From Gemmatimonadota bacterium (GTDB lineage: Bacteria; Gemmatimonadota; Gemmatimonadetes; Gemmatimonadales; Gemmatimonadaceae): DNA of 60,801 bases. Made by a program: the position numbers and the translations under genes. Positions within the stretch are counted from its first letter, which is position 1; each line of letters opens with the position of its first letter. Below, one piece after another: positions 1-60,801 of this stretch. Under the pieces are notes generated by a model, which saw nothing but the letters and a program-made list of their open reading frames with translations, was not told the DNA's origin and did no database searches. The stretch lies in contig JBBTFF010000050.1 of assembly GCA_038041995.1 (NCBI GenBank), positions 7,176 through 67,976 of the forward strand, written 5' to 3'.

Positions 1-357
1 CGCTCCTCATTCGGCACCGCGTTTCTGCCCGGCAGCATATGGCTTCAGAACGCCCAGCATCCCGCCGACGTGTTGCGGGCGGCGCGGGGATTCACCTACC
101 GGAGTCCTACCGATATTTCCGGCCGGCCGAGTGCCGGAGAATCGTGCGGGGGCGTCGCGATCTACCTCGATGGCGCGTTCTTTTATGGGGGATTCAGAGA
201 GCTCGACAATATGGTTTCCGTCCGCGAAGTGCTGGCGATCGAGGCATACCCGGACGCGGCCTTCGCTCCAGTTCAATGGCGAATCGGTCGTGGGGACGGT
301 CCACGAGGATCCTTCTCTCCGTGCTCCGTCGTGGCGGTCTGGACGAAGCACAGATGA
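1..357 (+). CDS. 3' fragment (cut by window edge) of a carboxypeptidase-regulatory-like / TonB-plug-like secreted protein; tandem paralog of the next gene
   Basis: Frame 1 is open from base 1. The product ...SSFGTAFLPGSIWLQNAQHPADVLRAARGFTYRSPT...YLDGAFFYGGF...SVREVLAIEAYPD...VVAVWTKHR aligns with the C-terminus of the 354..1754 product. Stop TGA 355-357 overlaps the next ATG (ATGA). Confidence 0.75.
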   Translation, partial: RSSFGTAFLPGSIWLQNAQHPADVLRAARGFTYRSPTDISGRPSAGESCGGVAIYLDGAFFYGGFRELDNMVSVREVLAIEAYPDAAFAPVQWRIGRGDGPRGSFSPCSVVAVWTKHR

Positions 358-1754
358 CTTCCCGCTGGGGGCTGGCGTTGCTACTTGCCGCTCCGCTGGC
401 GGCGCAGAACCCGGCCTCAGCGCCACGTCATGTCGTTCAGGGTGTGGTATTCGACTCGATCGCCCGGACGCCTCTCGTGGGTGCCGTGGTGCACGTCGCA
501 TTGCGCGATTCGACCGGCCAGCCGATCAGCGCTACCACGGACTCCACCGGACATTTCCGGTTCGACGGCCTGCCGTCGGGACGGTTCGTGATCGGCTTCT
601 ACCACGACGCGCTCGGCGCGCTCGGTCTCGATGCGCCATTGCGGGCCTTTGACCTGGCGGCCGACACGCTGGTGACGGTCGACATCGGCATTCCATCCGG
701 CGCCGTGGTGCGTGCGCTGCGATGTGGTGGTGATGCCTCGGCCTCTCGCGATGGCATGCTCGCCGGCATCGTGCGGAACTCCGGCGACACGGCGTTGGCT
801 GGGGTGACGGTCACGGTCGAGTGGCGTGCCCTCGCGCTCGACGCGGGCAACTTTCATACGGTGGTGCAGCACGCGCGCACGACGGTGGCTGCGGACGGCA
901 CCTATCAGCTCTGTGGACTGCCGGACGATGCGCCACTCGGTCTCCGCGTGGCCGGTCCGGGGTATCGCGCCATTGAAGGTCAGGTCGTGGTGCCGAGCGC
1001 GGGCGTAGCACGGCAGGATGTGCGCCTGGCCGATTCGGCCGAGGTGGTCGGCACGGCGCGCGTCCGAGGGCGTGCGGTGCACGAGAACGGGAAACCCGTG
1101 GCGACGGGACGCGCGGTCATTGCGGCGCTGAAGCGTGATGTGCCGGTGAATAACGGCACCTTCCTCATGACCGACCTTCCCGTTGGCACTTGGGTCGTGG
1201 AAGTGCGGGCTATAGGGCTCGAGCCACGATCGACGCTGATCGACGCCATGGAAGCCGGGTCCACCTCCACGACGATCACGCTCGACAACCGGGCGCAACA
1301 GCTCGACGCAGTGACCGTCATTGGAACGCCGAGCCGAGACACGAAGACTCTCGACGAGGTGCTTCGCCGCCAGCGCTCCTCATTCGGCACCGCGTTTCTG
1401 CCCGGCAGCATATGGCTTCAGAACGCCCTGCATCCGGCGGACGTGTTGCGTGCGGCGCGAGGATTCACGTACCGGAGTCCTACCGAGATTTACGGCCGTT
1501 GGGTTGGTGGAAGCCCGTGTGCGTACGTCGCGGTCTATCTGGACGGAGCGTTCTTCCCCGGAGGATTCAGCGCGCTCGACGACGCGGTCTCCGTCCGCGA
1601 GGTGCTGGCGATCGAGGCATACCCGGACATTCTATCTGCCCCGTTCCAGTGGCGAATCAACCATACAATAGATGAAACTCAACTCACCATAGGCAGGCGC
1701 CCTAGGAAACCAAACAAACCGTGCGCCGTCGTGGCGGTCTGGACGAAGCACTGA
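354..1754 (+). CDS. Carboxypeptidase-regulatory-like (CarboxypepD_reg) repeat protein with C-terminal TonB-plug-like domain, secreted
   Basis: ATG 354 gives signal peptide MTSRWGLALLLAAPLAAQ. Ig-like segments follow (VVQGVVFDS...TDSTGHFRFDGLPSGRFVIGF; LAGIVRNSGDTALAGVTVTVEW; VRGRAVHENGKPV), then a plug-like tail (DAVTVIG...VLRAARGFTY...YLDGAF...VREVLAIEAYPD). The longer 39.. ORF start overlaps the upstream paralog. Confidence 0.8.
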   Translation: MTSRWGLALLLAAPLAAQNPASAPRHVVQGVVFDSIARTPLVGAVVHVALRDSTGQPISATTDSTGHFRFDGLPSGRFVIGFYHDALGALGLDAPLRAFDLAADTLVTVDIGIPSGAVVRALRCGGDASASRDGMLAGIVRNSGDTALAGVTVTVEWRALALDAGNFHTVVQHARTTVAADGTYQLCGLPDDAPLGLRVAGPGYRAIEGQVVVPSAGVARQDVRLADSAEVVGTARVRGRAVHENGKPVATGRAVIAALKRDVPVNNGTFLMTDLPVGTWVVEVRAIGLEPRSTLIDAMEAGSTSTTITLDNRAQQLDAVTVIGTPSRDTKTLDEVLRRQRSSFGTAFLPGSIWLQNALHPADVLRAARGFTYRSPTEIYGRWVGGSPCAYVAVYLDGAFFPGGFSALDDAVSVREVLAIEAYPDILSAPFQWRINHTIDETQLTIGRRPRKPNKPCAVVAVWTKH

Positions 1755-1913
1755 GGCGTCGCAGTCACGCTGTCGAAGGAACCAAAGACAGGCATTGCCC
1801 TACACCACGTCAGGGTGGTGCTGGATGGGCGCCATATCGAAACGGCCGTAAAGTTCCTGAATCCCCCCTGTCGTACCAAGTACCTGACTCTCCAATCCCA
1901 GCCCCACACCCCT

Positions 1914-4085
1914 ATGCGTCGCCTCATCGGCAACATCCGGCTTGTCGCAACAATCAGCGTTGCGCTTGCGCTCCCGGTTCTTCAACTCTCCGGCCAGGTC
2001 GCCGCGCCAAAGGCGCCGGCACGCGCAGCCGCTCCCGCCCCCCAGGTCCAGACCGGGCCGGGAGGTTGGATCAAGGAATTCGGCACGATGTGGACCTTCG
2101 ACGCACCGCCACTCGAGTACTGGAAGGGGCGCTACGGCTTCGCGCCCACCAAGGAGTGGCTCGAGCACATCCAGCTCTCCAACGTCCGCCTTCAGGGATG
2201 CTCGGCGTCCTTCGTCTCCGACAAGGGCCTGGTGATGACCAACCATCACTGCGCGCGCGGCTGCATCAGCGCATCCTCCCCGCGCGACACGAGCTACCAG
2301 GAAGCCGGCTTCGTCTCCCCGAACGAGGCGGGAGAGAAGAAGTGTGCCGGATCGACCGCCGACCAGCTCATCTCCATGGAAGACGTGACCGCCAAGGTGC
2401 GCGCCGCAGTCACCGCCAAGGTGCAGGCCGCACAGGTGGAACAACGAGACAAGGCGATCGCCGACCTGCAGACGTCGTGCCAGGCGGCGACCGGCCTGCT
2501 CTGCCAGGTGGTGACGTTCTACCAGGGCGGCAAGTATTCGCTGTACCGCTACAAGAGATATACCGACGTCCGCCTTGTGATGGCGCCCGAAGAGGGGATT
2601 TCGGCCTTCGGCGGCGACCCGGACAACTTCACCTATCCGCGCTACGACCTCGACCTCACGCTGCTCCGCGTCTACGACAAGGACCAGCCGCTGAAGACCG
2701 AGCACTACCTGCGCTGGAACTCCAACGGCGCCAAGGAAGGTGACCTCACCTTCGTCCCGGGAAACCCCGGCAGCACCGGCCGCCTGCTCACCATGGCGCA
2801 GATGGAATACCTGCGCGACGTCCAGTACCCGGCGATGCTGGCCAACTACAAGGCGCAGATCGCGCTCTACAAGGAACTCGCCGCGCAAAGCGAGGCGAAC
2901 AAGCGCCGCTATGAGAACCAGATCTTCCTTCTCGAGAACTCCCAGAAGGCGGTGACGGGTTACAACGCCGGCCTCATCGACCCGTCGATCATGGCCCGCA
3001 AGGCGGCGTTCGAGAAGGACTTCCGTTCGCGCGTCACGGCCAAGCCGGACCTGGCCGCCAAGTACGGCAAGGCGTGGGACAATATCGCCAAGGCGCAGAA
3101 GGAACTCGGCAGCTTCGCCGTGCTGCAGCAGTTCCAGGGCTTCGGCGGCGGCTCCAACCTGATGAACATGGCCGCGTGGCTTGTGCGCATTCCCGAGCAG
3201 GACAAGCTGGCCGACTCGCTCCGCCTGCCGCAGTTCCGTGCACAGGGCATGGCGCGCCTCAAGGCCCAGCTGGCACAGAACATCCCGATCGACCTCGATA
3301 CCGAGAAGCGACTGCTGGCAGTGCAGTTCACGCTGGCGCAGAAAGCCCTCCCCGCCAACGATCCGTTCCTGGCCGCCGCGCTTGGCGGCCGCAGCCCCGA
3401 GGTCGCCGCCGAAGTGTTGGTGAACGGCACCAAGCTGGGGTCGGTCGAGGCACGCAAGGCGCTCCTCGATGGCGGCGCCACCGCCATGGCCGCGAGCACC
3501 GATCCGCTGATCGTGCTGGCCCGCAAGGTGAATCCGCTGGCCACGAAGCACGCACTGCGCGCGCAGAAGCTCAACACCGCCATCAGCGCAAACGTCGAGC
3601 TGGTGGGACAGGCGATCTACGCCGCATATGGCGAGAGCATGCCGCCTGACGCGACCTTCACGCTCCGCATCAGCGACGGCGTGGTGCAGGGCTTTCCGTA
3701 CAATGGCACCATCGCGCCGTACCGCACGAGCTTCTACGGCCTGTACGCGCGCAGCGCCGAGTTCGACGACAAGCCGCCGTTCAAGCTGCCGCCGCGCTGG
3801 CACGCGGCGCGCAACACGGTCGACATGACGACGCCGATGGACTTCGTGCTCACGGCCGACATCATTGGCGGCAACTCCGGCAGCCCGGTGATTAACCGCG
3901 CCGGCGAGGTAGTTGGGCTGATTTTCGACGGCAACATCGAGAGCCTGCCAAACCGGTTCATCTTTACCGACGAGGTTGCGCGGGCGGTGGCCGTGCACAC
4001 CAGGGGCATCGTCGAGGCGCTTCGCAGGGTGTACGGCGCTTCGCGGCTGGCCGATGAGGTGGAAACGGCCGGAGCAAAGAAGTAG
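1914..4085 (+). CDS. Peptidase family S46 (DPP7/DPP11-like dipeptidyl-peptidase), secreted
   Basis: Signal peptide from ATG 1914 (MRRLIGNIRLVATISVALALPVLQLSG). S46 hallmarks present: GLVMTNHHCARGCI (catalytic His region) and IIGGNSGSPVINRAGEVVGLIFDGN (catalytic Ser). Confidence 0.9.
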   Translation: MRRLIGNIRLVATISVALALPVLQLSGQVAAPKAPARAAAPAPQVQTGPGGWIKEFGTMWTFDAPPLEYWKGRYGFAPTKEWLEHIQLSNVRLQGCSASFVSDKGLVMTNHHCARGCISASSPRDTSYQEAGFVSPNEAGEKKCAGSTADQLISMEDVTAKVRAAVTAKVQAAQVEQRDKAIADLQTSCQAATGLLCQVVTFYQGGKYSLYRYKRYTDVRLVMAPEEGISAFGGDPDNFTYPRYDLDLTLLRVYDKDQPLKTEHYLRWNSNGAKEGDLTFVPGNPGSTGRLLTMAQMEYLRDVQYPAMLANYKAQIALYKELAAQSEANKRRYENQIFLLENSQKAVTGYNAGLIDPSIMARKAAFEKDFRSRVTAKPDLAAKYGKAWDNIAKAQKELGSFAVLQQFQGFGGGSNLMNMAAWLVRIPEQDKLADSLRLPQFRAQGMARLKAQLAQNIPIDLDTEKRLLAVQFTLAQKALPANDPFLAAALGGRSPEVAAEVLVNGTKLGSVEARKALLDGGATAMAASTDPLIVLARKVNPLATKHALRAQKLNTAISANVELVGQAIYAAYGESMPPDATFTLRISDGVVQGFPYNGTIAPYRTSFYGLYARSAEFDDKPPFKLPPRWHAARNTVDMTTPMDFVLTADIIGGNSGSPVINRAGEVVGLIFDGNIESLPNRFIFTDEVARAVAVHTRGIVEALRRVYGASRLADEVETAGAKK

Positions 4086-4193
4086 GACGGCGCTGACGCC
4101 ACGGCGCCTTCGGCGCAGGCCACTTCGGCGCGAGCCACTCGCCCCGCCCGCCATTTGATGCCAAGATGGTAGGCAGCAAAACACGAGGCGACC

Positions 4194-6410
4194 ATGGCAA
4201 CCGTGGCGAAGTCGGCAGCCGGCGCGGGAACCCGCGCCGGTGATCTCTGGGGCGGACTGGCAGCAATGCTGGTCGCGCTCCCCTCGTCCATCGCGTTCGG
4301 CGTGCTGGTGTACAGCGCGATCTCTCCCGATCAGGCGGGTGCGGGCGCGCTGGCCGGCATCCTCGGCGCCGCGACGCTCGGCATCGTCGCGCCCCTCGTC
4401 GGGAGAAACGGCGGCTTCATCACCGCACCCTGCGCACCGGCGGCGGCTATCCTCTCTGCCCTCGCCGCCCAGTTCGTGGCGCGAGGCAGCATCTCCCCCG
4501 AACGCATTGTCGCGCTTCTCGGACTCACCGCGCTGCTGTCCGCCCTTTTCCAGCTCGGCTTCGGTTTCGCCCGCGTCGGCCGCCTCATCAAGTTCATCCC
4601 ATATCAGGTGGTCAGCGGCTACCTCTCCGGTGTCGCCGTGATCATTGCGCTCGGTCAGTTGCCAAAACTGCTCGGGCTTCCCAAGAAGGTTCACCTGCTC
4701 GAGGGGCTCGGCTCCCCCGATCTATGGAACTGGACCGGCATTGCCGTCGGCCTGGTCACGATCGTCGCCACGTTGAGCGCACCGAAGTTGACGGAGAAGG
4801 TCCCGGCGGCCATTGTCGGACTGACCGCCGGCATCCTCGCCTATTTCGCGCTCGCGTTCTTCGACGGCACGCTGCTCACGCTTGCCGGCAATCGGCTGGT
4901 CATCGGGCCCATCGTGACGTCCGGTTCGTTCATCGGCGCCGTCGGCGCGCGCGCGTCCTCGCTGCTGCACATCGGCCCGTCCGACGTCGCCTTGGTGCTG
5001 TCTTCGGCGCTCACGCTCGCCGTGTTGCTGTCCATCGACACGCTCAAGACCGGCGTGGTGCTCGACGCGCTGGTGCGCCGCCGTCACAACTCCAACCGCG
5101 AACTGATCGGACAGGGCACCGCCAATCTTGCGACGTTCTTCGTCGGCGGCATGGCCGGCGCCGGGACCATGGGTGCAACGCTGATGAATGTCACCAGCGG
5201 TGGCCGCAGCACGCTGTCAGGCATTGCCGAGGGCGTCTTCGTGCTGCTGGCCTTCCTCGTGCTGGGTGGCTTGATCGCGTGGGTGCCCATCGGCGCGCTC
5301 GCCGGTATCCTGCTCGTGGTGGCGTGGAAGATGTTCGACAGCAGTATCTTTCGGCTCGCCCTGCGCCCGTCGACCCGCGTCGACTTTGCCGTCATCCTCA
5401 CCGTGGTGGCCGTGGCGCAGGTTGGCCTCATCGCCGCCTCGGCGACGGGCATCTTCCTTGCGATCCTGCTCTTCATCCGCGACCAGGCGCGCAGCTCCGT
5501 AATCGCGAACAAGCGCGATCTCCGGGCCGTGCACTCCAAGCGCCGCCGCCTGCTCGCCGAGTCGGAGATTCTTGACGCGCACGGCGACGACGCCATCGTG
5601 GTGCAGCTGCACGGCAACCTGTTCTTCGGCACCACCGACCAGCTCTTTTCCGAGCTGGAGCAGGACCTCTCCAGGCGCCGCTTCATCCTGTTCGACCTGC
5701 GTCGCGTCAGGTCCATGGACTACACAGCCGCGCATCTGTTCGAGCAGATGAAGGCGCGCCTGGCCGACAGCGGTGGGGAGTTGCTGTTCAGCCACCTGCC
5801 CTCCGGCCTGGCCACGAGTCACGACGTAGAGGAGTACATGGCCCATCTCGGCCTGGTGCGCGGGGGCACGGGCATCCGCGTCTTCGATTCCCGCGACGGC
5901 GCCATCGAGTGGATCGAGGACCAGGTCCTCGAAGCGCACGGATGGACGCCGGAGGAAGAAGGGGAGGCGCTCGCCCTCGGCGCGATTGAGGTATTCAGTG
6001 AATTTGACGATGCGACCATCACCGAGCTCTCGGGCGCCGTGAGCACCATGAGCGTTCCGGCGGGTGGCACAATTTGCTCACAGGGCGACGTCGGCGACGA
6101 GCTCTTTCTCGTGCGCAGCGGACGCGTGAGCGCGCTGCTCCCGCTGGAGGCGGGCAAGCGCCACCACGTGGCCACGTTCTGCCGGGGTGACTTCTTCGGC
6201 GAGATGGCCTTCATCGACCAGGAGCCGCGCTCCGCCAGTGTCCAGGCGGTCACGCCGACCGAGTTATTCCTGCTCTCGCGCGCGCGTTTCGACGCGCTGG
6301 TGACCAGAGACCCTGCGCTTGGCGGGATCATCTTCGAGCGGCTGGCGATCGCCATATCCAAGCGCCTGCGTTCGGCCGACACCGAACTCCGGGTGCTCGA
6401 AGAACGCTAG
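4194..6410 (+). CDS. SulP-family anion transporter fused to STAS and a cyclic-nucleotide-binding domain
   Basis: Polytopic N-terminal ~480 aa typical of SulP. A STAS-like segment follows (IVVQLHGNLFFGTTDQLFSELE...FILFDLRRVRSMDYTAAHLF). The C-terminal cNMP-binding fold carries FFGEMAFID...RSASVQA. Confidence 0.85.
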   Translation: MATVAKSAAGAGTRAGDLWGGLAAMLVALPSSIAFGVLVYSAISPDQAGAGALAGILGAATLGIVAPLVGRNGGFITAPCAPAAAILSALAAQFVARGSISPERIVALLGLTALLSALFQLGFGFARVGRLIKFIPYQVVSGYLSGVAVIIALGQLPKLLGLPKKVHLLEGLGSPDLWNWTGIAVGLVTIVATLSAPKLTEKVPAAIVGLTAGILAYFALAFFDGTLLTLAGNRLVIGPIVTSGSFIGAVGARASSLLHIGPSDVALVLSSALTLAVLLSIDTLKTGVVLDALVRRRHNSNRELIGQGTANLATFFVGGMAGAGTMGATLMNVTSGGRSTLSGIAEGVFVLLAFLVLGGLIAWVPIGALAGILLVVAWKMFDSSIFRLALRPSTRVDFAVILTVVAVAQVGLIAASATGIFLAILLFIRDQARSSVIANKRDLRAVHSKRRRLLAESEILDAHGDDAIVVQLHGNLFFGTTDQLFSELEQDLSRRRFILFDLRRVRSMDYTAAHLFEQMKARLADSGGELLFSHLPSGLATSHDVEEYMAHLGLVRGGTGIRVFDSRDGAIEWIEDQVLEAHGWTPEEEGEALALGAIEVFSEFDDATITELSGAVSTMSVPAGGTICSQGDVGDELFLVRSGRVSALLPLEAGKRHHVATFCRGDFFGEMAFIDQEPRSASVQAVTPTELFLLSRARFDALVTRDPALGGIIFERLAIAISKRLRSADTELRVLEER

Positions 6411-6495
6411 AACGACGGCGACGGGGCCGCCCGGATCGCAGCGAGTGCGCAAGCCACAGGCGCAGCTCGCCAGCGACCGTCTGACTGTCCGCGGT

Positions 6496-8073
6496 TCAGG
6501 GCGCCATCGGTAGCCATGCGCGCAGCTGCTGGCGTTGCGCATCGGTGGCGTCGGGGCGGAGTTCGAGCGCCCACGCACCCGCGGCGGAACCACCACTCGA
6601 TCCGAAGCGCAGGCCGAACCAGTCGAGCGCCTCCGTATAGTCCAACTCCTCGGTCGAGGTCAGCGTCTTCCGGAAGAAGTCGGCAAGGTCCACGCCGGCG
6701 ATTTCGGCGGCGGCGTTCTGGAACTCCTGCGCCGTGAAGCCTCGTGCCGCCGAGTGCCGACGGTAGGCAAGACGCATCACGTCATCGAGGCTCCGTCGCC
6801 CGGCCGTCACCCGTCGGATACGCGCGTCGAGCAGGAACCCCACCACTGGGCCTTTTTCGTAATAGTTGATCGTGGTCGTGGAGTCTCGACCCACTCCCGA
6901 GGTGCCGCCGCTCCATACCTCGAGCGACGACTGCTCGAGCGTCTGGACGAGGCGCCCCGGCGCGTTCTGCACGTGCGCAATGTGCGTCGACAGCGTGGCA
7001 AGCGCGTCAGCCGTTGAGGCAAGTCCGCTGCGCTGCACCATCAGCTCGCCGTAGTAGCTGGTGAGGCCCTCTGAGATCCAGAGACTCCCCGTGCGGGGCG
7101 GGTGCTCGTAGTCGAACGGCCCGAGTTCCACGGGACGAAGGCGCTTGACGTTCATCGCGTGAAAGTACTCGTGGCTGACGAACTCCAGCCACGACAGGTA
7201 GCCGCGCGGCGTCGACACGCGTGTCGCGTTCGACGTCAGAAGCGTCGAGTTCAGGTGCTCGAGCCCGCCGCCGCCGCGCCGGAACAGGTTGAGGAAGACA
7301 TATCGCCGGTACGGGAGCGTTCCCCAGAAGCGCCGGTGCTGTTCGACGATCGTCGCAAGGTTGCGCGCCGCGCGTGCGCCGTTCCATACGCCCATGTCGC
7401 CGGCGCTCACCAGGTAGTGCCGGCTGCCGTCTACCGTGAACTCCCGGACATCGAGGTCGCCAGCGACGATCGGAGAGTCCACCAATTCGTCGTAGTCGCG
7501 CGCGCGGTAGTGGTTGGGCTTGCCGTCCGGCGCCGGCGCGAGCGACGTCATCGACCGCTTCCACAACCCCGCCAGTTCGAGGTGCACCTCGTGCGGGCGA
7601 GACGCACCGTCGGCAAGGGTGACGAATGTCGGTGCGCCGTTCAGCACGGCCAGCGTGTCGTCCACCCAGTTGGTGGTGACCGAACGTTCCTGGCTCGTCA
7701 CCTGGTACGTGACGACCACCGCCGGCCGCCGGCCGGTGAAGATGCGCCAGCGGTTCGGTGCGGGTTGCGTCACCCGGAGCGAGGTACCGTCCGGCGCGCG
7801 TACCGCGATGTCGTGCAGTCGCGTGGCGTAGCGTTCCTCGCGATAGAAACCTGGCGTCCACACCGCCATCATCAACTCGACCGAGTCGCGACGCTCCGTT
7901 GGCACCGTGGCTTCCACCTGCGCCTGGTGCGTGGCGGGCTGCGGCGCCCTCACGATGTAGACGATGGGGGCGAGGCGCTGTGCGTGCGCTGGGCACGCCG
8001 CGAGTGCGGCTGCCACCGCCACCGCGCATGCCACGAGCCGCACGCGAGGGGCAGGCCGGGTCAGTGCACGCAT
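6496..8073 (-). CDS. M61-family (glycyl aminopeptidase-like) zinc metallopeptidase, secreted
   Basis: Signal peptide MRALTRPAPRVRLVACAVAVAAALAACPAHA. The HExxH block SHEYFHAMNVKRLRPVELGPFDY matches the M61 HEFFHxWNVKRIRP signature. Confidence 0.85.
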   Translation of the reverse strand: MRALTRPAPRVRLVACAVAVAAALAACPAHAQRLAPIVYIVRAPQPATHQAQVEATVPTERRDSVELMMAVWTPGFYREERYATRLHDIAVRAPDGTSLRVTQPAPNRWRIFTGRRPAVVVTYQVTSQERSVTTNWVDDTLAVLNGAPTFVTLADGASRPHEVHLELAGLWKRSMTSLAPAPDGKPNHYRARDYDELVDSPIVAGDLDVREFTVDGSRHYLVSAGDMGVWNGARAARNLATIVEQHRRFWGTLPYRRYVFLNLFRRGGGGLEHLNSTLLTSNATRVSTPRGYLSWLEFVSHEYFHAMNVKRLRPVELGPFDYEHPPRTGSLWISEGLTSYYGELMVQRSGLASTADALATLSTHIAHVQNAPGRLVQTLEQSSLEVWSGGTSGVGRDSTTTINYYEKGPVVGFLLDARIRRVTAGRRSLDDVMRLAYRRHSAARGFTAQEFQNAAAEIAGVDLADFFRKTLTSTEELDYTEALDWFGLRFGSSGGSAAGAWALELRPDATDAQRQQLRAWLPMAP

Positions 8074-8268
8074 GATCGTCGCTCCGGAACAAGCCGGCCG
8101 GGGGGTGCATGCAGCTTCTCCCGCACAGCGTTCCGGCGCAAGGCATGCAACTCGGCGTCAGGGTGGGAGCGGGCCAGCCCGGTCGTCCGCTGGTGGCCCG
8201 GACGATGGACCAGCGGCATCTTTCTCCCCGCCGATTCGACTCCCCCGTGACCGAGGTTTCGACGCCCC

Positions 8269-10263
8269 ATGCGCTTAATACTCCCCTGCCTCTGCCTCTT
8301 CGCGGTTAGCGCTACGTTGCCGGCCCAAGCCAGGCGCGCCGTGCGCGCCACCGACATCTACCGGCTTCGTGACGTCGGCGACCCGCGCATCTCCCCTGAC
8401 GGTGAATGGATCGCCTACACGGTCACCACCGTCGATTCCACCAAGGACAAGAGCGACAGCGATGTCTGGATGGTCAAGTGGGACGGATCGCGCACCGTGC
8501 GGCTCACCAATTCACCGGAAAACGAGGGAAGTCCGCGCTGGAGCCCCGACGGCCGTTACCTGTCGTTCGTTTCGGGGCGGTTCGAGTCAAAAGGCGGGCA
8601 AGTCTGGCTGCTCGATCGTGCCGGTGGCGAAGCGGTACGGCTCACGGAACTCAAGGGCGGCGTCGCCGCTCACGAGTGGTCGCCCGATGGCACGCGCATC
8701 GCCATTGTCTCGCACGAACCCGACCCTGAAGAATCCAAGCCCGACAGCGTGAAGGCCAAGAACCCCAAACCGATCGTCATCGACCGTTACCACTTCAAGC
8801 GGGACGGCGATGGCTACCTCGACCATCGCCGCGACCACATTCACGTCGTCGATGTGGCGACGAAGAAGGCCGAACAGGTCACGACCGGCGATTTCGATGA
8901 TTCCACGCCGCGTTGGTCGCCGGATGGCAAGCGCCTCGCGTTTGTCTCGCGCCGCGGCACCGATCCTGACCGCGAGAACAACACCGACGTCTTCGTGGTC
9001 GATGCGCGCGCTGGCGCCGAACCGTTGCGCCTCACCTCCTGGGCGGGCCCCGACGACACGCCGGTGTGGAGCCCGGACGGCAGGCAGATCGCCTACCTGC
9101 AGGGGAGCGAGCCGCAGCTCTATGCCTACAGCCAGGACCAGCTGGCCATCGTCGCCAGCACGGGCGGCACACCGCGCCTTCTCACCACCGCGCTCGATCG
9201 CGATGTCTCCGACCCCACGTGGGCGCGCGACGGCCAGTCGATCACCGTGCTGGTCCCCGACGATCGCGCGGTCTACGTCGCGTCCGTCGCACTCGCTGAT
9301 GGACGAGTCACCCGGACCCTGGAAGGACGCCGCGTCGTCCTCGGCGTCGACGCGGCGCCCGGCGGACGCACGATTGCCCGTGCGGCCACCGCCCTGCATT
9401 CCCCGGAGGTCTTCACGCTCGAGGGCAGCACGTTGCGCGCGCTGACGCACGTCAACGACTCGCTCTTCAATTCACTGCAACTCGGCACGACCGAGGACGT
9501 GTCGTTCAAGAACAAGGACGGCCTCACGGTCGGCGCGTTGCTCGTGAAACCGGCCAACTTCGCGCCAAACACCAGATACCCGCTCGTCCTCCGCATACAC
9601 GGCGGTCCCAACGGCCAGGACGCACACCAGTTCTCGCTCGAACGCGAACTCCTCGCGGCGCAGGGCTACCTGGTGCTCGCCGTGAACTACCGCGGCAGCA
9701 GTGGTCGCGGGCAGGCGTGGAAGAAGGCGATCTACGCCGACTGGGGAAACAAGGAAGTGCAGGATCTCCTCGCTGGCGTCGACCACGTCATCGCATTGGG
9801 CAGCGCCGACCCAAGCCGTCTCGGCCTCGGCGGCTGGTCCTACGGCGGCATCCTCACCGACTACACCATCGCCACCACCACGCGCTTCAAGGCGGCCACC
9901 AGCGGCGCGGGCAGCGCGTTGCAGTCGACGATGTACGGCTCCGACCAGTACATCTATCAGTACGAGAAGGAACTGGGCGCGCCGTGGCAGAACCCGAAGG
10001 CGTGGGAAAAGGTCTCCTACCCCTTCTGGCACGCCGACCGGATCAAGACCCCCACGCTCTTTCTCGGCGGCGAAAAGGACTTCAACGTCCCCATCGCCGG
10101 CAGCGAGCAGATGTACCAGGCGCTCAAGTCGCAGGGTATCGACACTCAGTTGATCGTCTATCCGGGGCAGAACCACGGCATCACGCGCCCATCGTACGTG
10201 CGCGACCGACTGGAACGCTACGTGGGGTGGTACGACAAGTATCTGCGTCCTGCGACGCCCTGA
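8269..10263 (+). CDS. S9-family serine peptidase (prolyl oligopeptidase / acylaminoacyl-peptidase type) with N-terminal beta-propeller
   Basis: Signal peptide MRLILPCLCLFAVSATLPAQA. TolB-like propeller repeats are present (ISPDGEWIAY, WSPDGRYLSF, WSPDGTRIAI, WSPDGKRLAF, WSPDGRQIAY). The alpha/beta-hydrolase part carries GLGGWSYGG (Ser), GEKDFNVP (Asp) and GQNHGI (His). Confidence 0.9.
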   Translation: MRLILPCLCLFAVSATLPAQARRAVRATDIYRLRDVGDPRISPDGEWIAYTVTTVDSTKDKSDSDVWMVKWDGSRTVRLTNSPENEGSPRWSPDGRYLSFVSGRFESKGGQVWLLDRAGGEAVRLTELKGGVAAHEWSPDGTRIAIVSHEPDPEESKPDSVKAKNPKPIVIDRYHFKRDGDGYLDHRRDHIHVVDVATKKAEQVTTGDFDDSTPRWSPDGKRLAFVSRRGTDPDRENNTDVFVVDARAGAEPLRLTSWAGPDDTPVWSPDGRQIAYLQGSEPQLYAYSQDQLAIVASTGGTPRLLTTALDRDVSDPTWARDGQSITVLVPDDRAVYVASVALADGRVTRTLEGRRVVLGVDAAPGGRTIARAATALHSPEVFTLEGSTLRALTHVNDSLFNSLQLGTTEDVSFKNKDGLTVGALLVKPANFAPNTRYPLVLRIHGGPNGQDAHQFSLERELLAAQGYLVLAVNYRGSSGRGQAWKKAIYADWGNKEVQDLLAGVDHVIALGSADPSRLGLGGWSYGGILTDYTIATTTRFKAATSGAGSALQSTMYGSDQYIYQYEKELGAPWQNPKAWEKVSYPFWHADRIKTPTLFLGGEKDFNVPIAGSEQMYQALKSQGIDTQLIVYPGQNHGITRPSYVRDRLERYVGWYDKYLRPATP

Positions 10264-10268
10264 TTCAC

Positions 10269-11228
10269 GTGGATCCCATTACGCACACGCTCGCCGGCGC
10301 CACCATGGCGCGCGCCGGCCTCGATCGGCGCACGCCGCTGGCCACTGCCACCTTGATGCTGGCCGCCAATGCCCCGGACATCGACATTGCCACCGCGTTC
10401 GCAGGCCAGAACTCGGCGCTGGCGTGGCGGCGTGGCTGGACCCACGGACCGTTGGCCTGGCTCCTGCTGCCCTTCATCGTGACGGGGATCATGATTGCCT
10501 GGGACCGCTGGGTCCGCCGGCGCCGCACGCCAAATGCGGATCCGGCACCGGCGACGGCGCTGCTTCTGCTCGCGACCATCGGGGTGTTGAGCCATCCCAT
10601 GCTCGACTGGCTCAACACATACGGTATCCGCCTGCTGATGCCGTTCAGCGACCAGTGGTTCCGCGGCGACAGCGTCTTCATCATCGATCCGTTTCTCTGG
10701 ACCGTGCTTGCCGTCGGCCTGTTCGCTGCGCGGAATTTTCGCCCTGACGTTGCGCACGTTCGGCGCATCGTGCGCACCGCCGGCGGCGCGACCCTTGCGT
10801 ACGTGGCGTTGATGATCACGTTGAGCGCACTGGGCGAGCGCCTGGCACACTCGGTCGCCGAGTCACGCGGGCTGCGCGGCATCCAGGAGGTGCTCTACTC
10901 GCCGAGGCCCGGGAACCCGCTGGCGGCCGACCTGGTCGTGAAGACCGGCGACGCCTACCACTTCGGGGCGCTTCGCTGGCTCTCGACTCCACGCGTGACA
11001 TTCGATGAAGCCGTGGTCGCGCTCGGCGACTGGAATTCCCGGGCGGTCGAGCGCGCGAGAGCGATCCCGGCGGCACGCAAGTATCTCGTCTGGTCACAGT
11101 TTCCGTACGTGCGCGTGGAAGCGACCGGCACCGACACGACGGTGTTCTTCGGCGACGCGCGCTATCGCGCCGGGTTGGCGGGCGGGTTGCAGGGCATGCA
11201 AGTCGACCTGCGGTCCGGCACACCCTGA
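10269..11228 (+). CDS. Membrane-bound metal-dependent hydrolase, YdjM/DUF457-like
   Basis: In-frame GTG 10269 gives (M)DPITHTLAGATMARAGL...ANAPDIDI...HRGWTHGP, the usual YdjM N-terminus. Several TM helices follow. The 9717.. ORF extension lies inside the S9 gene and is rejected. Confidence 0.7.
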   Translation: MDPITHTLAGATMARAGLDRRTPLATATLMLAANAPDIDIATAFAGQNSALAWRRGWTHGPLAWLLLPFIVTGIMIAWDRWVRRRRTPNADPAPATALLLLATIGVLSHPMLDWLNTYGIRLLMPFSDQWFRGDSVFIIDPFLWTVLAVGLFAARNFRPDVAHVRRIVRTAGGATLAYVALMITLSALGERLAHSVAESRGLRGIQEVLYSPRPGNPLAADLVVKTGDAYHFGALRWLSTPRVTFDEAVVALGDWNSRAVERARAIPAARKYLVWSQFPYVRVEATGTDTTVFFGDARYRAGLAGGLQGMQVDLRSGTP

Positions 11229-11372
11229 GCCAGGCTGGAGACTGGGTTGGGAGGTGCTGTTAGCGACTTCCCCCAGCGGCGAAGAAGACCCGTCCGCTCA
11301 TCGGCACCCACACGACGAACAAAAGCAGCAGCGTCTTCAAGGCGAGCTGCCGCGGCCCTCCATTAGATGCCG

Positions 11373-12143
11373 TCACGCCGCGTAGTTCAGCACGGCCACG
11401 AAGTGACACGCGGTGCCCGTCAGAACGAACAGGTGCCAGATGAAATGCGCGTATCGCAGCTGGCGTGCGACGTAGAAGCCGACGCCCGCCGTGTAGGCGA
11501 CGCCCCCGGCTGCGAGCCAGAACAGGCCCCAGCCGGGTACGTGCAACAGAAGCGGCTTGGCAGCGATCACGACCAGCCATCCCATCGCCAGGTACAGCGC
11601 GGTCGAGAGCCGCCGGTAGCGAATGCCACCCCTCGACTTGACGACGACACCGAAGATGGCCAGGCCCCAGATCATCCCGAACAGGGTCCACCCCCAGGTT
11701 CCGCGCAGGACACCCAGGGTGAAGGGCGTGTAGGTGCCGGCGATGAGCAGGTAGATGGCCCCGTGATCCAGGATCTGGAAAACGCGCTTGGCCCGATTCT
11801 CGGGCAGGGCGTGGTAGATCGTGGACGTCAGATACAGGAGCGACATGGTCGCGGCGAAGACCGAGGCCCCGACCACCGCGGTGGCACCGTGCTGCATGGC
11901 GCCAAGCACGAGCACGGGGAACGCGAACAGCGCAGCCACGAGTCCAATGCCGTGACTGATGCTGTTGGCTATCTCCTCTCCCAACGACTGCCGTCGATGC
12001 AAACTGGTGGAACCGTCTACCACTCGTGCTCCTGGGCGCCCATTCGTTTCATCAATAAATAGACGCGGCATGGAGCCCGGCGCCAGTGAGGCACCTCTTG
12101 ACGAGTCTGTCGGGGCCGGCGTCGGGCGGCTCCTCGTCGTCAT
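11373..12143 (-). CDS. Hemolysin III / PAQR-family (YqfA-like) 7-TM protein
   Basis: Motifs [12 protein letters not shown]..., [11 protein letters not shown] and [19 protein letters not shown] are present. ATG 12143 overlaps the upstream gene's TGA (ATGA). An alternative start is ATG 12071 (MPRLFID...). Confidence 0.8.
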
Positions 12144-12382
12144 GCGCTCGGCTTGGTTCTCCGCTTCATGTCGAGATACATCGCCTCGACCTTCGCCCGG
12201 GCCCACGGCGTACGGCGCAGGAACTTGAGGCTCGATGACACACTCGGGTCGCTGGTGAAGCAGGCAATGCGCACGCGGCGCCCCATGCGTGCCCAGCCGA
12301 ATTCCGCAACCAGTTCGTTGAGCATCCGCTCGAGCGTGATGCCGTGCAGCGGGTTGCTGGAATGGTCGTGCGGCGCGGTCAT
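12140..12382 (-). CDS. Small conserved protein, DUF2132 / VF530-like
   Basis: ATG 12382 gives an 80-aa product: [34 protein letters not shown]...[32 protein letters not shown]. Family recognised from memory. The longer 12502 start is not needed. Confidence 0.6.
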
Positions 12383-12500
12383 TGGGGAACGATTGCCTGG
12401 CGGGGCGCGGCGCGCCAGAGTGGGCGACTGCATCCCTCGACGGCTATCTTCCGCCATCCGGAGCCACGCCGGACTTTCCTCTGATCGACGCCCTGCCCTC

Positions 12501-12959
12501 ATGAAGCTCTGGATCGACGCTGATGCTGCCCCGCTGGCCGTGAAGGAGATTTGCTTTCGCGCCTCCGACCGCCTCGAGATTGAGACCGTGCTCGTGGCGA
12601 ACCAGCGTGTTCAGCTTCCACCGGGATATCCACACCTCTCGGCTGTGCGCGTCGACTCGGGCCCCGACGTCGCTGATGCGTACATCGCGGAACACGCCAC
12701 GGCGGGCGATGTGGCCGTCACCGCCGACATCCCGCTCGCCGCCCTCCTGGTGCCCAAGGGAGTCGCCGTCATCGACCCGCGGGGCGAGTCGTACACGACG
12801 GAAAGCATCGGCGAGCGCCTCTCGGTGCGCAATTTCATGGACGGCCTGCGCGGTGCCGGCGTCGAAACGGGTGGGAGTGCCGTCTATGGGCCACGTGACA
12901 AGCAGGCCTTTGCCAACGCCCTCGACCGGGCGCTCACGCGCGCGCTCCGGCAGCGTTGA
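12501..12959 (+). CDS. YaiI/YqxD-family protein (DUF188)
   Basis: ATG 12501 gives [35 protein letters not shown]...[29 protein letters not shown], a typical YaiI sequence. The 12153 ORF extension overlaps opposite-strand genes. Confidence 0.8.
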
Positions 12960-12965
12960 CCGCCG

Positions 12966-13190
12966 CTACGCCGGCGGTGGCGCAAAGGACTGCAGCAAGC
13001 CACAGCGGGGACACCGAAAGGTGACCACGAGGATCTTCTCCCGGCCCTTGAGCTTGAGGCCCGACCAGAAGGATCGCTCGGCGACTCCTTCGGCCCACTG
13101 TTGCTGCGAGGGCATGCTGTGATCCCCCTTGTCGATGAGGAATCCGGGTTCCATTGCCCCCCGGCAACTCGGGCAATCAGGCGGTGTCAT
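12966..13190 (-). CDS. Small zinc-ribbon protein (two CxxC pairs)
   Basis: 74-aa ORF MTPPDCPSCRGAMEPGFLIDKG...VVTFRCPRCGLLQSF. CPSC...CPRC form a 4-Cys ribbon. Function unknown. Confidence 0.55.
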   Translation of the reverse strand: MTPPDCPSCRGAMEPGFLIDKGDHSMPSQQQWAEGVAERSFWSGLKLKGREKILVVTFRCPRCGLLQSFAPPPA

Positions 13191-13232
13191 ATGCGGCTCC
13201 GGGAAGAGGAAGAACTGAGGCCCGCTTCGCTT

Positions 13233-13574
13233 CTACGCTTTCCTCACGAATTCCGGCTTCAGCTTCATGGCACCGACGCCATCGACCTTGCAGTCGATGT
13301 CATGGTCGCCGTCGACGATGCGGATGTTCTTGACTTTGGTGCCCACCTTCACGACCGCCGATGAACCCTTGATTTTCAGGTCCTTGATGACGGTCACGGT
13401 GTCGCCATCGTTGAGCGGGTTACCGTTGGCATCACGCACCACGCGTTTCTCATCGGCGTCCGCTACAACCGCTTCCCTCGCCCACTCATGGGCGCATTCC
13501 GGACATACGTAGAGGTGTCCGTCGTCATAGGTGTAGACCGAACCGCACTATGGACACTGGGGAAGACTGTTCAT
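13233..13574 (-). pseudogene. yjdM: yjdM/phnA-family zinc-ribbon protein interrupted by an in-frame TAG at codon 9
   Basis: The minus-strand reading from ATG 13574 is [71 protein letters not shown]...[10 protein letters not shown]. It is colinear with E. coli YjdM (MSLPHCPKCNSEYTYED...), as recalled from memory. TAG lies at 13548-13550. The only intact ORF is the C-terminal 69 aa (13233..13442, GTG start). Confidence 0.7.
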
Positions 13575-13785
13575 GCTGTGCCCTGCTCCTGCGTGTCTGG
13601 CGTCAGATCGTGCGGCTACGGTTGAAATCAACGGCCGGAACCGGGCCTCCGCGAGACCTCGAACAGCGCAGCGCTGCCACCTACCCCGCCAACGGCTTGC
13701 TGGAGCTACATTTCCTGATGCTGGGCAGGATGTCGCCAGCGGGTGGCTCGATCAGCGCGGTACCGGTCGATTCTCAGGAGACCCC

Positions 13786-13938
13786 ATGAAGAAGAACGTC
13801 ATTCCCGACTTTTCCCGCAAACGTCCGGGAGTTGGTCCGAAGCCGCTCGTTGACGGCGAGAAGGCGCATTCGCCCAGTCCGCGTCAGCCGATGAAACCAC
13901 CGACACCGGTCAAGAACGCCGGACACCGCGGTTCGTAG
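13786..13938 (+). CDS. Hypothetical small basic protein (50 aa)
   Basis: ATG 13786 is preceded by AGGAG (13776-13780). Product: MKKNVIPDFSRKRPGVGPKPLVDGEKAHSPSPRQPMKPPTPVKNAGHRGS. No recognisable family. Confidence 0.35.
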   Translation: MKKNVIPDFSRKRPGVGPKPLVDGEKAHSPSPRQPMKPPTPVKNAGHRGS

Positions 13939-13989
13939 TCGGCGAGAAGAGCGCCTGGCGCGTGGGCTCGAGGCTCGGGAGCTGCGGCT

Positions 13990-16044
13990 CTAACGCGAGC
14001 GACGGAATCGGACGCGCCAGGCGAGCAGCCCGGTCTGCGCCCCCCGCATCGTGACGCGCACCGATCCGTCGCGGCGTTCACCAAGTTCAGCCTGCGCGCC
14101 CGGGGCATCGACGGACTCCGCTGTCCAGCCATCGGACTCCGTCAGGTACAGCTGGTACGCATCGCCTGTCACCACTCGGCTGACCCCCGCCAGCGTGTCC
14201 TCGCTCCAGCTCACCTGCTCGAGGTCGACACCGCCACAGCTCACGTGACGGTTGGAGGCCAGCAATTGCGGGTGCGACTGCCGCTCGCGAAGGCAAATGA
14301 CCTGGACCTGGTAGCTGGTATCGATCACACCGCCGATGAACGTATCCCTGAAGGCGCCAAGAAAGCGCTTTCCCCAGAAGTCGAACGCCACGTACTCGCG
14401 GCCCGGCGTCAGGCCGAGGTCGATCATGCGCAGCGTGTCGGGCGCGCCGGCGGTGCGGGCCAGCACGGTCCATCGCTCAAACGGCCGGGCGACGTCCAGT
14501 TGGTACAGCGACTGTTGCAGTCGCTGATCGGCCTCGAACGGACGGGGGCCGGATCCGCTGACCTCGTGCTCCACCATGTAGAGCCTGCTGCTGCGTGACG
14601 GATCGACGTCGTACACCTGCCCCGGCATTGTCAACAGGACCGGTGCGGCGCGGCGTGCAGCCTCCACTCGATCGCTCCGATAGACCTCCGGCCGGTCCGT
14701 CAGCATCAGCAGCGATCCGGTCAATGACGTGATGGTCGCCGACCGGTAGCCGTCCGGGCCGGCGATCTCTATGTGGTCCGGATCGTTGCGCCACACGACG
14801 TTGTTGAACGAATTGAACTGCGAAAAGCCGCCGTACCCGAAGCCGTCGTCTCCCAGTCGCGTGGCATCGATGATCCCGACGAGTTCCGGTCGCGGTCCCC
14901 ACGACGCCAGCAGGAAGGCGTCGCGTCCAATCACTGCGCGAATCTGTTGTACGAACGATCGATAGATCTTTACCCGGTCAATACCGCGCGTCGCGTAGAA
15001 TCCGGCATGACTGTTGTACCCCTCATACCGCAGGTGACGAAGCGCATCGACCTTGAAGTACCTCCAACCCTGCGCCTTGAGCTGGCGGTACACCGGCAGG
15101 ACGAGATTCCGCATCGTCGCCGGGTTGGCCCCGTCCATCACGAATCCGATCCAGTTTCCCCGCGCAGGCTTGCCATCGAGCATCCGGACGAAGTAGCTCG
15201 GATGGGCCGCCGCCCAGGCGGAATCGGCAAACGCCGTGTTCGTCCAAAGCCCCGGCTGCAGCCCATGCGATACGATGTAGTCGTGCATCCCCTTGAGCCC
15301 ACTGGGAAACTTCGCGTTCGTATTGAGCCAGTTCTCCGGCACGCCGATCGGAAGGCGCTGGAACCCGTCATCGATCTGTACGTATTCGTACCCGAAAGGG
15401 GCAAGTCGCTCGGCGATCGCGTCAACCGCCGTGTGAACGTCCGCTTCGGTAATTCGGTCCCGGTACGCGTACCACGAAGTCCAACCTGCGGCCGATCGGT
15501 TCCACGGCGCGTATGTCCAGGGTTCGTAGTAGGAGAGGTTTCGGTGCTTCTGGTAGAATCGCGGTCGAAATCGCAGGGTCACCTCGCCGCCGACCGCCTC
15601 GACGGCAAACGCCGAGGAATCACCACCCGCAACCGGGGTGACCTGCGCGGTGGACGGAAAGTCCAGGCTCAGCAGCCAGTCACGGCTGCGCGCGTAGACC
15701 CCCCTGTTGAGCCGATTGTAGCTGGGGCCCACGCTGTGCCGCACGATCGGCACGCCGTCTTCACGTGGGTCGGCATCGACGGCAATGGCGTCGCTCGTTC
15801 CATGGATCGTCCCGCGCAGCGTTACCCGGTCGTCACCCGCTGTCCAGCTGACGACCTGCGTGATCCTCCCCCCGGAAGAATCCACGAGCGTCCGAAGGCG
15901 CGGCGCACCTCCGGTCGACGACAAATGAGCGCGCAGAATAGTGGCGCCCTGGTATCGCAGTTCCACTTCGGTGCCGCGCACCACCAGCGTGGCCGGAGTG
16001 TTGGGCGGCGCCGTCTGTCGTTGTGGCACCAGCTGCGCATCCAC
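13990..16044 (-). CDS. Glycoside hydrolase, clan GH-D-like (alpha-galactosidase/melibiase fold, GH27/GH36-like)
   Basis: TIM-barrel-type motifs are present: FGYEYVQIDDGFQ, WRYFKVDALRHL and VVWRNDPDHIE. The first canonical start is GTG 16044, but a signal-peptide-like segment is encoded in frame upstream (see finding). Confidence 0.6.
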   Translation of the reverse strand: MDAQLVPQRQTAPPNTPATLVVRGTEVELRYQGATILRAHLSSTGGAPRLRTLVDSSGGRITQVVSWTAGDDRVTLRGTIHGTSDAIAVDADPREDGVPIVRHSVGPSYNRLNRGVYARSRDWLLSLDFPSTAQVTPVAGGDSSAFAVEAVGGEVTLRFRPRFYQKHRNLSYYEPWTYAPWNRSAAGWTSWYAYRDRITEADVHTAVDAIAERLAPFGYEYVQIDDGFQRLPIGVPENWLNTNAKFPSGLKGMHDYIVSHGLQPGLWTNTAFADSAWAAAHPSYFVRMLDGKPARGNWIGFVMDGANPATMRNLVLPVYRQLKAQGWRYFKVDALRHLRYEGYNSHAGFYATRGIDRVKIYRSFVQQIRAVIGRDAFLLASWGPRPELVGIIDATRLGDDGFGYGGFSQFNSFNNVVWRNDPDHIEIAGPDGYRSATITSLTGSLLMLTDRPEVYRSDRVEAARRAAPVLLTMPGQVYDVDPSRSSRLYMVEHEVSGSGPRPFEADQRLQQSLYQLDVARPFERWTVLARTAGAPDTLRMIDLGLTPGREYVAFDFWGKRFLGAFRDTFIGGVIDTSYQVQVICLRERQSHPQLLASNRHVSCGGVDLEQVSWSEDTLAGVSRVVTGDAYQLYLTESDGWTAESVDAPGAQAELGERRDGSVRVTMRGAQTGLLAWRVRFRRSR

Positions 16045-16093
16045 ACCGCCGCCGCCGAGGCAGAACAGGAACGCGGCGAGCTGCGCAGGAAGT

Positions 16094-16354
16094 TTACGAA
16101 TGATCTGATCCCGGTCCGCTGCCGGTGCGGGCGCCCGAGTCTCTGCGCCCCGCGCGCACGGCCATGCCCCACATGAACGCGCCGAACGCCAGCATGACGA
16201 CGCCCCACCACAGGTTGACGTTCACCCCCGTGGCACGCGCATACATCTCGGCGTTGGCACCAGTCGCCGCACCATACGCAGTCAGGATCAGGCCAAGCAC
16301 CAGAAACAGCCCACCAATGGGGTACCGCAGGTCCAACCCTCCGACTTGGCTCAT
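16094..16354 (-). CDS. Small membrane protein (2 TM helices), co-oriented between the SSS transporter and the GH gene
   Basis: 86-aa ORF with two hydrophobic helices (GGLFLVLGLILTAYGAA; LWWGVVMLAFGAFMWGMAV). It starts 20 nt after the transporter stop. Confidence 0.5.
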   Translation of the reverse strand: MSQVGGLDLRYPIGGLFLVLGLILTAYGAATGANAEMYARATGVNVNLWWGVVMLAFGAFMWGMAVRAGRRDSGARTGSGPGSDHS

Positions 16355-16374
16355 TTAGCGCTCCCGGTGGTTGG

Positions 16375-18147
16375 TCACGCGAATATCAGGTTGAGTAACA
16401 ACGTCATGGCCAGAACGCCGATCGCCAGCACGGCGGGGCGCTCGATCCATCGCTTGGTCTTGTCGACGGGGCGTGCGGTAAGCGAGTACACCAGGCCGCG
16501 CAGTTCTTCGTCGGGCCGCGGCCGAGTGAAGAGGCTGACCACGATCGTCACGGCGAGACAAGTAGAAAAGGCGACGATGGCGGTCCAGAACGTCTGTGCC
16601 AGCTCGCTGGGATACGTAGCCAGCACGGCGAAGTAGCCCCCCTTCACTCCGGGCACCGAGCCCGCAGCCAGCGTCAGGCCGTGATGCAGCGCGGCGGCAG
16701 CGATTCCCGACACGAGACCACTGAAGGCTCCGTGACCCGTGCTGCGCCGCCAGAACATCCCCAGTGCGAACGTGGCAAAAAGCGGTGCATTCACGAAGGC
16801 GAAGACGAGTTGCAGGAAGTCCATGATGTTGTTGAACGCACCGGCCACGTACGCCGCCGCGACGGACAGGGCGATGCCCCCCACTGTCGCCGCGCGCCCC
16901 ATCCACAGGTAGTGGGCGTCGGACGCTCCACGGCGGATGTGCGTCTGGTAGATGTCGTACGTCCACACCGTATTGAACGCCGTCACGTTGCCGGCCATTC
17001 CCGACATGAACGAGGCGATGAGCGCAGTGAGCCCGAGTCCCAGCAAGCCGTTCGGAAAGAGCGAGACCAGCATCATCGGCGTGGCCATGTCGTAGTCGAG
17101 CACCACGCGCCCCGCCGCATTGAGCAATGGCGCGCCGTCAGCTGCCAGCTTGGCCGGGATCATGCCCTGGCCCGGGCCGGTGCTCACGCTGAGGGCGAGG
17201 GCAATCATTCCGGGCAGGATGACGAGAAAGGGAAAGAGCATCTTGGGCACCGCCGCGATGAGCGGCGTTCGCCGCGCGGCCGTCATGGAATCGGCGGCCA
17301 TCGCCCGCTGCACCACCAGGAAGTCGGTGCACCAGTACCCGAACGACAGCACGAAACCCAGTCCCATCACCAGCCCAAACCACTCGACGCCGATCGGATT
17401 CGTCGCCGCACTCCCCATCCCCTGCCACGCGTGCGTGTACGATCCGGCCGGCAGCCCCTGCGTCACGGCCGCCGCCGAGAGCTTCGCCGTCAGGCCGTCC
17501 CATCCGCCCACGGTGCGCAACCCGATCCAGGCCAGCGGAGCGAAGCCGAAGACGATCATGAAGAACTGCAGCACTTCGTTGTAGATGGCACTCGTCAGGC
17601 CACCGAGCAGCACGTAGGCGAGCACGATGGCCGCCGACACAATGACGCTGGTGTCGAAGTTCCAGCCGAGGAGCAGGTTCAGCAGTTTCCCCATCGCATA
17701 CATGGAGACGCCGGACGAGAAAACCGTCATCGCGGCAAATGAGATCGCGTTCAGCGTCCGGGTCTTCTCGTCGAACCGCAGTTTCAGGTACTCGGGAACG
17801 GAGCGGGCACGCGAACCATAGTAGAACGGCATCATGAAGATCCCCACGAAGACCATCGCGGGAATGGCGCCGACCCAGTAGAAGTGGCTCGTCGCGATGC
17901 CGTACTTCGCGCCCGACGCGCCCATCCCGATGACCTCCTGGGCTCCGAGGTTGGCCGAGAGAAACGCGAGCCCCGTCACCCACGGAGGAAGCGATCGGCC
18001 CGACACCAGAAAGTCGGTGGACGTGCGCATGCGACGCCGCAGCGCCCAGCCGATACCGAGGACGACGGCGAAGTAGACCGCCATCGTGACGTAGTCGATT
18101 GCCGTCAGTTGCGCGACAGGCATGGCGGTCTCGGGTGGTACGGCCAC
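16375..18147 (-). CDS. Sodium:solute symporter family (SSS/SLC5) transporter
   Basis: About 13-14 TM helices. The N-terminal region DYVTMAVYFAVVLGIGWALRRRMRTSTDFLVSGRSLPPWVTGLAFLSANLGAQEVIGMGASG is typical of SSS carriers. The start could also be ATG 18123. Confidence 0.85.
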   Translation of the reverse strand: MAVPPETAMPVAQLTAIDYVTMAVYFAVVLGIGWALRRRMRTSTDFLVSGRSLPPWVTGLAFLSANLGAQEVIGMGASGAKYGIATSHFYWVGAIPAMVFVGIFMMPFYYGSRARSVPEYLKLRFDEKTRTLNAISFAAMTVFSSGVSMYAMGKLLNLLLGWNFDTSVIVSAAIVLAYVLLGGLTSAIYNEVLQFFMIVFGFAPLAWIGLRTVGGWDGLTAKLSAAAVTQGLPAGSYTHAWQGMGSAATNPIGVEWFGLVMGLGFVLSFGYWCTDFLVVQRAMAADSMTAARRTPLIAAVPKMLFPFLVILPGMIALALSVSTGPGQGMIPAKLAADGAPLLNAAGRVVLDYDMATPMMLVSLFPNGLLGLGLTALIASFMSGMAGNVTAFNTVWTYDIYQTHIRRGASDAHYLWMGRAATVGGIALSVAAAYVAGAFNNIMDFLQLVFAFVNAPLFATFALGMFWRRSTGHGAFSGLVSGIAAAALHHGLTLAAGSVPGVKGGYFAVLATYPSELAQTFWTAIVAFSTCLAVTIVVSLFTRPRPDEELRGLVYSLTARPVDKTKRWIERPAVLAIGVLAMTLLLNLIFA

Positions 18148-18381
18148 ATGCGGGGATCACTCACCTGTCAGGCAACAGGGGCGACACTTCTCCCAAAATC
18201 CCGGTCGGCCGGCTCGGGAACGATGCCGTTTGCGGGTCACGTGCGCAACCGCAGGATGGTGTTCGGCCGACAGGATCACTCGCCACCACAGCCACTTCCT
18301 GCCATTGCCTGAAGCGCCATGAGCGGCTCGGATTGGCGCCAGACGCTACATTTTGTCGCGTATGACCTGCCCTTCCACATC

Positions 18382-19071
18382 ATGAAACCGTTCCGGCGTC
18401 TCGGAGAAGCGGTTGCGCCGGACGGCAGCGTGCTCGCGCTGTTCGAGCACGACGGCGCCTACGTGATTCGCGTCAACGGCGTCGAACTCATGTCGACGCG
18501 GCGCCATCACTCGGAAGACAGGCTCGCCGACCTGGTCTGCCGGCCGCTGCAGGAACAGCGTGGCGCCCGGGTGCTGATCGGTGGCCTCGGCCTGGGATTC
18601 ACGCTCAAGGCTGCTCTCCGTGTCCTGGCGCCCGATGCACGCGTCGTGGTGGCGGAAATTGTCGGGGAAGTCATCGACTGGAACCGGAATCCCGACTATC
18701 CGTTGGCCAGCGCTGCGCTGCGCGACCCGCGCGTGGAGCTCTGCCACGACGATGTCGCACTCGTACTGCAGCGGCATCGAGGCGCCTTTGACGCCATCAT
18801 GCTCGACGTGGACAATGGTGCCGATCCACTCACCACTTCCGGCAATGCGCAGCTTTATCGGCCGGTCGGCATTCACCTGGCCGCTGCCGCGTTGCGTCCC
18901 GCAGGGCGGTTGGCCTATTGGTCTGCGGTCGATGACCGTGACTTTGAGGCGTCGTTGCGGCACGCCGGACTCTCGGTAAAGGTCACGCAGGTGCGCGCGC
19001 ACGCGACGTCCGGCCCGTGGCATACGCTCTTCGTCGCACGCGCCGATGCGGCGGCCCGCGGATATCCCTAG
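18382..19071 (+). CDS. Spermidine-synthase-like (PABS fold) class I methyltransferase-fold protein
   Basis: ATG 18382 gives MKPFRRLGEAVAPDGSVLALFEHDGAYVIRVNGVELMSTRRHHSE...VLIGGLGLGFTLKAAL...DAIMLDVDNG. The G-rich nucleotide-binding loop and the layout resemble spermine/spermidine-synthase family proteins. Confidence 0.6.
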   Translation: MKPFRRLGEAVAPDGSVLALFEHDGAYVIRVNGVELMSTRRHHSEDRLADLVCRPLQEQRGARVLIGGLGLGFTLKAALRVLAPDARVVVAEIVGEVIDWNRNPDYPLASAALRDPRVELCHDDVALVLQRHRGAFDAIMLDVDNGADPLTTSGNAQLYRPVGIHLAAAALRPAGRLAYWSAVDDRDFEASLRHAGLSVKVTQVRAHATSGPWHTLFVARADAAARGYP

Positions 19072-19119
19072 GTCGACCTTCTTTCCCTTGTTGGGTCCCG
19101 GTCAGCGGACAGCGCGCAG

Positions 19120-19482
19120 TCAGGCACCGCCGGACTCGCGTACGTGCCCGGGTACGAACCAATCCTGCAGACGGACGGCGCGAAAGACGAGCGCCGAAAG
19201 CCCCGTCAGCAACGCCACGCTTCCGAGTATGACGACCAACCTGGTCGCCGGCTGCCCGGTTTGGACGCGCCAGGACGCCAGTCGCACCAGCGTGCGCACC
19301 CACTCGATCGCTCCGAGCAGGAGTACGGCCTGGACGAGTCGTGCGGCCCATCGCCGCCGTACACCGAGCAGCACCAGCGCCACGAATGGCGGGGCGACCA
19401 GGACGACGCTGCCCGAGCGCAGGAAATGCGCGCCAAGAACGAGCAAGCTGATCACCACCGGCAGAAGCTGCAGTCCGATCAC
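19120..19482 (-). CDS. Hypothetical membrane protein (about 4 TM helices)
   Basis: 120-aa hydrophobic ORF MIGLQLLPVVISLLVLGAHFL.... No recognisable motif. Confidence 0.45.
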   Translation of the reverse strand: MIGLQLLPVVISLLVLGAHFLRSGSVVLVAPPFVALVLLGVRRRWAARLVQAVLLLGAIEWVRTLVRLASWRVQTGQPATRLVVILGSVALLTGLSALVFRAVRLQDWFVPGHVRESGGA

Positions 19483-19798
19483 GTCTCTCCCCTTACCGGC
19501 ACGTATTGGGTGGTGTCAGCCACGGCCACTAATTATCGGGTGCGTTCACTGACGGGATGCAATGGCCATCGGGATGGTGCGCCGATGTCGGCAACCCGAA
19601 GATAGACCGCTCCACCGGGAACGGCATCCCCGACGCAGCGAGGTTCGCGCTCATTGTGGCGAGGCCCTCGAATCCTCCCGTCAGGGCGCCGTCGGACACA
19701 CCTCGATGGGTCGCGCAGGGCGCAGCGCCGTCGCATAATTGACCAATCGCCGAGGAACTCGCGTCGATGACCGGTGTAAGGTCCGCCTCAGGAGGTCC

Positions 19799-20722
19799 AT
19801 GACCAAGATGTTCCGTTCCGCCTTCCGCGCGGCTGCGATGGGTGCGCTGGCAGTGTCACTGACGGGATGCTCCATCAGGATGATGGCCATCAACTCGCTG
19901 GGGGATGCCCTCGCCTCGGGCAGCACGTCGACGTTCGCCAGAGACGACGACGCGGAACTCGTCCGCGATGCTGTGCCTTTCGCGCTCAAGACGATCGAGA
20001 GCCTGATCGAGCAGTCGCCGAAACACCAGGGCCTGCTCACGGCAGCGACCAGTGGCTTTACGCAGTACGGCTTCGCATTCATCCAGCAGGAAGCCGACTT
20101 CGTCGAGGCGCAGGATCTGGACCGCGCCACGCGGATGCGGTCACGCGCCAAGAAGCTGTACCTGCGGGCGGTTGAGTACGGGTTGCGGGGTCTCGAACTC
20201 GATCTCCCCGGCTTCCGCCAACGGCTCGCCACCGATCCGGATGCGGCCGTGGCGAACACCACCAGGAAACACATCCCGCTGCTCTACTGGACCGGCTCGG
20301 CATGGGCGGCGGCATTCGCGCTGGATGTGAACGACGCCGAGTTGTCCATCCGGCAGTCGGCCATCGAGAAGATGATGCGGCGTGCGCTTTCGCTGGACGA
20401 GACCTGGGACAACGGCTCGCTCCACGACTTCTTCATCTCGTGGGAAGCTGGGCACGCCTCGGCTGGCGGGTCGATGGCCAAGGCCCGGGATCACTTCGCG
20501 CAGGCCGTGCGCCTGTCGGGCGGGGCGCGCCTGTCGCCGTACGTCTCGCTGGCCGAGTCGGTGTCGATCAACGAGAACAACAAGAAGGAATTCGAAGCTG
20601 TCCTCAACCAGGCGTTGGCTATCGACATCAACAAGTCGCCCGACCAGAAGCTGGCCAATGTCATCAGCCAGCGGCGCGCGCGGTGGCTTCTCGACCGGAT
20701 TGACGACTTGTTCGTCGACTAG
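19799..20722 (+). CDS. TRAP-transporter TatT-component-family TPR lipoprotein
   Basis: AGGAGG lies 5 nt upstream of ATG 19799. Lipobox SLTGC is present. MAINSLGDALASG...FARDDDAELVRDAVPFALKTIESL... is typical of TatT (T. pallidum Tp0956-like). The gene sits immediately upstream of the DctP/DctQM genes. Confidence 0.75.
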   Translation: MTKMFRSAFRAAAMGALAVSLTGCSIRMMAINSLGDALASGSTSTFARDDDAELVRDAVPFALKTIESLIEQSPKHQGLLTAATSGFTQYGFAFIQQEADFVEAQDLDRATRMRSRAKKLYLRAVEYGLRGLELDLPGFRQRLATDPDAAVANTTRKHIPLLYWTGSAWAAAFALDVNDAELSIRQSAIEKMMRRALSLDETWDNGSLHDFFISWEAGHASAGGSMAKARDHFAQAVRLSGGARLSPYVSLAESVSINENNKKEFEAVLNQALAIDINKSPDQKLANVISQRRARWLLDRIDDLFVD

Positions 20723-20737
20723 ATTCCAGACTCACCT

Positions 20738-21766
20738 ATGACACGAAAACAATCGCTGCTTCTCGCTCTGGTCCTCGCCTTCGTGGCGGGCATCGTGGCG
20801 CCTGCCGGGGCTCAGGCGACGGTCACCGTCAAGATGGCCACCCTGGTGCCGGAGAACTCATCCTGGTTCCTCGTGTTGAAGGAGGTCGCCGACAAGTGGA
20901 ACAGGATTTCGGGTGGCAAGGTCCGGGTCCTCCTCTACCCCGGCGGCCGGCAAGGCGACGATCCCGACGTGGTGCGCAAGATGAACCTCGGCACGCTCAA
21001 CGCGGGTGTCCTGACGTCGGCGGGCATTGCCGAGATCGACCGGGGGGTATACGCGCTCAGCATCCCGATGGCCTTCCACGATTACGACGAGGCCTACGCC
21101 GTGCTGGAGAAGATGCGGCCGAAGCTCGAGTCGGCGATGGAAGCCAAGGGATACATCGTGCTTAACTGGGCCGATGGCGGGTGGAACCACTTCTTCGCGA
21201 AGTCGCCGATCACGGTGCCCGACGACATGAAGAAGATGAAGATGTTCAGCTGGGCGGGTGACCCGAAGACGACCGAGGTCTGGAAGAAGCTCGGGTATGA
21301 TCCCCGGCCGGCGCCATCGACGGAACTCACCACGGGCTTGCAGACGGGCCTCTTCGAGACATTCCTCGCGCCACCGCAGGTGTCGGTGATCACGCGCTAC
21401 TACGAACACGCGAAGTTCATGACCGACCTGGATTGGCAGCTGCTCATCGGCGCCACGGTCATCAGGAAGGAGACGTGGGAGCGGATCCCCGCCGACCTTC
21501 GGCCGCAGTTGTTGCAGGTGGCGCAGGAAGCCGGAACGAAGCTGCGGCAATCGATCCGCTCGGGCGGACCACGCGATGTCGACGCCATGAAGAAGGCCGG
21601 ACTGACGGTTGTGCCGGTGGATGCGAAGGCCAGGGACATCTGGCGTCGCATGGCCGAGTCGTCGTATCCGCAGGTTCGCGGTGTCGCCGTACCCGCGGAC
21701 GCGTTCGACGACGCGTTGCGGTTCCGTGACGAGTATCGCCGACAGCGCGGCGCGGTCAGGAAGTGA
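20738..21766 (+). CDS. TRAP transporter substrate-binding protein (DctP family)
   Basis: Signal peptide MTRKQSLLLALVLAFVAGIVAPAGAQA. DctP-like body: VKMATLVPENSSW...LYPGG..GDD.D.VRKM..G.L. Operon context also fits. Confidence 0.8.
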   Translation: MTRKQSLLLALVLAFVAGIVAPAGAQATVTVKMATLVPENSSWFLVLKEVADKWNRISGGKVRVLLYPGGRQGDDPDVVRKMNLGTLNAGVLTSAGIAEIDRGVYALSIPMAFHDYDEAYAVLEKMRPKLESAMEAKGYIVLNWADGGWNHFFAKSPITVPDDMKKMKMFSWAGDPKTTEVWKKLGYDPRPAPSTELTTGLQTGLFETFLAPPQVSVITRYYEHAKFMTDLDWQLLIGATVIRKETWERIPADLRPQLLQVAQEAGTKLRQSIRSGGPRDVDAMKKAGLTVVPVDAKARDIWRRMAESSYPQVRGVAVPADAFDDALRFRDEYRRQRGAVRK

Positions 21767-23586
21767 AGTTCCCCTCCACGCTGTTCAGGCGCACGGAGCA
21801 GGGAATCCTGGTGGCTACGCTCGGCCTGGCCACCCTCCTTCCGCTGATCGATGCGATCGGCCGGCCGCTGGGCGGATTCCATCTTTATGGATCGGCGGCG
21901 TACCTGCAACAGCTGACGCTGTGGCTCGCGTTCGTCGGTGGGATGGCGGCCACGGGACAGGCCAAGCACCTCACACTCTCGACGTCGGAGTTCTTTGACG
22001 AAGGCCTGATGCGGCGTCTCTCGCGATTGATGGCCTACTCGGTGGCCGCCGCGGTCGTCGGCATCCTCGCCTACGCCAGCACGCAGGTCGTGCTGGCCAA
22101 TAGGCTCGAACCAAAGATGCTGCCCATCGGCATCCCCGAATGGGTAAGCGAGATCATCATGCCCGTCTCACTGGGCATCATGGCGCTGCAGTTCGTGTGG
22201 AATGCGTCGGACAAGTGGTGGGGACGCGGAGTTGCCCTTGCGGCCGTCGGCGGTGCGTTTGCCCTTGGCCTGGTGCCGCCGGAAGTTGCAACCCATCTCT
22301 GGCCGCTGGCCCTGCTGGTGCTCGCCGCTGCCCTGCTCGGCGCGCCGGTGTTCGTAGCGATGGGCGGCATCGCGATCGTGCTCTTCTTCAGCGAAAGTAC
22401 GCCCGTGGCCGCCGTGTCGGCCGAAGTCTATAGGCTGATCGCGTCGCCGACATTGCCGGCGATCCCGCTGCTCACTGCGGCTGGGTATGTACTCGCCGAG
22501 AGCGCCGCGGCCGAGCGACTCGTCCGGTTCTTCCGCGCCGTCTTCGGGTGGATGCCCGGCGGGATTGCCATCATGGTGGTCGCCGTCTGCGCACTGTTCA
22601 CGACGTTCACCGGCGGGTCGGGCATCACGATCATCGCCCTGGGCGGCCTGGTGTATCCGATCTTGAGGAAGGACGGATACTCCGAGGGCTTCTCGCTCGG
22701 CCTCGTGACGGCCTCGGGTTCGCTGGGACTGCTCTTCCCGCCCAGCCTACCGGTCATTCTCTACAGCGTCGTTGCCAGTTCCCGCGACGCAACGGTGCCG
22801 GCCGACCAGCTCTTCATTGCCGGCCTGTTGCCCGGACTCCTGCTCGTGGTCCTCACGGCCGGGTACGGGATCATCGTGGGGCGGCACGTGGAACGCGAGA
22901 AGATAACGTTCTCGTGGCGCGAAGTGGCGGCGTCCGCCTGGCTTGCCAAGTGGGAAGTGATGCTCCCCGTGATGATTGTCGCGCTGTTCCTCACCGGTTC
23001 GGCGACGATGATCGAGACCGCGGCAGCGGCGCTGGCCTACACCGTGATCGTGGAGTGCTTCATCACGAAGGACATCAAGCTGTTCTCGGAGCTGCCCGAC
23101 GTGCTGCTGAAGGCCGCCGCGCTGATGGGCGCGGTGCTCATCCTGCTGGCCGTCGCCATGGGCCTGACCAATTACCTGGTCGACGCCATGATCCCGGACG
23201 CCATTCTCGCGTGGGTGAAGCTCCACATCCACTCGCCCATGGTGTTCCTGCTGGCCCTCAATGGGCTGTTGCTGGTCCTGGGCAGCGTGCTCGAGATCTA
23301 CTCGGCCATCATCATCCTCGCCCCGTTGATTGCACCGATGGGCGTGGCATTTGGCATCGACCCGGTTCACCTCGGCGTGATCTTCCTCGCCAATCTCGAG
23401 CTGGGATTCCTGATGCCGCCGGTCGGCCTGAATCTCTTCCTCTCATCGTCGCGATTCAACCAGCCGCTGACGAGCCTGTACCGGCACATCCTGCCGTTCC
23501 TGGTCATCACGGGCGTGGGTGTCCTGCTGATCACCTACATGCCGTGGATGTCGCTGGGCGTGTTGAAACTGCTGGGCAAGCATTAG
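21763..23586 (+). CDS. TRAP transporter fused small/large permease (DctQ-DctM fusion)
   Basis: GTG 21763 overlaps the DctP stop (GTGA). A DctQ-like 4-TM N-terminus is followed by a DctM-like ~12-TM body (FTTFTGGSGITIIALGGLVYPIL, GSLGLLFPPSLPVILY, PPVGLNLFL). Confidence 0.85.
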   Translation: MKFPSTLFRRTEQGILVATLGLATLLPLIDAIGRPLGGFHLYGSAAYLQQLTLWLAFVGGMAATGQAKHLTLSTSEFFDEGLMRRLSRLMAYSVAAAVVGILAYASTQVVLANRLEPKMLPIGIPEWVSEIIMPVSLGIMALQFVWNASDKWWGRGVALAAVGGAFALGLVPPEVATHLWPLALLVLAAALLGAPVFVAMGGIAIVLFFSESTPVAAVSAEVYRLIASPTLPAIPLLTAAGYVLAESAAAERLVRFFRAVFGWMPGGIAIMVVAVCALFTTFTGGSGITIIALGGLVYPILRKDGYSEGFSLGLVTASGSLGLLFPPSLPVILYSVVASSRDATVPADQLFIAGLLPGLLLVVLTAGYGIIVGRHVEREKITFSWREVAASAWLAKWEVMLPVMIVALFLTGSATMIETAAAALAYTVIVECFITKDIKLFSELPDVLLKAAALMGAVLILLAVAMGLTNYLVDAMIPDAILAWVKLHIHSPMVFLLALNGLLLVLGSVLEIYSAIIILAPLIAPMGVAFGIDPVHLGVIFLANLELGFLMPPVGLNLFLSSSRFNQPLTSLYRHILPFLVITGVGVLLITYMPWMSLGVLKLLGKH

Positions 23587-23604
23587 GGGCCAAGCCGAGT
23601 CGGG

Positions 23605-23796
23605 TCAACCGGTACCCTTGGCCGATCGAAAGGCCCAGACCGACATGGCCAATAGAATGACGAACGCACAAGCGGAAACCCACACCGGTATGGTGATGTC
23701 GGCCACTTGAACCGGCAATTGCAGGTACGCGCGAATGAGCTGTCCTGCAGCGGCTAATCCGAAGAGCGCTCCCGAGACCTGTGCATAGCGACGCAT
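23605..23796 (-). CDS. Hypothetical small membrane protein (63 aa, 2 TM helices)
   Basis: ATG 23796 is preceded by GGGAGG. Product: MRRYAQVSGALFGLAAAGQLIRAYLQLPVQVADITIPVWVSACAFVILLAMSVWAFRSAKGTG. Confidence 0.45.
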   Translation of the reverse strand: MRRYAQVSGALFGLAAAGQLIRAYLQLPVQVADITIPVWVSACAFVILLAMSVWAFRSAKGTG

Positions 23797-24071
23797 GTTG
23801 CCTCCCTTGTCGCATGGTGCGTGTGCCTGATGAATGGCGTTTTCCGACTGCGTATTCAAATAGACGCTGTCGCGCGCGGGCCGCCAGTCCGAACGCCGGC
23901 ATGCTGGCGCGCGGCAGGGATCTCCGTGAAGTGATCTCCAGCCTGGATCTTGTGCCACTCCCCAAACACGACCACGGCCTCCACGCCTTGTCAGCACCGA
24001 CGTGGAGCGGCAGAATCCCCTGATGATCCGCCCACACCCCTCCCACGCGGAACCGCGCCGAGGCTGAGTCC

Positions 24072-24338
24072 ATGTGCCGCAACATCAGGACGCTGGCCAA
24101 CTTCGAACCGCCGGCCAGCGATGGCGAGTGCCGCGTGGCCGCCCTGCAGTTCGTTCGCAAGCTCAGCGGCGCCACCCGCCCGTCACGCGCCAACGAGGCC
24201 GCCTTCAACCGCGCCGTTGATGAAGTCAGCACCGCAGTCCAGCGACTCATCCAGTCGCTCGAGACGAAATCTCCGCCACGCGATCGACTCGTCGAGGCGG
24301 AGAAGGCTCGTCTGCGCGCCCAGAAACGACTCTCCTGA
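24072..24338 (+). CDS. DUF2277-family protein
   Basis: MCRNIRTLANFEPPASDGECRVAALQFVRKLSG... matches the conserved DUF2277 N-terminus (MCRNI.TL.NFEPPAT..E...AALQ(Y/F)VRK) recalled from memory. Confidence 0.7.
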   Translation: MCRNIRTLANFEPPASDGECRVAALQFVRKLSGATRPSRANEAAFNRAVDEVSTAVQRLIQSLETKSPPRDRLVEAEKARLRAQKRLS

Positions 24339-24455
24339 CCGCGCCGCCGACAGTACCCACTGCCTGCCGGGTTCGAGCGTCGCCCGGGGATAGTTCAGTC
24401 CGTTTGGCGCCTCCGCCACGGTGTCGCTGTCGAGTCGTTCACGGGGACGGTCATG

Positions 24456-24893
24456 TCAGGTCGCCGCCCCCATTCCGAGCACCAGCTTCGCAATCGCCCC
24501 GACCATCATCAACGGAATCGGCAGCAGCGTAAGTCCAATGGAGAACACGTACCCGTAGCGGAACATCACCGGCGCGATGTCGGGTGCGCGAATGCCAATG
24601 GTGCGGCGCAACATCAGGTCGGCCACCGGCCCGAGCGTGTAACAGACGTTCGCCAGGAACCCGTACACGATGACACCCACGACCTCGCTCGGCATGGTGC
24701 CTGGCGACAGCAGCATTCCCAGCGCCGCTCCCACTCCCAGCGTCAGCAGCCCCGCCACTCCCACACTCACGTTGTACATCAGCCGCCGCCGCTCCCACCA
24801 GCCGATCACCTGCAGCGGGCTGCGCGGATAGTACAGCGGCGTGAAGAACCACTTCTCCACCGTGGTCACTGGCGGTCTCCACTCGACGTCCAT
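24456..24893 (-). CDS. Hypothetical membrane protein (4 TM helices)
   Basis: 145-aa ORF MDVEWRPPVTTVEKWFFTPLYYPRSPLQVIGWWERRRLMYNVSVGVAGLL.... Hydrophobic, no recognised family. Confidence 0.5.
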   Translation of the reverse strand: MDVEWRPPVTTVEKWFFTPLYYPRSPLQVIGWWERRRLMYNVSVGVAGLLTLGVGAALGMLLSPGTMPSEVVGVIVYGFLANVCYTLGPVADLMLRRTIGIRAPDIAPVMFRYGYVFSIGLTLLPIPLMMVGAIAKLVLGMGAAT

Positions 24894-25071
24894 GAATCTA
24901 CTTTACATTTCAAAGTGCCGGTGCGCAAGGGCGGAGCGCCACGCCCGCTGATCCGGGTGATCCGGGTCACGCGTGGTCGTCGGCATCCCCTCTCGTCCCG
25001 CACCCGAACTGGCGCCCGCCTCCGCTCCCCGCGACATTCTCAGGGCCACGTTCACCCCTGCCGCCTACTAT

Positions 25072-27132
25072 ATGAAGAGCGCCTGCTTCGCCCTCCTCGT
25101 CGCCCTCCCCCTTACAGCCCAGGCACCGCGCCTGATCCCCGTCCCGCGTGAGTTCACCGCCGGTCCTGCCGTTCCGCTCAAGGGCACCGTCGCCATCACC
25201 GCCGGCATCAACAAGGCCGACAGGTTCGCCGCTGCCGACCTCTCTACGACACTGAAAGAGCGCGGCGTGAAGCTCAGCCCCGCCGACGGCGGCCTTCGCA
25301 TCCAGCTCCTCCGCTCCTCCACCACCGCGGCCAAGGCGCTGCTCGCGAAGCACAAGCTGGCGTTCACCGGCGAGATGACCGGCGAAGGCTACGTCGTCGT
25401 GGCCGAGCCGAGGTCCATCCACGTCATCGGCGCCTCCGACGCGGGCATCTTCTACGGCGCGCAAACTGCCGGACAGCTGGTCACCAGCCACGGCGCGTCG
25501 ATGGCCGTGCAGACCGGTGTCATCCGCGACTGGCCCGCCATGCGATGGCGTGGCTTTCACGACGACCTGTCGCGCGGCCCGGTGCCAACACTCGAGTTCC
25601 AGAAGCACATCGTCCGCACCCTCGCGGCGTTCAAGATGAACGCCTACTCGCCCTACTTTGAACAGACGCTTGCCTACAACGCCGACCCGCTGATCGGCCC
25701 GCCGGGTGGCGCGATGACGCACGAGCAAGTGAAGGAACTCGTCGCGTACGCCAAGCCGCTTCACGTCGAGATCATCCCGGAACAGGAAGCATTCGGCCAC
25801 CTGCACCACGCGCTCAAGTACGAGATCTACAGCCAGGTCGCCGAGACGCCCCATGGCCACGTGCTCGCCCCGGGCCAGCCCGAGTCGATAAACATCATCA
25901 AGCGGTGGTTTGCCGAGATCGATTCCCTTTTCCCGTCGCAGTTCGTGCACCTGGGCGCTGACGAGACATTCGAGCTGGGCAAGGGCCAGACCAAGGCAGC
26001 CGTCGAGAAGGACGGCATCGGCCCGACGTACCTGAAATTCCTCGCCGACATCCAGACCCAACTGCGCGCGCAGGGCAGCAGGAAGACCTTCCTGTTCTGG
26101 GGCGACATCGCCATGAACTCCCCCGAGCTGGTGAAGTCCCTCCCCAAGGACATGATCGCCGTCGCCTGGAACTACTGGAGCACCTCCGGCTTCGAGCGCT
26201 GGCTCACGCCGTTCTCCGGCAGCGGCATGCAGACCTGGGTTGCGCCCGGCGTCAGCAACTGGTCGATGACGTACCCCGACAACAACACGGCGCTCAAGAA
26301 CATCCAGGGATTCGTGCGCGACGGGCAGAAGATGGGTGCCACCGGCATGCTCAACACGAGCTGGGGTGACGACGGCGAGGAGATCTTCAACCAGACCTGG
26401 TACGGCGTCATCTTCGGCGCCGCTGCATCGTGGCAGAGCGGAGAGTCGTCCATTGCCGACTACCAGAGTGCCTACGGCCTGCGGTTCCACGGTGACACCA
26501 CCGGCAAGATCGACGCCGCGCAGCAGCACCTGATGATGGCCCACGCCGCGCTCGGCAAGGCAGGCGCCGGCAACGGCCACGACTTTCTTTACTGGGTCGA
26601 CCCGTACTCCCCGGAAGGCATGGAGATCGCGAAGAAGATCCGCGTCGCCGCTCCGGAACTGCGCATCCACGCAGAATCGGCGTCGGTGCTCATCGCCCAG
26701 GCACGGCGCATCCAGCCGCACCTGCGCGAGCAGGACGCGCTCGACGCCATGGACATGGGCGCCCGCCGCCTCGACCTCATCGGCATGAAGTTCCAGTTCG
26801 CCGACGAGATGGTGAGGTTCTACGCGGCCACCATCGACCCGGCGCGCACCACACCGGTGAGCTGGATCGAACTTTCCGAACTCTCTGGCATCAACGGCCG
26901 ATTGCAGACCATGCGTGAGGCCTACGTCCTCGGCCGCGAACTGTACGAGAAGAGCTGGCGCGCCGAGAACCGGCCGTACTGGCTGCACAATGTGCTTGCC
27001 CGCTACGACTCGGCTATCCAATTGTGGTGGAACCGTTCGCTGGCGGTCGATGCCGCCCGGCGCGAGTTCAGCCGCACCAGGAAGGTGCCGCCGCCAGAGC
27101 GGATGGGAATCCCCGCAGCGATGCCGCACTAG
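25072..27132 (+). CDS. GH20 beta-N-acetylhexosaminidase, secreted
   Basis: ATG 25072 gives signal peptide MKSACFALLVALPLTAQA. GH20 blocks are present: RWRGFHDDLSRGPVPTLEFQKHIVRTLAAFKMN, HVEIIPEQEAFGHL and the catalytic pair in FVHLGADETFELG. Confidence 0.85.
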   Translation: MKSACFALLVALPLTAQAPRLIPVPREFTAGPAVPLKGTVAITAGINKADRFAAADLSTTLKERGVKLSPADGGLRIQLLRSSTTAAKALLAKHKLAFTGEMTGEGYVVVAEPRSIHVIGASDAGIFYGAQTAGQLVTSHGASMAVQTGVIRDWPAMRWRGFHDDLSRGPVPTLEFQKHIVRTLAAFKMNAYSPYFEQTLAYNADPLIGPPGGAMTHEQVKELVAYAKPLHVEIIPEQEAFGHLHHALKYEIYSQVAETPHGHVLAPGQPESINIIKRWFAEIDSLFPSQFVHLGADETFELGKGQTKAAVEKDGIGPTYLKFLADIQTQLRAQGSRKTFLFWGDIAMNSPELVKSLPKDMIAVAWNYWSTSGFERWLTPFSGSGMQTWVAPGVSNWSMTYPDNNTALKNIQGFVRDGQKMGATGMLNTSWGDDGEEIFNQTWYGVIFGAAASWQSGESSIADYQSAYGLRFHGDTTGKIDAAQQHLMMAHAALGKAGAGNGHDFLYWVDPYSPEGMEIAKKIRVAAPELRIHAESASVLIAQARRIQPHLREQDALDAMDMGARRLDLIGMKFQFADEMVRFYAATIDPARTTPVSWIELSELSGINGRLQTMREAYVLGRELYEKSWRAENRPYWLHNVLARYDSAIQLWWNRSLAVDAARREFSRTRKVPPPERMGIPAAMPH

Positions 27133-27167
27133 GACGGCAGGCGGCAGTAAACGGACGGCGTAGAGCG

Positions 27168-27201
27168 TACGGCGTACAACCTACAGGTGCTGTACGCCGT
27201 A
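27168..27201 (+). terminator. Hairpin downstream of the GH20 gene (possible intrinsic terminator)
   Basis: TACGGCGTACA (27168-27178) pairs perfectly with TGTACGCCGTA (27191-27201) across a 12-nt loop. It lies 36 nt after the stop. There is no strong T-tract (ttgcttccc). Confidence 0.4.
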
Positions 27202-27313
27202 TTGCTTCCCGAGCAACTCCAGCTTGCCTCCTGCCCAACACTATAGTTGCGCCGAGCGTAGCACACCGAGAGTCACATCGCTTCCACCCCGTTTCCTCCA
27301 GCCCTCACTCATT

Positions 27314-30300
27314 ATGAGATCTGCCCTGAAACTGGTCGTCCTGAGCGTTCTTTGCGCGGCCCCGCTGGCCGCCCAGCTCGATTCGACGACCATCGCCGGC
27401 TTCCGCTGGCGCAACATCGGCCTCGCCAACCACCAGGGACGCACCGTTGACGTCGCCGGCATTCCCTGGCCGTCGCGCACCTTCTACGTGTCATCGGCTG
27501 GCGGTGGGTTGTTCAAGACGACCAATGCGGGAACGACATTCCGCCCAGTCTTCGAGAACGAGCACGTCTCCTCAGGCGGCATGATCGGCATTGCCCCGTC
27601 GGACACCAACACGGTGTACTACGGCACGGGCGAACCGAACTCGCGTAACTCGATCTCGCCGGGTGCCGGTATGTGGAAGACCACCAACGGTGGACGCACC
27701 TGGGAGTTCATCGGCCTCAAGGAAACGCAGCACATCGGCCGTGTGGTCGTCGACCCGTCCAACAAGGACATCGTCTACGTGGCCGCCCTCGGCGCCGCGT
27801 GGGCCACGAACAAGGAACGCGGCCTCTACAAGACGGTGGACGGCGGCAAGACCTGGCAGCTGAAGAAGTTCATCAACGACAGCACGGGTTTCGTGGACGT
27901 CGCGCTCGACCCTCGTGACCCCAGGGTTGTCTGGGCGGCCAGCTACCAGCGCATCCGCGGACCGTACTACCAGTATTCGGGCGGCAAGGGCTCGGCACTC
28001 TGGAAGAGCACCGACGCCGGTGAGACGTTTGCCGAAGTGAAGGGCGGCGGCTTCCCCGAGACCACCAAGGGGCGCATCAGCATCACCATCGCCGCGTCGA
28101 ACCCCGACGTGATGTATGCGATGGTCGAGGCCGACACGGCGCCGAATCCCAAGAAGGACCCCAAGGTCAAGGCACAGAAGTCGCCCAGCGGGCTCTATCG
28201 CTCGGCCGACGGCGGCAAGACCTGGACAAAGATGAGCGATGACAACGTCCGCCCGTTCTACTACTCGCAGGTGCGCGTCGCGCCCAACAACCCGGATCGC
28301 GTGTTCTGGTCGTCCACGCCGGTGAAGCACTCCAGGGACGGCGGCAAGACCGCCGGCAACGCCACGGTCGGCGTGCACGTCGATCACCACGGCATGTGGA
28401 TCGATCCCAGGGACCCCAGTCACATCGTCGTCGCCAACGATGGCGGCGTGGCGCAGTCGTGGGATGACGGCGGCAACTGGGACAACATCAACACGCTGCC
28501 GATCGGCCAGTACTACAACGTGTCGTTCGACAACGCGGTACCGTACAACGTCTGCGGCGGCGCGCAGGACAATGGCTCGTGGTGCGGCCCTTCGCGTCGC
28601 AAGCAGGGGACCATCACCAACTCGATGTGGTTCACGTTCAATGGGGGCGACGGATTCGTGACGGCGCAGGATCCCACGAACCCCGACATCATCTACGGCG
28701 AGTCGCAGGGCGGCAACATCGGCCGCTACCGGGTCTCCACCGGCGAGCGCACCGCCCTCGTGAAGCCGGCGTGGCGCCCGCGGTACATGCAGTGGGAGGA
28801 CTCGATCCTCGTCGACCGGCCCGACACCGCCAAGCCGATGGCCAAGGACCAGGCCAAGCGCCAGGCGGCGCTGCGCGCGGCGCAGAGGAAGGATTCTGTC
28901 GAGTTGGACCTGCGTTGGAACTGGAACACGCCGTTCTTCATTTCGCCGCATAACCCGCAGGTGTTGTACTTCGGCGCCAATCGCGTGCTGAAGTCCACCA
29001 AGCAGGGCAGCGACATGTTCCTCATTTCCCCGGAGTTGTCGTACGCCGACACGATGAAGATCCGCGTGTCGACCAGGACAACGGGCGGCATTACGACCGA
29101 CGCCACCGGCGCCGAGACGTTCGGTACGGTCGTGTCGCTCAACGAGTCGCCGCTGCGCCCCGGCATCCTGTTCGCCGGCACCGATGACGGCCGCTTGTGG
29201 TCGTCGTGGAATGACGGCGGCTCATGGACCGAGCACACCGCGAACGTGAAGGGCGTTCCGGCCGGCACGTATGTGTCGCGTATCGAGCCGTCGCACGTCG
29301 ACTCGCTCACGTTCTACGTCACGTACGACAATCACCGCCGCGGCGACTTCGCCCCTTACGTCGTCATGACGAAGGACGGCGGCAAGAGCTTTGCCTCGAT
29401 CGCCAGCAACCTGCCGACGGGTGGCCCGGACTTCGCGTACGTGATTCGCGAAGACCTGAAGAACCCGAACCTGCTCTTCGTCGGCACCGACGTGGGCGCG
29501 TACGTCTCGTCCAACAAGGGGCAGAGCTGGCAGAAGTTCATGACCGGTCTTCCCACGGTGCCGGTGATGGACCTTGCCATCCACCCGCGCGACGGCGAGC
29601 TGATTGCCGCCACGCACGGGCGCTCGTTCTGGATCGTCGACATCAGCGCGCTGCAGCAGATGGATGCCGCGGTCGTCGCCAAGACAGCGCACCTCTTCAA
29701 GCCGCGCATCGCCTTCCAGTGGGGTGAAAAGCCGTTCAACGGCGAATCGACGGGAAACAGGGTCTTCCAGGTGCCGAGCCCGGCATACGGCGCCGAGATC
29801 ACCTACAAGCTGGCAACGGCCAATCCGGGCCAGGTGCGTATCGTCATCCAGGACGCCTCGGGTGACACGTTGCGCACGCTCAACGGTCCGGGCTCGGCCG
29901 GCATCAATCGCATGACGTGGGACTTCCGTGGCAAGGTGCCGCCGTCGCCCAAGCTGTCGCCGGCTGAGGTGCGTGACTCGATCAGCAGTGTGCGCAAGGT
30001 CATCGCCGCGCTCGACTCGATCGAAAAGGAAGGGACGATAGCCAAGCCGGTGCTCGACCGCATGCGGCAGGGACTCACCGGTAGCGCCGATGCCATGCAG
30101 CAGATGATCACGCAGTTGGGTGGCTTCGGCGGTGGCGGCGGTGGTTTCGGGGCGCAGGCCGGTCGTTGGCAGGATCGCCCCGGTGAGACCCCGGCCGGAG
30201 CGGGCGGCGGTGGGCGTGGCCCGGGTGGCGGTGCGGCCAGCGGTGCCGGGGCTCCGCCCGACATGAACCAGCTTTTCGGCGTGATGCAGGCCGCGCTCGG

Positions 30301-30499
30301 GCGGGCCGGAATGAACCAGATCTTCGGCGGTGGTGGTCGTCGCGGTGGTGGTGGTGCTGCCCCGCTCGTCGGCACGGGTGACTACCTGGTGTCGATCACG
30401 GTCGGCGGCCACACAATGAAGCAGGTGCTGCGCGTTGAGCGCGTGAGCGGCGGTGCGGGCAGCGGGTTCCCGTTCCAGGACGAGGAGCACGAGCCGTAA
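27314..30499 (+). CDS. Sortilin/VPS10-like BNR (Asp-box) repeat protein, secreted, with Gly-rich C-terminal insertion
   Basis: ATG 27314 gives signal peptide MRSALKLVVLSVLCAAPLAAQ. Many Asp-box motifs are present: TTNGGRTWE, TVDGGKTWQ, SADGGKTWT, SRDGGKTAG, WNDGGSWT, TKDGGKSFA. It is a paralog of 49885..53001. Confidence 0.8.
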   Translation: MRSALKLVVLSVLCAAPLAAQLDSTTIAGFRWRNIGLANHQGRTVDVAGIPWPSRTFYVSSAGGGLFKTTNAGTTFRPVFENEHVSSGGMIGIAPSDTNTVYYGTGEPNSRNSISPGAGMWKTTNGGRTWEFIGLKETQHIGRVVVDPSNKDIVYVAALGAAWATNKERGLYKTVDGGKTWQLKKFINDSTGFVDVALDPRDPRVVWAASYQRIRGPYYQYSGGKGSALWKSTDAGETFAEVKGGGFPETTKGRISITIAASNPDVMYAMVEADTAPNPKKDPKVKAQKSPSGLYRSADGGKTWTKMSDDNVRPFYYSQVRVAPNNPDRVFWSSTPVKHSRDGGKTAGNATVGVHVDHHGMWIDPRDPSHIVVANDGGVAQSWDDGGNWDNINTLPIGQYYNVSFDNAVPYNVCGGAQDNGSWCGPSRRKQGTITNSMWFTFNGGDGFVTAQDPTNPDIIYGESQGGNIGRYRVSTGERTALVKPAWRPRYMQWEDSILVDRPDTAKPMAKDQAKRQAALRAAQRKDSVELDLRWNWNTPFFISPHNPQVLYFGANRVLKSTKQGSDMFLISPELSYADTMKIRVSTRTTGGITTDATGAETFGTVVSLNESPLRPGILFAGTDDGRLWSSWNDGGSWTEHTANVKGVPAGTYVSRIEPSHVDSLTFYVTYDNHRRGDFAPYVVMTKDGGKSFASIASNLPTGGPDFAYVIREDLKNPNLLFVGTDVGAYVSSNKGQSWQKFMTGLPTVPVMDLAIHPRDGELIAATHGRSFWIVDISALQQMDAAVVAKTAHLFKPRIAFQWGEKPFNGESTGNRVFQVPSPAYGAEITYKLATANPGQVRIVIQDASGDTLRTLNGPGSAGINRMTWDFRGKVPPSPKLSPAEVRDSISSVRKVIAALDSIEKEGTIAKPVLDRMRQGLTGSADAMQQMITQLGGFGGGGGGFGAQAGRWQDRPGETPAGAGGGGRGPGGGAASGAGAPPDMNQLFGVMQAALGRAGMNQIFGGGGRRGGGGAAPLVGTGDYLVSITVGGHTMKQVLRVERVSGGAGSGFPFQDEEHEP

Positions 30500-30509
30500 C
30501 AGGGTTTTC

Positions 30510-30656
30510 CTTCGACCACGAAGAGCGAAGGACGCAAAGGTTCGCGAAGGACTGCACGCAATTGAAAGTGGGCTCGGCGGACAGCAATGTCCCCGGGCCC
30601 ATTTTCATGTCAGTTCTTCGCGCCCCTTCGCGCCCTTCGTCCTTCGTGGTAGCAGT
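30510..30656. repeat. Long imperfect palindromic intergenic element, family A (CTTCGYG / CRCGAAG subrepeats), copy 1
   Basis: The left arm accacgaagagcgaaggacgcaaaggttcgcgaaggactg (30515-30554) is the imperfect reverse complement of cagttcttcgcgccccttcgcgcccttcgtccttcgtggt (30611-30650). The core ...gggctcggcggac...ccccgggccc is homologous to the core of copy 39191..39334. It sits between convergent genes. Confidence 0.8.
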
Positions 30657-30676
30657 TGTCTGGCGCTCTCGCGCGG

Positions 30677-32833
30677 TCAATATCTGAGGTACTGCACGTA
30701 CTTCACCACCAGCCCGCCGCGCATCGGCCGCGCCCACGGGATCGACCGCCCGTCGAGATCCGTCGGCCACGCGCTGTTCAGCACCACATACAGGTCCGAC
30801 CCCGGCGTCCGCGTCCAGCGCACGCGTGCGTTCAGGGCGGCCCGGTTGGCCTCGTTGTTCCACTGTGCGAAGAGCGTGGTGTTCAGCCGGGGTGTCAGCG
30901 CGTAGTCCACCCGGGCCGTCGTGGTGCGCGCCACGAAATGTGACACCGGGAAGCGCCCCTCGGTGTACCCGAAATCAACGGACCAGAGCAGGTGCGGTTG
31001 CACCCGGCCCTCCACCGTGACTTCATAATCCTCGCCACCACCATGGTAGAACTTGCCGAAGTTCGCGCGTGCCTCCACGCGCACCGCACGCCGGCTTGAA
31101 CCCTCGTACGACAACTCCCATCGGTCGAACCAGTAGTGGCCGGCCTCGATCGTCGTGCCTTCGAAGATCTCGAACGCCTCCCTGGGAGCGTCCCCCTCGC
31201 GCGACAACTGCACCTGCACCTCGTCGCCCGAGTTGAAGTTCACGCCGAGCGGCGTGATGCCGAAGCTGGCGTTGCTCAGGCCGCCGTCGAGGCGTTGCAC
31301 GTAGTTGTACTCCAATAGGTTGAATTGCAGCTGTCGCACGTACGGGATGTGCGGGCGCGGCGTGAACTCCATCTGTCCGGCCCAGCGCCAGATGCCGTCA
31401 TTTTGCACAAAGCCGAGTGTGGGATTGAACCCTGCTTCTACCCGCTCAAACCGCGTCGCGATATCGGCGATATCGTTGGGAAAATCGATGAAGAGCCGTG
31501 CGTAGTTCGGCGCTCCGCCCGTGCTATCGTGGGTCCACGCGGTTGAAGCGGCGAAGACGAGGTTCTGTCCCCTGATGATGAACGGAAGGTTGGCGTCAAC
31601 TCCGGTGGCAGTGCTCGCCTCGCTCCCGCGTTCGTCGCGCCCCGTGAACATCGCCCCCAGGTAGCCGCGCCCCAGCAGGTCGCGCCGCACGCGCACTACT
31701 GCGTCGCTGGCCGGCGAGTCGCCCCCGGTGCGCGCGGCAATCACACCCACCTGCTGGTCCCCGATGCGCCCCGACAAACGCGCACCCGCAAGCAGTGGAA
31801 TAGCGGTGCCGTCGCCGGAGAGGCCGATGCGTCGGCTGTAGAACAGCTGCGTCTCTTGTCGGCGGCCGAAGTCGAAGATGCTCGCCCCCTCGGTGAAGAA
31901 CGGGCGACGTTCGGGAAGGAAGAGCGGAAAACGCGTGAAGTTGATCACTTGCCGGTCGACGTCGGCCTGCGCGAAATCGGCATTGGTGGCGAGGTCGAGC
32001 GTCAGCTCGCGCGATGGCGCGAGCTTCGCATCCATGCCAAAGGTGCCCTTGAGCCCGGCGTTGGCCGTCTTGTCGAACGTGCCATCGGCATTGTAGTCGC
32101 GACTCAGGCTGTTCCCGGTCGCGGCGGTGTATGGCCGCAATTCGGCGGTGGCTCGCGGCGGCAAGTCGACAAAGCCTTCCACGACGCCGGCGCGCTCGAG
32201 GAACTTGATCCCCTCAGTGCGTCGCCACGCTCGCCACAGCACATCCTCATTCTTGCGGCGAATCACCCGCCGCAGGTTCACGTCCCACGCTGTGCTGCTG
32301 GCACGGTAACGAAGTGTCTGCCACGGGATGAACACCTCGGCCACCCAACCGTCGCTGGTGAGGTGGGCGCGCGCATCCCACACTGCATCCCAGTCGGAGT
32401 TCTCGCTTTCGAACGACACGATCTCGGCGTCCGCCATTGCGCCATTCGGGTTCACGGCGAACAGGAACCCTGTGCGCTTGTCCTGCAGCGGCGACACCAT
32501 GAGCTGCACTGCGTCGTCCGTATCGAAGTCCGTGTCACGCCGCAGTTGCGCGTGCAGCACCCGCCCCGGCTCACGGTCATACGCGTGGATGCCGATCCAC
32601 AGCCCGTCGCCCGTCGAGAGAAAACGCACCACCGTCCGTTCGGTGGCGGCATCCCCCTCACTCGGATCGCGCTGTCGGAAGTCGTCGATGCTGTCGGCAC
32701 GCTGCCATGCAGATTCGTCGAGCTTGCCGTCGAGTTGCAGGCGGTCGCGCGTGGCATGCACGCGGGGAGCCTGGGCGGCAGCGATGTTCGCCGTGCAGAA
32801 GAGGATGGGGGCGAGAAATCGAGTGCACATCAT
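30677..32833 (-). CDS. CBM9-like domain + DUF5916 beta-barrel protein (predicted outer-membrane/secreted)
   Basis: ATG 32833/32830 gives signal peptide MMCTRFLAPILFCTANIAAAQA. N-terminal region: DGKLDESAWQRADSIDDFRQRDPSEGDAATERTVVRFL...DDAVQLMVSPLQDKRTGFLFAVNPNG. It has a long beta-rich C-terminus ending in aromatic residues (LRY). It is a paralog of 43230..45446. Confidence 0.7.
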   Translation of the reverse strand: MMCTRFLAPILFCTANIAAAQAPRVHATRDRLQLDGKLDESAWQRADSIDDFRQRDPSEGDAATERTVVRFLSTGDGLWIGIHAYDREPGRVLHAQLRRDTDFDTDDAVQLMVSPLQDKRTGFLFAVNPNGAMADAEIVSFESENSDWDAVWDARAHLTSDGWVAEVFIPWQTLRYRASSTAWDVNLRRVIRRKNEDVLWRAWRRTEGIKFLERAGVVEGFVDLPPRATAELRPYTAATGNSLSRDYNADGTFDKTANAGLKGTFGMDAKLAPSRELTLDLATNADFAQADVDRQVINFTRFPLFLPERRPFFTEGASIFDFGRRQETQLFYSRRIGLSGDGTAIPLLAGARLSGRIGDQQVGVIAARTGGDSPASDAVVRVRRDLLGRGYLGAMFTGRDERGSEASTATGVDANLPFIIRGQNLVFAASTAWTHDSTGGAPNYARLFIDFPNDIADIATRFERVEAGFNPTLGFVQNDGIWRWAGQMEFTPRPHIPYVRQLQFNLLEYNYVQRLDGGLSNASFGITPLGVNFNSGDEVQVQLSREGDAPREAFEIFEGTTIEAGHYWFDRWELSYEGSSRRAVRVEARANFGKFYHGGGEDYEVTVEGRVQPHLLWSVDFGYTEGRFPVSHFVARTTTARVDYALTPRLNTTLFAQWNNEANRAALNARVRWTRTPGSDLYVVLNSAWPTDLDGRSIPWARPMRGGLVVKYVQYLRY

Positions 32834-32849
32834 GCCACATATTACGGAA

Positions 32850-32918
32850 CCAGGGAGGACTTCGTTGCAGTCGTCCCTTCGTGCCCCTTCGTGTGCTTCG
32901 CGCCTTCGTGGTGTGCAG
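32850..32918. repeat. Family A element, half copy (right arm only)
   Basis: gtcgtcccttcgtgccccttcgtgtgcttcgcgccttcgtggtgtgcag is near-identical to the right arm of 39191..39334 (gtcatcttcgtgcccccctcgtgtccttcgcgccttcgtggtgagcag). It fills the 91-nt gap between two same-strand genes. Confidence 0.7.
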
Positions 32919-32924
32919 TACGAG

Positions 32925-34547
32925 CTACCGCACCACCACGAACCGAACCGCGTCCGACGCCTGCCCTGCCCGATCAATCGCCGTGATGACCAGGCGGTCC
33001 GGAAGCAGTCCTTCCCCGTTCGGCACGATGTGCTCATCGCACGCGCATCGCGCCACCAGCCGGCTTCCCCAGACACCCCCCGTGCGGGTCTGCAACAGGT
33101 ACCAGCGTGCCACCTGCCTGGCCGGCATCGTCATTGTCACCGTGAGGCCTCCCGAGGCCGCGTTCTTCTTCACGCGTACCGAGGGCGCCGAGGGCAGCGT
33201 CTTTGCCAGCCATGGCGATGGGGGCACCAATGCCACGTCGCCGTACACTCGCTCGACGAGGCGAGATGCCACGCCGCCCTGGTCGGTGAGGAACGCCTTC
33301 ATCGAGAAATGCACGGCCCCCGTGGCATTCGGGTTGGCGCGCGCACTGTCCACCTGCGCCACGATTTCGTCAGCCACCCAGGGATTGTTGGCACTCAATC
33401 CGTTGCCCGCTGGTGTCACCGCCCTTACCCGGCTCGTGTACAACCCCGGCCAGAGGTGGCGTCCGATCGTGTTCTGCTCGCCCCACCACTTGAGCAGCAC
33501 CGGGAAGCTCTGCTCCGCCTTGCCGATGTTCCAGTAGAGCTGCGGCGTGAAGTAGTCCACCCACCCCTTCTCCCACCACAACTTCGAGTCGGCGTACAGT
33601 TGCTCGTACGCATCGAATCCCTTGATCTGCTCCGGGTACCCCGGGCGCCAGATCCCGAACGGCGAGATGCCGAACTTCACCCACGACTTGGCGAGATGGA
33701 TCTTCTCGTCGAGTTGCCGAACGAGCTTGTTCACGTTCTCGCGGCGCCAATCGTCGCGCGACAACTTGCCACCTGCCTTCACGTATTTCCTGAAACTGCG
33801 GTCGTCCAGAAACTCCGTCGTTCCACGCGTCGTCTTTTCCTTGTATGGATAGAAATAGTCGTCCAGGTGCACACCATCGATGTCGTATCGCTTCACGACA
33901 TCCAGCACCACGCGCAGCGTGCGCGCGCGCACCGTACTCTCGCCCGGATCCATCCAGAGGTGCGTGCCGTACTTCTTCACCAGCGCTGGTGACGTGTTGG
34001 CGATATGGCGCCTGGACAGTGGCCCAGTGGCGCTGGGGTGACGGGCGCGGTACGGATTGAACCACGCGTGCAACTCGAGTCCGCGCAGGTGCGCCTGTTC
34101 CACGGCGTAAGCCAGGGGATCCCACGCCGGCACCGGCGCGCGTCCCTGCCGGCCGGTGAGGTACTCCGACCACGGTTCGATGCTGCTCTTGTACAAGGCA
34201 TCCGCTGCCGGACGCACCTGCAGGATCACGGCATTCAAGTGCGCGACTTGCGCGCGATCGAGGATTGTCAGGAGCTCGGCTTTCTGCTCGCTCGCTGGCA
34301 GCCCGGGCTTCGACGGCCAGTCGATGTTCGACACCGACGCCACCCACACACCACGGAACTCGCGAAGCAGTTGGGGTGCGTAACAGGTGGTGTCGGCGTT
34401 ATCGCAGGCCACGGTTGCAGGTGGCGGCACTGTCGGTGCGCGACGAGCCGTGGCGGACTTGGGAGCCTGCGCCGCGAGCGGCAGTGCCAGGACGAACACG
34501 ATCAATGCTGAATTTCGCATGAATGAAGGTAATGCCACCCTCTTCAT
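32925..34547 (-). CDS. Glycoside-hydrolase-like GHL10 family protein (YngK/YddW-like, DUF187), secreted
   Basis: Signal peptide ...MRNSALIVFVLALPLAAQA. Body: FRGVWVASVSNIDWPS...AELLTILDRAQVAHLNAVILQVRPAADALY.S..EPWSEYLTG.QG..P.WDPLAYAVEQAH.RGLELHAWFNPYR. The start could also be ATG 34520. Confidence 0.75.
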   Translation of the reverse strand: MKRVALPSFMRNSALIVFVLALPLAAQAPKSATARRAPTVPPPATVACDNADTTCYAPQLLREFRGVWVASVSNIDWPSKPGLPASEQKAELLTILDRAQVAHLNAVILQVRPAADALYKSSIEPWSEYLTGRQGRAPVPAWDPLAYAVEQAHLRGLELHAWFNPYRARHPSATGPLSRRHIANTSPALVKKYGTHLWMDPGESTVRARTLRVVLDVVKRYDIDGVHLDDYFYPYKEKTTRGTTEFLDDRSFRKYVKAGGKLSRDDWRRENVNKLVRQLDEKIHLAKSWVKFGISPFGIWRPGYPEQIKGFDAYEQLYADSKLWWEKGWVDYFTPQLYWNIGKAEQSFPVLLKWWGEQNTIGRHLWPGLYTSRVRAVTPAGNGLSANNPWVADEIVAQVDSARANPNATGAVHFSMKAFLTDQGGVASRLVERVYGDVALVPPSPWLAKTLPSAPSVRVKKNAASGGLTVTMTMPARQVARWYLLQTRTGGVWGSRLVARCACDEHIVPNGEGLLPDRLVITAIDRAGQASDAVRFVVVR

Positions 34548-34670
34548 TGTCGTACACGCTACTCACCTGCCCTCCGCGGAAGACTGGTCCTCCACGTGCC
34601 GAAGCTGGATGTTTATCCGGCGTTGCACCACATCGAACGCCCTGCTTCCTTCTTTGGTGCCCCACTGACA

Positions 34671-37526
34671 ATGATCATTCGACGTTCGCTTTTCTTCCTG
34701 AGTGCCGTCGTGTTTGCTCTCGCGTCGTGCACCCGCGCTCCCTCCGGCGGCGTCTCTCCCGCGCATGTGCGCGTCGGCCCGCCTCACGGATCGCTCGTGG
34801 CGGTCGGCGGCGGCAACCTGGGACCTGAGATTCTCCGCCGATTCGTCGAACTCGCCGGCGGTGCCGATGCTCCCATCCTGGTCATCCCCACCGCCGGCGA
34901 AGACTCCGTCTTCCCCGCCGACTGGAACGGACTCAATGGGTTGAAGGCCGCGGGCGCCACCAATCTCGCGGTCCTGCACACCGGAGATCGCCGGCTTGCC
35001 GAAAGCGATTCCTTTGTCGCTCCCATTCGTTCGGCGCGCGGAGTCTGGTTTCCCGGTGGTCGACAGTGGCGCCTGGTGGACTCGTACCTCGGCACGCAGA
35101 CCGAGACGGAATTGCACGCCGTGCTCGCGCGAGGCGGCGTCATTGGTGGCACGTCGGCGGGCGCGTTGATCCTCGCCAGCTACATGGTGCGAGGTGCGCG
35201 CGAGGGAAACGCCCAGATGATGGCGAAAGGCTACGAACAGGGTTTCGGGTTCCTGCGGCGCGCCGCCATCGACCAGCACGTCGTAACCCGTAACCGGCAG
35301 GATGACCTGCAGCAGGTCCTTAGCTCACACCCCGACCTGCTGGGCATAGGCCTCGATGAAGGCACCGCACTCGTGGTACAGGGCGACCACGGCGAGATCA
35401 TCGGCCGCGACAAGGCCTTCGTGCACAACGGTCGCGACGCCACTGATCCCGGCTTTCCGTATCGCGTGCTCCTTCCTGGAGATCGCTTCGATCTCTCCCC
35501 GCGCCGCGTCATCTCGCGCGCTGCCGATGGCGGTCCGCTGAGCGAAGAATTCGTCGACTCGCTCTTCGCCGACTTCAACACGCCCGCTGCCCCGGGCGCC
35601 GCCGTGCTCGTAGCCATGGACGGCAAGATCCTAGTGAGCAAGGGGTACGGTCTCGCCGATCTCGAGGCGCGATCGCCGGTGACGCCACACACGAATTTTC
35701 GCCTCGCGTCGGTCACCAAGCAGTTCACCGCGATGGCGACCATGCTCCTCGTGCAGGACGGGAAGCTGCGACTCGACGAGTCGCTCACCGACGTCTTCCC
35801 GGAGTTTCCGGCGTACGGCCGCCGCGTCACCGTTCGCCATTTGCTGACGCACACCAGCGGTCTGCAGGACTACGAGGGCTTCGTCCCTGACTCCCAGGTC
35901 ACGCAGGTGCTCGACTCTGACGTGCTCAAGCGGATGATGTCGCTCGACTCAACCTATTTCGCGCCGGGCGCGAAGTTCCGCTACAGCAACTCGGGCTTCG
36001 CGGTGCTCGCCATGATCGTCGAGAAGCGATCGGGCACACGTTTCGCGGACTTCCTCAAGGCACGCATCTTCAACCGCGTAGGAATGCCGTGGACGCTCGC
36101 TCGCGAAGAGGGCCGTGCCCCCGTGCAACGACGCGCCTTCGGGCATTCCCGCCGCGATGGCGCGTGGAAGCGCACCGACCAGAGCAGCACCAGCGCGGTG
36201 CTTGGCGACGGCGGCATCTACTCGTCGGTCTCCGAGCTCTACCGTTGGAGTCGCGCCCTCGAGACGCGCGAATTGCTCGCCGACTCCCTTCGAGCCCTCA
36301 TCTTCCAGCGCGGCAGCAAGTCCGACAGCACGGGCGTGGATTACGGCTTTGGCTGGTATCTCGAATCAAGTCACTCTCTCCCCCGTACTCGCCACACTGG
36401 ATCCAGCGTCGGATTCAGGAACGCCATCATCCGCTATCCGACACTTGGCGCCACGATCATCGTGCTCACCAACCGCTCGAATGCCAACGCCGGTGCGCTC
36501 GCCGAGAAGATCGCCGAACGACTCACGACGGTTACCCGCGATCCGCGATGGACAGTGCAGCAGAGCGGTGCCACGGCGTCATTCCGCGGGTTCAGCGCCG
36601 TGAGCGACCTTGTGGCGTGGGCGGGCGGCAGCCGCGGCATGGTGCTCCGCACCACGAACGGCGGTGCACGCTGGGAACCGGTGCCGGTTCCCGGCGCCGA
36701 GTCACTGGACTTCCGCGACGTCCAGGGCGTCAGTGCCAGCATCGCGTTCGCGATGAGCGCAGGCCCCGCCGAGCAGGGCCAGGCGCGGATCTACAAGACC
36801 GTCGATGGCGGCGGCAGCTGGACGTTGCAGTGGAGTGACACCACCAGGGGCGTTTTCCTCGATGGCATGGCCTTCTGGGACGCCACGCACGGTATCGCGT
36901 TCAGCGATCCGGTGGATGGCAAGCTCGTCATCCTGCGCACCGAAGACGGCGCCATATGGCAGAGCGTGGACCCCGCTAACATTCCCCCCGCGCTCCCCGG
37001 GGAAGCGGCGTTCGCCGCCAGCGGAACCTCCGTTGCCGTGCAGGAAACGGAACACGCGTGGATCGCCACAGGCGGCGCACGTGAAGCGCGCGTCTTTCGC
37101 ACCACGGACGGCGGGCGGTCGTGGCAGGTGTCGGGCGCCGGCATTCCCGGTGGACCAAGTTCCGGATTCTTCGGCATCGCCTTTGCCGACACGCGTCGCG
37201 GCATTGCTGTGGCCGGCGACTATTCCATCGCACGCAGCAATGGCGACGTGACCATGGCGACCAGCGACGGCGGCGTCACGTGGAAGCGCGCCTCGCCCTG
37301 GCCATCGCAAGGAATCACTGGTGGCGTGGTGGCCGTGCGCGGTGCCGCGAAACCGCTTTTCGCCGCGGTCGGCGCCTACGGCACTGCGTTCAGCTCCGAC
37401 TTCGGTGCCACGTGGACGCACGGCGATACGCTCACGTTGTACGCCATTGACTTCGCCTCCAGAAACGCCGGGTGGGCAGTTGGCCCGCGCGGACGCATCG
37501 TCGCCTTCAAGGGAACCGCTCCGTGA
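34671..37526 (+). CDS. Tri-domain lipoprotein: S51 cyanophycinase-like peptidase + S12 beta-lactamase-fold serine hydrolase + Ycf48/BNR-like beta-propeller
   Basis: ATG 34671 gives MIIRRSLFFLSAVVFALASC (lipobox). S51 block: LVAVGGGNLGPEI...ILVIPTAG...GGVIGGTSAGALILA (Ser codon 35154-35156) ...AIDQH. S12 block: FRLASVTKQFTA (SxxK, Ser codon 35709-35711), YSNSGF, HTGSSVGF. C-terminal Asp-boxes: TTNGGARWE, TVDGGGSWT, TTDGGRSWQ, TSDGGVTWK, SSDFGATWT. Confidence 0.8.
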   Translation: MIIRRSLFFLSAVVFALASCTRAPSGGVSPAHVRVGPPHGSLVAVGGGNLGPEILRRFVELAGGADAPILVIPTAGEDSVFPADWNGLNGLKAAGATNLAVLHTGDRRLAESDSFVAPIRSARGVWFPGGRQWRLVDSYLGTQTETELHAVLARGGVIGGTSAGALILASYMVRGAREGNAQMMAKGYEQGFGFLRRAAIDQHVVTRNRQDDLQQVLSSHPDLLGIGLDEGTALVVQGDHGEIIGRDKAFVHNGRDATDPGFPYRVLLPGDRFDLSPRRVISRAADGGPLSEEFVDSLFADFNTPAAPGAAVLVAMDGKILVSKGYGLADLEARSPVTPHTNFRLASVTKQFTAMATMLLVQDGKLRLDESLTDVFPEFPAYGRRVTVRHLLTHTSGLQDYEGFVPDSQVTQVLDSDVLKRMMSLDSTYFAPGAKFRYSNSGFAVLAMIVEKRSGTRFADFLKARIFNRVGMPWTLAREEGRAPVQRRAFGHSRRDGAWKRTDQSSTSAVLGDGGIYSSVSELYRWSRALETRELLADSLRALIFQRGSKSDSTGVDYGFGWYLESSHSLPRTRHTGSSVGFRNAIIRYPTLGATIIVLTNRSNANAGALAEKIAERLTTVTRDPRWTVQQSGATASFRGFSAVSDLVAWAGGSRGMVLRTTNGGARWEPVPVPGAESLDFRDVQGVSASIAFAMSAGPAEQGQARIYKTVDGGGSWTLQWSDTTRGVFLDGMAFWDATHGIAFSDPVDGKLVILRTEDGAIWQSVDPANIPPALPGEAAFAASGTSVAVQETEHAWIATGGAREARVFRTTDGGRSWQVSGAGIPGGPSSGFFGIAFADTRRGIAVAGDYSIARSNGDVTMATSDGGVTWKRASPWPSQGITGGVVAVRGAAKPLFAAVGAYGTAFSSDFGATWTHGDTLTLYAIDFASRNAGWAVGPRGRIVAFKGTAP

Positions 37527-39184
37527 CATACGACCTCAAGTCGATCTCGCTTCCCGCGCTCGGCCCGGGTAGCATTCGGGTCCTGAATGCCCTCGCCAAC
37601 AGCGCGCTGATTGGCGACGCGCTCGTCGGGAAGCTGCGCAAGGACGTCGGACTCGGCGCGCTGACTGAGAAGCCGCTGGAGGAAGCGCCGACCTTCACCC
37701 CACGTCTCCCGGATGTCGCACCGTCCATTTCCCCGCTCGATGCCCGCGACGATGATGCACGCGCCGGGTTCCGGTTCCCCACGGTCGCCGACTATCACGC
37801 GGCGTATCGCCGCGGCGCGCTGACGCCGCTCGACGTCGCCGAGCGTTTTATCGCCCGATGGGAGGAAAGCGAGAAGGACAGCCCTGCCCTGCGCGGCTTC
37901 ATTTCAATGCGACGCGACGACATCGTCGCGCAGGCCAGGGCATCAGCCGAACGATGGAAGTCCGGCAATCCGTTCGGCGTGTTTGACGGTGTGCCCATCG
38001 CCGCCAAGGACGAAATCGACCAGGCCGGTTACGTGACGACCATCGGCACAAAGCTCTTCGAAGGCGCGCAGCCGGCCGCGCACGATTCCACCGCGGTCGC
38101 TCGCCTGCGTGCGGCCGGCGCCGTGATGGTCGGCAAGGCCAACATGCATGAGATCGGCATCGGCGTCACCGGCTTCAACCAGCACCACGGCTCGGCGCGC
38201 AATCCGTACAACGACGCGCACCACACGGGCGGCAGCTCGGCGGGTCCCGCCTGTGTCGTCGGCGCAGGACTCGTCCCGATGGCCATCGGCGCCGATGGCG
38301 GCGGCTCGATTCGACTCCCCGCGTCCTTCTGCGGCATCGTGGGACTCAAGCCCACGTACGGCCGGATCAGCGAACACGGCGCTGCACCGTTGTGCTGGTC
38401 GGTGGCGTATCTCGGACCACTCGCCAATTGCGCCCGCGATGCCGCGCTGGCATACGAAGTGATGTCGGGCGCCGACCCGCGTGATCCCAATTCCGTAGGT
38501 CATCCGGCGGCGGATATCGATGACCGCGCTCCGCGTTCGCTCGCCGGCATCAGGCTTGGCGTCTTCTGGCCGTGGTTCCGCGATGCTCAGCCTGAAGTCG
38601 TGCGGATATGCGAGACGCTGCTTGAACAGATGTGCGCACGGGGCGCCATGCTGGTGGACGTGGAAATCCCCGAGCTCGAGCTCACGCGCGTGGCGCATCT
38701 CGTCGCCATTACGTCCGAGATGCTCACCGGGATGCTGCCTCAAATCCGCGACCGTTTGGGTGATTTCGGCATCGAGACACAGCTCAATATCGCCATCGCC
38801 CGCGGCTCCACGGCCGTGGATTACGTTCACGCCCAGCGCGTCCGGACGCGCGCCATGGCCCACTTTGCGCGCGCGCTGGGCCACTGTGACGCGATCATCA
38901 CGCCGGCGTCGGGAAACACCGCGCCGCGGATCCACCCTCGCGGAGGCGCAGTTTCCGACCTCACCCGTTCGATGGAGACCATGCGCTTCGCGTTCAGTTC
39001 GAACTTCACCGGGCACCCGGCAGTCAGCTTCCCGGCCGGCTACGACTCGGCGGGACTACCCGTCGGCATGCAGGCCATCGGCCGCGGGTGGAGCGAACGG
39101 CTGTTGCTGCGCCTGGCGGCGTTCGCCGACACGGTGGTCGAGCGCCGCAAGCCGCAGCGCTACTATGCGCCGATTGAGGTGTAA
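37523..39184 (+). CDS. Amidase-signature (AS) family amidase
   Basis: GTG 37523 overlaps the upstream stop (GTGA). AS signature: GGSSAGPACVVGAGLVPMAIGADGGGSIRLPASFCGIVGLKPTYGRIS. Catalytic Lys region: PIAAKDEID. Confidence 0.85.
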   Translation: MTYDLKSISLPALGPGSIRVLNALANSALIGDALVGKLRKDVGLGALTEKPLEEAPTFTPRLPDVAPSISPLDARDDDARAGFRFPTVADYHAAYRRGALTPLDVAERFIARWEESEKDSPALRGFISMRRDDIVAQARASAERWKSGNPFGVFDGVPIAAKDEIDQAGYVTTIGTKLFEGAQPAAHDSTAVARLRAAGAVMVGKANMHEIGIGVTGFNQHHGSARNPYNDAHHTGGSSAGPACVVGAGLVPMAIGADGGGSIRLPASFCGIVGLKPTYGRISEHGAAPLCWSVAYLGPLANCARDAALAYEVMSGADPRDPNSVGHPAADIDDRAPRSLAGIRLGVFWPWFRDAQPEVVRICETLLEQMCARGAMLVDVEIPELELTRVAHLVAITSEMLTGMLPQIRDRLGDFGIETQLNIAIARGSTAVDYVHAQRVRTRAMAHFARALGHCDAIITPASGNTAPRIHPRGGAVSDLTRSMETMRFAFSSNFTGHPAVSFPAGYDSAGLPVGMQAIGRGWSERLLLRLAAFADTVVERRKPQRYYAPIEV

Positions 39185-39190
39185 CTGCGA

Positions 39191-39334
39191 CTGCTCACCA
39201 CGAAGGCGCGAAGGCTATGAAGGGCCACGAAGAAGTGCCTTCAAGGGGGCTCGCGGCGACCGATCCGTCTGCCAGGCCCCTCCAAGGTCATCTTCGTGCC
39301 CCCCTCGTGTCCTTCGCGCCTTCGTGGTGAGCAG
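39191..39334. repeat. Family A long palindromic intergenic element, most complete copy
   Basis: The left arm ctgctcaccacgaaggcgcgaaggctatgaagggccacgaagaagtgccttcaagggg is matched by the reverse complement of cccctccaaggtcatcttcgtgcccccctcgtgtccttcgcgccttcgtggtgagcag. The arms are ~58 nt, and the 24 terminal nt are perfectly complementary. It starts 7 nt after the amidase stop. Confidence 0.85.
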
Positions 39335-39410
39335 TTTCCCACCCCCTTCCCTTCACCCAATAATCTACTATATTTCGTTATAGTTGTACACTAAACCGGA
39401 ATCTACACCA

Positions 39411-39821
39411 ATGAGCTTCTTCGCTTCTCTCGCCTCCCTCCTTGGTGGCGCCTCCTTTGGCCCTGAACATCTCGACCAGCTGTGCGCCGAGCATCCGGGC
39501 ACCCTCCTGCTCGACGTCCGCACACGCGCCGAGTACGTGCAGGGTCACATCGACGGCTCCACGCTCGTGCCGCTGGACCAGCTGTCGGCCTCACTGACCC
39601 AGCTCGCCGCCGCGCCGGCTCCGATCATCGTGATTTGCCATTCCGGTGCCCGCGCCTCCACCGCCGCCACGGCCCTGCGTCGCGCCGGCAAGGCTGACGT
39701 CCATGTGCTGGGCGGCGGCGTTTCTTCATGGGGCAGTCACGGGCGAAAGCTCAGCCCCGGCGCCAAGGACGTGCCCCTTCGCGACGCCATCAAGAAGGCG
39801 CGCCAGGCCGTAGCGACGTAA
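39411..39821 (+). CDS. Single-domain rhodanese-like sulfurtransferase
   Basis: LLLDVRTRAEYVQGHIDGSTLVPL...IIVICHSGARASTAATALRRAG carries the active-site loop CHSGARA. I prefer ATG 39411 over the TTG 39384 of the ORF track. Confidence 0.8.
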   Translation: MSFFASLASLLGGASFGPEHLDQLCAEHPGTLLLDVRTRAEYVQGHIDGSTLVPLDQLSASLTQLAAAPAPIIVICHSGARASTAATALRRAGKADVHVLGGGVSSWGSHGRKLSPGAKDVPLRDAIKKARQAVAT

Positions 39822-39847
39822 GGGTAGCCGACGCCGTATCTTACGGC

Positions 39848-40597
39848 GTGCTCGGCTTCATCTTCGCTGCTCTCATCGGACTTGCCCTCGGTACGCTCGG
39901 GGGCGGGGGGTCGATCCTGACGGTCCCTGTGTTCGTTTACGTGCTCGGGTTCGACCCCAAGCTCGCCATTGCCATGAGCCTGCCGGTCGTCGGCACTGCC
40001 GCCCTCGTGGGCGTCGGCTCGCACTGGCGCGCCGGGAATGTGCGCCTGCAGACCGCCGCAATATTCGGCTCGGTTGCCATGGTGGGCTCCTACACCGGAG
40101 CACGGGCCAGCGTGTTGCTCTCCGGGCGCCTGCAGCTGCTCATCCTCGGCGCTGTGATGATCGCCGCGGCCGCATCGATGCTGCGCAGCGCAATCCGCGA
40201 TGGCAACGTAGCCGTCGTGGAGTCTCCGCCGCACCCCGCCGTGATGCTGTCGGTTGGCTTCGGCGTCGGCATTCTGACAGGTGTCATCGGCATTGGCGGT
40301 GGATTCCTCATCGTTCCCGCGCTCGTCATCCTTGGGCGCGTCCCGATGAAGGCCGCCGTCGGCACGTCCCTGCTCGTCATCGCCATGAACTCGGCGTCCG
40401 GCTACCTCGGCCATCGTGGCCTCGAAGTGGTTCCCTGGGACTTCGTAGTGCGTTTCACCGCCGTGGCCGTCGCCGGCATCCTCGCCGGCACAGCGCTCGT
40501 CCGGCACATTTCGACCCGGCAACTCAAGCGCGCCTTTGCTGTCCTGCTTGTCGTCATCGGCGTGCTGGTTCTCTGGCTGAACCGCGCGCAACTCTGA
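39848..40597 (+). CDS. TauE/SafE-family sulfite/anion exporter
   Basis: In-frame GTG 39848 gives (M)LGFIFAALIGLALGTLGGGGSILTVPVFVYVLG..., the typical TauE N-terminus. About 8 TM helices, with the internal repeat GIGGGFLIVPALV. Confidence 0.8.
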   Translation: MLGFIFAALIGLALGTLGGGGSILTVPVFVYVLGFDPKLAIAMSLPVVGTAALVGVGSHWRAGNVRLQTAAIFGSVAMVGSYTGARASVLLSGRLQLLILGAVMIAAAASMLRSAIRDGNVAVVESPPHPAVMLSVGFGVGILTGVIGIGGGFLIVPALVILGRVPMKAAVGTSLLVIAMNSASGYLGHRGLEVVPWDFVVRFTAVAVAGILAGTALVRHISTRQLKRAFAVLLVVIGVLVLWLNRAQL

Positions 40598-40602
40598 CCG
40601 CC

Positions 40603-42036
40603 ATGTACTTCCAGCGCTTCTACGATACGCCGCTCGCCCAGGCGAGCTACCTCATCGGCTGCCAGGCCACCGGCGAGGCTGTCGTCGTCGACGCCAACCG
40701 TGACATCGCGCAGTACGTCGATGCGGCCGAGGCGCAGAAGCTGCGCATCACGCACGTCACCGAGACCCACATCCACGCCGACTATGTGTCGGGAAGTCGT
40801 GAGCTCGCCCACGCCGCGGGGGCGCAGCTGCTCCTGTCCGCCGAGGGCGGCCCCGATTGGCAGTACGCCTTTGCCGCCGCGTCGGAGGCGACGTTACTGC
40901 GCGATGGCAGTTCGTTCAATGTCGGCAACATCCGGATTGATGTCCTGCACACACCCGGACATACTCCCGAGCACATCTGCTTCGTGGTCACCGACGGAGC
41001 TGCCGCCAACGAGCCCATGGGCATCATCACCGGCGATTTCGTCTTCGTCGGCGACGTGGGGCGCCCTGATCTCCTTGAGAAGGCAGCCAAGGTCGAGGGC
41101 ACCATGGAAGCGGCGGCCCGCACCTTGCATGCATCGCTCGCCAGGTTCCGCACGCTCCCCGACTGGCTGCAGGTCTGGCCCGGACACGGTGCCGGTTCCG
41201 CCTGCGGCAAGGCGTTGGGCGCGATGCCCACCAGCACCGTGGGCTATGAGAAGCGCTTCAACTGGGGTCTCGAGCCGATGACCGAGGACCAATTCGTCCA
41301 GCGCGTCCTCGACGGCCAGCCTGAACCCCCCGCTTACTTCGCGCAGATGAAGCGCATCAACAGGGAAGGACCGACGCTCTTGCACGGCTTCCACCGTCCC
41401 GAGCGGCTGCCGGCGGCGCGACTTGGCAAGCTCATCGAAGGCGGCCATGTGGTGGTCGACACGCGACCGACGGCGACGTTCGCTCGTGCGCACGTCCCCG
41501 GCACTATCAACATCCCGCTCTACAGGTCGTTCAGCACCTGGGCCGGATGGCTGCTGCCATACGACCGCGATATCCATCTCATTGTCGACGATGAATCTCG
41601 TTCCCTCGACCAGGCCGTGCGCGACCTGGCGATGATCGGCCTGGATCGCATCGCCGGCGTCTTTGGCCACGATGCCGTTGGTGTGTGGGCACAGACAGCG
41701 GCCATTGAGACAATTGCACAAACGAGCGCCGCGGAGCTGCACGACACGCTCCTCCCGCGAGGCGTTGCCGTGATCGACGTGCGCAACCAGTCGGAGTGGG
41801 AGGCAGGCCATCTGCCTGGCGCCCACCACGTGCAGCTCGGTACGCTCGAGGCGCGCCTCGACGAAGTGCCGCGTGACGGCGTGGTGGTTGTGCACTGCCA
41901 GGGCGGGACGCGTTCGGCGATTGCCGCGTCGCTTCTTGCCGCCCGCGGTTATCGGAACGTCATCAACCTGCAGGGTGGGTACCAAGAGTGGGCGAATGCC
42001 GGCTACTCCGTGATCCGGGACGGAGCTCCTCGATGA
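40603..42036 (+). CDS. MBL-fold persulfide-dioxygenase-like enzyme fused to two rhodanese domains
   Basis: MBL motifs THVTETHIHADYVSG and HTPGHTPEH are present. The C-terminal rhodanese domains end with the active-site loop VVVVHCQGGTRSAIAASLL. Confidence 0.8.
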   Translation: MYFQRFYDTPLAQASYLIGCQATGEAVVVDANRDIAQYVDAAEAQKLRITHVTETHIHADYVSGSRELAHAAGAQLLLSAEGGPDWQYAFAAASEATLLRDGSSFNVGNIRIDVLHTPGHTPEHICFVVTDGAAANEPMGIITGDFVFVGDVGRPDLLEKAAKVEGTMEAAARTLHASLARFRTLPDWLQVWPGHGAGSACGKALGAMPTSTVGYEKRFNWGLEPMTEDQFVQRVLDGQPEPPAYFAQMKRINREGPTLLHGFHRPERLPAARLGKLIEGGHVVVDTRPTATFARAHVPGTINIPLYRSFSTWAGWLLPYDRDIHLIVDDESRSLDQAVRDLAMIGLDRIAGVFGHDAVGVWAQTAAIETIAQTSAAELHDTLLPRGVAVIDVRNQSEWEAGHLPGAHHVQLGTLEARLDEVPRDGVVVVHCQGGTRSAIAASLLAARGYRNVINLQGGYQEWANAGYSVIRDGAPR

Positions 42037-43199
42037 ACTTTCACGAGCGCGCGGTCTTTCCGCGCGGATTCCGCTGCGCCAGCCGCAATGTCGGCCTCAA
42101 ACCGAGCGCCCGCGACCTCACGCTCTTTGCCAGCGATGTCGACGCGGCCGCGGCCGCCGTTTTCACGCGCAACCAGTTTCCCGGCGCTCCCATCATCCTT
42201 GGCCGTGAGACCATCAAGGGCGGCGTGTTGCGTGCCATCATTGCCAACAGCAAGGTGAGCAACGTTGCCACCGGCGAGCGCGGGGTGGAGAACGCTCGGC
42301 GCATGGCCGCCTCGGCCGCCGCCGAGCTTGGCACCGAGGCGGGCAAGGTGCTCGTCAGCTCCACTGGTGTCATTGGCGTGCATCTCCCCGTGGAGAAGAT
42401 CGAGGCGGGCGTGCGCGGAATGGCCGCCGAGCTGCAGGACGATCCGCTGGTGGGCGCCGAAGGCATCATGACCACCGACACGCACCCCAAGGCGCTTTCG
42501 GCGACGGTTGGCGATGCGACCATCACCTGGGTAGCCAAGGGCTCTGGGATGATCGAGCCCAACATGGCCACCATGCTCGCCTACATCTTCACCGATGCCG
42601 CGCTTGACGCCGCCACGCTCGACCGCCTGCTACGCCGCGCGGTGGACGTGTCATTCAACATGCTGTCGGTGGACACCGACACCAGCACGTCCGACACCTG
42701 CGTCATCATGGCCAATGGGCTCGCCGGCGCGGTGGACGAGCAGGCGTTCTGCGACGCGCTCGTTGCCGGGTGCGTGCGGATGACCGAGATCCTCGCCCGC
42801 GATGGCGAGGGCGCCGAGCACCTGCTGCGCATCACGGTACGCGATGCGGCCTCGGAACGTGATGCGCGTGTGGTCGCCAAGTCGCTCGTGAACTCACCGC
42901 TCATCAAGACCATGGTGCACGGCGCCGATCCCAATGTCGGGCGCATCCTGATGGCCGTCGGCAAGTGCACCGATGTCCTCATCAGCGCCGCTCGCACGAA
43001 TGCGTGGGTCAACGGCTATCAGGTCGTCGGCAATGGCACGCGTCTCGAGTTCGACGACACCGTGGTGCGTGCCGCACTCGGCGTGGAAGTGGTGGATCTC
43101 GAGGTGTCGCTCGGTGTCGGCTCGGCGACGGCGCGCGCGTATGGCTGCGACCTGACGAAGGGCTACATCGACGAGAACGCCGCGTACTACTCGAGCTGA
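42033..43199 (+). CDS. argJ: Bifunctional glutamate N-acetyltransferase / amino-acid acetyltransferase ArgJ
   Basis: ATG 42033 overlaps the upstream stop (ATGA). FRCASRNVGLKPS, the self-cleavage site IEPNMATMLAYIFTDA and the terminal NAAYYS are all typical of ArgJ. Confidence 0.9.
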   Translation: MNFHERAVFPRGFRCASRNVGLKPSARDLTLFASDVDAAAAAVFTRNQFPGAPIILGRETIKGGVLRAIIANSKVSNVATGERGVENARRMAASAAAELGTEAGKVLVSSTGVIGVHLPVEKIEAGVRGMAAELQDDPLVGAEGIMTTDTHPKALSATVGDATITWVAKGSGMIEPNMATMLAYIFTDAALDAATLDRLLRRAVDVSFNMLSVDTDTSTSDTCVIMANGLAGAVDEQAFCDALVAGCVRMTEILARDGEGAEHLLRITVRDAASERDARVVAKSLVNSPLIKTMVHGADPNVGRILMAVGKCTDVLISAARTNAWVNGYQVVGNGTRLEFDDTVVRAALGVEVVDLEVSLGVGSATARAYGCDLTKGYIDENAAYYSS

Positions 43200-43229
43200 C
43201 TTTGGTGGCAGCCGGGAGCGCGCGCGAAG

Positions 43230-45446
43230 CTAGAGCGAGAACATCTGCGTGAACTTCACCACGATGCTCCGCCCCGGTGCCATGTGCTGGTCGGGCGTCG
43301 TGAAGCGCTGCTCGTTGTAGACGATGAACAGGTCGCTCAGCGGGTGGTGGATGACGTTGAAGCGCACGTTCGCGTTGAACTGGTGCGCCACCGGGTCGTA
43401 CTGGGTGAGCGCGTCCAGGAACATGTTCGTCGTGAACGAGTAGTTCGCGCGCCCCGTCAGGAGCGTCACGTCGAATTTCTCCCGCGGCCGGTCGAGCGCA
43501 ATGCGAGACTGCTGCACCGTACCGGCCACGCGGAACTGGTACGTGGGCCGCCACGTCACCGTCGCGTTCAGGGTCTTCTGGTTCCCCGTCCACAAGCCGC
43601 CGGTGGTGCCGGTGAACGCCAGCGACACCGGCTGGCTGAGGTCGGTGGTCCACTTCAGCATCCACTCATTCCATGCATAGCCGCCAGCCGCAATCGGCGG
43701 CGCCGTCTTGTCGTTGCGGTTCAGCCGGAACGGTGCCGTGATGTACTCGTAGCGCGGGTTCGCCGAGAGTTCGGTGTAGGATCCGTCATTGAAGAAGAAT
43801 GTCTGCCCGCTGTGCAGGTTCTTGCCGATCGTGCGCCCCGCCAGGTCCTCGTAGTAGTTCCACGTGAAGTGCGGGTGCAGCTCGCGGATGCCGTGCGCGC
43901 GCAGCCACGGCGAGCGCGGGCGCAGCCCAGCGTCCAGGAACCACTTGCGCACGTCGGTGCGGCGGTAGAAGCCGAGGTCGTCCTGGAATCCGTCGCCGAG
44001 GACGAGTGTCGCCGCCTTGACGTGGGCGTCCTTCCCTTCGTAGTTCAACGATGAACGCCACGAGTACTGGCCGCTGCCTTTTCCCGGCGTGCGCGTGAGC
44101 ACCCCGAACGAGTTCCAGTCGAGCTTGCCGAAGAACCGGATGTTGGCATCGAGTCCGCCCACGCGGTTCCAGTCGGCGGCGTGGGCGCCCCCCTCCCGGC
44201 TCATCAGCAGCAGTCCGATGTCCGAGCCGCTGCCGACGTTGCGGCGCAGCCGCAACGTCGAGTAGGTGTTGGCCGCCGTTCCCGCCGTTGGCTCTGTTCG
44301 CATCGCCAGCGCGCCCACGCCAAAGCCACCGGCCTTGCCCGTCAGCCGCACGCCGCCGGGAATGGTGATCGGCAATCCACCGCTCGTCAGCCCGACACGA
44401 CGGCTGAAGAACAGCAGCAGGTCTTCGTCGGGCGTAGGCGGCGCCTGCACACGGTTGTTCCGCGCCGCATCCCCCACGTAGAACACCCCGGAGTTCTCCA
44501 GGAAGAACTCGCGCTTCTCCGGAAAGAACTGAGAGAACTGCGTCAGGTTCACCTGCTGCTCATCGGCCTCCACCTGCGCAAAGTCGGGGTTTACCGTCGC
44601 ATCGAGCGTCAGTCCTGGTGTCACTCGCGCCTTCACGTCCACGCCGGCATCACCCGAGCTGCCGAACTCGCTGCCTCCGGTGGCACGCACCGACCGCGCC
44701 AGCGCGTAGGGCTTCACGCGCAGGTCGCGCGACGCACCTTCCGGATGCACCCCCTCGAGCGTGCCGGCCAGCGACAGGCGCGTCAGTGCGTACTCGCGCG
44801 GGATCGGCGCCCAGAAGGTGATCTCGTTCTTGCGCCGGATGCGCCGAGAGAAGTTGAGCCCCCACGTCTGGCTCTTTCCAGCGTCAAACCGCAGCGCGCG
44901 GAACGGAATGGCCATCTCGGCCACCCAGCCATCGGCCACCCGCCGGGTCTTCACCGTCCACACGGCGTCCCAACTCGTGTTGATCTCGCGTCCCTCGCTC
45001 GCCACCTGCCGGTCGGCGCGCGCCCCCTCGACGTTCGTGATGAAGACGTAGCCGTTGCGACGGTCGTGAAAGGTGTCAAGGATCACCTCGAAGTCGTCCT
45101 GGTCCTCTTCCTTGAAGTCCTTCTTGATGTCGTTCACCACCAGCCGCCCGGGCTCGCCGTCGTGCAGGTACGCACCGATGTACATGGCGTTGTCATCGAA
45201 CAGCACGCGAACCTCCGTGCGTTCCGTCGCCGGCGCGCCCGTGCTTGGCTCGCTCTGCACGAAGCCGTCCGCCACCGGTGCCGACTTCCATTCGACCTCA
45301 TCCAGCACGCCGTCCACGCGAATCGGGCGCGCCGTGGCGGTTGCCGTGAGTGTGCGAGGCCGCTGCTGGGGGACCTTCGACAAATCGGTCGTGCCCTGGA
45401 AGGCGCGACCGATCGCGAGCAGTGCAAGGAGGATCGACATGTTCAT
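43230..45446 (-). CDS. CBM9-like domain + DUF5916 beta-barrel protein (paralog of 30677..32833)
   Basis: ATG 45446 gives MNMSILLALLAIGRAFQG. N-terminal region: IRVDGVLDEVEWKSAPVADGFVQSEPSTGAPATERTEVRVLFDDNAMYIGAYL...DDFEVILDTFHDRRNGYVFITNVEG. It has a beta-rich C-terminus ending FTQMFSL. Confidence 0.7.
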   Translation of the reverse strand: MNMSILLALLAIGRAFQGTTDLSKVPQQRPRTLTATATARPIRVDGVLDEVEWKSAPVADGFVQSEPSTGAPATERTEVRVLFDDNAMYIGAYLHDGEPGRLVVNDIKKDFKEEDQDDFEVILDTFHDRRNGYVFITNVEGARADRQVASEGREINTSWDAVWTVKTRRVADGWVAEMAIPFRALRFDAGKSQTWGLNFSRRIRRKNEITFWAPIPREYALTRLSLAGTLEGVHPEGASRDLRVKPYALARSVRATGGSEFGSSGDAGVDVKARVTPGLTLDATVNPDFAQVEADEQQVNLTQFSQFFPEKREFFLENSGVFYVGDAARNNRVQAPPTPDEDLLLFFSRRVGLTSGGLPITIPGGVRLTGKAGGFGVGALAMRTEPTAGTAANTYSTLRLRRNVGSGSDIGLLLMSREGGAHAADWNRVGGLDANIRFFGKLDWNSFGVLTRTPGKGSGQYSWRSSLNYEGKDAHVKAATLVLGDGFQDDLGFYRRTDVRKWFLDAGLRPRSPWLRAHGIRELHPHFTWNYYEDLAGRTIGKNLHSGQTFFFNDGSYTELSANPRYEYITAPFRLNRNDKTAPPIAAGGYAWNEWMLKWTTDLSQPVSLAFTGTTGGLWTGNQKTLNATVTWRPTYQFRVAGTVQQSRIALDRPREKFDVTLLTGRANYSFTTNMFLDALTQYDPVAHQFNANVRFNVIHHPLSDLFIVYNEQRFTTPDQHMAPGRSIVVKFTQMFSL

Positions 45447-45610
45447 GCTGTAAGGTACGCGGTTGCGGCGCGAATTGCTGACCTGTGTCGCTCGTGTCCT
45501 CTCGCGCTTGCCGTCCGGCGCGCTTGTGTTCCTCTCCCGTCGCAATCTCGCATTCTCGCACCCTTTCGTTCTATCTTACAGAGAATGACATTCCCCACTT
45601 CGCACCACCA

Positions 45611-48600
45611 ATGAACCACAAGGCAGCGCCGGGGCTGCTTCACGAGTTCTTCACACGCGCGGCCCGTACGTGGCCACATCGGGTCGCCGTTGACGTCCCC
45701 CCCAGCCGCCTTCGCCCTGCACGCCATCGCACCACCTACGCCGAACTCGACCGGCAGTCCAATGCGCTGGCCCGTCGGCTCATGTCGTTCGTCACGGGCG
45801 AGTGCATCGTCGCCATTCTGCTCCCGCGGACGTCGGCGCATCTCTACGCAGCGCAGATCGGCGTGATGAAGGCGGGCGCCGCGTATACCTGCTTCGACCT
45901 CGCGTTTCCCGACGAGCGGCTGCGCGACACCATCGACGACGCGCGCCCGATGGCTCTCCTCACGGACGCTGCCGGTCGCGCCCGTGGCCTCGCCGCGGGT
46001 TTTCCGGCGAACCGCATCATCGATGTCATCGATGCACTCCACGCACACGGTGCGGCCGATCCTGCCCCTCGCCCCGCGTGGCTCGCTCCAGCGTCCCTCG
46101 CCTACGTCATCTACACGTCGGGCACAACCGGGCGCCCCAAGGGCGTGATGATCGAGCACCGGGGCATCAGCAACCTGGTGCAGTCCGATCATGAGACCTT
46201 CTGCCTCACCCCTGACGATCGCGTCGTGCAGGGTTCGTCCGCCGCCTACGACTCCTCCATCGAGGAGGCGTGGCTCGCGTTTGCCGCGGGGGCAGCCATC
46301 GTCGTGATGGACGAGGACGCTGCGCGACTTGGCCCGGATATCGTCGGCTGGCTGCGCGACGAGCGCGTCACGGTTTTCTGCCCGCCCCCCACGCTGCTTC
46401 GCGCCACGGGATGCGAAGACCCAGCGCGTGAACTGCCCGAACTCAAGCTGCTCTACGTCGGTGGCGAGGCGCTGCCGCAGGACGTCGCCGATCGCTGGGC
46501 CACGAGCTGTGCCCTGGTCAACGGCTACGGCCCCACCGAGTGTTCCGTCACCGTCACCCGCGAGCGCATCGCCGCCGGCAAGCCGGTCACCATCGGCACA
46601 CCGGTGCCGAACGTGCAGGCGTGGATCGTCGACGATGATCTTCAACCGGTCGACGACGGCGCCCAAGGTGAGCTCGTCCTCGGCGGCATCGCGCTCGCCC
46701 GCGGCTACTGGAACCAGCCGGACCTCACGGCCCAGCGATTTCCACACCACCCGACACTCGGCCGCATTTATCGCACCGGCGACATCGCCCAGCGCGATTC
46801 CGACGGCGCGCTGCTCTACTTCGGCCGCGGCGATGCACAGGTGAAGCTGCGCGGGTACCGCGTGGAACTGGGCGCCATCGAGTCGGCGCTGATCGCCTGC
46901 GACGGCGTGCGCGCCGCCGCGTGCGCCGTGCAGAATGGCGACGGCCGGCAGACGCTCGTCGCCTTTATCGTTCCCGAGGCGATGGTCCCAGTGCCCGCCG
47001 CGGTGGCGCTGCAGGATGCGCTGCGCGCCACCCTGCCGGAGTACATGATCCCGGCACGCATTGCCACCATCGAGACGCTGCCCACCTCCCTCAGCGGCAA
47101 GCTTGACCGTACGGCACTACCATTGCTCAACGGCACCGCGCCGTCATCCGCCGGGGTGGATGCCGCGCCGACCAATGCCGTGGAGCACGCCATTGCCGAT
47201 GCGGTAAGGCAGGTGCTCCGCCACGCGACGCTCCCTGGCACGTCCGAGGATTTCTTCACCGCGCTGGGCGGTGATTCGCTGAGTGCCGCCGAGTTGATCA
47301 CGAGACTTCGAGAAAATGCCCTGACCAACGCGCTCGATGTGCGCGATGTCTACGAGGCGCGTACCGTCGCTGCGCTCGCCCGGCGTGCACGACCGCGCGC
47401 CGCCAGCGGACCCATCGCCGCGCCGAAATCCCGCGCCAGCGTTCCCGTCGCGCGCACGACCGCCCTTCAGGCACTTTCGTTGCTGCGATCGCTGCTCGTG
47501 GCATCCGTGGCACTGTGGATCGGCGCGTTCCACGTGCTCCCCGTGGTCGTCAACCGTGTGGGACTCGTGCCGTCGGTCTTCCTTGCACCACCCTTAGCAT
47601 TCTTGCTGTTGCTCGTGTGGGCGCCAGTGGCCGTGATGCTCGCCGTCCTCGGCAAACGAACGCTCATCGGACGCTACACCGCGATGCGCGCTCCGGTGTG
47701 GGGCCCGTTCTACCTCCGTCACTGGCTGGTGCAACAGTCGGTGAAATCCGTCCCGTGGTGGCTGCTCGAGGGCACACAGTTCCAGGTGATGGCGCTTCGC
47801 GCGCTTGGCGCGCGCATTGGCCAGCGCGTGCATGTCCATCGCGGCGTCAACCTCACGCGAGGCGGATGGGACCTGCTCGATATCGGCAATGACGTCACGC
47901 TGTCGCAGGATTCCGCGCTTCGCATCGCCGAGCTCGACGATGGCCACGTCGTCTTCGGTCCGGTGACGCTGGGTGACGGCGTGACGCTCGGCATTCACGC
48001 AGGTGTCGGCAGCGACTGCGTACTCGAGGCCGGCGCCTCCCTTGCCAATAGTTCGTCGCTCCCGCGCGGCACGCGCGTTCCGGCCGGTGAATGCTGGGAC
48101 GGCATTCCGGCGCGCCCTGCGGGCCAGGCGGCGCAGACGCCGGCCATCGATACCTCACGCGATCTTTCACCGCTGGCGTGCGACGCGCTCCTGCTCGGCG
48201 CGCGTTTCCTCATGTCGCTCGCTTTCGCCGCGCCGCTCGGAATATTCGCACTGCTCGCCGTGCGCGCCTGGCACGTGGAGACGACCGAAGCCACCGCCTG
48301 GTTGCTTGGCAACGCAATCAGCTGGCGCATCCTCGCCGGCATCGCCCTGCTCGAGATGTTCGCCGTCCCGTCGCGTCTCGTGCTCGGCGCGCTTGCCTGC
48401 CGGGTAATGGGACGCGTCCCGGACGGTGTCTCGTCCCGCTGGAATGCCGGGTACCTGCGCATCTGGCTCAAGCCGATGCTCGTCGACGGCGCCTCTCGCT
48501 GGTTGTACGGCACGCTCTTCTGGCCGTACTGGCTGCGACTCTCCGGCATGACCGTGGGACGCGACTGCGAGATCAGCAGTCTTATCGACACCGTGCCCGA

Positions 48601-49588
48601 AACGGTCACGATCGGGGACAAGAATTTCTTCGCCGACGGCATCTACGTCGGTAGCCCCCAGCTGCACCGCGGTACCGTGCGTGTGGCGCATACGACGTTT
48701 GGCAGCAGCACCTTCCTCGGCAATGGCGCCATCATCGCCGGGGGAATGCAGCTTCCCGACGACATACTGCTCGGCGTCTGCACCGTGGCCCGGCAGCAGC
48801 ACCTTCGCTCGGGAAGCGCCTGGTTCGGCCACCCGGCCTTCGAACTCCCGCACCGCGAAGTCATCGAATACGACGCCGCTTTCACCTTCGATCCCACGCC
48901 GCTGCGCTATGCGACGCGCGTCTTCTGGGAACTATCGCGCTTCGTCGTCCCCGCATTGCCGGTCTTCGTGGCACTCCTCTGGTTCAAGATCATCGCCGGC
49001 TGGTCGGACGTCCCGTTTCCCGTGTTCATCCTCGGCGTCCTCCCGCTCGCCACGCTCGGTGCGAGCGCGCTCTTCGCCACGCTCATCGTCGTCTTCAAGT
49101 GGACGCTGCTCGGCAAGGTACAGCCCGCCATGCATCCGTTGTGGTCGTCGTGGGCCTCGCGGTGGGATCTCGTCTGCCTCGCCTGGAACGTCTGCGCCGG
49201 GTCGCTCGTGTCGCGGCTCGACGGCACGCTGCTGCTCAATGCCTTGCTGCGACTCACCGGCGTGCACATCGGCGAACGCGTCGTGTTGGGCACCGGATTC
49301 GCCGAGGACCTGCCCGACCCCGACATGCTCACGTTCGAGGACGGCGCCACGGTGGACTGCCTGTTCCAAGCGCACACGTTCGAGGATCGCGTCCTCAAGA
49401 TGGATCGCGTGGTCGTCCGCGCCGGCGCGACCGTCGGCAGCAACGCCGTGCTGCTGTACGGCGCCGACATTGGCGAAGGTGCACGCGTGGCGCCGCACAG
49501 CGTGGTCATGAAGCACGAGCACCTGCGCCCCGGAGTGCTCTACGCCGGCTTCCCCACGCGACCGCAGGACGACGTCACCGCCTGGTAA
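45611..49588 (+). CDS. Pls/PosA-type single-module NRPS: adenylation + carrier domain + polytopic membrane region with three hexapeptide-repeat (LbH-like) soluble domains
   Basis: ATG 45611 gives a 1325-aa product. A-domain cores: TYAELDRQSNALA, LAYVIYTSGTTGRPKGV, NGYGPTE, GELVLGGIALARGYW, YRTGDIA, GRGDAQVKLRGYRVELGAIE, LPEYMIP, LSGKLDR. Carrier site: FFTALGGDSLSAAELI. Hydrophobic helix pairs then alternate with three hexapeptide-periodic segments. No C, E or TE domain. Confidence 0.8.
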   Translation: MNHKAAPGLLHEFFTRAARTWPHRVAVDVPPSRLRPARHRTTYAELDRQSNALARRLMSFVTGECIVAILLPRTSAHLYAAQIGVMKAGAAYTCFDLAFPDERLRDTIDDARPMALLTDAAGRARGLAAGFPANRIIDVIDALHAHGAADPAPRPAWLAPASLAYVIYTSGTTGRPKGVMIEHRGISNLVQSDHETFCLTPDDRVVQGSSAAYDSSIEEAWLAFAAGAAIVVMDEDAARLGPDIVGWLRDERVTVFCPPPTLLRATGCEDPARELPELKLLYVGGEALPQDVADRWATSCALVNGYGPTECSVTVTRERIAAGKPVTIGTPVPNVQAWIVDDDLQPVDDGAQGELVLGGIALARGYWNQPDLTAQRFPHHPTLGRIYRTGDIAQRDSDGALLYFGRGDAQVKLRGYRVELGAIESALIACDGVRAAACAVQNGDGRQTLVAFIVPEAMVPVPAAVALQDALRATLPEYMIPARIATIETLPTSLSGKLDRTALPLLNGTAPSSAGVDAAPTNAVEHAIADAVRQVLRHATLPGTSEDFFTALGGDSLSAAELITRLRENALTNALDVRDVYEARTVAALARRARPRAASGPIAAPKSRASVPVARTTALQALSLLRSLLVASVALWIGAFHVLPVVVNRVGLVPSVFLAPPLAFLLLLVWAPVAVMLAVLGKRTLIGRYTAMRAPVWGPFYLRHWLVQQSVKSVPWWLLEGTQFQVMALRALGARIGQRVHVHRGVNLTRGGWDLLDIGNDVTLSQDSALRIAELDDGHVVFGPVTLGDGVTLGIHAGVGSDCVLEAGASLANSSSLPRGTRVPAGECWDGIPARPAGQAAQTPAIDTSRDLSPLACDALLLGARFLMSLAFAAPLGIFALLAVRAWHVETTEATAWLLGNAISWRILAGIALLEMFAVPSRLVLGALACRVMGRVPDGVSSRWNAGYLRIWLKPMLVDGASRWLYGTLFWPYWLRLSGMTVGRDCEISSLIDTVPETVTIGDKNFFADGIYVGSPQLHRGTVRVAHTTFGSSTFLGNGAIIAGGMQLPDDILLGVCTVARQQHLRSGSAWFGHPAFELPHREVIEYDAAFTFDPTPLRYATRVFWELSRFVVPALPVFVALLWFKIIAGWSDVPFPVFILGVLPLATLGASALFATLIVVFKWTLLGKVQPAMHPLWSSWASRWDLVCLAWNVCAGSLVSRLDGTLLLNALLRLTGVHIGERVVLGTGFAEDLPDPDMLTFEDGATVDCLFQAHTFEDRVLKMDRVVVRAGATVGSNAVLLYGADIGEGARVAPHSVVMKHEHLRPGVLYAGFPTRPQDDVTAW

Positions 49589-49602
49589 CCGTCCGGCAAT
49601 GC

Positions 49603-49637
49603 CAGAGCGCCCAAGCCGCTGCGGCCGGGGCGCTCTG
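49603..49637 (+). terminator. GC-rich hairpin after the NRPS gene, leading directly into a 10-bp repeat array
   Basis: CAGAGCGCCC (49603-49612) pairs with GGGCGCTCTG (49628-49637) across a 15-nt loop. It lies 15 nt after the stop. The 3' arm is also the first repeat unit of the array. Confidence 0.5.
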
Positions 49638-49703
49638 TCGCTTTCTGTCGTCTTCTGTCGTTCTCTGTCGTTCTCTGTCGTTCTCTGTCGTTCTCTGTCG
49701 TTC
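49633..49703 (+). repeat. 10-bp tandem repeat array, family B (core CTGTCGT), about 7 units
   Basis: The units read ctctgtcgct ttctgtcgtc ttctgtcgtt ctctgtcgtt (the last unit x4). The array ends 2 nt before the tRNA-Cys 3' end. Confidence 0.9.
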
Positions 49704-49705
49704 AG

Positions 49706-49777
49706 AGGCGCCGGTCGGGATCGAACCGACGGATGGGAGATTTGCAGTCTCCTGCCTTACCACTTGGCTACGGCGCC
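49706..49777 (-). tRNA. tRNA-Cys (anticodon GCA)
   Basis: The reverse complement GGCGCCGTAGCCAAGTGGTAAGGCAGGAGACTGCAAATCTCCCATCCGTCGGTTCGATCCCGACCGGCGCCT folds as a cloverleaf. It has a 7-bp acceptor stem, anticodon stem GGAGA/TCTCC with loop CTGCAAA, T-arm GTCGG-TTCGATC-CCGAC and discriminator U. No CCA is encoded. Confidence 0.9.
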
Positions 49778-49884
49778 TTCAGAGCGGAAAACTAGCCCCC
49801 CGACGCACCCCTGACAACGTGCCGCCGGGCAAGCATCTTTGCGCCACCCTGCGCATGCAGACTGTTGCCCCACCCGGAGACCCG

Positions 49885-52800
49885 ATGATCCGCCGCTTGA
49901 CGCTGTTTGCCCTCCTCGTCACCTCGTCCGCCTCAGCCCAGATGCGCCCCGCACCGGCCCCCAAGGCGATGCCGACCCCCACCGAGACGTCGCTCTTTGC
50001 GCACTTGCGCTACCGCAACGTGGGTCCCGCACGCGGCGGACGCGTCACCACCGTGACTGGCGTCCCCAGCCAGCCCCATACCTTCTTCATGGGGTCCACC
50101 GGCGGTGGCGTCTGGAAGACCACCGACGCGGGCCAGGGTTGGGTGAACATCTCCGACCGTTTCTTCGCCGTCGGCTCCATGGGCGCCATCGAGGTTGCCC
50201 CGTCCAACCCCGACATCATTTACGCGGGAACGGGTTCCGACGGGCTCCGGTCGAATGTCTCCATCGGCAACGGCGTCTACAAATCCACTGATGCGGGCCG
50301 CTCCTGGGCGCACGTCGGCCTCAAGGACGTCGGCAACATCGGCGGAATCCGCGTACATCCGGCCAATCCCGACATTGCTTTCGTGGCTGCCATAGGCAAC
50401 CCGTTCAGGCCCAGCAACGACCGTGGCCTGTACCGCACCACCGATGGCGGCACGTCGTGGCAGCGCATCCTCTTTGTGTCTGATTCCACAGGCGCCGTGG
50501 ACATCGAGTTCCAGCCGGGCAACCCGAACACGATCTACGCCTCGATGTGGCGCGCCGAGCGCAAGCCGTGGACCATCATCTCGGGCGCACGCGAAGGCGG
50601 CGTTTACAAGTCCACCGATGGGGGCGCCACCTGGAAGAAGCTCGAAGGCGGGCTCCCCAATGACCTCGTCGGCAAGAGCAACGTCGCCGTCACGCCCGCG
50701 GATCCGAACCTCGTCTGGGTCCTCATCGAGGCCAAGCCGGGCGGCGGACTCTACCGCTCCAACGACGCCGGCGAGTCGTTCACGCTGGCCAGCAACTATG
50801 CGCAGCTCATCACGCGCCCGTTCTACTACACCAACATCACGGCACACCCCAAGGACGCCAATACAGTGTGGGTCGGCGCCGAGGGTTTCCACAAGACCAC
50901 CGATGGCGGCAAGTCGTGGCGCGCGATGAACATCCCGCACGGCGACAACCATGACCTGTGGATCAACCCCAATGACCCGCAGCTGATGGTGCAGGCCAAC
51001 GACGGCGGAGCCACTGTCACGATCAACGGTGGACGCACCTGGTCCACCCTGTACAACCAGCCCACCGCCGAGATCTACCAGGTGTACGTGGACAACCAGT
51101 TCCCGTACCGCCTGTACGGCGCCCAACAGGACAACTCCACGCTCATCGTGCCGTCACTCCCGCTGTCGTCGGGGCGCCCCGACTCGCCCATGCAGGAGTG
51201 GATGAGCGGGCCCGGCTGCGAGACGGGGCCGATCTTCCCGCACCCCACCAATCCCGACACCGTCTACGGCTCGTGCAAGGGACAGTTCTCGCGTCTGCGC
51301 ATCAGCAGCGGCGCGGAGAAGCAGTACTGGGTCGGGGCGCAGTCGCTGTACGGCAACGCCACGCAGGACCTCATCTATCGCTTTCAGCGCGTTTCGCCCA
51401 TGGAGTACTCGCCGCACGACGCGCGCGTCATCTACTATGGCTCGCAGTACGTGCACCGCACGCGTGACGAAGGCGTCACCTGGGAGCGCATCTCTCCCGA
51501 CCTCACCTCGAATCCACCCGAACTCCGCACCCATTACAGCGGTGAGCCAATCACCGTGGACGGCACCGGCGAGGAGTCGTACTCCACGCTCTACGCCATT
51601 CGTGAGGCCACGCTCGAGAAGGGTGTGATCTGGACAGGCGCGAACGATGGCCCGTTCCACGTCACCCGCGATGACGGCAAGTCGTGGAAGAATATCACGC
51701 CGAAGAACCAGCCCGCCGGCTGCCGCGTGCAGAACATCGAGCCATCGCCCCATCGTCGCGGCTCAGCCTACTACGCCGTCCTCTGCTACCTGCTCGGCGA
51801 CTTCAAGCCGTACCTCTGGCGTACAGACGACTACGGTGCCTCGTGGACGCTGCTCACCGACGGCAGCAACGGCATTGCCGCCAACGAGCCGACACGCGTC
51901 GTGCGCGAGGATCCGAAGCGTGAAGGGCTTCTTTACGCCGGCACCGAGTTCGGCATGTACGTGTCGTTCGACAACGGCGCGCGCTGGCGGTCGTTCCAGC
52001 TCAACCTCCCGGCGACGCCGATCACCGATATGAAGGTCCACCGCGACGATCTCGTGCTGTCCACGCAGGGTCGCTCGTTCTGGATTCTCGACAACCTCAC
52101 CGCACTGCACCAACTCGCGTCCAACACCGCCACCGAGAGCGCGCACCTTCTTGCGCCGCGCGACGCCGTGCGGGCGCCGTACTCGGGTTCCTTTGGCGGC
52201 GTCGAGGGCAGCCGCAATGACCCGGCCGACCCGCAGTATCCGCCGGCTGGCGCCATGATCGACTACTGGATCGCGCCGGCCCTTGCCGGCCCGGTCACCC
52301 TGGAAGTTCTCGACGCCAGAGGCGTCGTCGTGCGGTCCTTCTCCAGCGAAGGTGCCGGCGAAACGGCTACCACCGAGCCGAGCATGTGCCAGATGATCAC
52401 CGTCCGCGACGGCGCACCACGCCTCCCGCGCAACCCGGGCATGAACCGCTTCACGTGGGACCTCACCCTCCCCGGCGCATGGTCGATGATCGCCGCGCAG
52501 AGCGGTCGCAATGGCCCCACCATCGTCCCCGGCAGGTACCAGGTGCGCCTCACCGCCGGCACCACGACCGTCGCGCAGTCGCTGACCGTGCGCATCGATC
52601 CGCGTGCAGCTGCCGACGGAATCACGATCGCCGACTTGCAGGCGCAGTACGATCACAACGTGAAAGTCCGCAACCTCGTGACCGAGGTGAATCGCCTCGT
52701 CGCCACGCTCGACGAGCAACGTCGGCGTCTCGCCGGTGCGGGTGCTACGGCCGCTGACACCGTGCGCGGCATCAATGCCTTGCGCGCCACCGTCGTCACA

Positions 52801-53001
52801 CCACCGGTGCGCTACAGCAGGCCGGCGCTGCAGTCACACATTCAGTACCTCTACTGCCTCACGTCACAGGCTGACCAGCGCATCGGCCGCGATGCCACCG
52901 AACGCTACGTGACCCTTCGCCAGGAACTGGACATCACCATGGCCAGGGCCCGTGCCCTCCTGGGAGCCAGCGTCATCGACAAGACCAGAGTGGTGCCGTG
53001 A
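49885..53001 (+). CDS. Sortilin/VPS10-like BNR (Asp-box) repeat protein, secreted (paralog of 27314..30499)
   Basis: ATG 49885 gives signal peptide MIRRLTLFALLVTSSASAQ. Asp-boxes: KTTDAGQGW, STDAGRSWA, TTDGGTSWQ, STDGGATWK, TTDGGKSWR, TINGGRTWS, TRDDGKSWK. The 49099.. ORF extension overlaps the NRPS gene and the tRNA. Confidence 0.8.
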   Translation: MIRRLTLFALLVTSSASAQMRPAPAPKAMPTPTETSLFAHLRYRNVGPARGGRVTTVTGVPSQPHTFFMGSTGGGVWKTTDAGQGWVNISDRFFAVGSMGAIEVAPSNPDIIYAGTGSDGLRSNVSIGNGVYKSTDAGRSWAHVGLKDVGNIGGIRVHPANPDIAFVAAIGNPFRPSNDRGLYRTTDGGTSWQRILFVSDSTGAVDIEFQPGNPNTIYASMWRAERKPWTIISGAREGGVYKSTDGGATWKKLEGGLPNDLVGKSNVAVTPADPNLVWVLIEAKPGGGLYRSNDAGESFTLASNYAQLITRPFYYTNITAHPKDANTVWVGAEGFHKTTDGGKSWRAMNIPHGDNHDLWINPNDPQLMVQANDGGATVTINGGRTWSTLYNQPTAEIYQVYVDNQFPYRLYGAQQDNSTLIVPSLPLSSGRPDSPMQEWMSGPGCETGPIFPHPTNPDTVYGSCKGQFSRLRISSGAEKQYWVGAQSLYGNATQDLIYRFQRVSPMEYSPHDARVIYYGSQYVHRTRDEGVTWERISPDLTSNPPELRTHYSGEPITVDGTGEESYSTLYAIREATLEKGVIWTGANDGPFHVTRDDGKSWKNITPKNQPAGCRVQNIEPSPHRRGSAYYAVLCYLLGDFKPYLWRTDDYGASWTLLTDGSNGIAANEPTRVVREDPKREGLLYAGTEFGMYVSFDNGARWRSFQLNLPATPITDMKVHRDDLVLSTQGRSFWILDNLTALHQLASNTATESAHLLAPRDAVRAPYSGSFGGVEGSRNDPADPQYPPAGAMIDYWIAPALAGPVTLEVLDARGVVVRSFSSEGAGETATTEPSMCQMITVRDGAPRLPRNPGMNRFTWDLTLPGAWSMIAAQSGRNGPTIVPGRYQVRLTAGTTTVAQSLTVRIDPRAAADGITIADLQAQYDHNVKVRNLVTEVNRLVATLDEQRRRLAGAGATAADTVRGINALRATVVTPPVRYSRPALQSHIQYLYCLTSQADQRIGRDATERYVTLRQELDITMARARALLGASVIDKTRVVP

Positions 53002-54401
53002 GCCCCAAGGCCATGCGGTGGTTCGCCGTCCTTGGGGCGGCGGCCTTGGTCCTGGCCATGCCACGCCCCGACGGCATCACCGTCGAGTCGTGGCAACTGC
53101 TCGCCATCTTCACCGCGACCATCGTCGGGTCGATCGCGCAGCCAATCGCGCCGGGGGCCGTGGTCTTCCTCGGCATCTGCGCCATCGCGCTCTTCAACGT
53201 GATGACCCCCAAGTCCGCGCTTGCCGGTTTCGCGGACCCGATTGTCTGGCTGGTGCTGTGCGCCTTCTTCATTTCGCGTGGCGTGATCAAGACGGGTTTC
53301 GGACGACGTCTCGCCTTCCTGTTCATCCGCGCCATCGGCCAATCATCGCTCGGCCTGGTCTATGCCCTGATCTCCACCGATGCCCTGCTCGCCGCGTTCG
53401 TGCCCAGCAACGGCGCGCGCGCCGGCGGCGTCATCTTCCCCGTGGCCAAGTCACTCGCCGAGGCGTATGACTCGCGCCCCGGTGAGACGGCGCAGAAGCT
53501 CGGTGCGTTCCTGCTCATCGCCATTTATCAGTGCGACGTCATCGCCAGCATGATGTGGCTCACGGGGCAGGCGTCCAACGTGCTCATCGCCAAGTTTGCA
53601 CTCGACACGGCACACGTCGAGATGACCTACGGCAAGTGGATCCTCGGATCCATCGTGCCGGGCGTCATCCTGCTCATTCTCGTTCCGCTCGTCCTCTACA
53701 AGCTCTACCCGCCGGGGATCAAGCACACGCCGGACGCGGCGCGCATCGCCGGCGAGGAACTCGACAAGATGGGCGCGATGTCGCGCGACGAGCGTACCAT
53801 GCTCTTCGTCTTCGTCCTCGTTGCCGGTCTCTGGATGACGACCGCACTGCACCACATCAACTACGCGGTGGTTGCGCTGCTCGGCATCAGCGTCCTGTTC
53901 CTCAGTAACGTGCTGACCTGGGACGACATCACCGGCGAACGCCCGGCGTGGGATGTCTTCATCTGGTACGGCGGCCTTGTGCGCATGGCCGAGGCACTCG
54001 GCGAGACGGGCATCACCGTCAAGTTCGCCGAGGCTGCCGCGTCCATGACCATCGGCTGGACGTGGGGCGCCGCGCTCGCCGTTCTCTCGCTCATCTATTT
54101 CTACGCGCACTACGGGTTTGCCAGCATCACCGCGCATTCCAGCGCGATGTTCATCCCCTTTCTGGTCGTGGTCCTTGGCGCCGGCGCACCGCCGTTGCTC
54201 GCCGTGCTCACGCTGGCGTACTTCTCCAACCTCAGCGCCTGCCTCACCCACTACGGCACCACGCCGGCTCCGATCTACTTCGGGGCAGGCTACATCACCC
54301 AGAAAGACTGGTGGCTCTACGGCTTCGTCGTCTCGGTCTTGTCGATCCTCGTCTTTGCCACGATCGGCCTGGGTTGGTGGAAACTCCTCGGATGGTGGTG
54401 A
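52998..54401 (+). CDS. DASS-family anion:cation symporter (2-oxoglutarate/malate-translocator-like anion permease)
   Basis: GTG 52998 overlaps the upstream stop (GTGA). Polytopic, with the motif FVPSNGARAGGVIFPV and the second-half repeat. The overall layout resembles DiT/CitT-type DASS carriers. Confidence 0.75.
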   Translation: MSPKAMRWFAVLGAAALVLAMPRPDGITVESWQLLAIFTATIVGSIAQPIAPGAVVFLGICAIALFNVMTPKSALAGFADPIVWLVLCAFFISRGVIKTGFGRRLAFLFIRAIGQSSLGLVYALISTDALLAAFVPSNGARAGGVIFPVAKSLAEAYDSRPGETAQKLGAFLLIAIYQCDVIASMMWLTGQASNVLIAKFALDTAHVEMTYGKWILGSIVPGVILLILVPLVLYKLYPPGIKHTPDAARIAGEELDKMGAMSRDERTMLFVFVLVAGLWMTTALHHINYAVVALLGISVLFLSNVLTWDDITGERPAWDVFIWYGGLVRMAEALGETGITVKFAEAAASMTIGWTWGAALAVLSLIYFYAHYGFASITAHSSAMFIPFLVVVLGAGAPPLLAVLTLAYFSNLSACLTHYGTTPAPIYFGAGYITQKDWWLYGFVVSVLSILVFATIGLGWWKLLGWW

Positions 54402-54433
54402 ACTAAGAACCAGGTTCGTCGATCGAGTAAAGA

Positions 54434-54457
54434 GAGCAATGACATAAGTCATTGCTC
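54434..54457 (+). terminator. Perfect 10-bp hairpin after the DASS gene
   Basis: GAGCAATGAC-ataa-GTCATTGCTC lies 33 nt after the stop. It has no T-tract. A weaker hairpin followed by TTTTTT ends at ~54531. Confidence 0.4.
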
Positions 54458-54647
54458 CACCGTACCTTGCGGTGAAATGAGATCAGTAAACCGCGATGTG
54501 TCGGCAGAAACGTGCTGTTTCAGCGTTTTTTCGTGTTCAATTGTGGCTTAATTGGACTTGAAGATGCCATATCGTTGAACTAGATTTGTATAATCTGCAA
54601 GAATATCAGAACGTGCAATCACACTCCCTCGCCCGGGTATCTCCCAG

Positions 54648-56855
54648 ATGAACGCTCGCGCCGCCGCCCTCAAGGCCATCGCCTCGCGCGTGGTCACGCC
54701 CCCCGACATTCCTTCCACGCACGAAAACGGGCTGCCGATTTCGCACTACTTCGGTTCGCTTACGTTCGGCGTGCGTCAGATGCGTGACAAGCTCCCCAAG
54801 GAGGTGTTCGCGAAGATCAACAGCGCCGTCCGCCTCGGCAGGAAGCTCGATCTCGACATTGCGCCGACGGTCGCCAAGGTCATCAAGGAATGGGCGATGT
54901 CGCATGGAGTCACCCACTTCTGCCACTGGTTCCAGCCGCAGACGGGGCTCACCGCCGAGAAGCACGACGCGTTCTTCTCGTTCGATGAGAACAAGCTCCC
55001 CATGGAGGCGTTCACCGGCGAGCAGCTCATCCAGAGCGAGCCCGATGCGTCGTCGTTCCCGTCGGGCGGACTGCGCGCCACGTGGGAAGCGCGCGGCTAC
55101 ACCGCGTGGAACCCGGCGTCGCCCGTCTTCATCATGGAGTCGGCGGGTACCAAGACGCTCTGCATCCCGTCGGTCTTCATCGGCTACAACGGCGAGGCGC
55201 TCGACGAGGTCACCCCGCTCCTTCGGTCGTCCGACGTCCTTTCCCACAAGTCGATGGAACTCCTCGAGCTACTCGGCGACAATGGCGCGCTGCGCGTCTA
55301 CACCACGATGGGCGCCGAACAGGAGTACTTCCTGATCGATCGCGGGCACTTCGCCCTGCGACCCGACCTCGTGATGGGCGGCCGCACGCTCATCGGCGCG
55401 CCGCCGCCGCGCGGCCAGCAGCTCGAGGACCACTACTTCGGCGGCATTCCCGAGCGCGTGCAGGGCTGCATCGCCGAGGTCGAGTACGAGCTCTATCGCC
55501 TGGGCGTCCCGATCGTCACGCGTCACAACGAAGTGGCCCCGTGCCAGTTCGAGATGGCGCCGGTGTTCGAAGAGACCGACATTGCCGTCGACCACAACCA
55601 GCTGGTCATGGCGATCCTCCGCAAGGTTGCCGCGCGCCACGGCCTCACCGCCCTGCTGCACGAGAAACCCTTCGCCGGCATCAATGGCTCGGGCAAGCAC
55701 TGCAACTGGTCCATGTCTATCGCCTCGGACAACGAGCTCGACGGCGTCAACCTGCTCAAGCCGGGCAAGACGCCGCACCAGAACCTGCGCTTCCTCCTGT
55801 TCCTTGCCGCCGTCCTCAAGGGCGTTCACAAGCACCAGGGGCTGCTGCGCGCGGGCGTCGCCACGTCGGGCAACGAGCATCGTCTCGGCGCCAATGAGGC
55901 GCCGCCGGCCATCATCTCCGTGTTCCTCGGTTCGATGCTCACCAACATGATCGAGGACATCATCGCCGGACGCACGGGCACCAGCGCCGAGCAGGCCATG
56001 ATCAAGCTGGGTGTCGCCAAGCTCCCCGAGATCTCCAAGGACAACACCGACCGCAACCGAACGTCGCCGCTCGCTTTCACCGGCGCCAAGTTCGAGTTCC
56101 GTGCCGTCGGCTCGTCGCAGTCCATCGCCTTCCCGGTGATGATCTTCAATGCCATCGTTGCCGAGGCCATTGGCGAGTTGATCGCGTCGCTGAAAGCCGA
56201 GATGAAGAAGACCAAGTCCGTCGATGACGCGGTGCTGCGGGTCGTGAAGGAGGCCTTCAAGGAGACCACGACCATTCGGTTCGAGGGCAACGGCTACGCG
56301 CCGGAGTGGGTCAGGGAGGCCAAGCGGCGCGGCCTTCTCAACCTGCGCGGCACGCCCGAGGCGCTCGACCAGATCAACGCCAGGACCACCAAGGCGCTGT
56401 TCATCACGCTGGGCATTCTCACGCCGCCGGAACTCGAGAGCCGCTATCACATCCGGGTCGAGCGGTACCTCAAGGACATGCTCATCGAGATGCACACCAT
56501 GCGCGAGCTCATCGACACCATGGTGCTGCCGGCCGCGCTCAAGTACCTCGGCGTGCTGGCCGACGCGGCGCAGAAGTCCAAGGCCGTCGGCATCCGGGTC
56601 AATCCCGCGACCGTCGCCGCCACGGCGTTCGCCAGGCAGGTCACCGACCTGCAAAAGCGCGCCGCCGCGCTCCGCACCGCCGCGGACAAGGCCGATACCA
56701 TGCACCACACGCCGTCCAGGTGCGCGCAATTCCTCACCTCCACGGGCGCCGACGCCATGGCCGCCGCGCGCGAAGTCTCGGACGCAATCGAGTTGACGAT
56801 GGGTGACGAGTACTGGCCGTTGCCGCGCTACCGGGAGATGGTGTTTCCGGTGTAA
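54648..56855 (+). CDS. glnN: Glutamine synthetase type III
   Basis: 735 aa. The N-terminus ...HYFGSLTFGVRQMRDKLPKEVFAKI...IKEWAMSHGVTHFCHWFQPQTGLTAEKHDAFF, plus NEVAPCQFEMAP and KPFAGINGSGKHCNWS, are GSIII hallmarks. Confidence 0.9.
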   Translation: MNARAAALKAIASRVVTPPDIPSTHENGLPISHYFGSLTFGVRQMRDKLPKEVFAKINSAVRLGRKLDLDIAPTVAKVIKEWAMSHGVTHFCHWFQPQTGLTAEKHDAFFSFDENKLPMEAFTGEQLIQSEPDASSFPSGGLRATWEARGYTAWNPASPVFIMESAGTKTLCIPSVFIGYNGEALDEVTPLLRSSDVLSHKSMELLELLGDNGALRVYTTMGAEQEYFLIDRGHFALRPDLVMGGRTLIGAPPPRGQQLEDHYFGGIPERVQGCIAEVEYELYRLGVPIVTRHNEVAPCQFEMAPVFEETDIAVDHNQLVMAILRKVAARHGLTALLHEKPFAGINGSGKHCNWSMSIASDNELDGVNLLKPGKTPHQNLRFLLFLAAVLKGVHKHQGLLRAGVATSGNEHRLGANEAPPAIISVFLGSMLTNMIEDIIAGRTGTSAEQAMIKLGVAKLPEISKDNTDRNRTSPLAFTGAKFEFRAVGSSQSIAFPVMIFNAIVAEAIGELIASLKAEMKKTKSVDDAVLRVVKEAFKETTTIRFEGNGYAPEWVREAKRRGLLNLRGTPEALDQINARTTKALFITLGILTPPELESRYHIRVERYLKDMLIEMHTMRELIDTMVLPAALKYLGVLADAAQKSKAVGIRVNPATVAATAFARQVTDLQKRAAALRTAADKADTMHHTPSRCAQFLTSTGADAMAAAREVSDAIELTMGDEYWPLPRYREMVFPV

Positions 56856-56968
56856 GAGAACGACAGAGTACGACAGAATACGACAGAATACGACGGACGA
56901 GGCCCGCCATCGATTGATGCGCGGGCCTCGCCTGTCGTACTCTGTCGGACTCTGTCGTACTCTCTCTT
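56856..56968. repeat. Family B element in palindromic form: inverted 10-bp arrays flanking a GC hairpin (likely bidirectional terminator)
   Basis: From left to right: gagaacgacagagtacgacagaatacgacagaatacgacgg, then CGAGGCCCGC-loop-GCGGGCCTCG (56898-56930), then cctgtcgtactctgtcggactctgtcgtactctctc. It lies between the convergent glnN (stop 56855) and the YVTN gene (stop 56972). Confidence 0.85.
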
Positions 56969-56971
56969 ATT

Positions 56972-57940
56972 CTATCGCTCCGCGATTGCCACCCCGTCGG
57001 GCCCGTCGCCCACCGCGATGGTGCGCAGCAGTTTGCGCGCGGCCACGTCAAGCTCGGCGATGGCGTTGATCCCCTGGCATGCCACGTACAGCCGCTTGCC
57101 ATCGCGGGACCACGTCATGCCTACTGGCTGCGCGTTCGCCGGGGCTTCGAGCATCCCGACTTCCTTGCGCGTCGTTACGTCGATCAGCCGGATGCGCGCC
57201 GAGATCGTCAGCGCGGCCGCTGCCGTCCGGCCGTCGGGAGAGATCGTCACGCGGTACGGGCGTTCCCCCTGGTCGAGCGTCGCCACCACCTTCCAGCTCG
57301 CCACGTCGACAATCGAGATCGTCCCGGCCGTGTTGCTTCCCACCCACACCTCGCGGCCGTTCGGGGTGACGCCAATCCCCTCCACCTCGGGAGCGACACC
57401 CAGCGCGCGCGTGGCGCCGGTGACGAAGTTCACCTCGGTGATCGTCCCGCTGCGGATGTTGGCGGTGTAGCCCACCCTTCCGTCGGGACGTACCGCCATC
57501 TGGTGCGTGGACTGCTGTTCCGTCGGGTGGACGCGCCGGATTGCCCCGCTCGGTGCGTGCACCACGAGCACCGCCTGGTTCGCCTCCACCGTCACGGCGA
57601 TCAGTGAATCACCCGGCAGGAACGCGATGCCGTGCGGCCGGCGGTACTCACCGAGGTCGATGGTGCGCGCCACCGTGCGCGTGGCAAGGTCGAGCAGCAG
57701 CAGCGAGTTCCCCGGGGAGCCTGCGCCGTAGCCGGTGACAACCGCCCATTTGCCATCGTGCGACGCCGCACTCTCGTGCGGTCCGGGCGCCGTCGGCACC
57801 ACCGCAAGCGTCGCCCCCGTGCGCAGGTCGACGATGGACGCCGTGTTCGCCCGCTTGTTGCCGGCTACCAGCAGGCCCGAGGGTGACTGGGCGGATAGGG
57901 CACCAGCGCCGAGGACGCCGAGGAAGACGATGGCACGCAT
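56972..57940 (-). CDS. YVTN-family beta-propeller repeat protein, secreted
   Basis: Signal peptide MRAIVFLGVLGAGALSAQ. Repeated ~40-aa units are present (PHESAASHDGKWAVVT, PHGIAFLPGDSLIAVT, EGIGVTPNGREVWV, PYRVTISPDGRTAAAA, PVGMTWSRDGKRLYVA, PDGVAIA). Confidence 0.75.
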   Translation of the reverse strand: MRAIVFLGVLGAGALSAQSPSGLLVAGNKRANTASIVDLRTGATLAVVPTAPGPHESAASHDGKWAVVTGYGAGSPGNSLLLLDLATRTVARTIDLGEYRRPHGIAFLPGDSLIAVTVEANQAVLVVHAPSGAIRRVHPTEQQSTHQMAVRPDGRVGYTANIRSGTITEVNFVTGATRALGVAPEVEGIGVTPNGREVWVGSNTAGTISIVDVASWKVVATLDQGERPYRVTISPDGRTAAAALTISARIRLIDVTTRKEVGMLEAPANAQPVGMTWSRDGKRLYVACQGINAIAELDVAARKLLRTIAVGDGPDGVAIAER

Positions 57941-57980
57941 GGGGGGCTCCAGGGTTCAACGCAAGACGGCATGACGCGGC

Positions 57981-58047
57981 ATTCTGTCGCACTCTGTCGT
58001 ACTCTGTCGTATTCTGTCGTATTCTGTCGTATTCTGTCGTTCTCTCG
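57981..58047 (+). repeat. Family B 10-bp tandem array, about 6.5 units
   Basis: The units read attctgtcgc actctgtcgt actctgtcgt attctgtcgt attctgtcgt attctgtcgt tctctcg. The array fills most of the gap between the methyltransferase stop and the YVTN start. Confidence 0.9.
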
Positions 58048-58049
58048 CT

Positions 58050-58772
58050 CTATTTCTTGACCGCCACGACCGTCAGATACTCGTTCACGAGTCCCTTGGT
58101 CACCGTCAGTTGCACGCGCCGTGCCAGCACCGAGGGATGCCGCACGTACCATCTCAGCAGGCCGTGCCGACGGTCGCGCTGACGCGCGCCGCGCGATTCG
58201 CCGAACACGTCGCCCAGCGTGAAACGGTGGCTCTGTTCGAGCGCGCGTTCCTCCACGAAGCCGTGTGACGAGAGCAGTTCGCGGAACGAGTGCCGGGTGA
58301 AATCCCACAGGTGATGCGGGTTGCCGTCGGTCGATACCGTCACCGGCACCGACGCGATGAACCGTCCGCCGACCGGCAGCACCGTGGCAACGCGGGCAAC
58401 GTACGCGCGCGGGTTCGGCAGGTGCTCAACAGTCTCGAGACTCACCCACACCGCGGGCTTTGACGACGGCGCGTAACGCAGGGCGTCCGCTTCGTAGTAG
58501 ATGATGGACGGGTGCACGTGCCGTGCGCGTGCATAGGCAAGCGCGCTCCGGTCGAGATCCACCCCCTGCACCGACCGGGCGCCGGCCTGCGCCAGCATTT
58601 CGCTGCCGTAACCCGTGCCACATGCGCAATCCACCACGTCGACATCACGCACATACTCGGACGCCAGGCGGTAACGCTCCAGATGGAGCGCCAGCGTTGC
58701 CTTGTCGAACGGCGTCGACGAGGAAACCAGCAGTGGATCGAGTCGTTCGGCGGACAGCTGGAATTCAGGCAT
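58050..58772 (-). CDS. Class I SAM-dependent methyltransferase
   Basis: SAM-binding motif I VVDCACGTGYGSEML and the post-I acidic residue (VQGVDLD) are present. 240 aa. Confidence 0.8.
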   Translation of the reverse strand: MPEFQLSAERLDPLLVSSSTPFDKATLALHLERYRLASEYVRDVDVVDCACGTGYGSEMLAQAGARSVQGVDLDRSALAYARARHVHPSIIYYEADALRYAPSSKPAVWVSLETVEHLPNPRAYVARVATVLPVGGRFIASVPVTVSTDGNPHHLWDFTRHSFRELLSSHGFVEERALEQSHRFTLGDVFGESRGARQRDRRHGLLRWYVRHPSVLARRVQLTVTKGLVNEYLTVVAVKK

Positions 58773-58807
58773 CAGGAGATTGAACAGTGAATGTCGGCAG
58801 GTGAAGG

Positions 58808-58865
58808 TCGTCCTCTGTCGTCCTCTGTCGTACTCTGTCGTACTCTGTCGTCTTCTGTCGTACTC
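58808..58865 (+). repeat. Family B 10-bp tandem array, about 5.5 units
   Basis: The units read tcgtcctctg tcgtcctctg tcgtactctg tcgtactctg tcgtcttctg tcgtactc. The array abuts the glnA stop codon (58866-58868). Confidence 0.9.
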
Positions 58866-60335
58866 TCAGTACTTCCCAAGATACTGCGCCAGCTCCCACT
58901 CGCTCACCTGCGTCACGTAGTCGCGCCATTCCTGGCGCTTGGCGTCCAGGAAGTGCCGGGTCACGTGTTCGCCGAGTGCCGCGCAGATTTCCTTGTCCTT
59001 CTCCAGCTCGTCACACGCTTCGTTCAGGTCATGCGGCAGGTCGTCGATGCGCAGGCGCCGTTTCTCCCGGAAGCTCATCTCCCAGATGTTCTCGTTCACC
59101 GGCTCGCGGCTCGACGCCTGCGTCTCGATGCCGTCCAGGCCGGCAGCCAGCATCACCGCCAGCGCCAGGTAGGGATTCGCACTCGGGTCGGGAGATCGCA
59201 GCTCGGCGCGCGTCCCCGCACCGCGGCGAGCCGGCACCCGAACGAGCGGCGAGCGATTGCGCATGGACCACGCCACGTTTACCGGCGCCTCGAAGCCAGG
59301 CACCAGCCGCTTGTACGAGTTCACCAGCGGGTTGGTGATCGCGCACATGCCGCGTGCATGCTGCAGCAACCCGCCGATGTAATGGTGCGCCACCGACGAC
59401 AGCTCGTACTCCCCCTTCGCGTCGTAGAAGGCGTTCTGCCCGTCCTTGAACAGCGACTGGTGGGTGTGCATCCCGCTGCCGTTCTGGCCGTAGATGGGCT
59501 TGGGCATGAACGACGCGTGCAGTCCGAACTGCTGCGCCACGTTGCGCACCACGAACCGGAAGGTCGCCAGCGCGTCGGCCGTGGTCAGCGCGTCGGCGTA
59601 CCGGAAGTCGATCTCGTGCTGGCCGTGCGCCACTTCATGGTGCGACGCCTCGATCTCGAAGCCCATCTGCTCCAGCGCATCGACGATCGCGCGCCGCGCC
59701 TCCTCGCCCAGATCCACCGGCGTCAGGTCGAAATAGCTTCCCACGTCGTGTGTCGTCGTGCTCGGCGTGCCGTCGGGACCCAGGCGGAACATGAAGAACT
59801 CCGCCTCCATCCCGGCAAACATCGTGTACCCCAGCCTGGCCGCGCGATCCACCTGTCGCTTGAGCACGAGGCGCGGGTCGCCGGCGAACGGCTCCCCCTC
59901 CGGCGTGGTGATGTCGCAGATCAGGCGCGCCACGCGGGCCTGCGGGTCGCTCCACGGGAAGATGCGGAAGGTGTCGAGTTCGGGACGCAACAGCATGTCG
60001 CTCTCTTCCACGCGCACGAAACCCTCGATCGACGACCCGTCGAACAGGATGTCGCCGGCCAGCGCCTTCTTCAGCTGGGACACCGGGATCTCGACATTCT
60101 TGTTGACACCGAGGATGTCGGTGAACTGCAGGCGGAGAAAGCGAACGCGGTGCCGCTCGGTGAGCTCGAGCAGGTCCTTGGCGGTCACACCTCGCAGGTC
60201 GCTGAGCAGGGCGCGGGACGAAGCAGTCACGAAAGGCGGAGGCGGAGATCGGGGTCCAGGGGGTTTGTGGCGTTCCAGCCGGAACTGTAGAGTTTGGGCG
60301 CCAGCGCGCGCCGCCGCAATGCGTCGCGTGCCCAT
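58866..60335 (-). CDS. glnA: Glutamine synthetase type I
   Basis: VRFLRLQFTDILGVNKNVEIP...FDGSSIEGF...MFAGMEAEFF, KPIYGQNGSGMHTHQS and NPYLALAVMLAAGLDGI are GSI hallmarks. The start is uncertain: ATG 60335 (489 aa) or GTG 60230 (454 aa, closer to typical GSI length). Confidence 0.88.
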   Translation of the reverse strand: MGTRRIAAARAGAQTLQFRLERHKPPGPRSPPPPFVTASSRALLSDLRGVTAKDLLELTERHRVRFLRLQFTDILGVNKNVEIPVSQLKKALAGDILFDGSSIEGFVRVEESDMLLRPELDTFRIFPWSDPQARVARLICDITTPEGEPFAGDPRLVLKRQVDRAARLGYTMFAGMEAEFFMFRLGPDGTPSTTTHDVGSYFDLTPVDLGEEARRAIVDALEQMGFEIEASHHEVAHGQHEIDFRYADALTTADALATFRFVVRNVAQQFGLHASFMPKPIYGQNGSGMHTHQSLFKDGQNAFYDAKGEYELSSVAHHYIGGLLQHARGMCAITNPLVNSYKRLVPGFEAPVNVAWSMRNRSPLVRVPARRGAGTRAELRSPDPSANPYLALAVMLAAGLDGIETQASSREPVNENIWEMSFREKRRLRIDDLPHDLNEACDELEKDKEICAALGEHVTRHFLDAKRQEWRDYVTQVSEWELAQYLGKY

Positions 60336-60398
60336 TTCGGGAGCGCCACGTTAGCTTTCCCGGATGCGGTTCAACTACCGTCTATCGTCTACGATCTA

Positions 60399-60801
60399 AT
60401 GTCCATTTCCTGCCCACGCTGCGGCGAAGACACCTCCGGCACCTTCTGTTCTCACTGCGGAGCCGCCCTCAGGGGCGCCTCATGCCCGAGCTGCGACGGT
60501 GCCCTCACGCCGGGTGCGCAATTCTGCCACCACTGTGGAGCAGCCATGCCGGGGGCCGCCAGCGCCGGCGGAACGAGTCGCGTTCCGTGGATCGTGACCG
60601 GCGTTGCGCTGCTGGCCGTCATCGCCCTCGTGCTCTTTCAAGCCTCGCGCGCGTCCACCGTGGCGGCCCCTGACGACGGCGGGTCGATGACTGGAGGCGT
60701 CCCGCTGGCCGGCAACGCCCCGTTCGCCGGCGGCGGCATGCCCCCGGTCGGCGACATTTCCAGGATGTCGCCGCAGGAGCAGGCGGACCGCCTCTTCAAT
60801 C
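60399..60801 (+). CDS. 5' fragment (runs off window) of a double zinc-ribbon, single-pass membrane protein
   Basis: This ORF is not in the supplied track because it has no stop inside the window. ATG 60399 gives MSISCPRCGEDTSGTFCSHCGAALRGASCPSCDGALTPGAQFCHHCGAAMPG...VPWIVTGVALLAVIALVLF...RMSPQEQADRLFN. It has four CxxC pairs followed by a TM helix. Confidence 0.6.
   Translation, partial: MSISCPRCGEDTSGTFCSHCGAALRGASCPSCDGALTPGAQFCHHCGAAMPGAASAGGTSRVPWIVTGVALLAVIALVLFQASRASTVAAPDDGGSMTGGVPLAGNAPFAGGGMPPVGDISRMSPQEQADRLFN

Follow-up and report, generated by a model that had tools for sequence, protein, structure and literature searches.

The closest described systems are synthetases that make cationic homopolymers of amino acids. 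In the epsilon-poly-L-lysine synthetase Pls of Streptomyces (PGAP-annotated example L088, 1973-5932), an adenylation-carrier (A-T) didomain is followed by six transmembrane (TM) helices in three pairs and three tandem left-handed beta-helix (LbH) domains within ~1320 aa. The delta-poly-L-ornithine synthetase PosA of Acinetobacter baumannii (L089, 1943-5941) has the same architecture, and its C-terminal domain is described from a published AlphaFold model as six bent helices beneath three packed left-handed beta-helices. An M1 metallopeptidase gene follows the Pls gene, and precursor genes are found at other canonical loci. D235 and E239 (GrsA numbering) are present in all cationic homo-polyamino-acid synthetases, and DFE-type pocket codes are assigned to Dap/Dab (PMC10522769). 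Patel & Gulick (2023) additionally listed the code DSECYGGVTK for two uncharacterised proteins, from Bdellovibrionales (OFZ39577.1, 'Bdello_A') and Novosphingobium (WP_072382105.1), which they flagged as CHPA-synthetase homologues (PMC10522769). The Bdellovibrionales protein, assayed as an isolated A domain only, prefers L-Arg (3.1, versus 0.66 for Lys, 0.29 for Orn and 0.06 for the blank); no activation was seen with the four known diamino-acid CHPA substrates, L-Lys activity being weak, and the Arg activation was called modest, the authors suspecting a larger analogue (PMC10522769).

In the window, the whole stretch of 60,801 nucleotides of a Gemmatimonadota bacterium that was analysed here, we find an intact gene for a single-module, membrane-anchored NRPS-like synthetase (Table 1). 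Its frame (3978 nt) runs without interruption, and since homologues are 1320-1335 aa long and cover 99-100% of the protein, the ATG at 45611 is favoured over an upstream GTG at 45485. Pfam matches comprise AMP-binding (residues 14-367), AMP-binding_C (423-497), PP-binding (527-592) and Hexapep, and condensation, epimerase, reductase and thioesterase domains are absent from the 1325-aa protein by Pfam. These results agree with an earlier sequence-only reading of this DNA, which had described a complete adenylation domain, the carrier serine at exactly this codon and the lack of the other four domain types. Scored with the amino-acid-adenylation model TIGR01733, the A domain reaches 379 bits, above the cut-off of 317, and among solved structures it is closest to NRPS A domains rather than to fatty-acyl ligases.

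Table 1. Features of the synthetase gene and its surroundings, in window coordinates
Feature	Position	Strand	Evidence or detail
ArgJ (ornithine acetyltransferase, arginine biosynthesis)	41988..43199	+	
Divergent upstream neighbour, CBM9 and DUF5916 domains	43230..45545	-	
Synthetase gene, A-T-[TM hairpin + LbH]x3, 1325 aa, complete with stop codon	45611..49588	+	ORF, Pfam, TIGR models, homologues
Adenylation domain, residues 14-497	45650..47101	+	Pfam, TIGR01733, code extraction
Carrier (PP-binding) domain, residues 527-592; phosphopantetheinyl Ser556 of GGDSL at nt 47276-47278	47189..47386	+	Pfam
TM hairpin 1, residues ~613-685	47447..47665	+	Hydropathy; AF2 helices 2-39 and 41-74 in the numbering of the modelled fragment
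C1 soluble repeat, helical linker and left-handed beta-helix, residues ~686-853; branch-specific RVHVHRGV...GGWDLL motif	47666..48169	+	
TM hairpin 2, residues ~854-932	48170..48406	+	Hydropathy, AF2
C2 soluble repeat with left-handed beta-helix, residues ~933-1096	48407..48898	+	
TM hairpin 3, residues ~1097-1166	48899..49108	+	Hydropathy, AF2
C3 soluble repeat with left-handed beta-helix, residues ~1167-1325; QAHTFEDR motif	49109..49585	+	
GC-rich hairpin, 15 nt past the stop codon	49603..49637	+	-29.9 kcal/mol, z -2.7
Tandem array, 10-bp unit CTCTGTCGTT x7.1, between hairpin and tRNA	49633..49703	.	
tRNA-Cys (GCA)	49705..49777	-	

The C-terminal half consists of three homologous repeats, each a TM hairpin and a left-handed beta-helix. 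Hydropathy reveals six paired hydrophobic segments (~618-647/655-682, 855-885/902-930 and 1104-1132/1138-1168), also seen by AF2, where about four had been set beforehand as the minimum for a membrane protein of this kind. The soluble segments 694-836, 994-1087 and 1222-1320, for which hexapeptide periodicity had been claimed, each match solved LbH proteins, and the three repeats are mutually homologous (hhalign probability 96.7-99.4%). The AF2 model of residues 612-1325, a confident one (pLDDT 90.1, pTM 0.91), comprises six long helices together with three beta-helical blocks, a secondary-structure layout that matches the PosA description, and its best structural matches are gamma-CA-like proteins and trimeric LbH acyltransferases (maltose and galactoside O-acetyltransferases, serine acetyltransferase). 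The fold of the latter matches C1, C2 and C3 each, by sequence and by structure, and they too pack three beta-helices together; in the window protein, however, the three lie in one polypeptide, are non-equivalent with a His in C3 only, and each follow a TM hairpin, and the acyl donor is supplied by a covalently tethered carrier domain rather than by acyl-CoA. By the positive-inside rule, the A, T and C1-C3 domains lie on the cytoplasmic side.

Upon comparison with Pls and PosA, we observe 44 invariant C-terminal residues, including Q1253, H1255 (nt 49373-49375) and D1259 of the C3 motif (QxHxFxDR) and F1006, A1008 and D1009 of the C2 motif FxAD, which, like FxGN (F1035, G1037, N1038), is invariant across the superfamily. 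By analogy, H1255 is the likely general base. Residues 619-1315 align to positions 2-694 of the 695 in TIGR02353, NCBI's 'Pls/PosA family' (E 7.6e-111), an end-to-end match that bears out the similarity sought for residues ~600-1325, but the score of 371.6 bits falls under the curated cut-off of 423.1, whereas Pls (675), PosA (725) and four others reach 548-773. Identity to bona fide Pls, PosA and relatives is 26-30% in the C-terminal domain (28% for Pls and 26% for PosA, against 36% and 34% in A-T), and both the A-domain tree and the C-terminal tree place the protein in a sister clade to the canonical members, a monophyletic branch represented in at least 371 species genomes from seven phyla. 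The protein is thus inside the Pls/PosA superfamily and outside the curated family: the Pls/PosA-type label of the sequence-only reading holds for architecture and fails for family membership, and its statement that characterised members come mainly from Streptomyces and relatives is outdated, PosA being from Acinetobacter and the branch spanning seven phyla. To our knowledge, no branch member has a known product.

Next, we examined the specificity pocket. The extracted code is DSECYGGVTK (D214, S215, E218, C257, Y282, G284, G305, V313, T314, K497), as had been derived by hand; applied to the PGAP-annotated Pls and the A. baumannii PosA locus as controls, the method recovered their published codes (DAESIGTVVK and DMEHNGTVSK, respectively). 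Asp235, Glu239 and Lys517 are retained, as in Pls. The sequence-only reading had matched the code to no substrate, but it is published: all ten positions and the A-T-terminal-domain design are common to the window protein and the Bdellovibrionales and Novosphingobium homologues, the former with the Arg-preferring A domain (PMC10522769). The window protein belongs to a different phylum and is known here from sequence; its identity to the published Bdellovibrionales construct is ~49% over the alignable pieces of an OCR-degraded sequence, with near-identical pocket-forming stretches. Of 120 close homologues, 114 carry DSECYGGVTK unchanged; among 39 full-length 50%-cluster representatives (to 34% C-terminal identity), 32 match it exactly and five more depart from it at one position, and such near-invariance over deep divergence indicates strong selection for one substrate.

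Upon examining the surroundings, we find the gene to be solitary in Gemmatimonadota and passed on vertically there. Orthologues across the phylum (66-92% identity) are full length and syntenic, in the order ArgJ, synthetase, tRNA-Cys and BNR protein, and the gene has native composition. ArgJ lies upstream in 10 Gemmatimonadota loci, a linkage that is positional, and tRNA-Cys marks the downstream side in 9 of 10 related loci, while the adjacency of the DUF5916/CBM9 gene is not conserved in relatives. The flanks described earlier (divergent DUF5916 gene, hairpin, repeat array and tRNA-Cys) were all located, and the hairpin is probably the terminator. The synthetase has no PPTase, peptidase partner or exporter next to it, nor was any seen among the ORFs scanned at 13.9-60.3 kb of the window, so the gene is as solitary here as had been proposed, in contrast to the canonical loci with their peptidase or precursor genes.

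We propose with moderate confidence, from the sequence and by analogy to Pls, a cytoplasm-facing membrane synthetase whose A domain would load a cationic L-amino acid, probably L-Arg, for iterative assembly of a polycationic oligomer or polymer. That the enzyme is instead an ordinary epsilon-poly-L-lysine, delta-poly-L-ornithine or poly-Dab/Dap synthetase in a Gemmatimonadota genome would fit the common A-T-6TM-C1C2C3 architecture, the length and the retained D235 and E239, but is very improbable given the sister-clade position in both trees, the score under the TIGR02353 cut-off, and a code unlike those for Lys, Orn, beta-Lys (DGESISVVNK) and the DFE type under the same extraction; the identical-code homologue, moreover, showed no activation of Dap, Dab or Orn and only weak activation of Lys (PMC10522769). 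Hardly credible is a decaying or non-functional relic, an idea that the accessory genes missing nearby and a PPTase out of view might prompt, as the frame is unbroken, the core motifs are all present, full-length orthologues persist in conserved synteny and the pocket code has stayed the same across deep divergence.

The true substrate could also be a bulkier methylated 'onium' amino acid, for example S-methylmethionine or an N-methylated lysine or arginine, with the in vitro Arg activation reflecting promiscuity. Of 81 distinct related loci, 22 have a SET-domain gene (~190 aa) directly upstream, frequently with a 4-nt overlap, and this gene is fused to the synthetase in P0072, which groups beside the Blastocatellia member P0050; the best solved relative of the SET protein is BurB (9l4t, E 3.2e-10), a SET methyltransferase that turns free L-Met into the sulfonium compound S-methylmethionine (PMC12542666). 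Such coupling or fusion to a BurB-like SET protein is frequent in phyla other than Gemmatimonadota. The modest Arg activity and proposed 'larger analog' (PMC10522769) point the same way, as do Tyr299 and Gly322, which would fit a bulky cationic head group. We nevertheless consider this substrate quite unlikely. Lineages that have the SET partner and those that lack it share one and the same ten-residue code, no SET homologue was found in the 60.8-kb window, any Gemmatimonadota locus or the other Blastocatellia loci recovered, so that SET-less lineages would need a substrate-making SET encoded elsewhere, and the SET protein might just as well modify the product and has relatives (43-44% identity) unlinked to the synthetase.

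A substrate such as arginine bears on the chemistry of transfer, as the guanidino group is a poor nucleophile. Lysine offers Pls a side-chain amine for isopeptide growth and arginine does not, so canonical isopeptide polymerisation is not directly transferable, and the enzyme would have to use an alpha-peptide linkage or a different acceptor. For the same reason, the homopolymer of the sequence-only reading stays conditional, although its Pls-type architecture stands. The branch's own invariant C1 motifs RVHVHRG and GGWDLL, absent from Pls and PosA, together with the TIGR02353 score and the 26-30% identity, suggest that the acceptor site may differ. One could therefore envisage an aminoacyl transferase that moves a single arginyl or similar group from the carrier to a membrane lipid, envelope glycan or polyamine, following the Dlt/MprF-like logic of cationic envelope modification. 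DltA/DltC/DltB likewise passes from adenylation enzyme to phosphopantetheinyl carrier to membrane protein and adds net positive charge, but consists of separate proteins with a non-homologous MBOAT transferase instead of LbH repeats, and makes a single transfer of D-Ala without polymerisation, serving as a functional analogue for this alternative only. The backbone-like behaviour of the gene in Gemmatimonadota, in conserved order, with native composition and without a self-resistance or hydrolase gene, would suit such a role, as would the envelope-type partners of some relatives (in L001 the gene directly adjoins one for a PMT_2 glycosyltransferase; others carry HGSNAT_cat/DUF418/AT3-like membrane acyltransferase fusions). 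We regard single transfer as unlikely: PMT_2 adjacency occurs in one genome lineage only, the conserved neighbours point to no candidate acceptor, the 44 residues are common to the branch and proven polymerases, and HGSNAT/DUF418 fusion does not set the branch apart, being also found in canonical P0300 (beta-lysine code) and P0285 (uncharacterised DFE-type code).

This C-terminal fusion, recurring in the branch and in canonical members, suggests a common downstream logic. Under iterative synthesis, the A domain would adenylate a cationic L-amino acid, most probably L-arginine given the code identity with the assayed homologue, and the intact motifs would allow an aminoacyl thioester on the Ser556 phosphopantetheine. 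In the C-terminal single-chain pseudo-trimer, with His1255 as the likely base, the thioester would then be attacked by the amine of a freely diffusing acceptor, a monomer and then the growing chain, as in Pls, and iteration would yield a short arginine-type polycation that leaves the cell. Overall, the most likely role of the window enzyme is to load arginine, or a cation resembling it, and to join the units by repeated amide-bond formation into a cationic oligomer.

The synthetase gene is an uninterrupted 1325-aa frame, in agreement with the length given by the sequence-only reading. An alternative upstream start (GTG 45485) appears in the ORF list, but we take the ATG as the start, because the 1325-aa product is covered to 99-100% by 120 homologues (1320-1360 aa) and its copy in the database has the same 1325 aa. 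Pfam places AMP-binding at residues 14-367, AMP-binding_C at 423-497 and PP-binding at 527-592, followed by hexapeptide repeats, and Pfam together with NCBIfam scans returned no condensation, epimerisation, reductase or thioesterase domain, leaving the adenylation-thiolation (A-T) didomain at the N terminus as originally described. The serine codon of the GGDSL carrier motif, placed at nt 47276-47278, corresponds to residue 556. Hydropathy yields six segments in three pairs, alternating with three soluble stretches that each match solved hexapeptide-repeat proteins, as had been read from the sequence. The HMM searches and transmembrane (TM) prediction that this reading had proposed thus recovered AMP-binding, PP-binding, Hexapep, a TIGR02353 alignment and six TM segments.

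We next considered the placement of the protein in its family. It passes the NCBIfam amino-acid adenylation model TIGR01733 (379 bits, cut-off 317), and its ~700-aa C-terminal domain aligns with TIGR02353, the Pls/PosA terminal-domain model, from position 2 to 694 of 695 (E 7.6e-111), with a score of 371.6 bits, below the curated cut-off of 423.1. Annotated relatives were taken from plasmid records (a PGAP-named epsilon-poly-L-lysine synthase, the Acinetobacter baumannii PosA locus and four 'Pls/PosA family' proteins), and the five scored against TIGR02353 (Pls, PosA, Sphingomonas, M. avium and Streptomyces NBC_01527, with Azospirillum left out) reach 548-773 bits. Two other members of the window protein's own branch, a Streptomyces plasmid gene and a Horticoccus gene, score 359 and 343 bits, and it is because of such scores below the cut-off that PGAP names branch members merely 'amino acid adenylation domain-containing protein'. 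Identity to canonical proteins, by which we mean genuine Pls/PosA-family members, is 34-39% over A-T and 26-30% over the C-terminal domain, compared with 48-66% to branch members from other phyla. Neighbour-joining trees (no bootstrap) of the A domain and of the C-terminal domain both give a monophyletic sister group that includes the window protein and lies outside the characterised synthetases. C-terminal identity is stepped, at least 34% within the branch and at most 32% to canonical members, and the window protein carries the branch-specific domain type, with at least 34% identity and the motifs FFADGIY and FQAHTFEDR.

The sequence-only reading of a Pls-type membrane NRPS is therefore supported, with refinements. 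Residues ~600-1325 match TIGR02353 from end to end, the TM helices number six where fewer than about four would have spoken against it, and the A domain is of the amino-acid-activating kind; curated TIGR02353 membership was not borne out, and the phylogeny with Pls, PosA and relatives that had been suggested places the protein as sister to the canonical group and not inside it. Since these tests were survived and the curated cut-off missed, the protein is, judged from its sequence, Pls-like in design but a separate subfamily outside the curated Pls/PosA family. An identity as fatty-acyl-AMP ligase or acyl-CoA synthetase was rejected, as acyl-CoA ligase models score far below their cut-offs, TIGR01733 is passed, the best solved relatives are NRPS A domains and Asp235 is kept.

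Upon examining the specificity code, we obtained DSECYGGVTK for the window A domain by anchoring on the A4, A5 and A10 motifs, followed by multiple alignment. The extraction is valid since the same procedure gives the published lysine code DAESIGTVVK for Pls and the ornithine code DMEHNGTVSK for PosA (PMC10522769). The pocket derived by hand in the earlier reading has the identical ten residues, in which Asp235 is D214 and Glu239 is E218. The latter is the conserved cation-binding residue of all cationic homo-polyamino-acid (CHPA) synthetases (PMC10522769), in keeping with the suggestion that it suits a cationic side chain. That reading derived the code correctly and could not place it, but the code had already been published for two homologues: Patel & Gulick (Commun Biol 2023) list DSECYGGVTK for the Bdellovibrionales protein OFZ39577.1 and for a Novosphingobium protein (PMC10522769). 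In their assay the expressed Bdellovibrionales A domain gave 3.24, 2.79 and 3.23 assay units with L-Arg, ~0.66 with Lys, ~0.29 with Orn and ~0.06 in the blank, and was inactive on Dap, Dab, beta-Lys and citrulline; the authors described the Arg activity as 'modest' and suggested a larger analogue as a possible true substrate (PMC10522769). A search of open-access papers and preprints for later work on this branch, or for a poly-arginine synthetase, turned up nothing further. The window A domain is ~49% identical to the assayed construct over 319 residues, an approximate value obtained from chained ungapped pieces of OCR-damaged codon-optimised DNA in the supplement, and the pocket-forming stretches are near-identical. 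DSECYGGVTK matches none of the diamino-acid codes, and on its sequence and the orthologue's assay the window protein would not be a synthetase that takes a diamino acid (Lys, beta-Lys, Orn, Dab, Dap) and extends through the side-chain amine.

The exact code is found in 114 of 120 close homologues. For a wider survey, an exhaustive search gave 2670 matches at E<=1e-3, of which 461 reached E<=1e-30; from the best 150 we took the full-length representatives of 50% clusters, and the branch constitutes ~40 of these 85. Thirty-nine representatives, the window protein included, have a C-terminal identity of at least 34%; 32 of them carry the exact code and five more are one position off, whereas the representatives at or below 32% all have canonical codes (Lys, Orn, beta-Lys or DFE-type). 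The code thus sorts with C-terminal identity, which indicates that domain type and pocket co-vary as a single unit. The main exception is P0182 (1349 aa), which has a branch-type C-terminal domain (46% identity) and a Dap-like code, DFEALGTVTK, and looks like an apparent natural A-domain swap between the subfamilies; P0230 also deviates from DSECYGGVTK.

An AlphaFold2 model of residues 612-1325, built on a 64-sequence alignment, has a mean pLDDT of 90.1 and a pTM of 0.91, and is laid out in three blocks, in each of which a short helical linker joins a pair of long helices to a beta-helical segment. The best Foldseek matches are trimeric left-handed beta-helix (LbH) acyltransferases and gamma-carbonic-anhydrase-like proteins, each spanning one repeat; neither sequence search nor Foldseek against the PDB returned a solved structure of a whole Pls-type C-terminal domain, the matches being to single LbH domains. 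The three repeats, C1-C3, are mutually homologous (profile-profile probability 96.7-99.4%), which together with their LbH likeness indicates an internal triplication, a single-chain version of an LbH trimer. The model supports the LbH fold of each repeat, and C1-C3 would then pack as a pseudo-trimer, the triplicated arrangement that Patel & Gulick had deduced for PosA by modelling it themselves (PMC10522769). Hydropathy, AlphaFold2 secondary structure, repeat homology and topology agree on six TM helices in three pairs between three tandem soluble domains. Lys+Arg counts are 2-4 on the flanks adjoining A-T and C1-C3, compared with 0-1 for the three short loops that link the helices, so that by the positive-inside rule all catalytic parts (A-T, C1-C3) are predicted to be cytoplasmic. 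Across branch and canonical proteins 44 C-terminal residues are invariant, among them FxAD and FxGN in C2 and Q1253, H1255 and D1259 in C3. In the repeat alignment the histidine is present in C3 only, and by analogy with LbH acyltransferases His1255 is the likely general base. The C1 features RVHVHRGV and GGWDLL are invariant within the branch and absent from Pls and PosA; H741, H743, W753 and D754 are residues specific to the branch.

When one genome per species was scanned by pattern, at least 371 genomes proved to encode a relative. The closest homologues (66-92% identity) belong to Gemmatimonadota metagenome-assembled genomes and the next tier (53-57%) to Blastocatellia and other Acidobacteriota and to Verrucomicrobiota, while the best 80 genomes of the scan include Planctomycetota, Armatimonadota, several proteobacterial orders and Actinomycetota. 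Cultured carriers are Lentzea terrae NEAU-LZS 42, Horticoccus sp. 23ND18S-11 and four Streptomyces NBC strains, including Streptomyces sp. NBC_00060, in which the gene is plasmid-borne. Gemmatimonadota loci conserve an order of TauE and ArgJ upstream and tRNA-Cys, a sortilin/BNR protein and a Na/sulfate symporter downstream, with variable DNA in the ArgJ-to-synthetase and synthetase-to-tRNA intervals. The base composition and GC3 of the window gene are native, which together with the conserved synteny argues for vertical inheritance in Gemmatimonadota with no recent island; horizontal acquisition was rejected on the same grounds.

The flanks named by the sequence-only reading (divergent CBM9/DUF5916 gene, hairpin, 10-bp array, tRNA-Cys) were all recovered. 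The synthetase-to-tRNA interval ranges from 76 nt to ~5.5 kb in relatives and holds a PMT_2 glycosyltransferase in one of them (L001), and this spot next to the tRNA behaves as insertion-prone. The tRNA was the sole Rfam match, and a scan for the sigma-70 consensus, uninformative for this phylum, gave no promoter above chance.

Coordinates of the synthetase, its surroundings and selected genes of related loci
Feature	Record	Position	Strand	Remarks
Sortilin/BNR protein	window	27224-30499	+	
DUF5916(/CBM9) protein	window	30677-33076	-	
976-aa Peptidase_S51 protein	window	34596-37526	+	
ArgJ	window	41988-43199	+	arginine biosynthesis; same orientation as synthetase in 10 Gemmatimonadota loci, variable genes between
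Divergent CBM9/DUF5916 gene	window	43230-45545	-	upstream flank
Synthetase	window	45611-49588	+	
Stable hairpin	window	15 nt past synthetase stop codon		from folding
Tandem array CTCTGTCGTT	window	49633-49703		10-bp unit, 7.1 copies, 91% matches; between probable terminator hairpin and tRNA-Cys
tRNA-Cys	window		opposite to synthetase	downstream flank
Sortilin/BNR protein	window	~49886-53001	+	
Glutamine synthetases, GSIII and GSI types	window	54648-56855; 58866-60335	+; -	
Syntenic Peptidase_S51 protein	L001	1-1114		Gemmatimonadaceae relative
Tandem hypothetical genes	L087	8095-9471; 9517-10893; 11295-12677		Streptomyces plasmid
SET gene	L003	9435-10004		
SET gene	L080	5473-6090		
SET gene	L066	5536-6102		
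SET gene	L095	6001-6537		18 other loci also have the gene

The gene had been called solitary, and indeed no PPTase, peptidase partner, polymer hydrolase or exporter adjoins it or occurs among the ORFs scanned over 13.9-60.3 kb of the window. Among canonical loci, in contrast, an M1 metallopeptidase follows the Pls control, and other controls adjoin a PPTase and a GNAT protein, a cysteine-synthase-family enzyme, or a diaminobutyrate transaminase and an aspartate kinase. Clustering of the ORFs around 81 distinct related loci revealed no universally conserved accessory gene. We do not count as functional partners of the window gene ArgJ, the BNR protein and tRNA-Cys, which reflect phylum-level synteny in Gemmatimonadota, or PMT_2, which adjoins the synthetase in one lineage only. 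The upstream ArgJ fits the arginine assay and is suggestive, yet it is inseparable from plain phylum-level synteny.

Several other features of these loci were observed. The Peptidase_S51 protein (cyanophycinase/dipeptidase E family), ~8 kb upstream of the synthetase, also has a serine beta-lactamase-type domain and BNR repeats; the substrate of cyanophycinase is an Arg-containing polymer. The window encodes two paralogous pairs of large, presumably secreted proteins, one of sortilin/BNR and one of DUF5916(/CBM9) type, and the synthetase is flanked by one member of each. Two glutamine synthetases lie less than 4 kb apart. On the linear plasmid of Streptomyces sp. NBC_00060 a PucR-type regulator and a trypsin-like protein are encoded ahead of the branch member (WP_331723638.1), and at least three tandem hypothetical genes (458-460 aa) without a Pfam match come after it. 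A subgroup of Blastocatellia-like metagenome-assembled genomes (L021, L035, L040, L041, L052, L057 and similar loci) encodes, upstream of the synthetase, a separate AMP-binding protein of 524 aa (acyl-CoA-ligase-like) and, 42 nt downstream of it, a secreted protein of the class-A beta-lactamase family; we treat neither of these genes of a small subgroup as a functional partner of the window gene.

Variants of ~1700 aa with an extra C-terminal HGSNAT_cat/DUF418 (AT3-like) membrane acyltransferase-type domain occur in the branch (P0178, P0188, P0190, P0194) and among proteins with canonical codes (P0285, P0300). Because the fusion is common to both, it points to shared downstream handling and hints at a common export or attachment step; as a sign of a branch-specific envelope modification it was rejected.

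A different association is found with a ~190-aa SET-domain gene, which lies directly upstream of the synthetase in 22 of the 81 loci, in many phyla, often with a 4-nt overlap with the synthetase start. In P0072 the SET domain (residues 24-114) is fused to the synthetase N terminus, and in the tree this protein lies next to P0050, a Blastocatellia member. The best solved relative of the SET protein is BurB (9l4t, E 3.2e-10), with histone methyltransferases at ~1e-6 or worse, and BurB converts free L-methionine to the sulfonium S-methylmethionine (PMC12542666). A database search with the SET protein gave 57 unnamed matches, and its more distant relatives do not adjoin a synthetase. Coupling to a BurB-like SET protein suggests that methylated onium amino acids may be what the pocket serves, or that methylation may act on the product. 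The SET partner is a trait of a minority of members, not strictly defining, and is a lead for the branch, not evidence on the window locus.

The best account of the window enzyme, whose chances we judge to be about even, is the Pls scheme with a different monomer, arginine or a close cationic analogue. The A domain would adenylate L-arginine or such an analogue, the aminoacyl group would be thioesterified on the phosphopantetheine of Ser556, the pseudo-trimeric LbH domain would catalyse amine attack from a free acceptor, and iteration would give a polycationic oligomer. Its weakness lies in the chemistry: since the side chain of arginine offers no primary amine, the enzyme would use either the alpha-amine, giving an ordinary peptide bond that is to our knowledge unprecedented for this enzyme class, or another acceptor. 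From this weakness the rivals arise. If the acceptor is something else, the enzyme could transfer one aminoacyl group to a lipid, a glycan or a polyamine, which we regard as unlikely. A true substrate that is an onium or methylated amino acid would fit the SET partner of the 22 loci and the larger analogue suspected by the Bdellovibrionales authors (PMC10522769); we hold it to be rather improbable, as the code is identical with and without SET and tblastn over the 60.8-kb window, all Gemmatimonadota loci and the other recovered Blastocatellia loci found no SET homologue. An ordinary diamino-acid synthetase is disfavoured by the code, the homologue's assay, the trees and the model scores, and has very little probability left, and that the gene is a relic is hardly credible given its conservation.

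The architecture is already known, and the code was flagged as 'uncharacterised' in 2023 (PMC10522769). As one among hundreds of orthologues, the window gene adds a further member to a subfamily that the literature had flagged. What stands out is the branch, a large and deeply diverged sister group (at least 371 species genomes) with its pocket frozen at one code, for which the sole assay points to arginine. We tentatively propose, as a possibility short of an even chance, that branch enzymes, including that of the window, make a never-isolated natural polycation, either arginine-based (guanidinium) or, in SET lineages, a methyl-onium oligomer or polymer, with a linkage unlike the side-chain isopeptides of polylysine and polyornithine, and that it would be common and vertically inherited in abundant soil and freshwater phyla (Gemmatimonadota, Acidobacteriota, Verrucomicrobiota, Planctomycetota) and not a rare actinomycete antibiotic. 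Polylysine-type polycations find use in food preservation and as antimicrobial or cell-penetrating materials, and the natural polycations we know of all derive from diamino acids. The branch is tightly constrained and common in under-studied soil and freshwater phyla, and the question is directly testable in the cultured carriers. Polymerisation of arginine or a similar cation would make the branch the first natural source of that kind of polymer, with a linkage chemistry new to the enzyme class; decoration of the envelope would instead mean a new way of giving the cell surface positive charge in phyla that are poorly studied.
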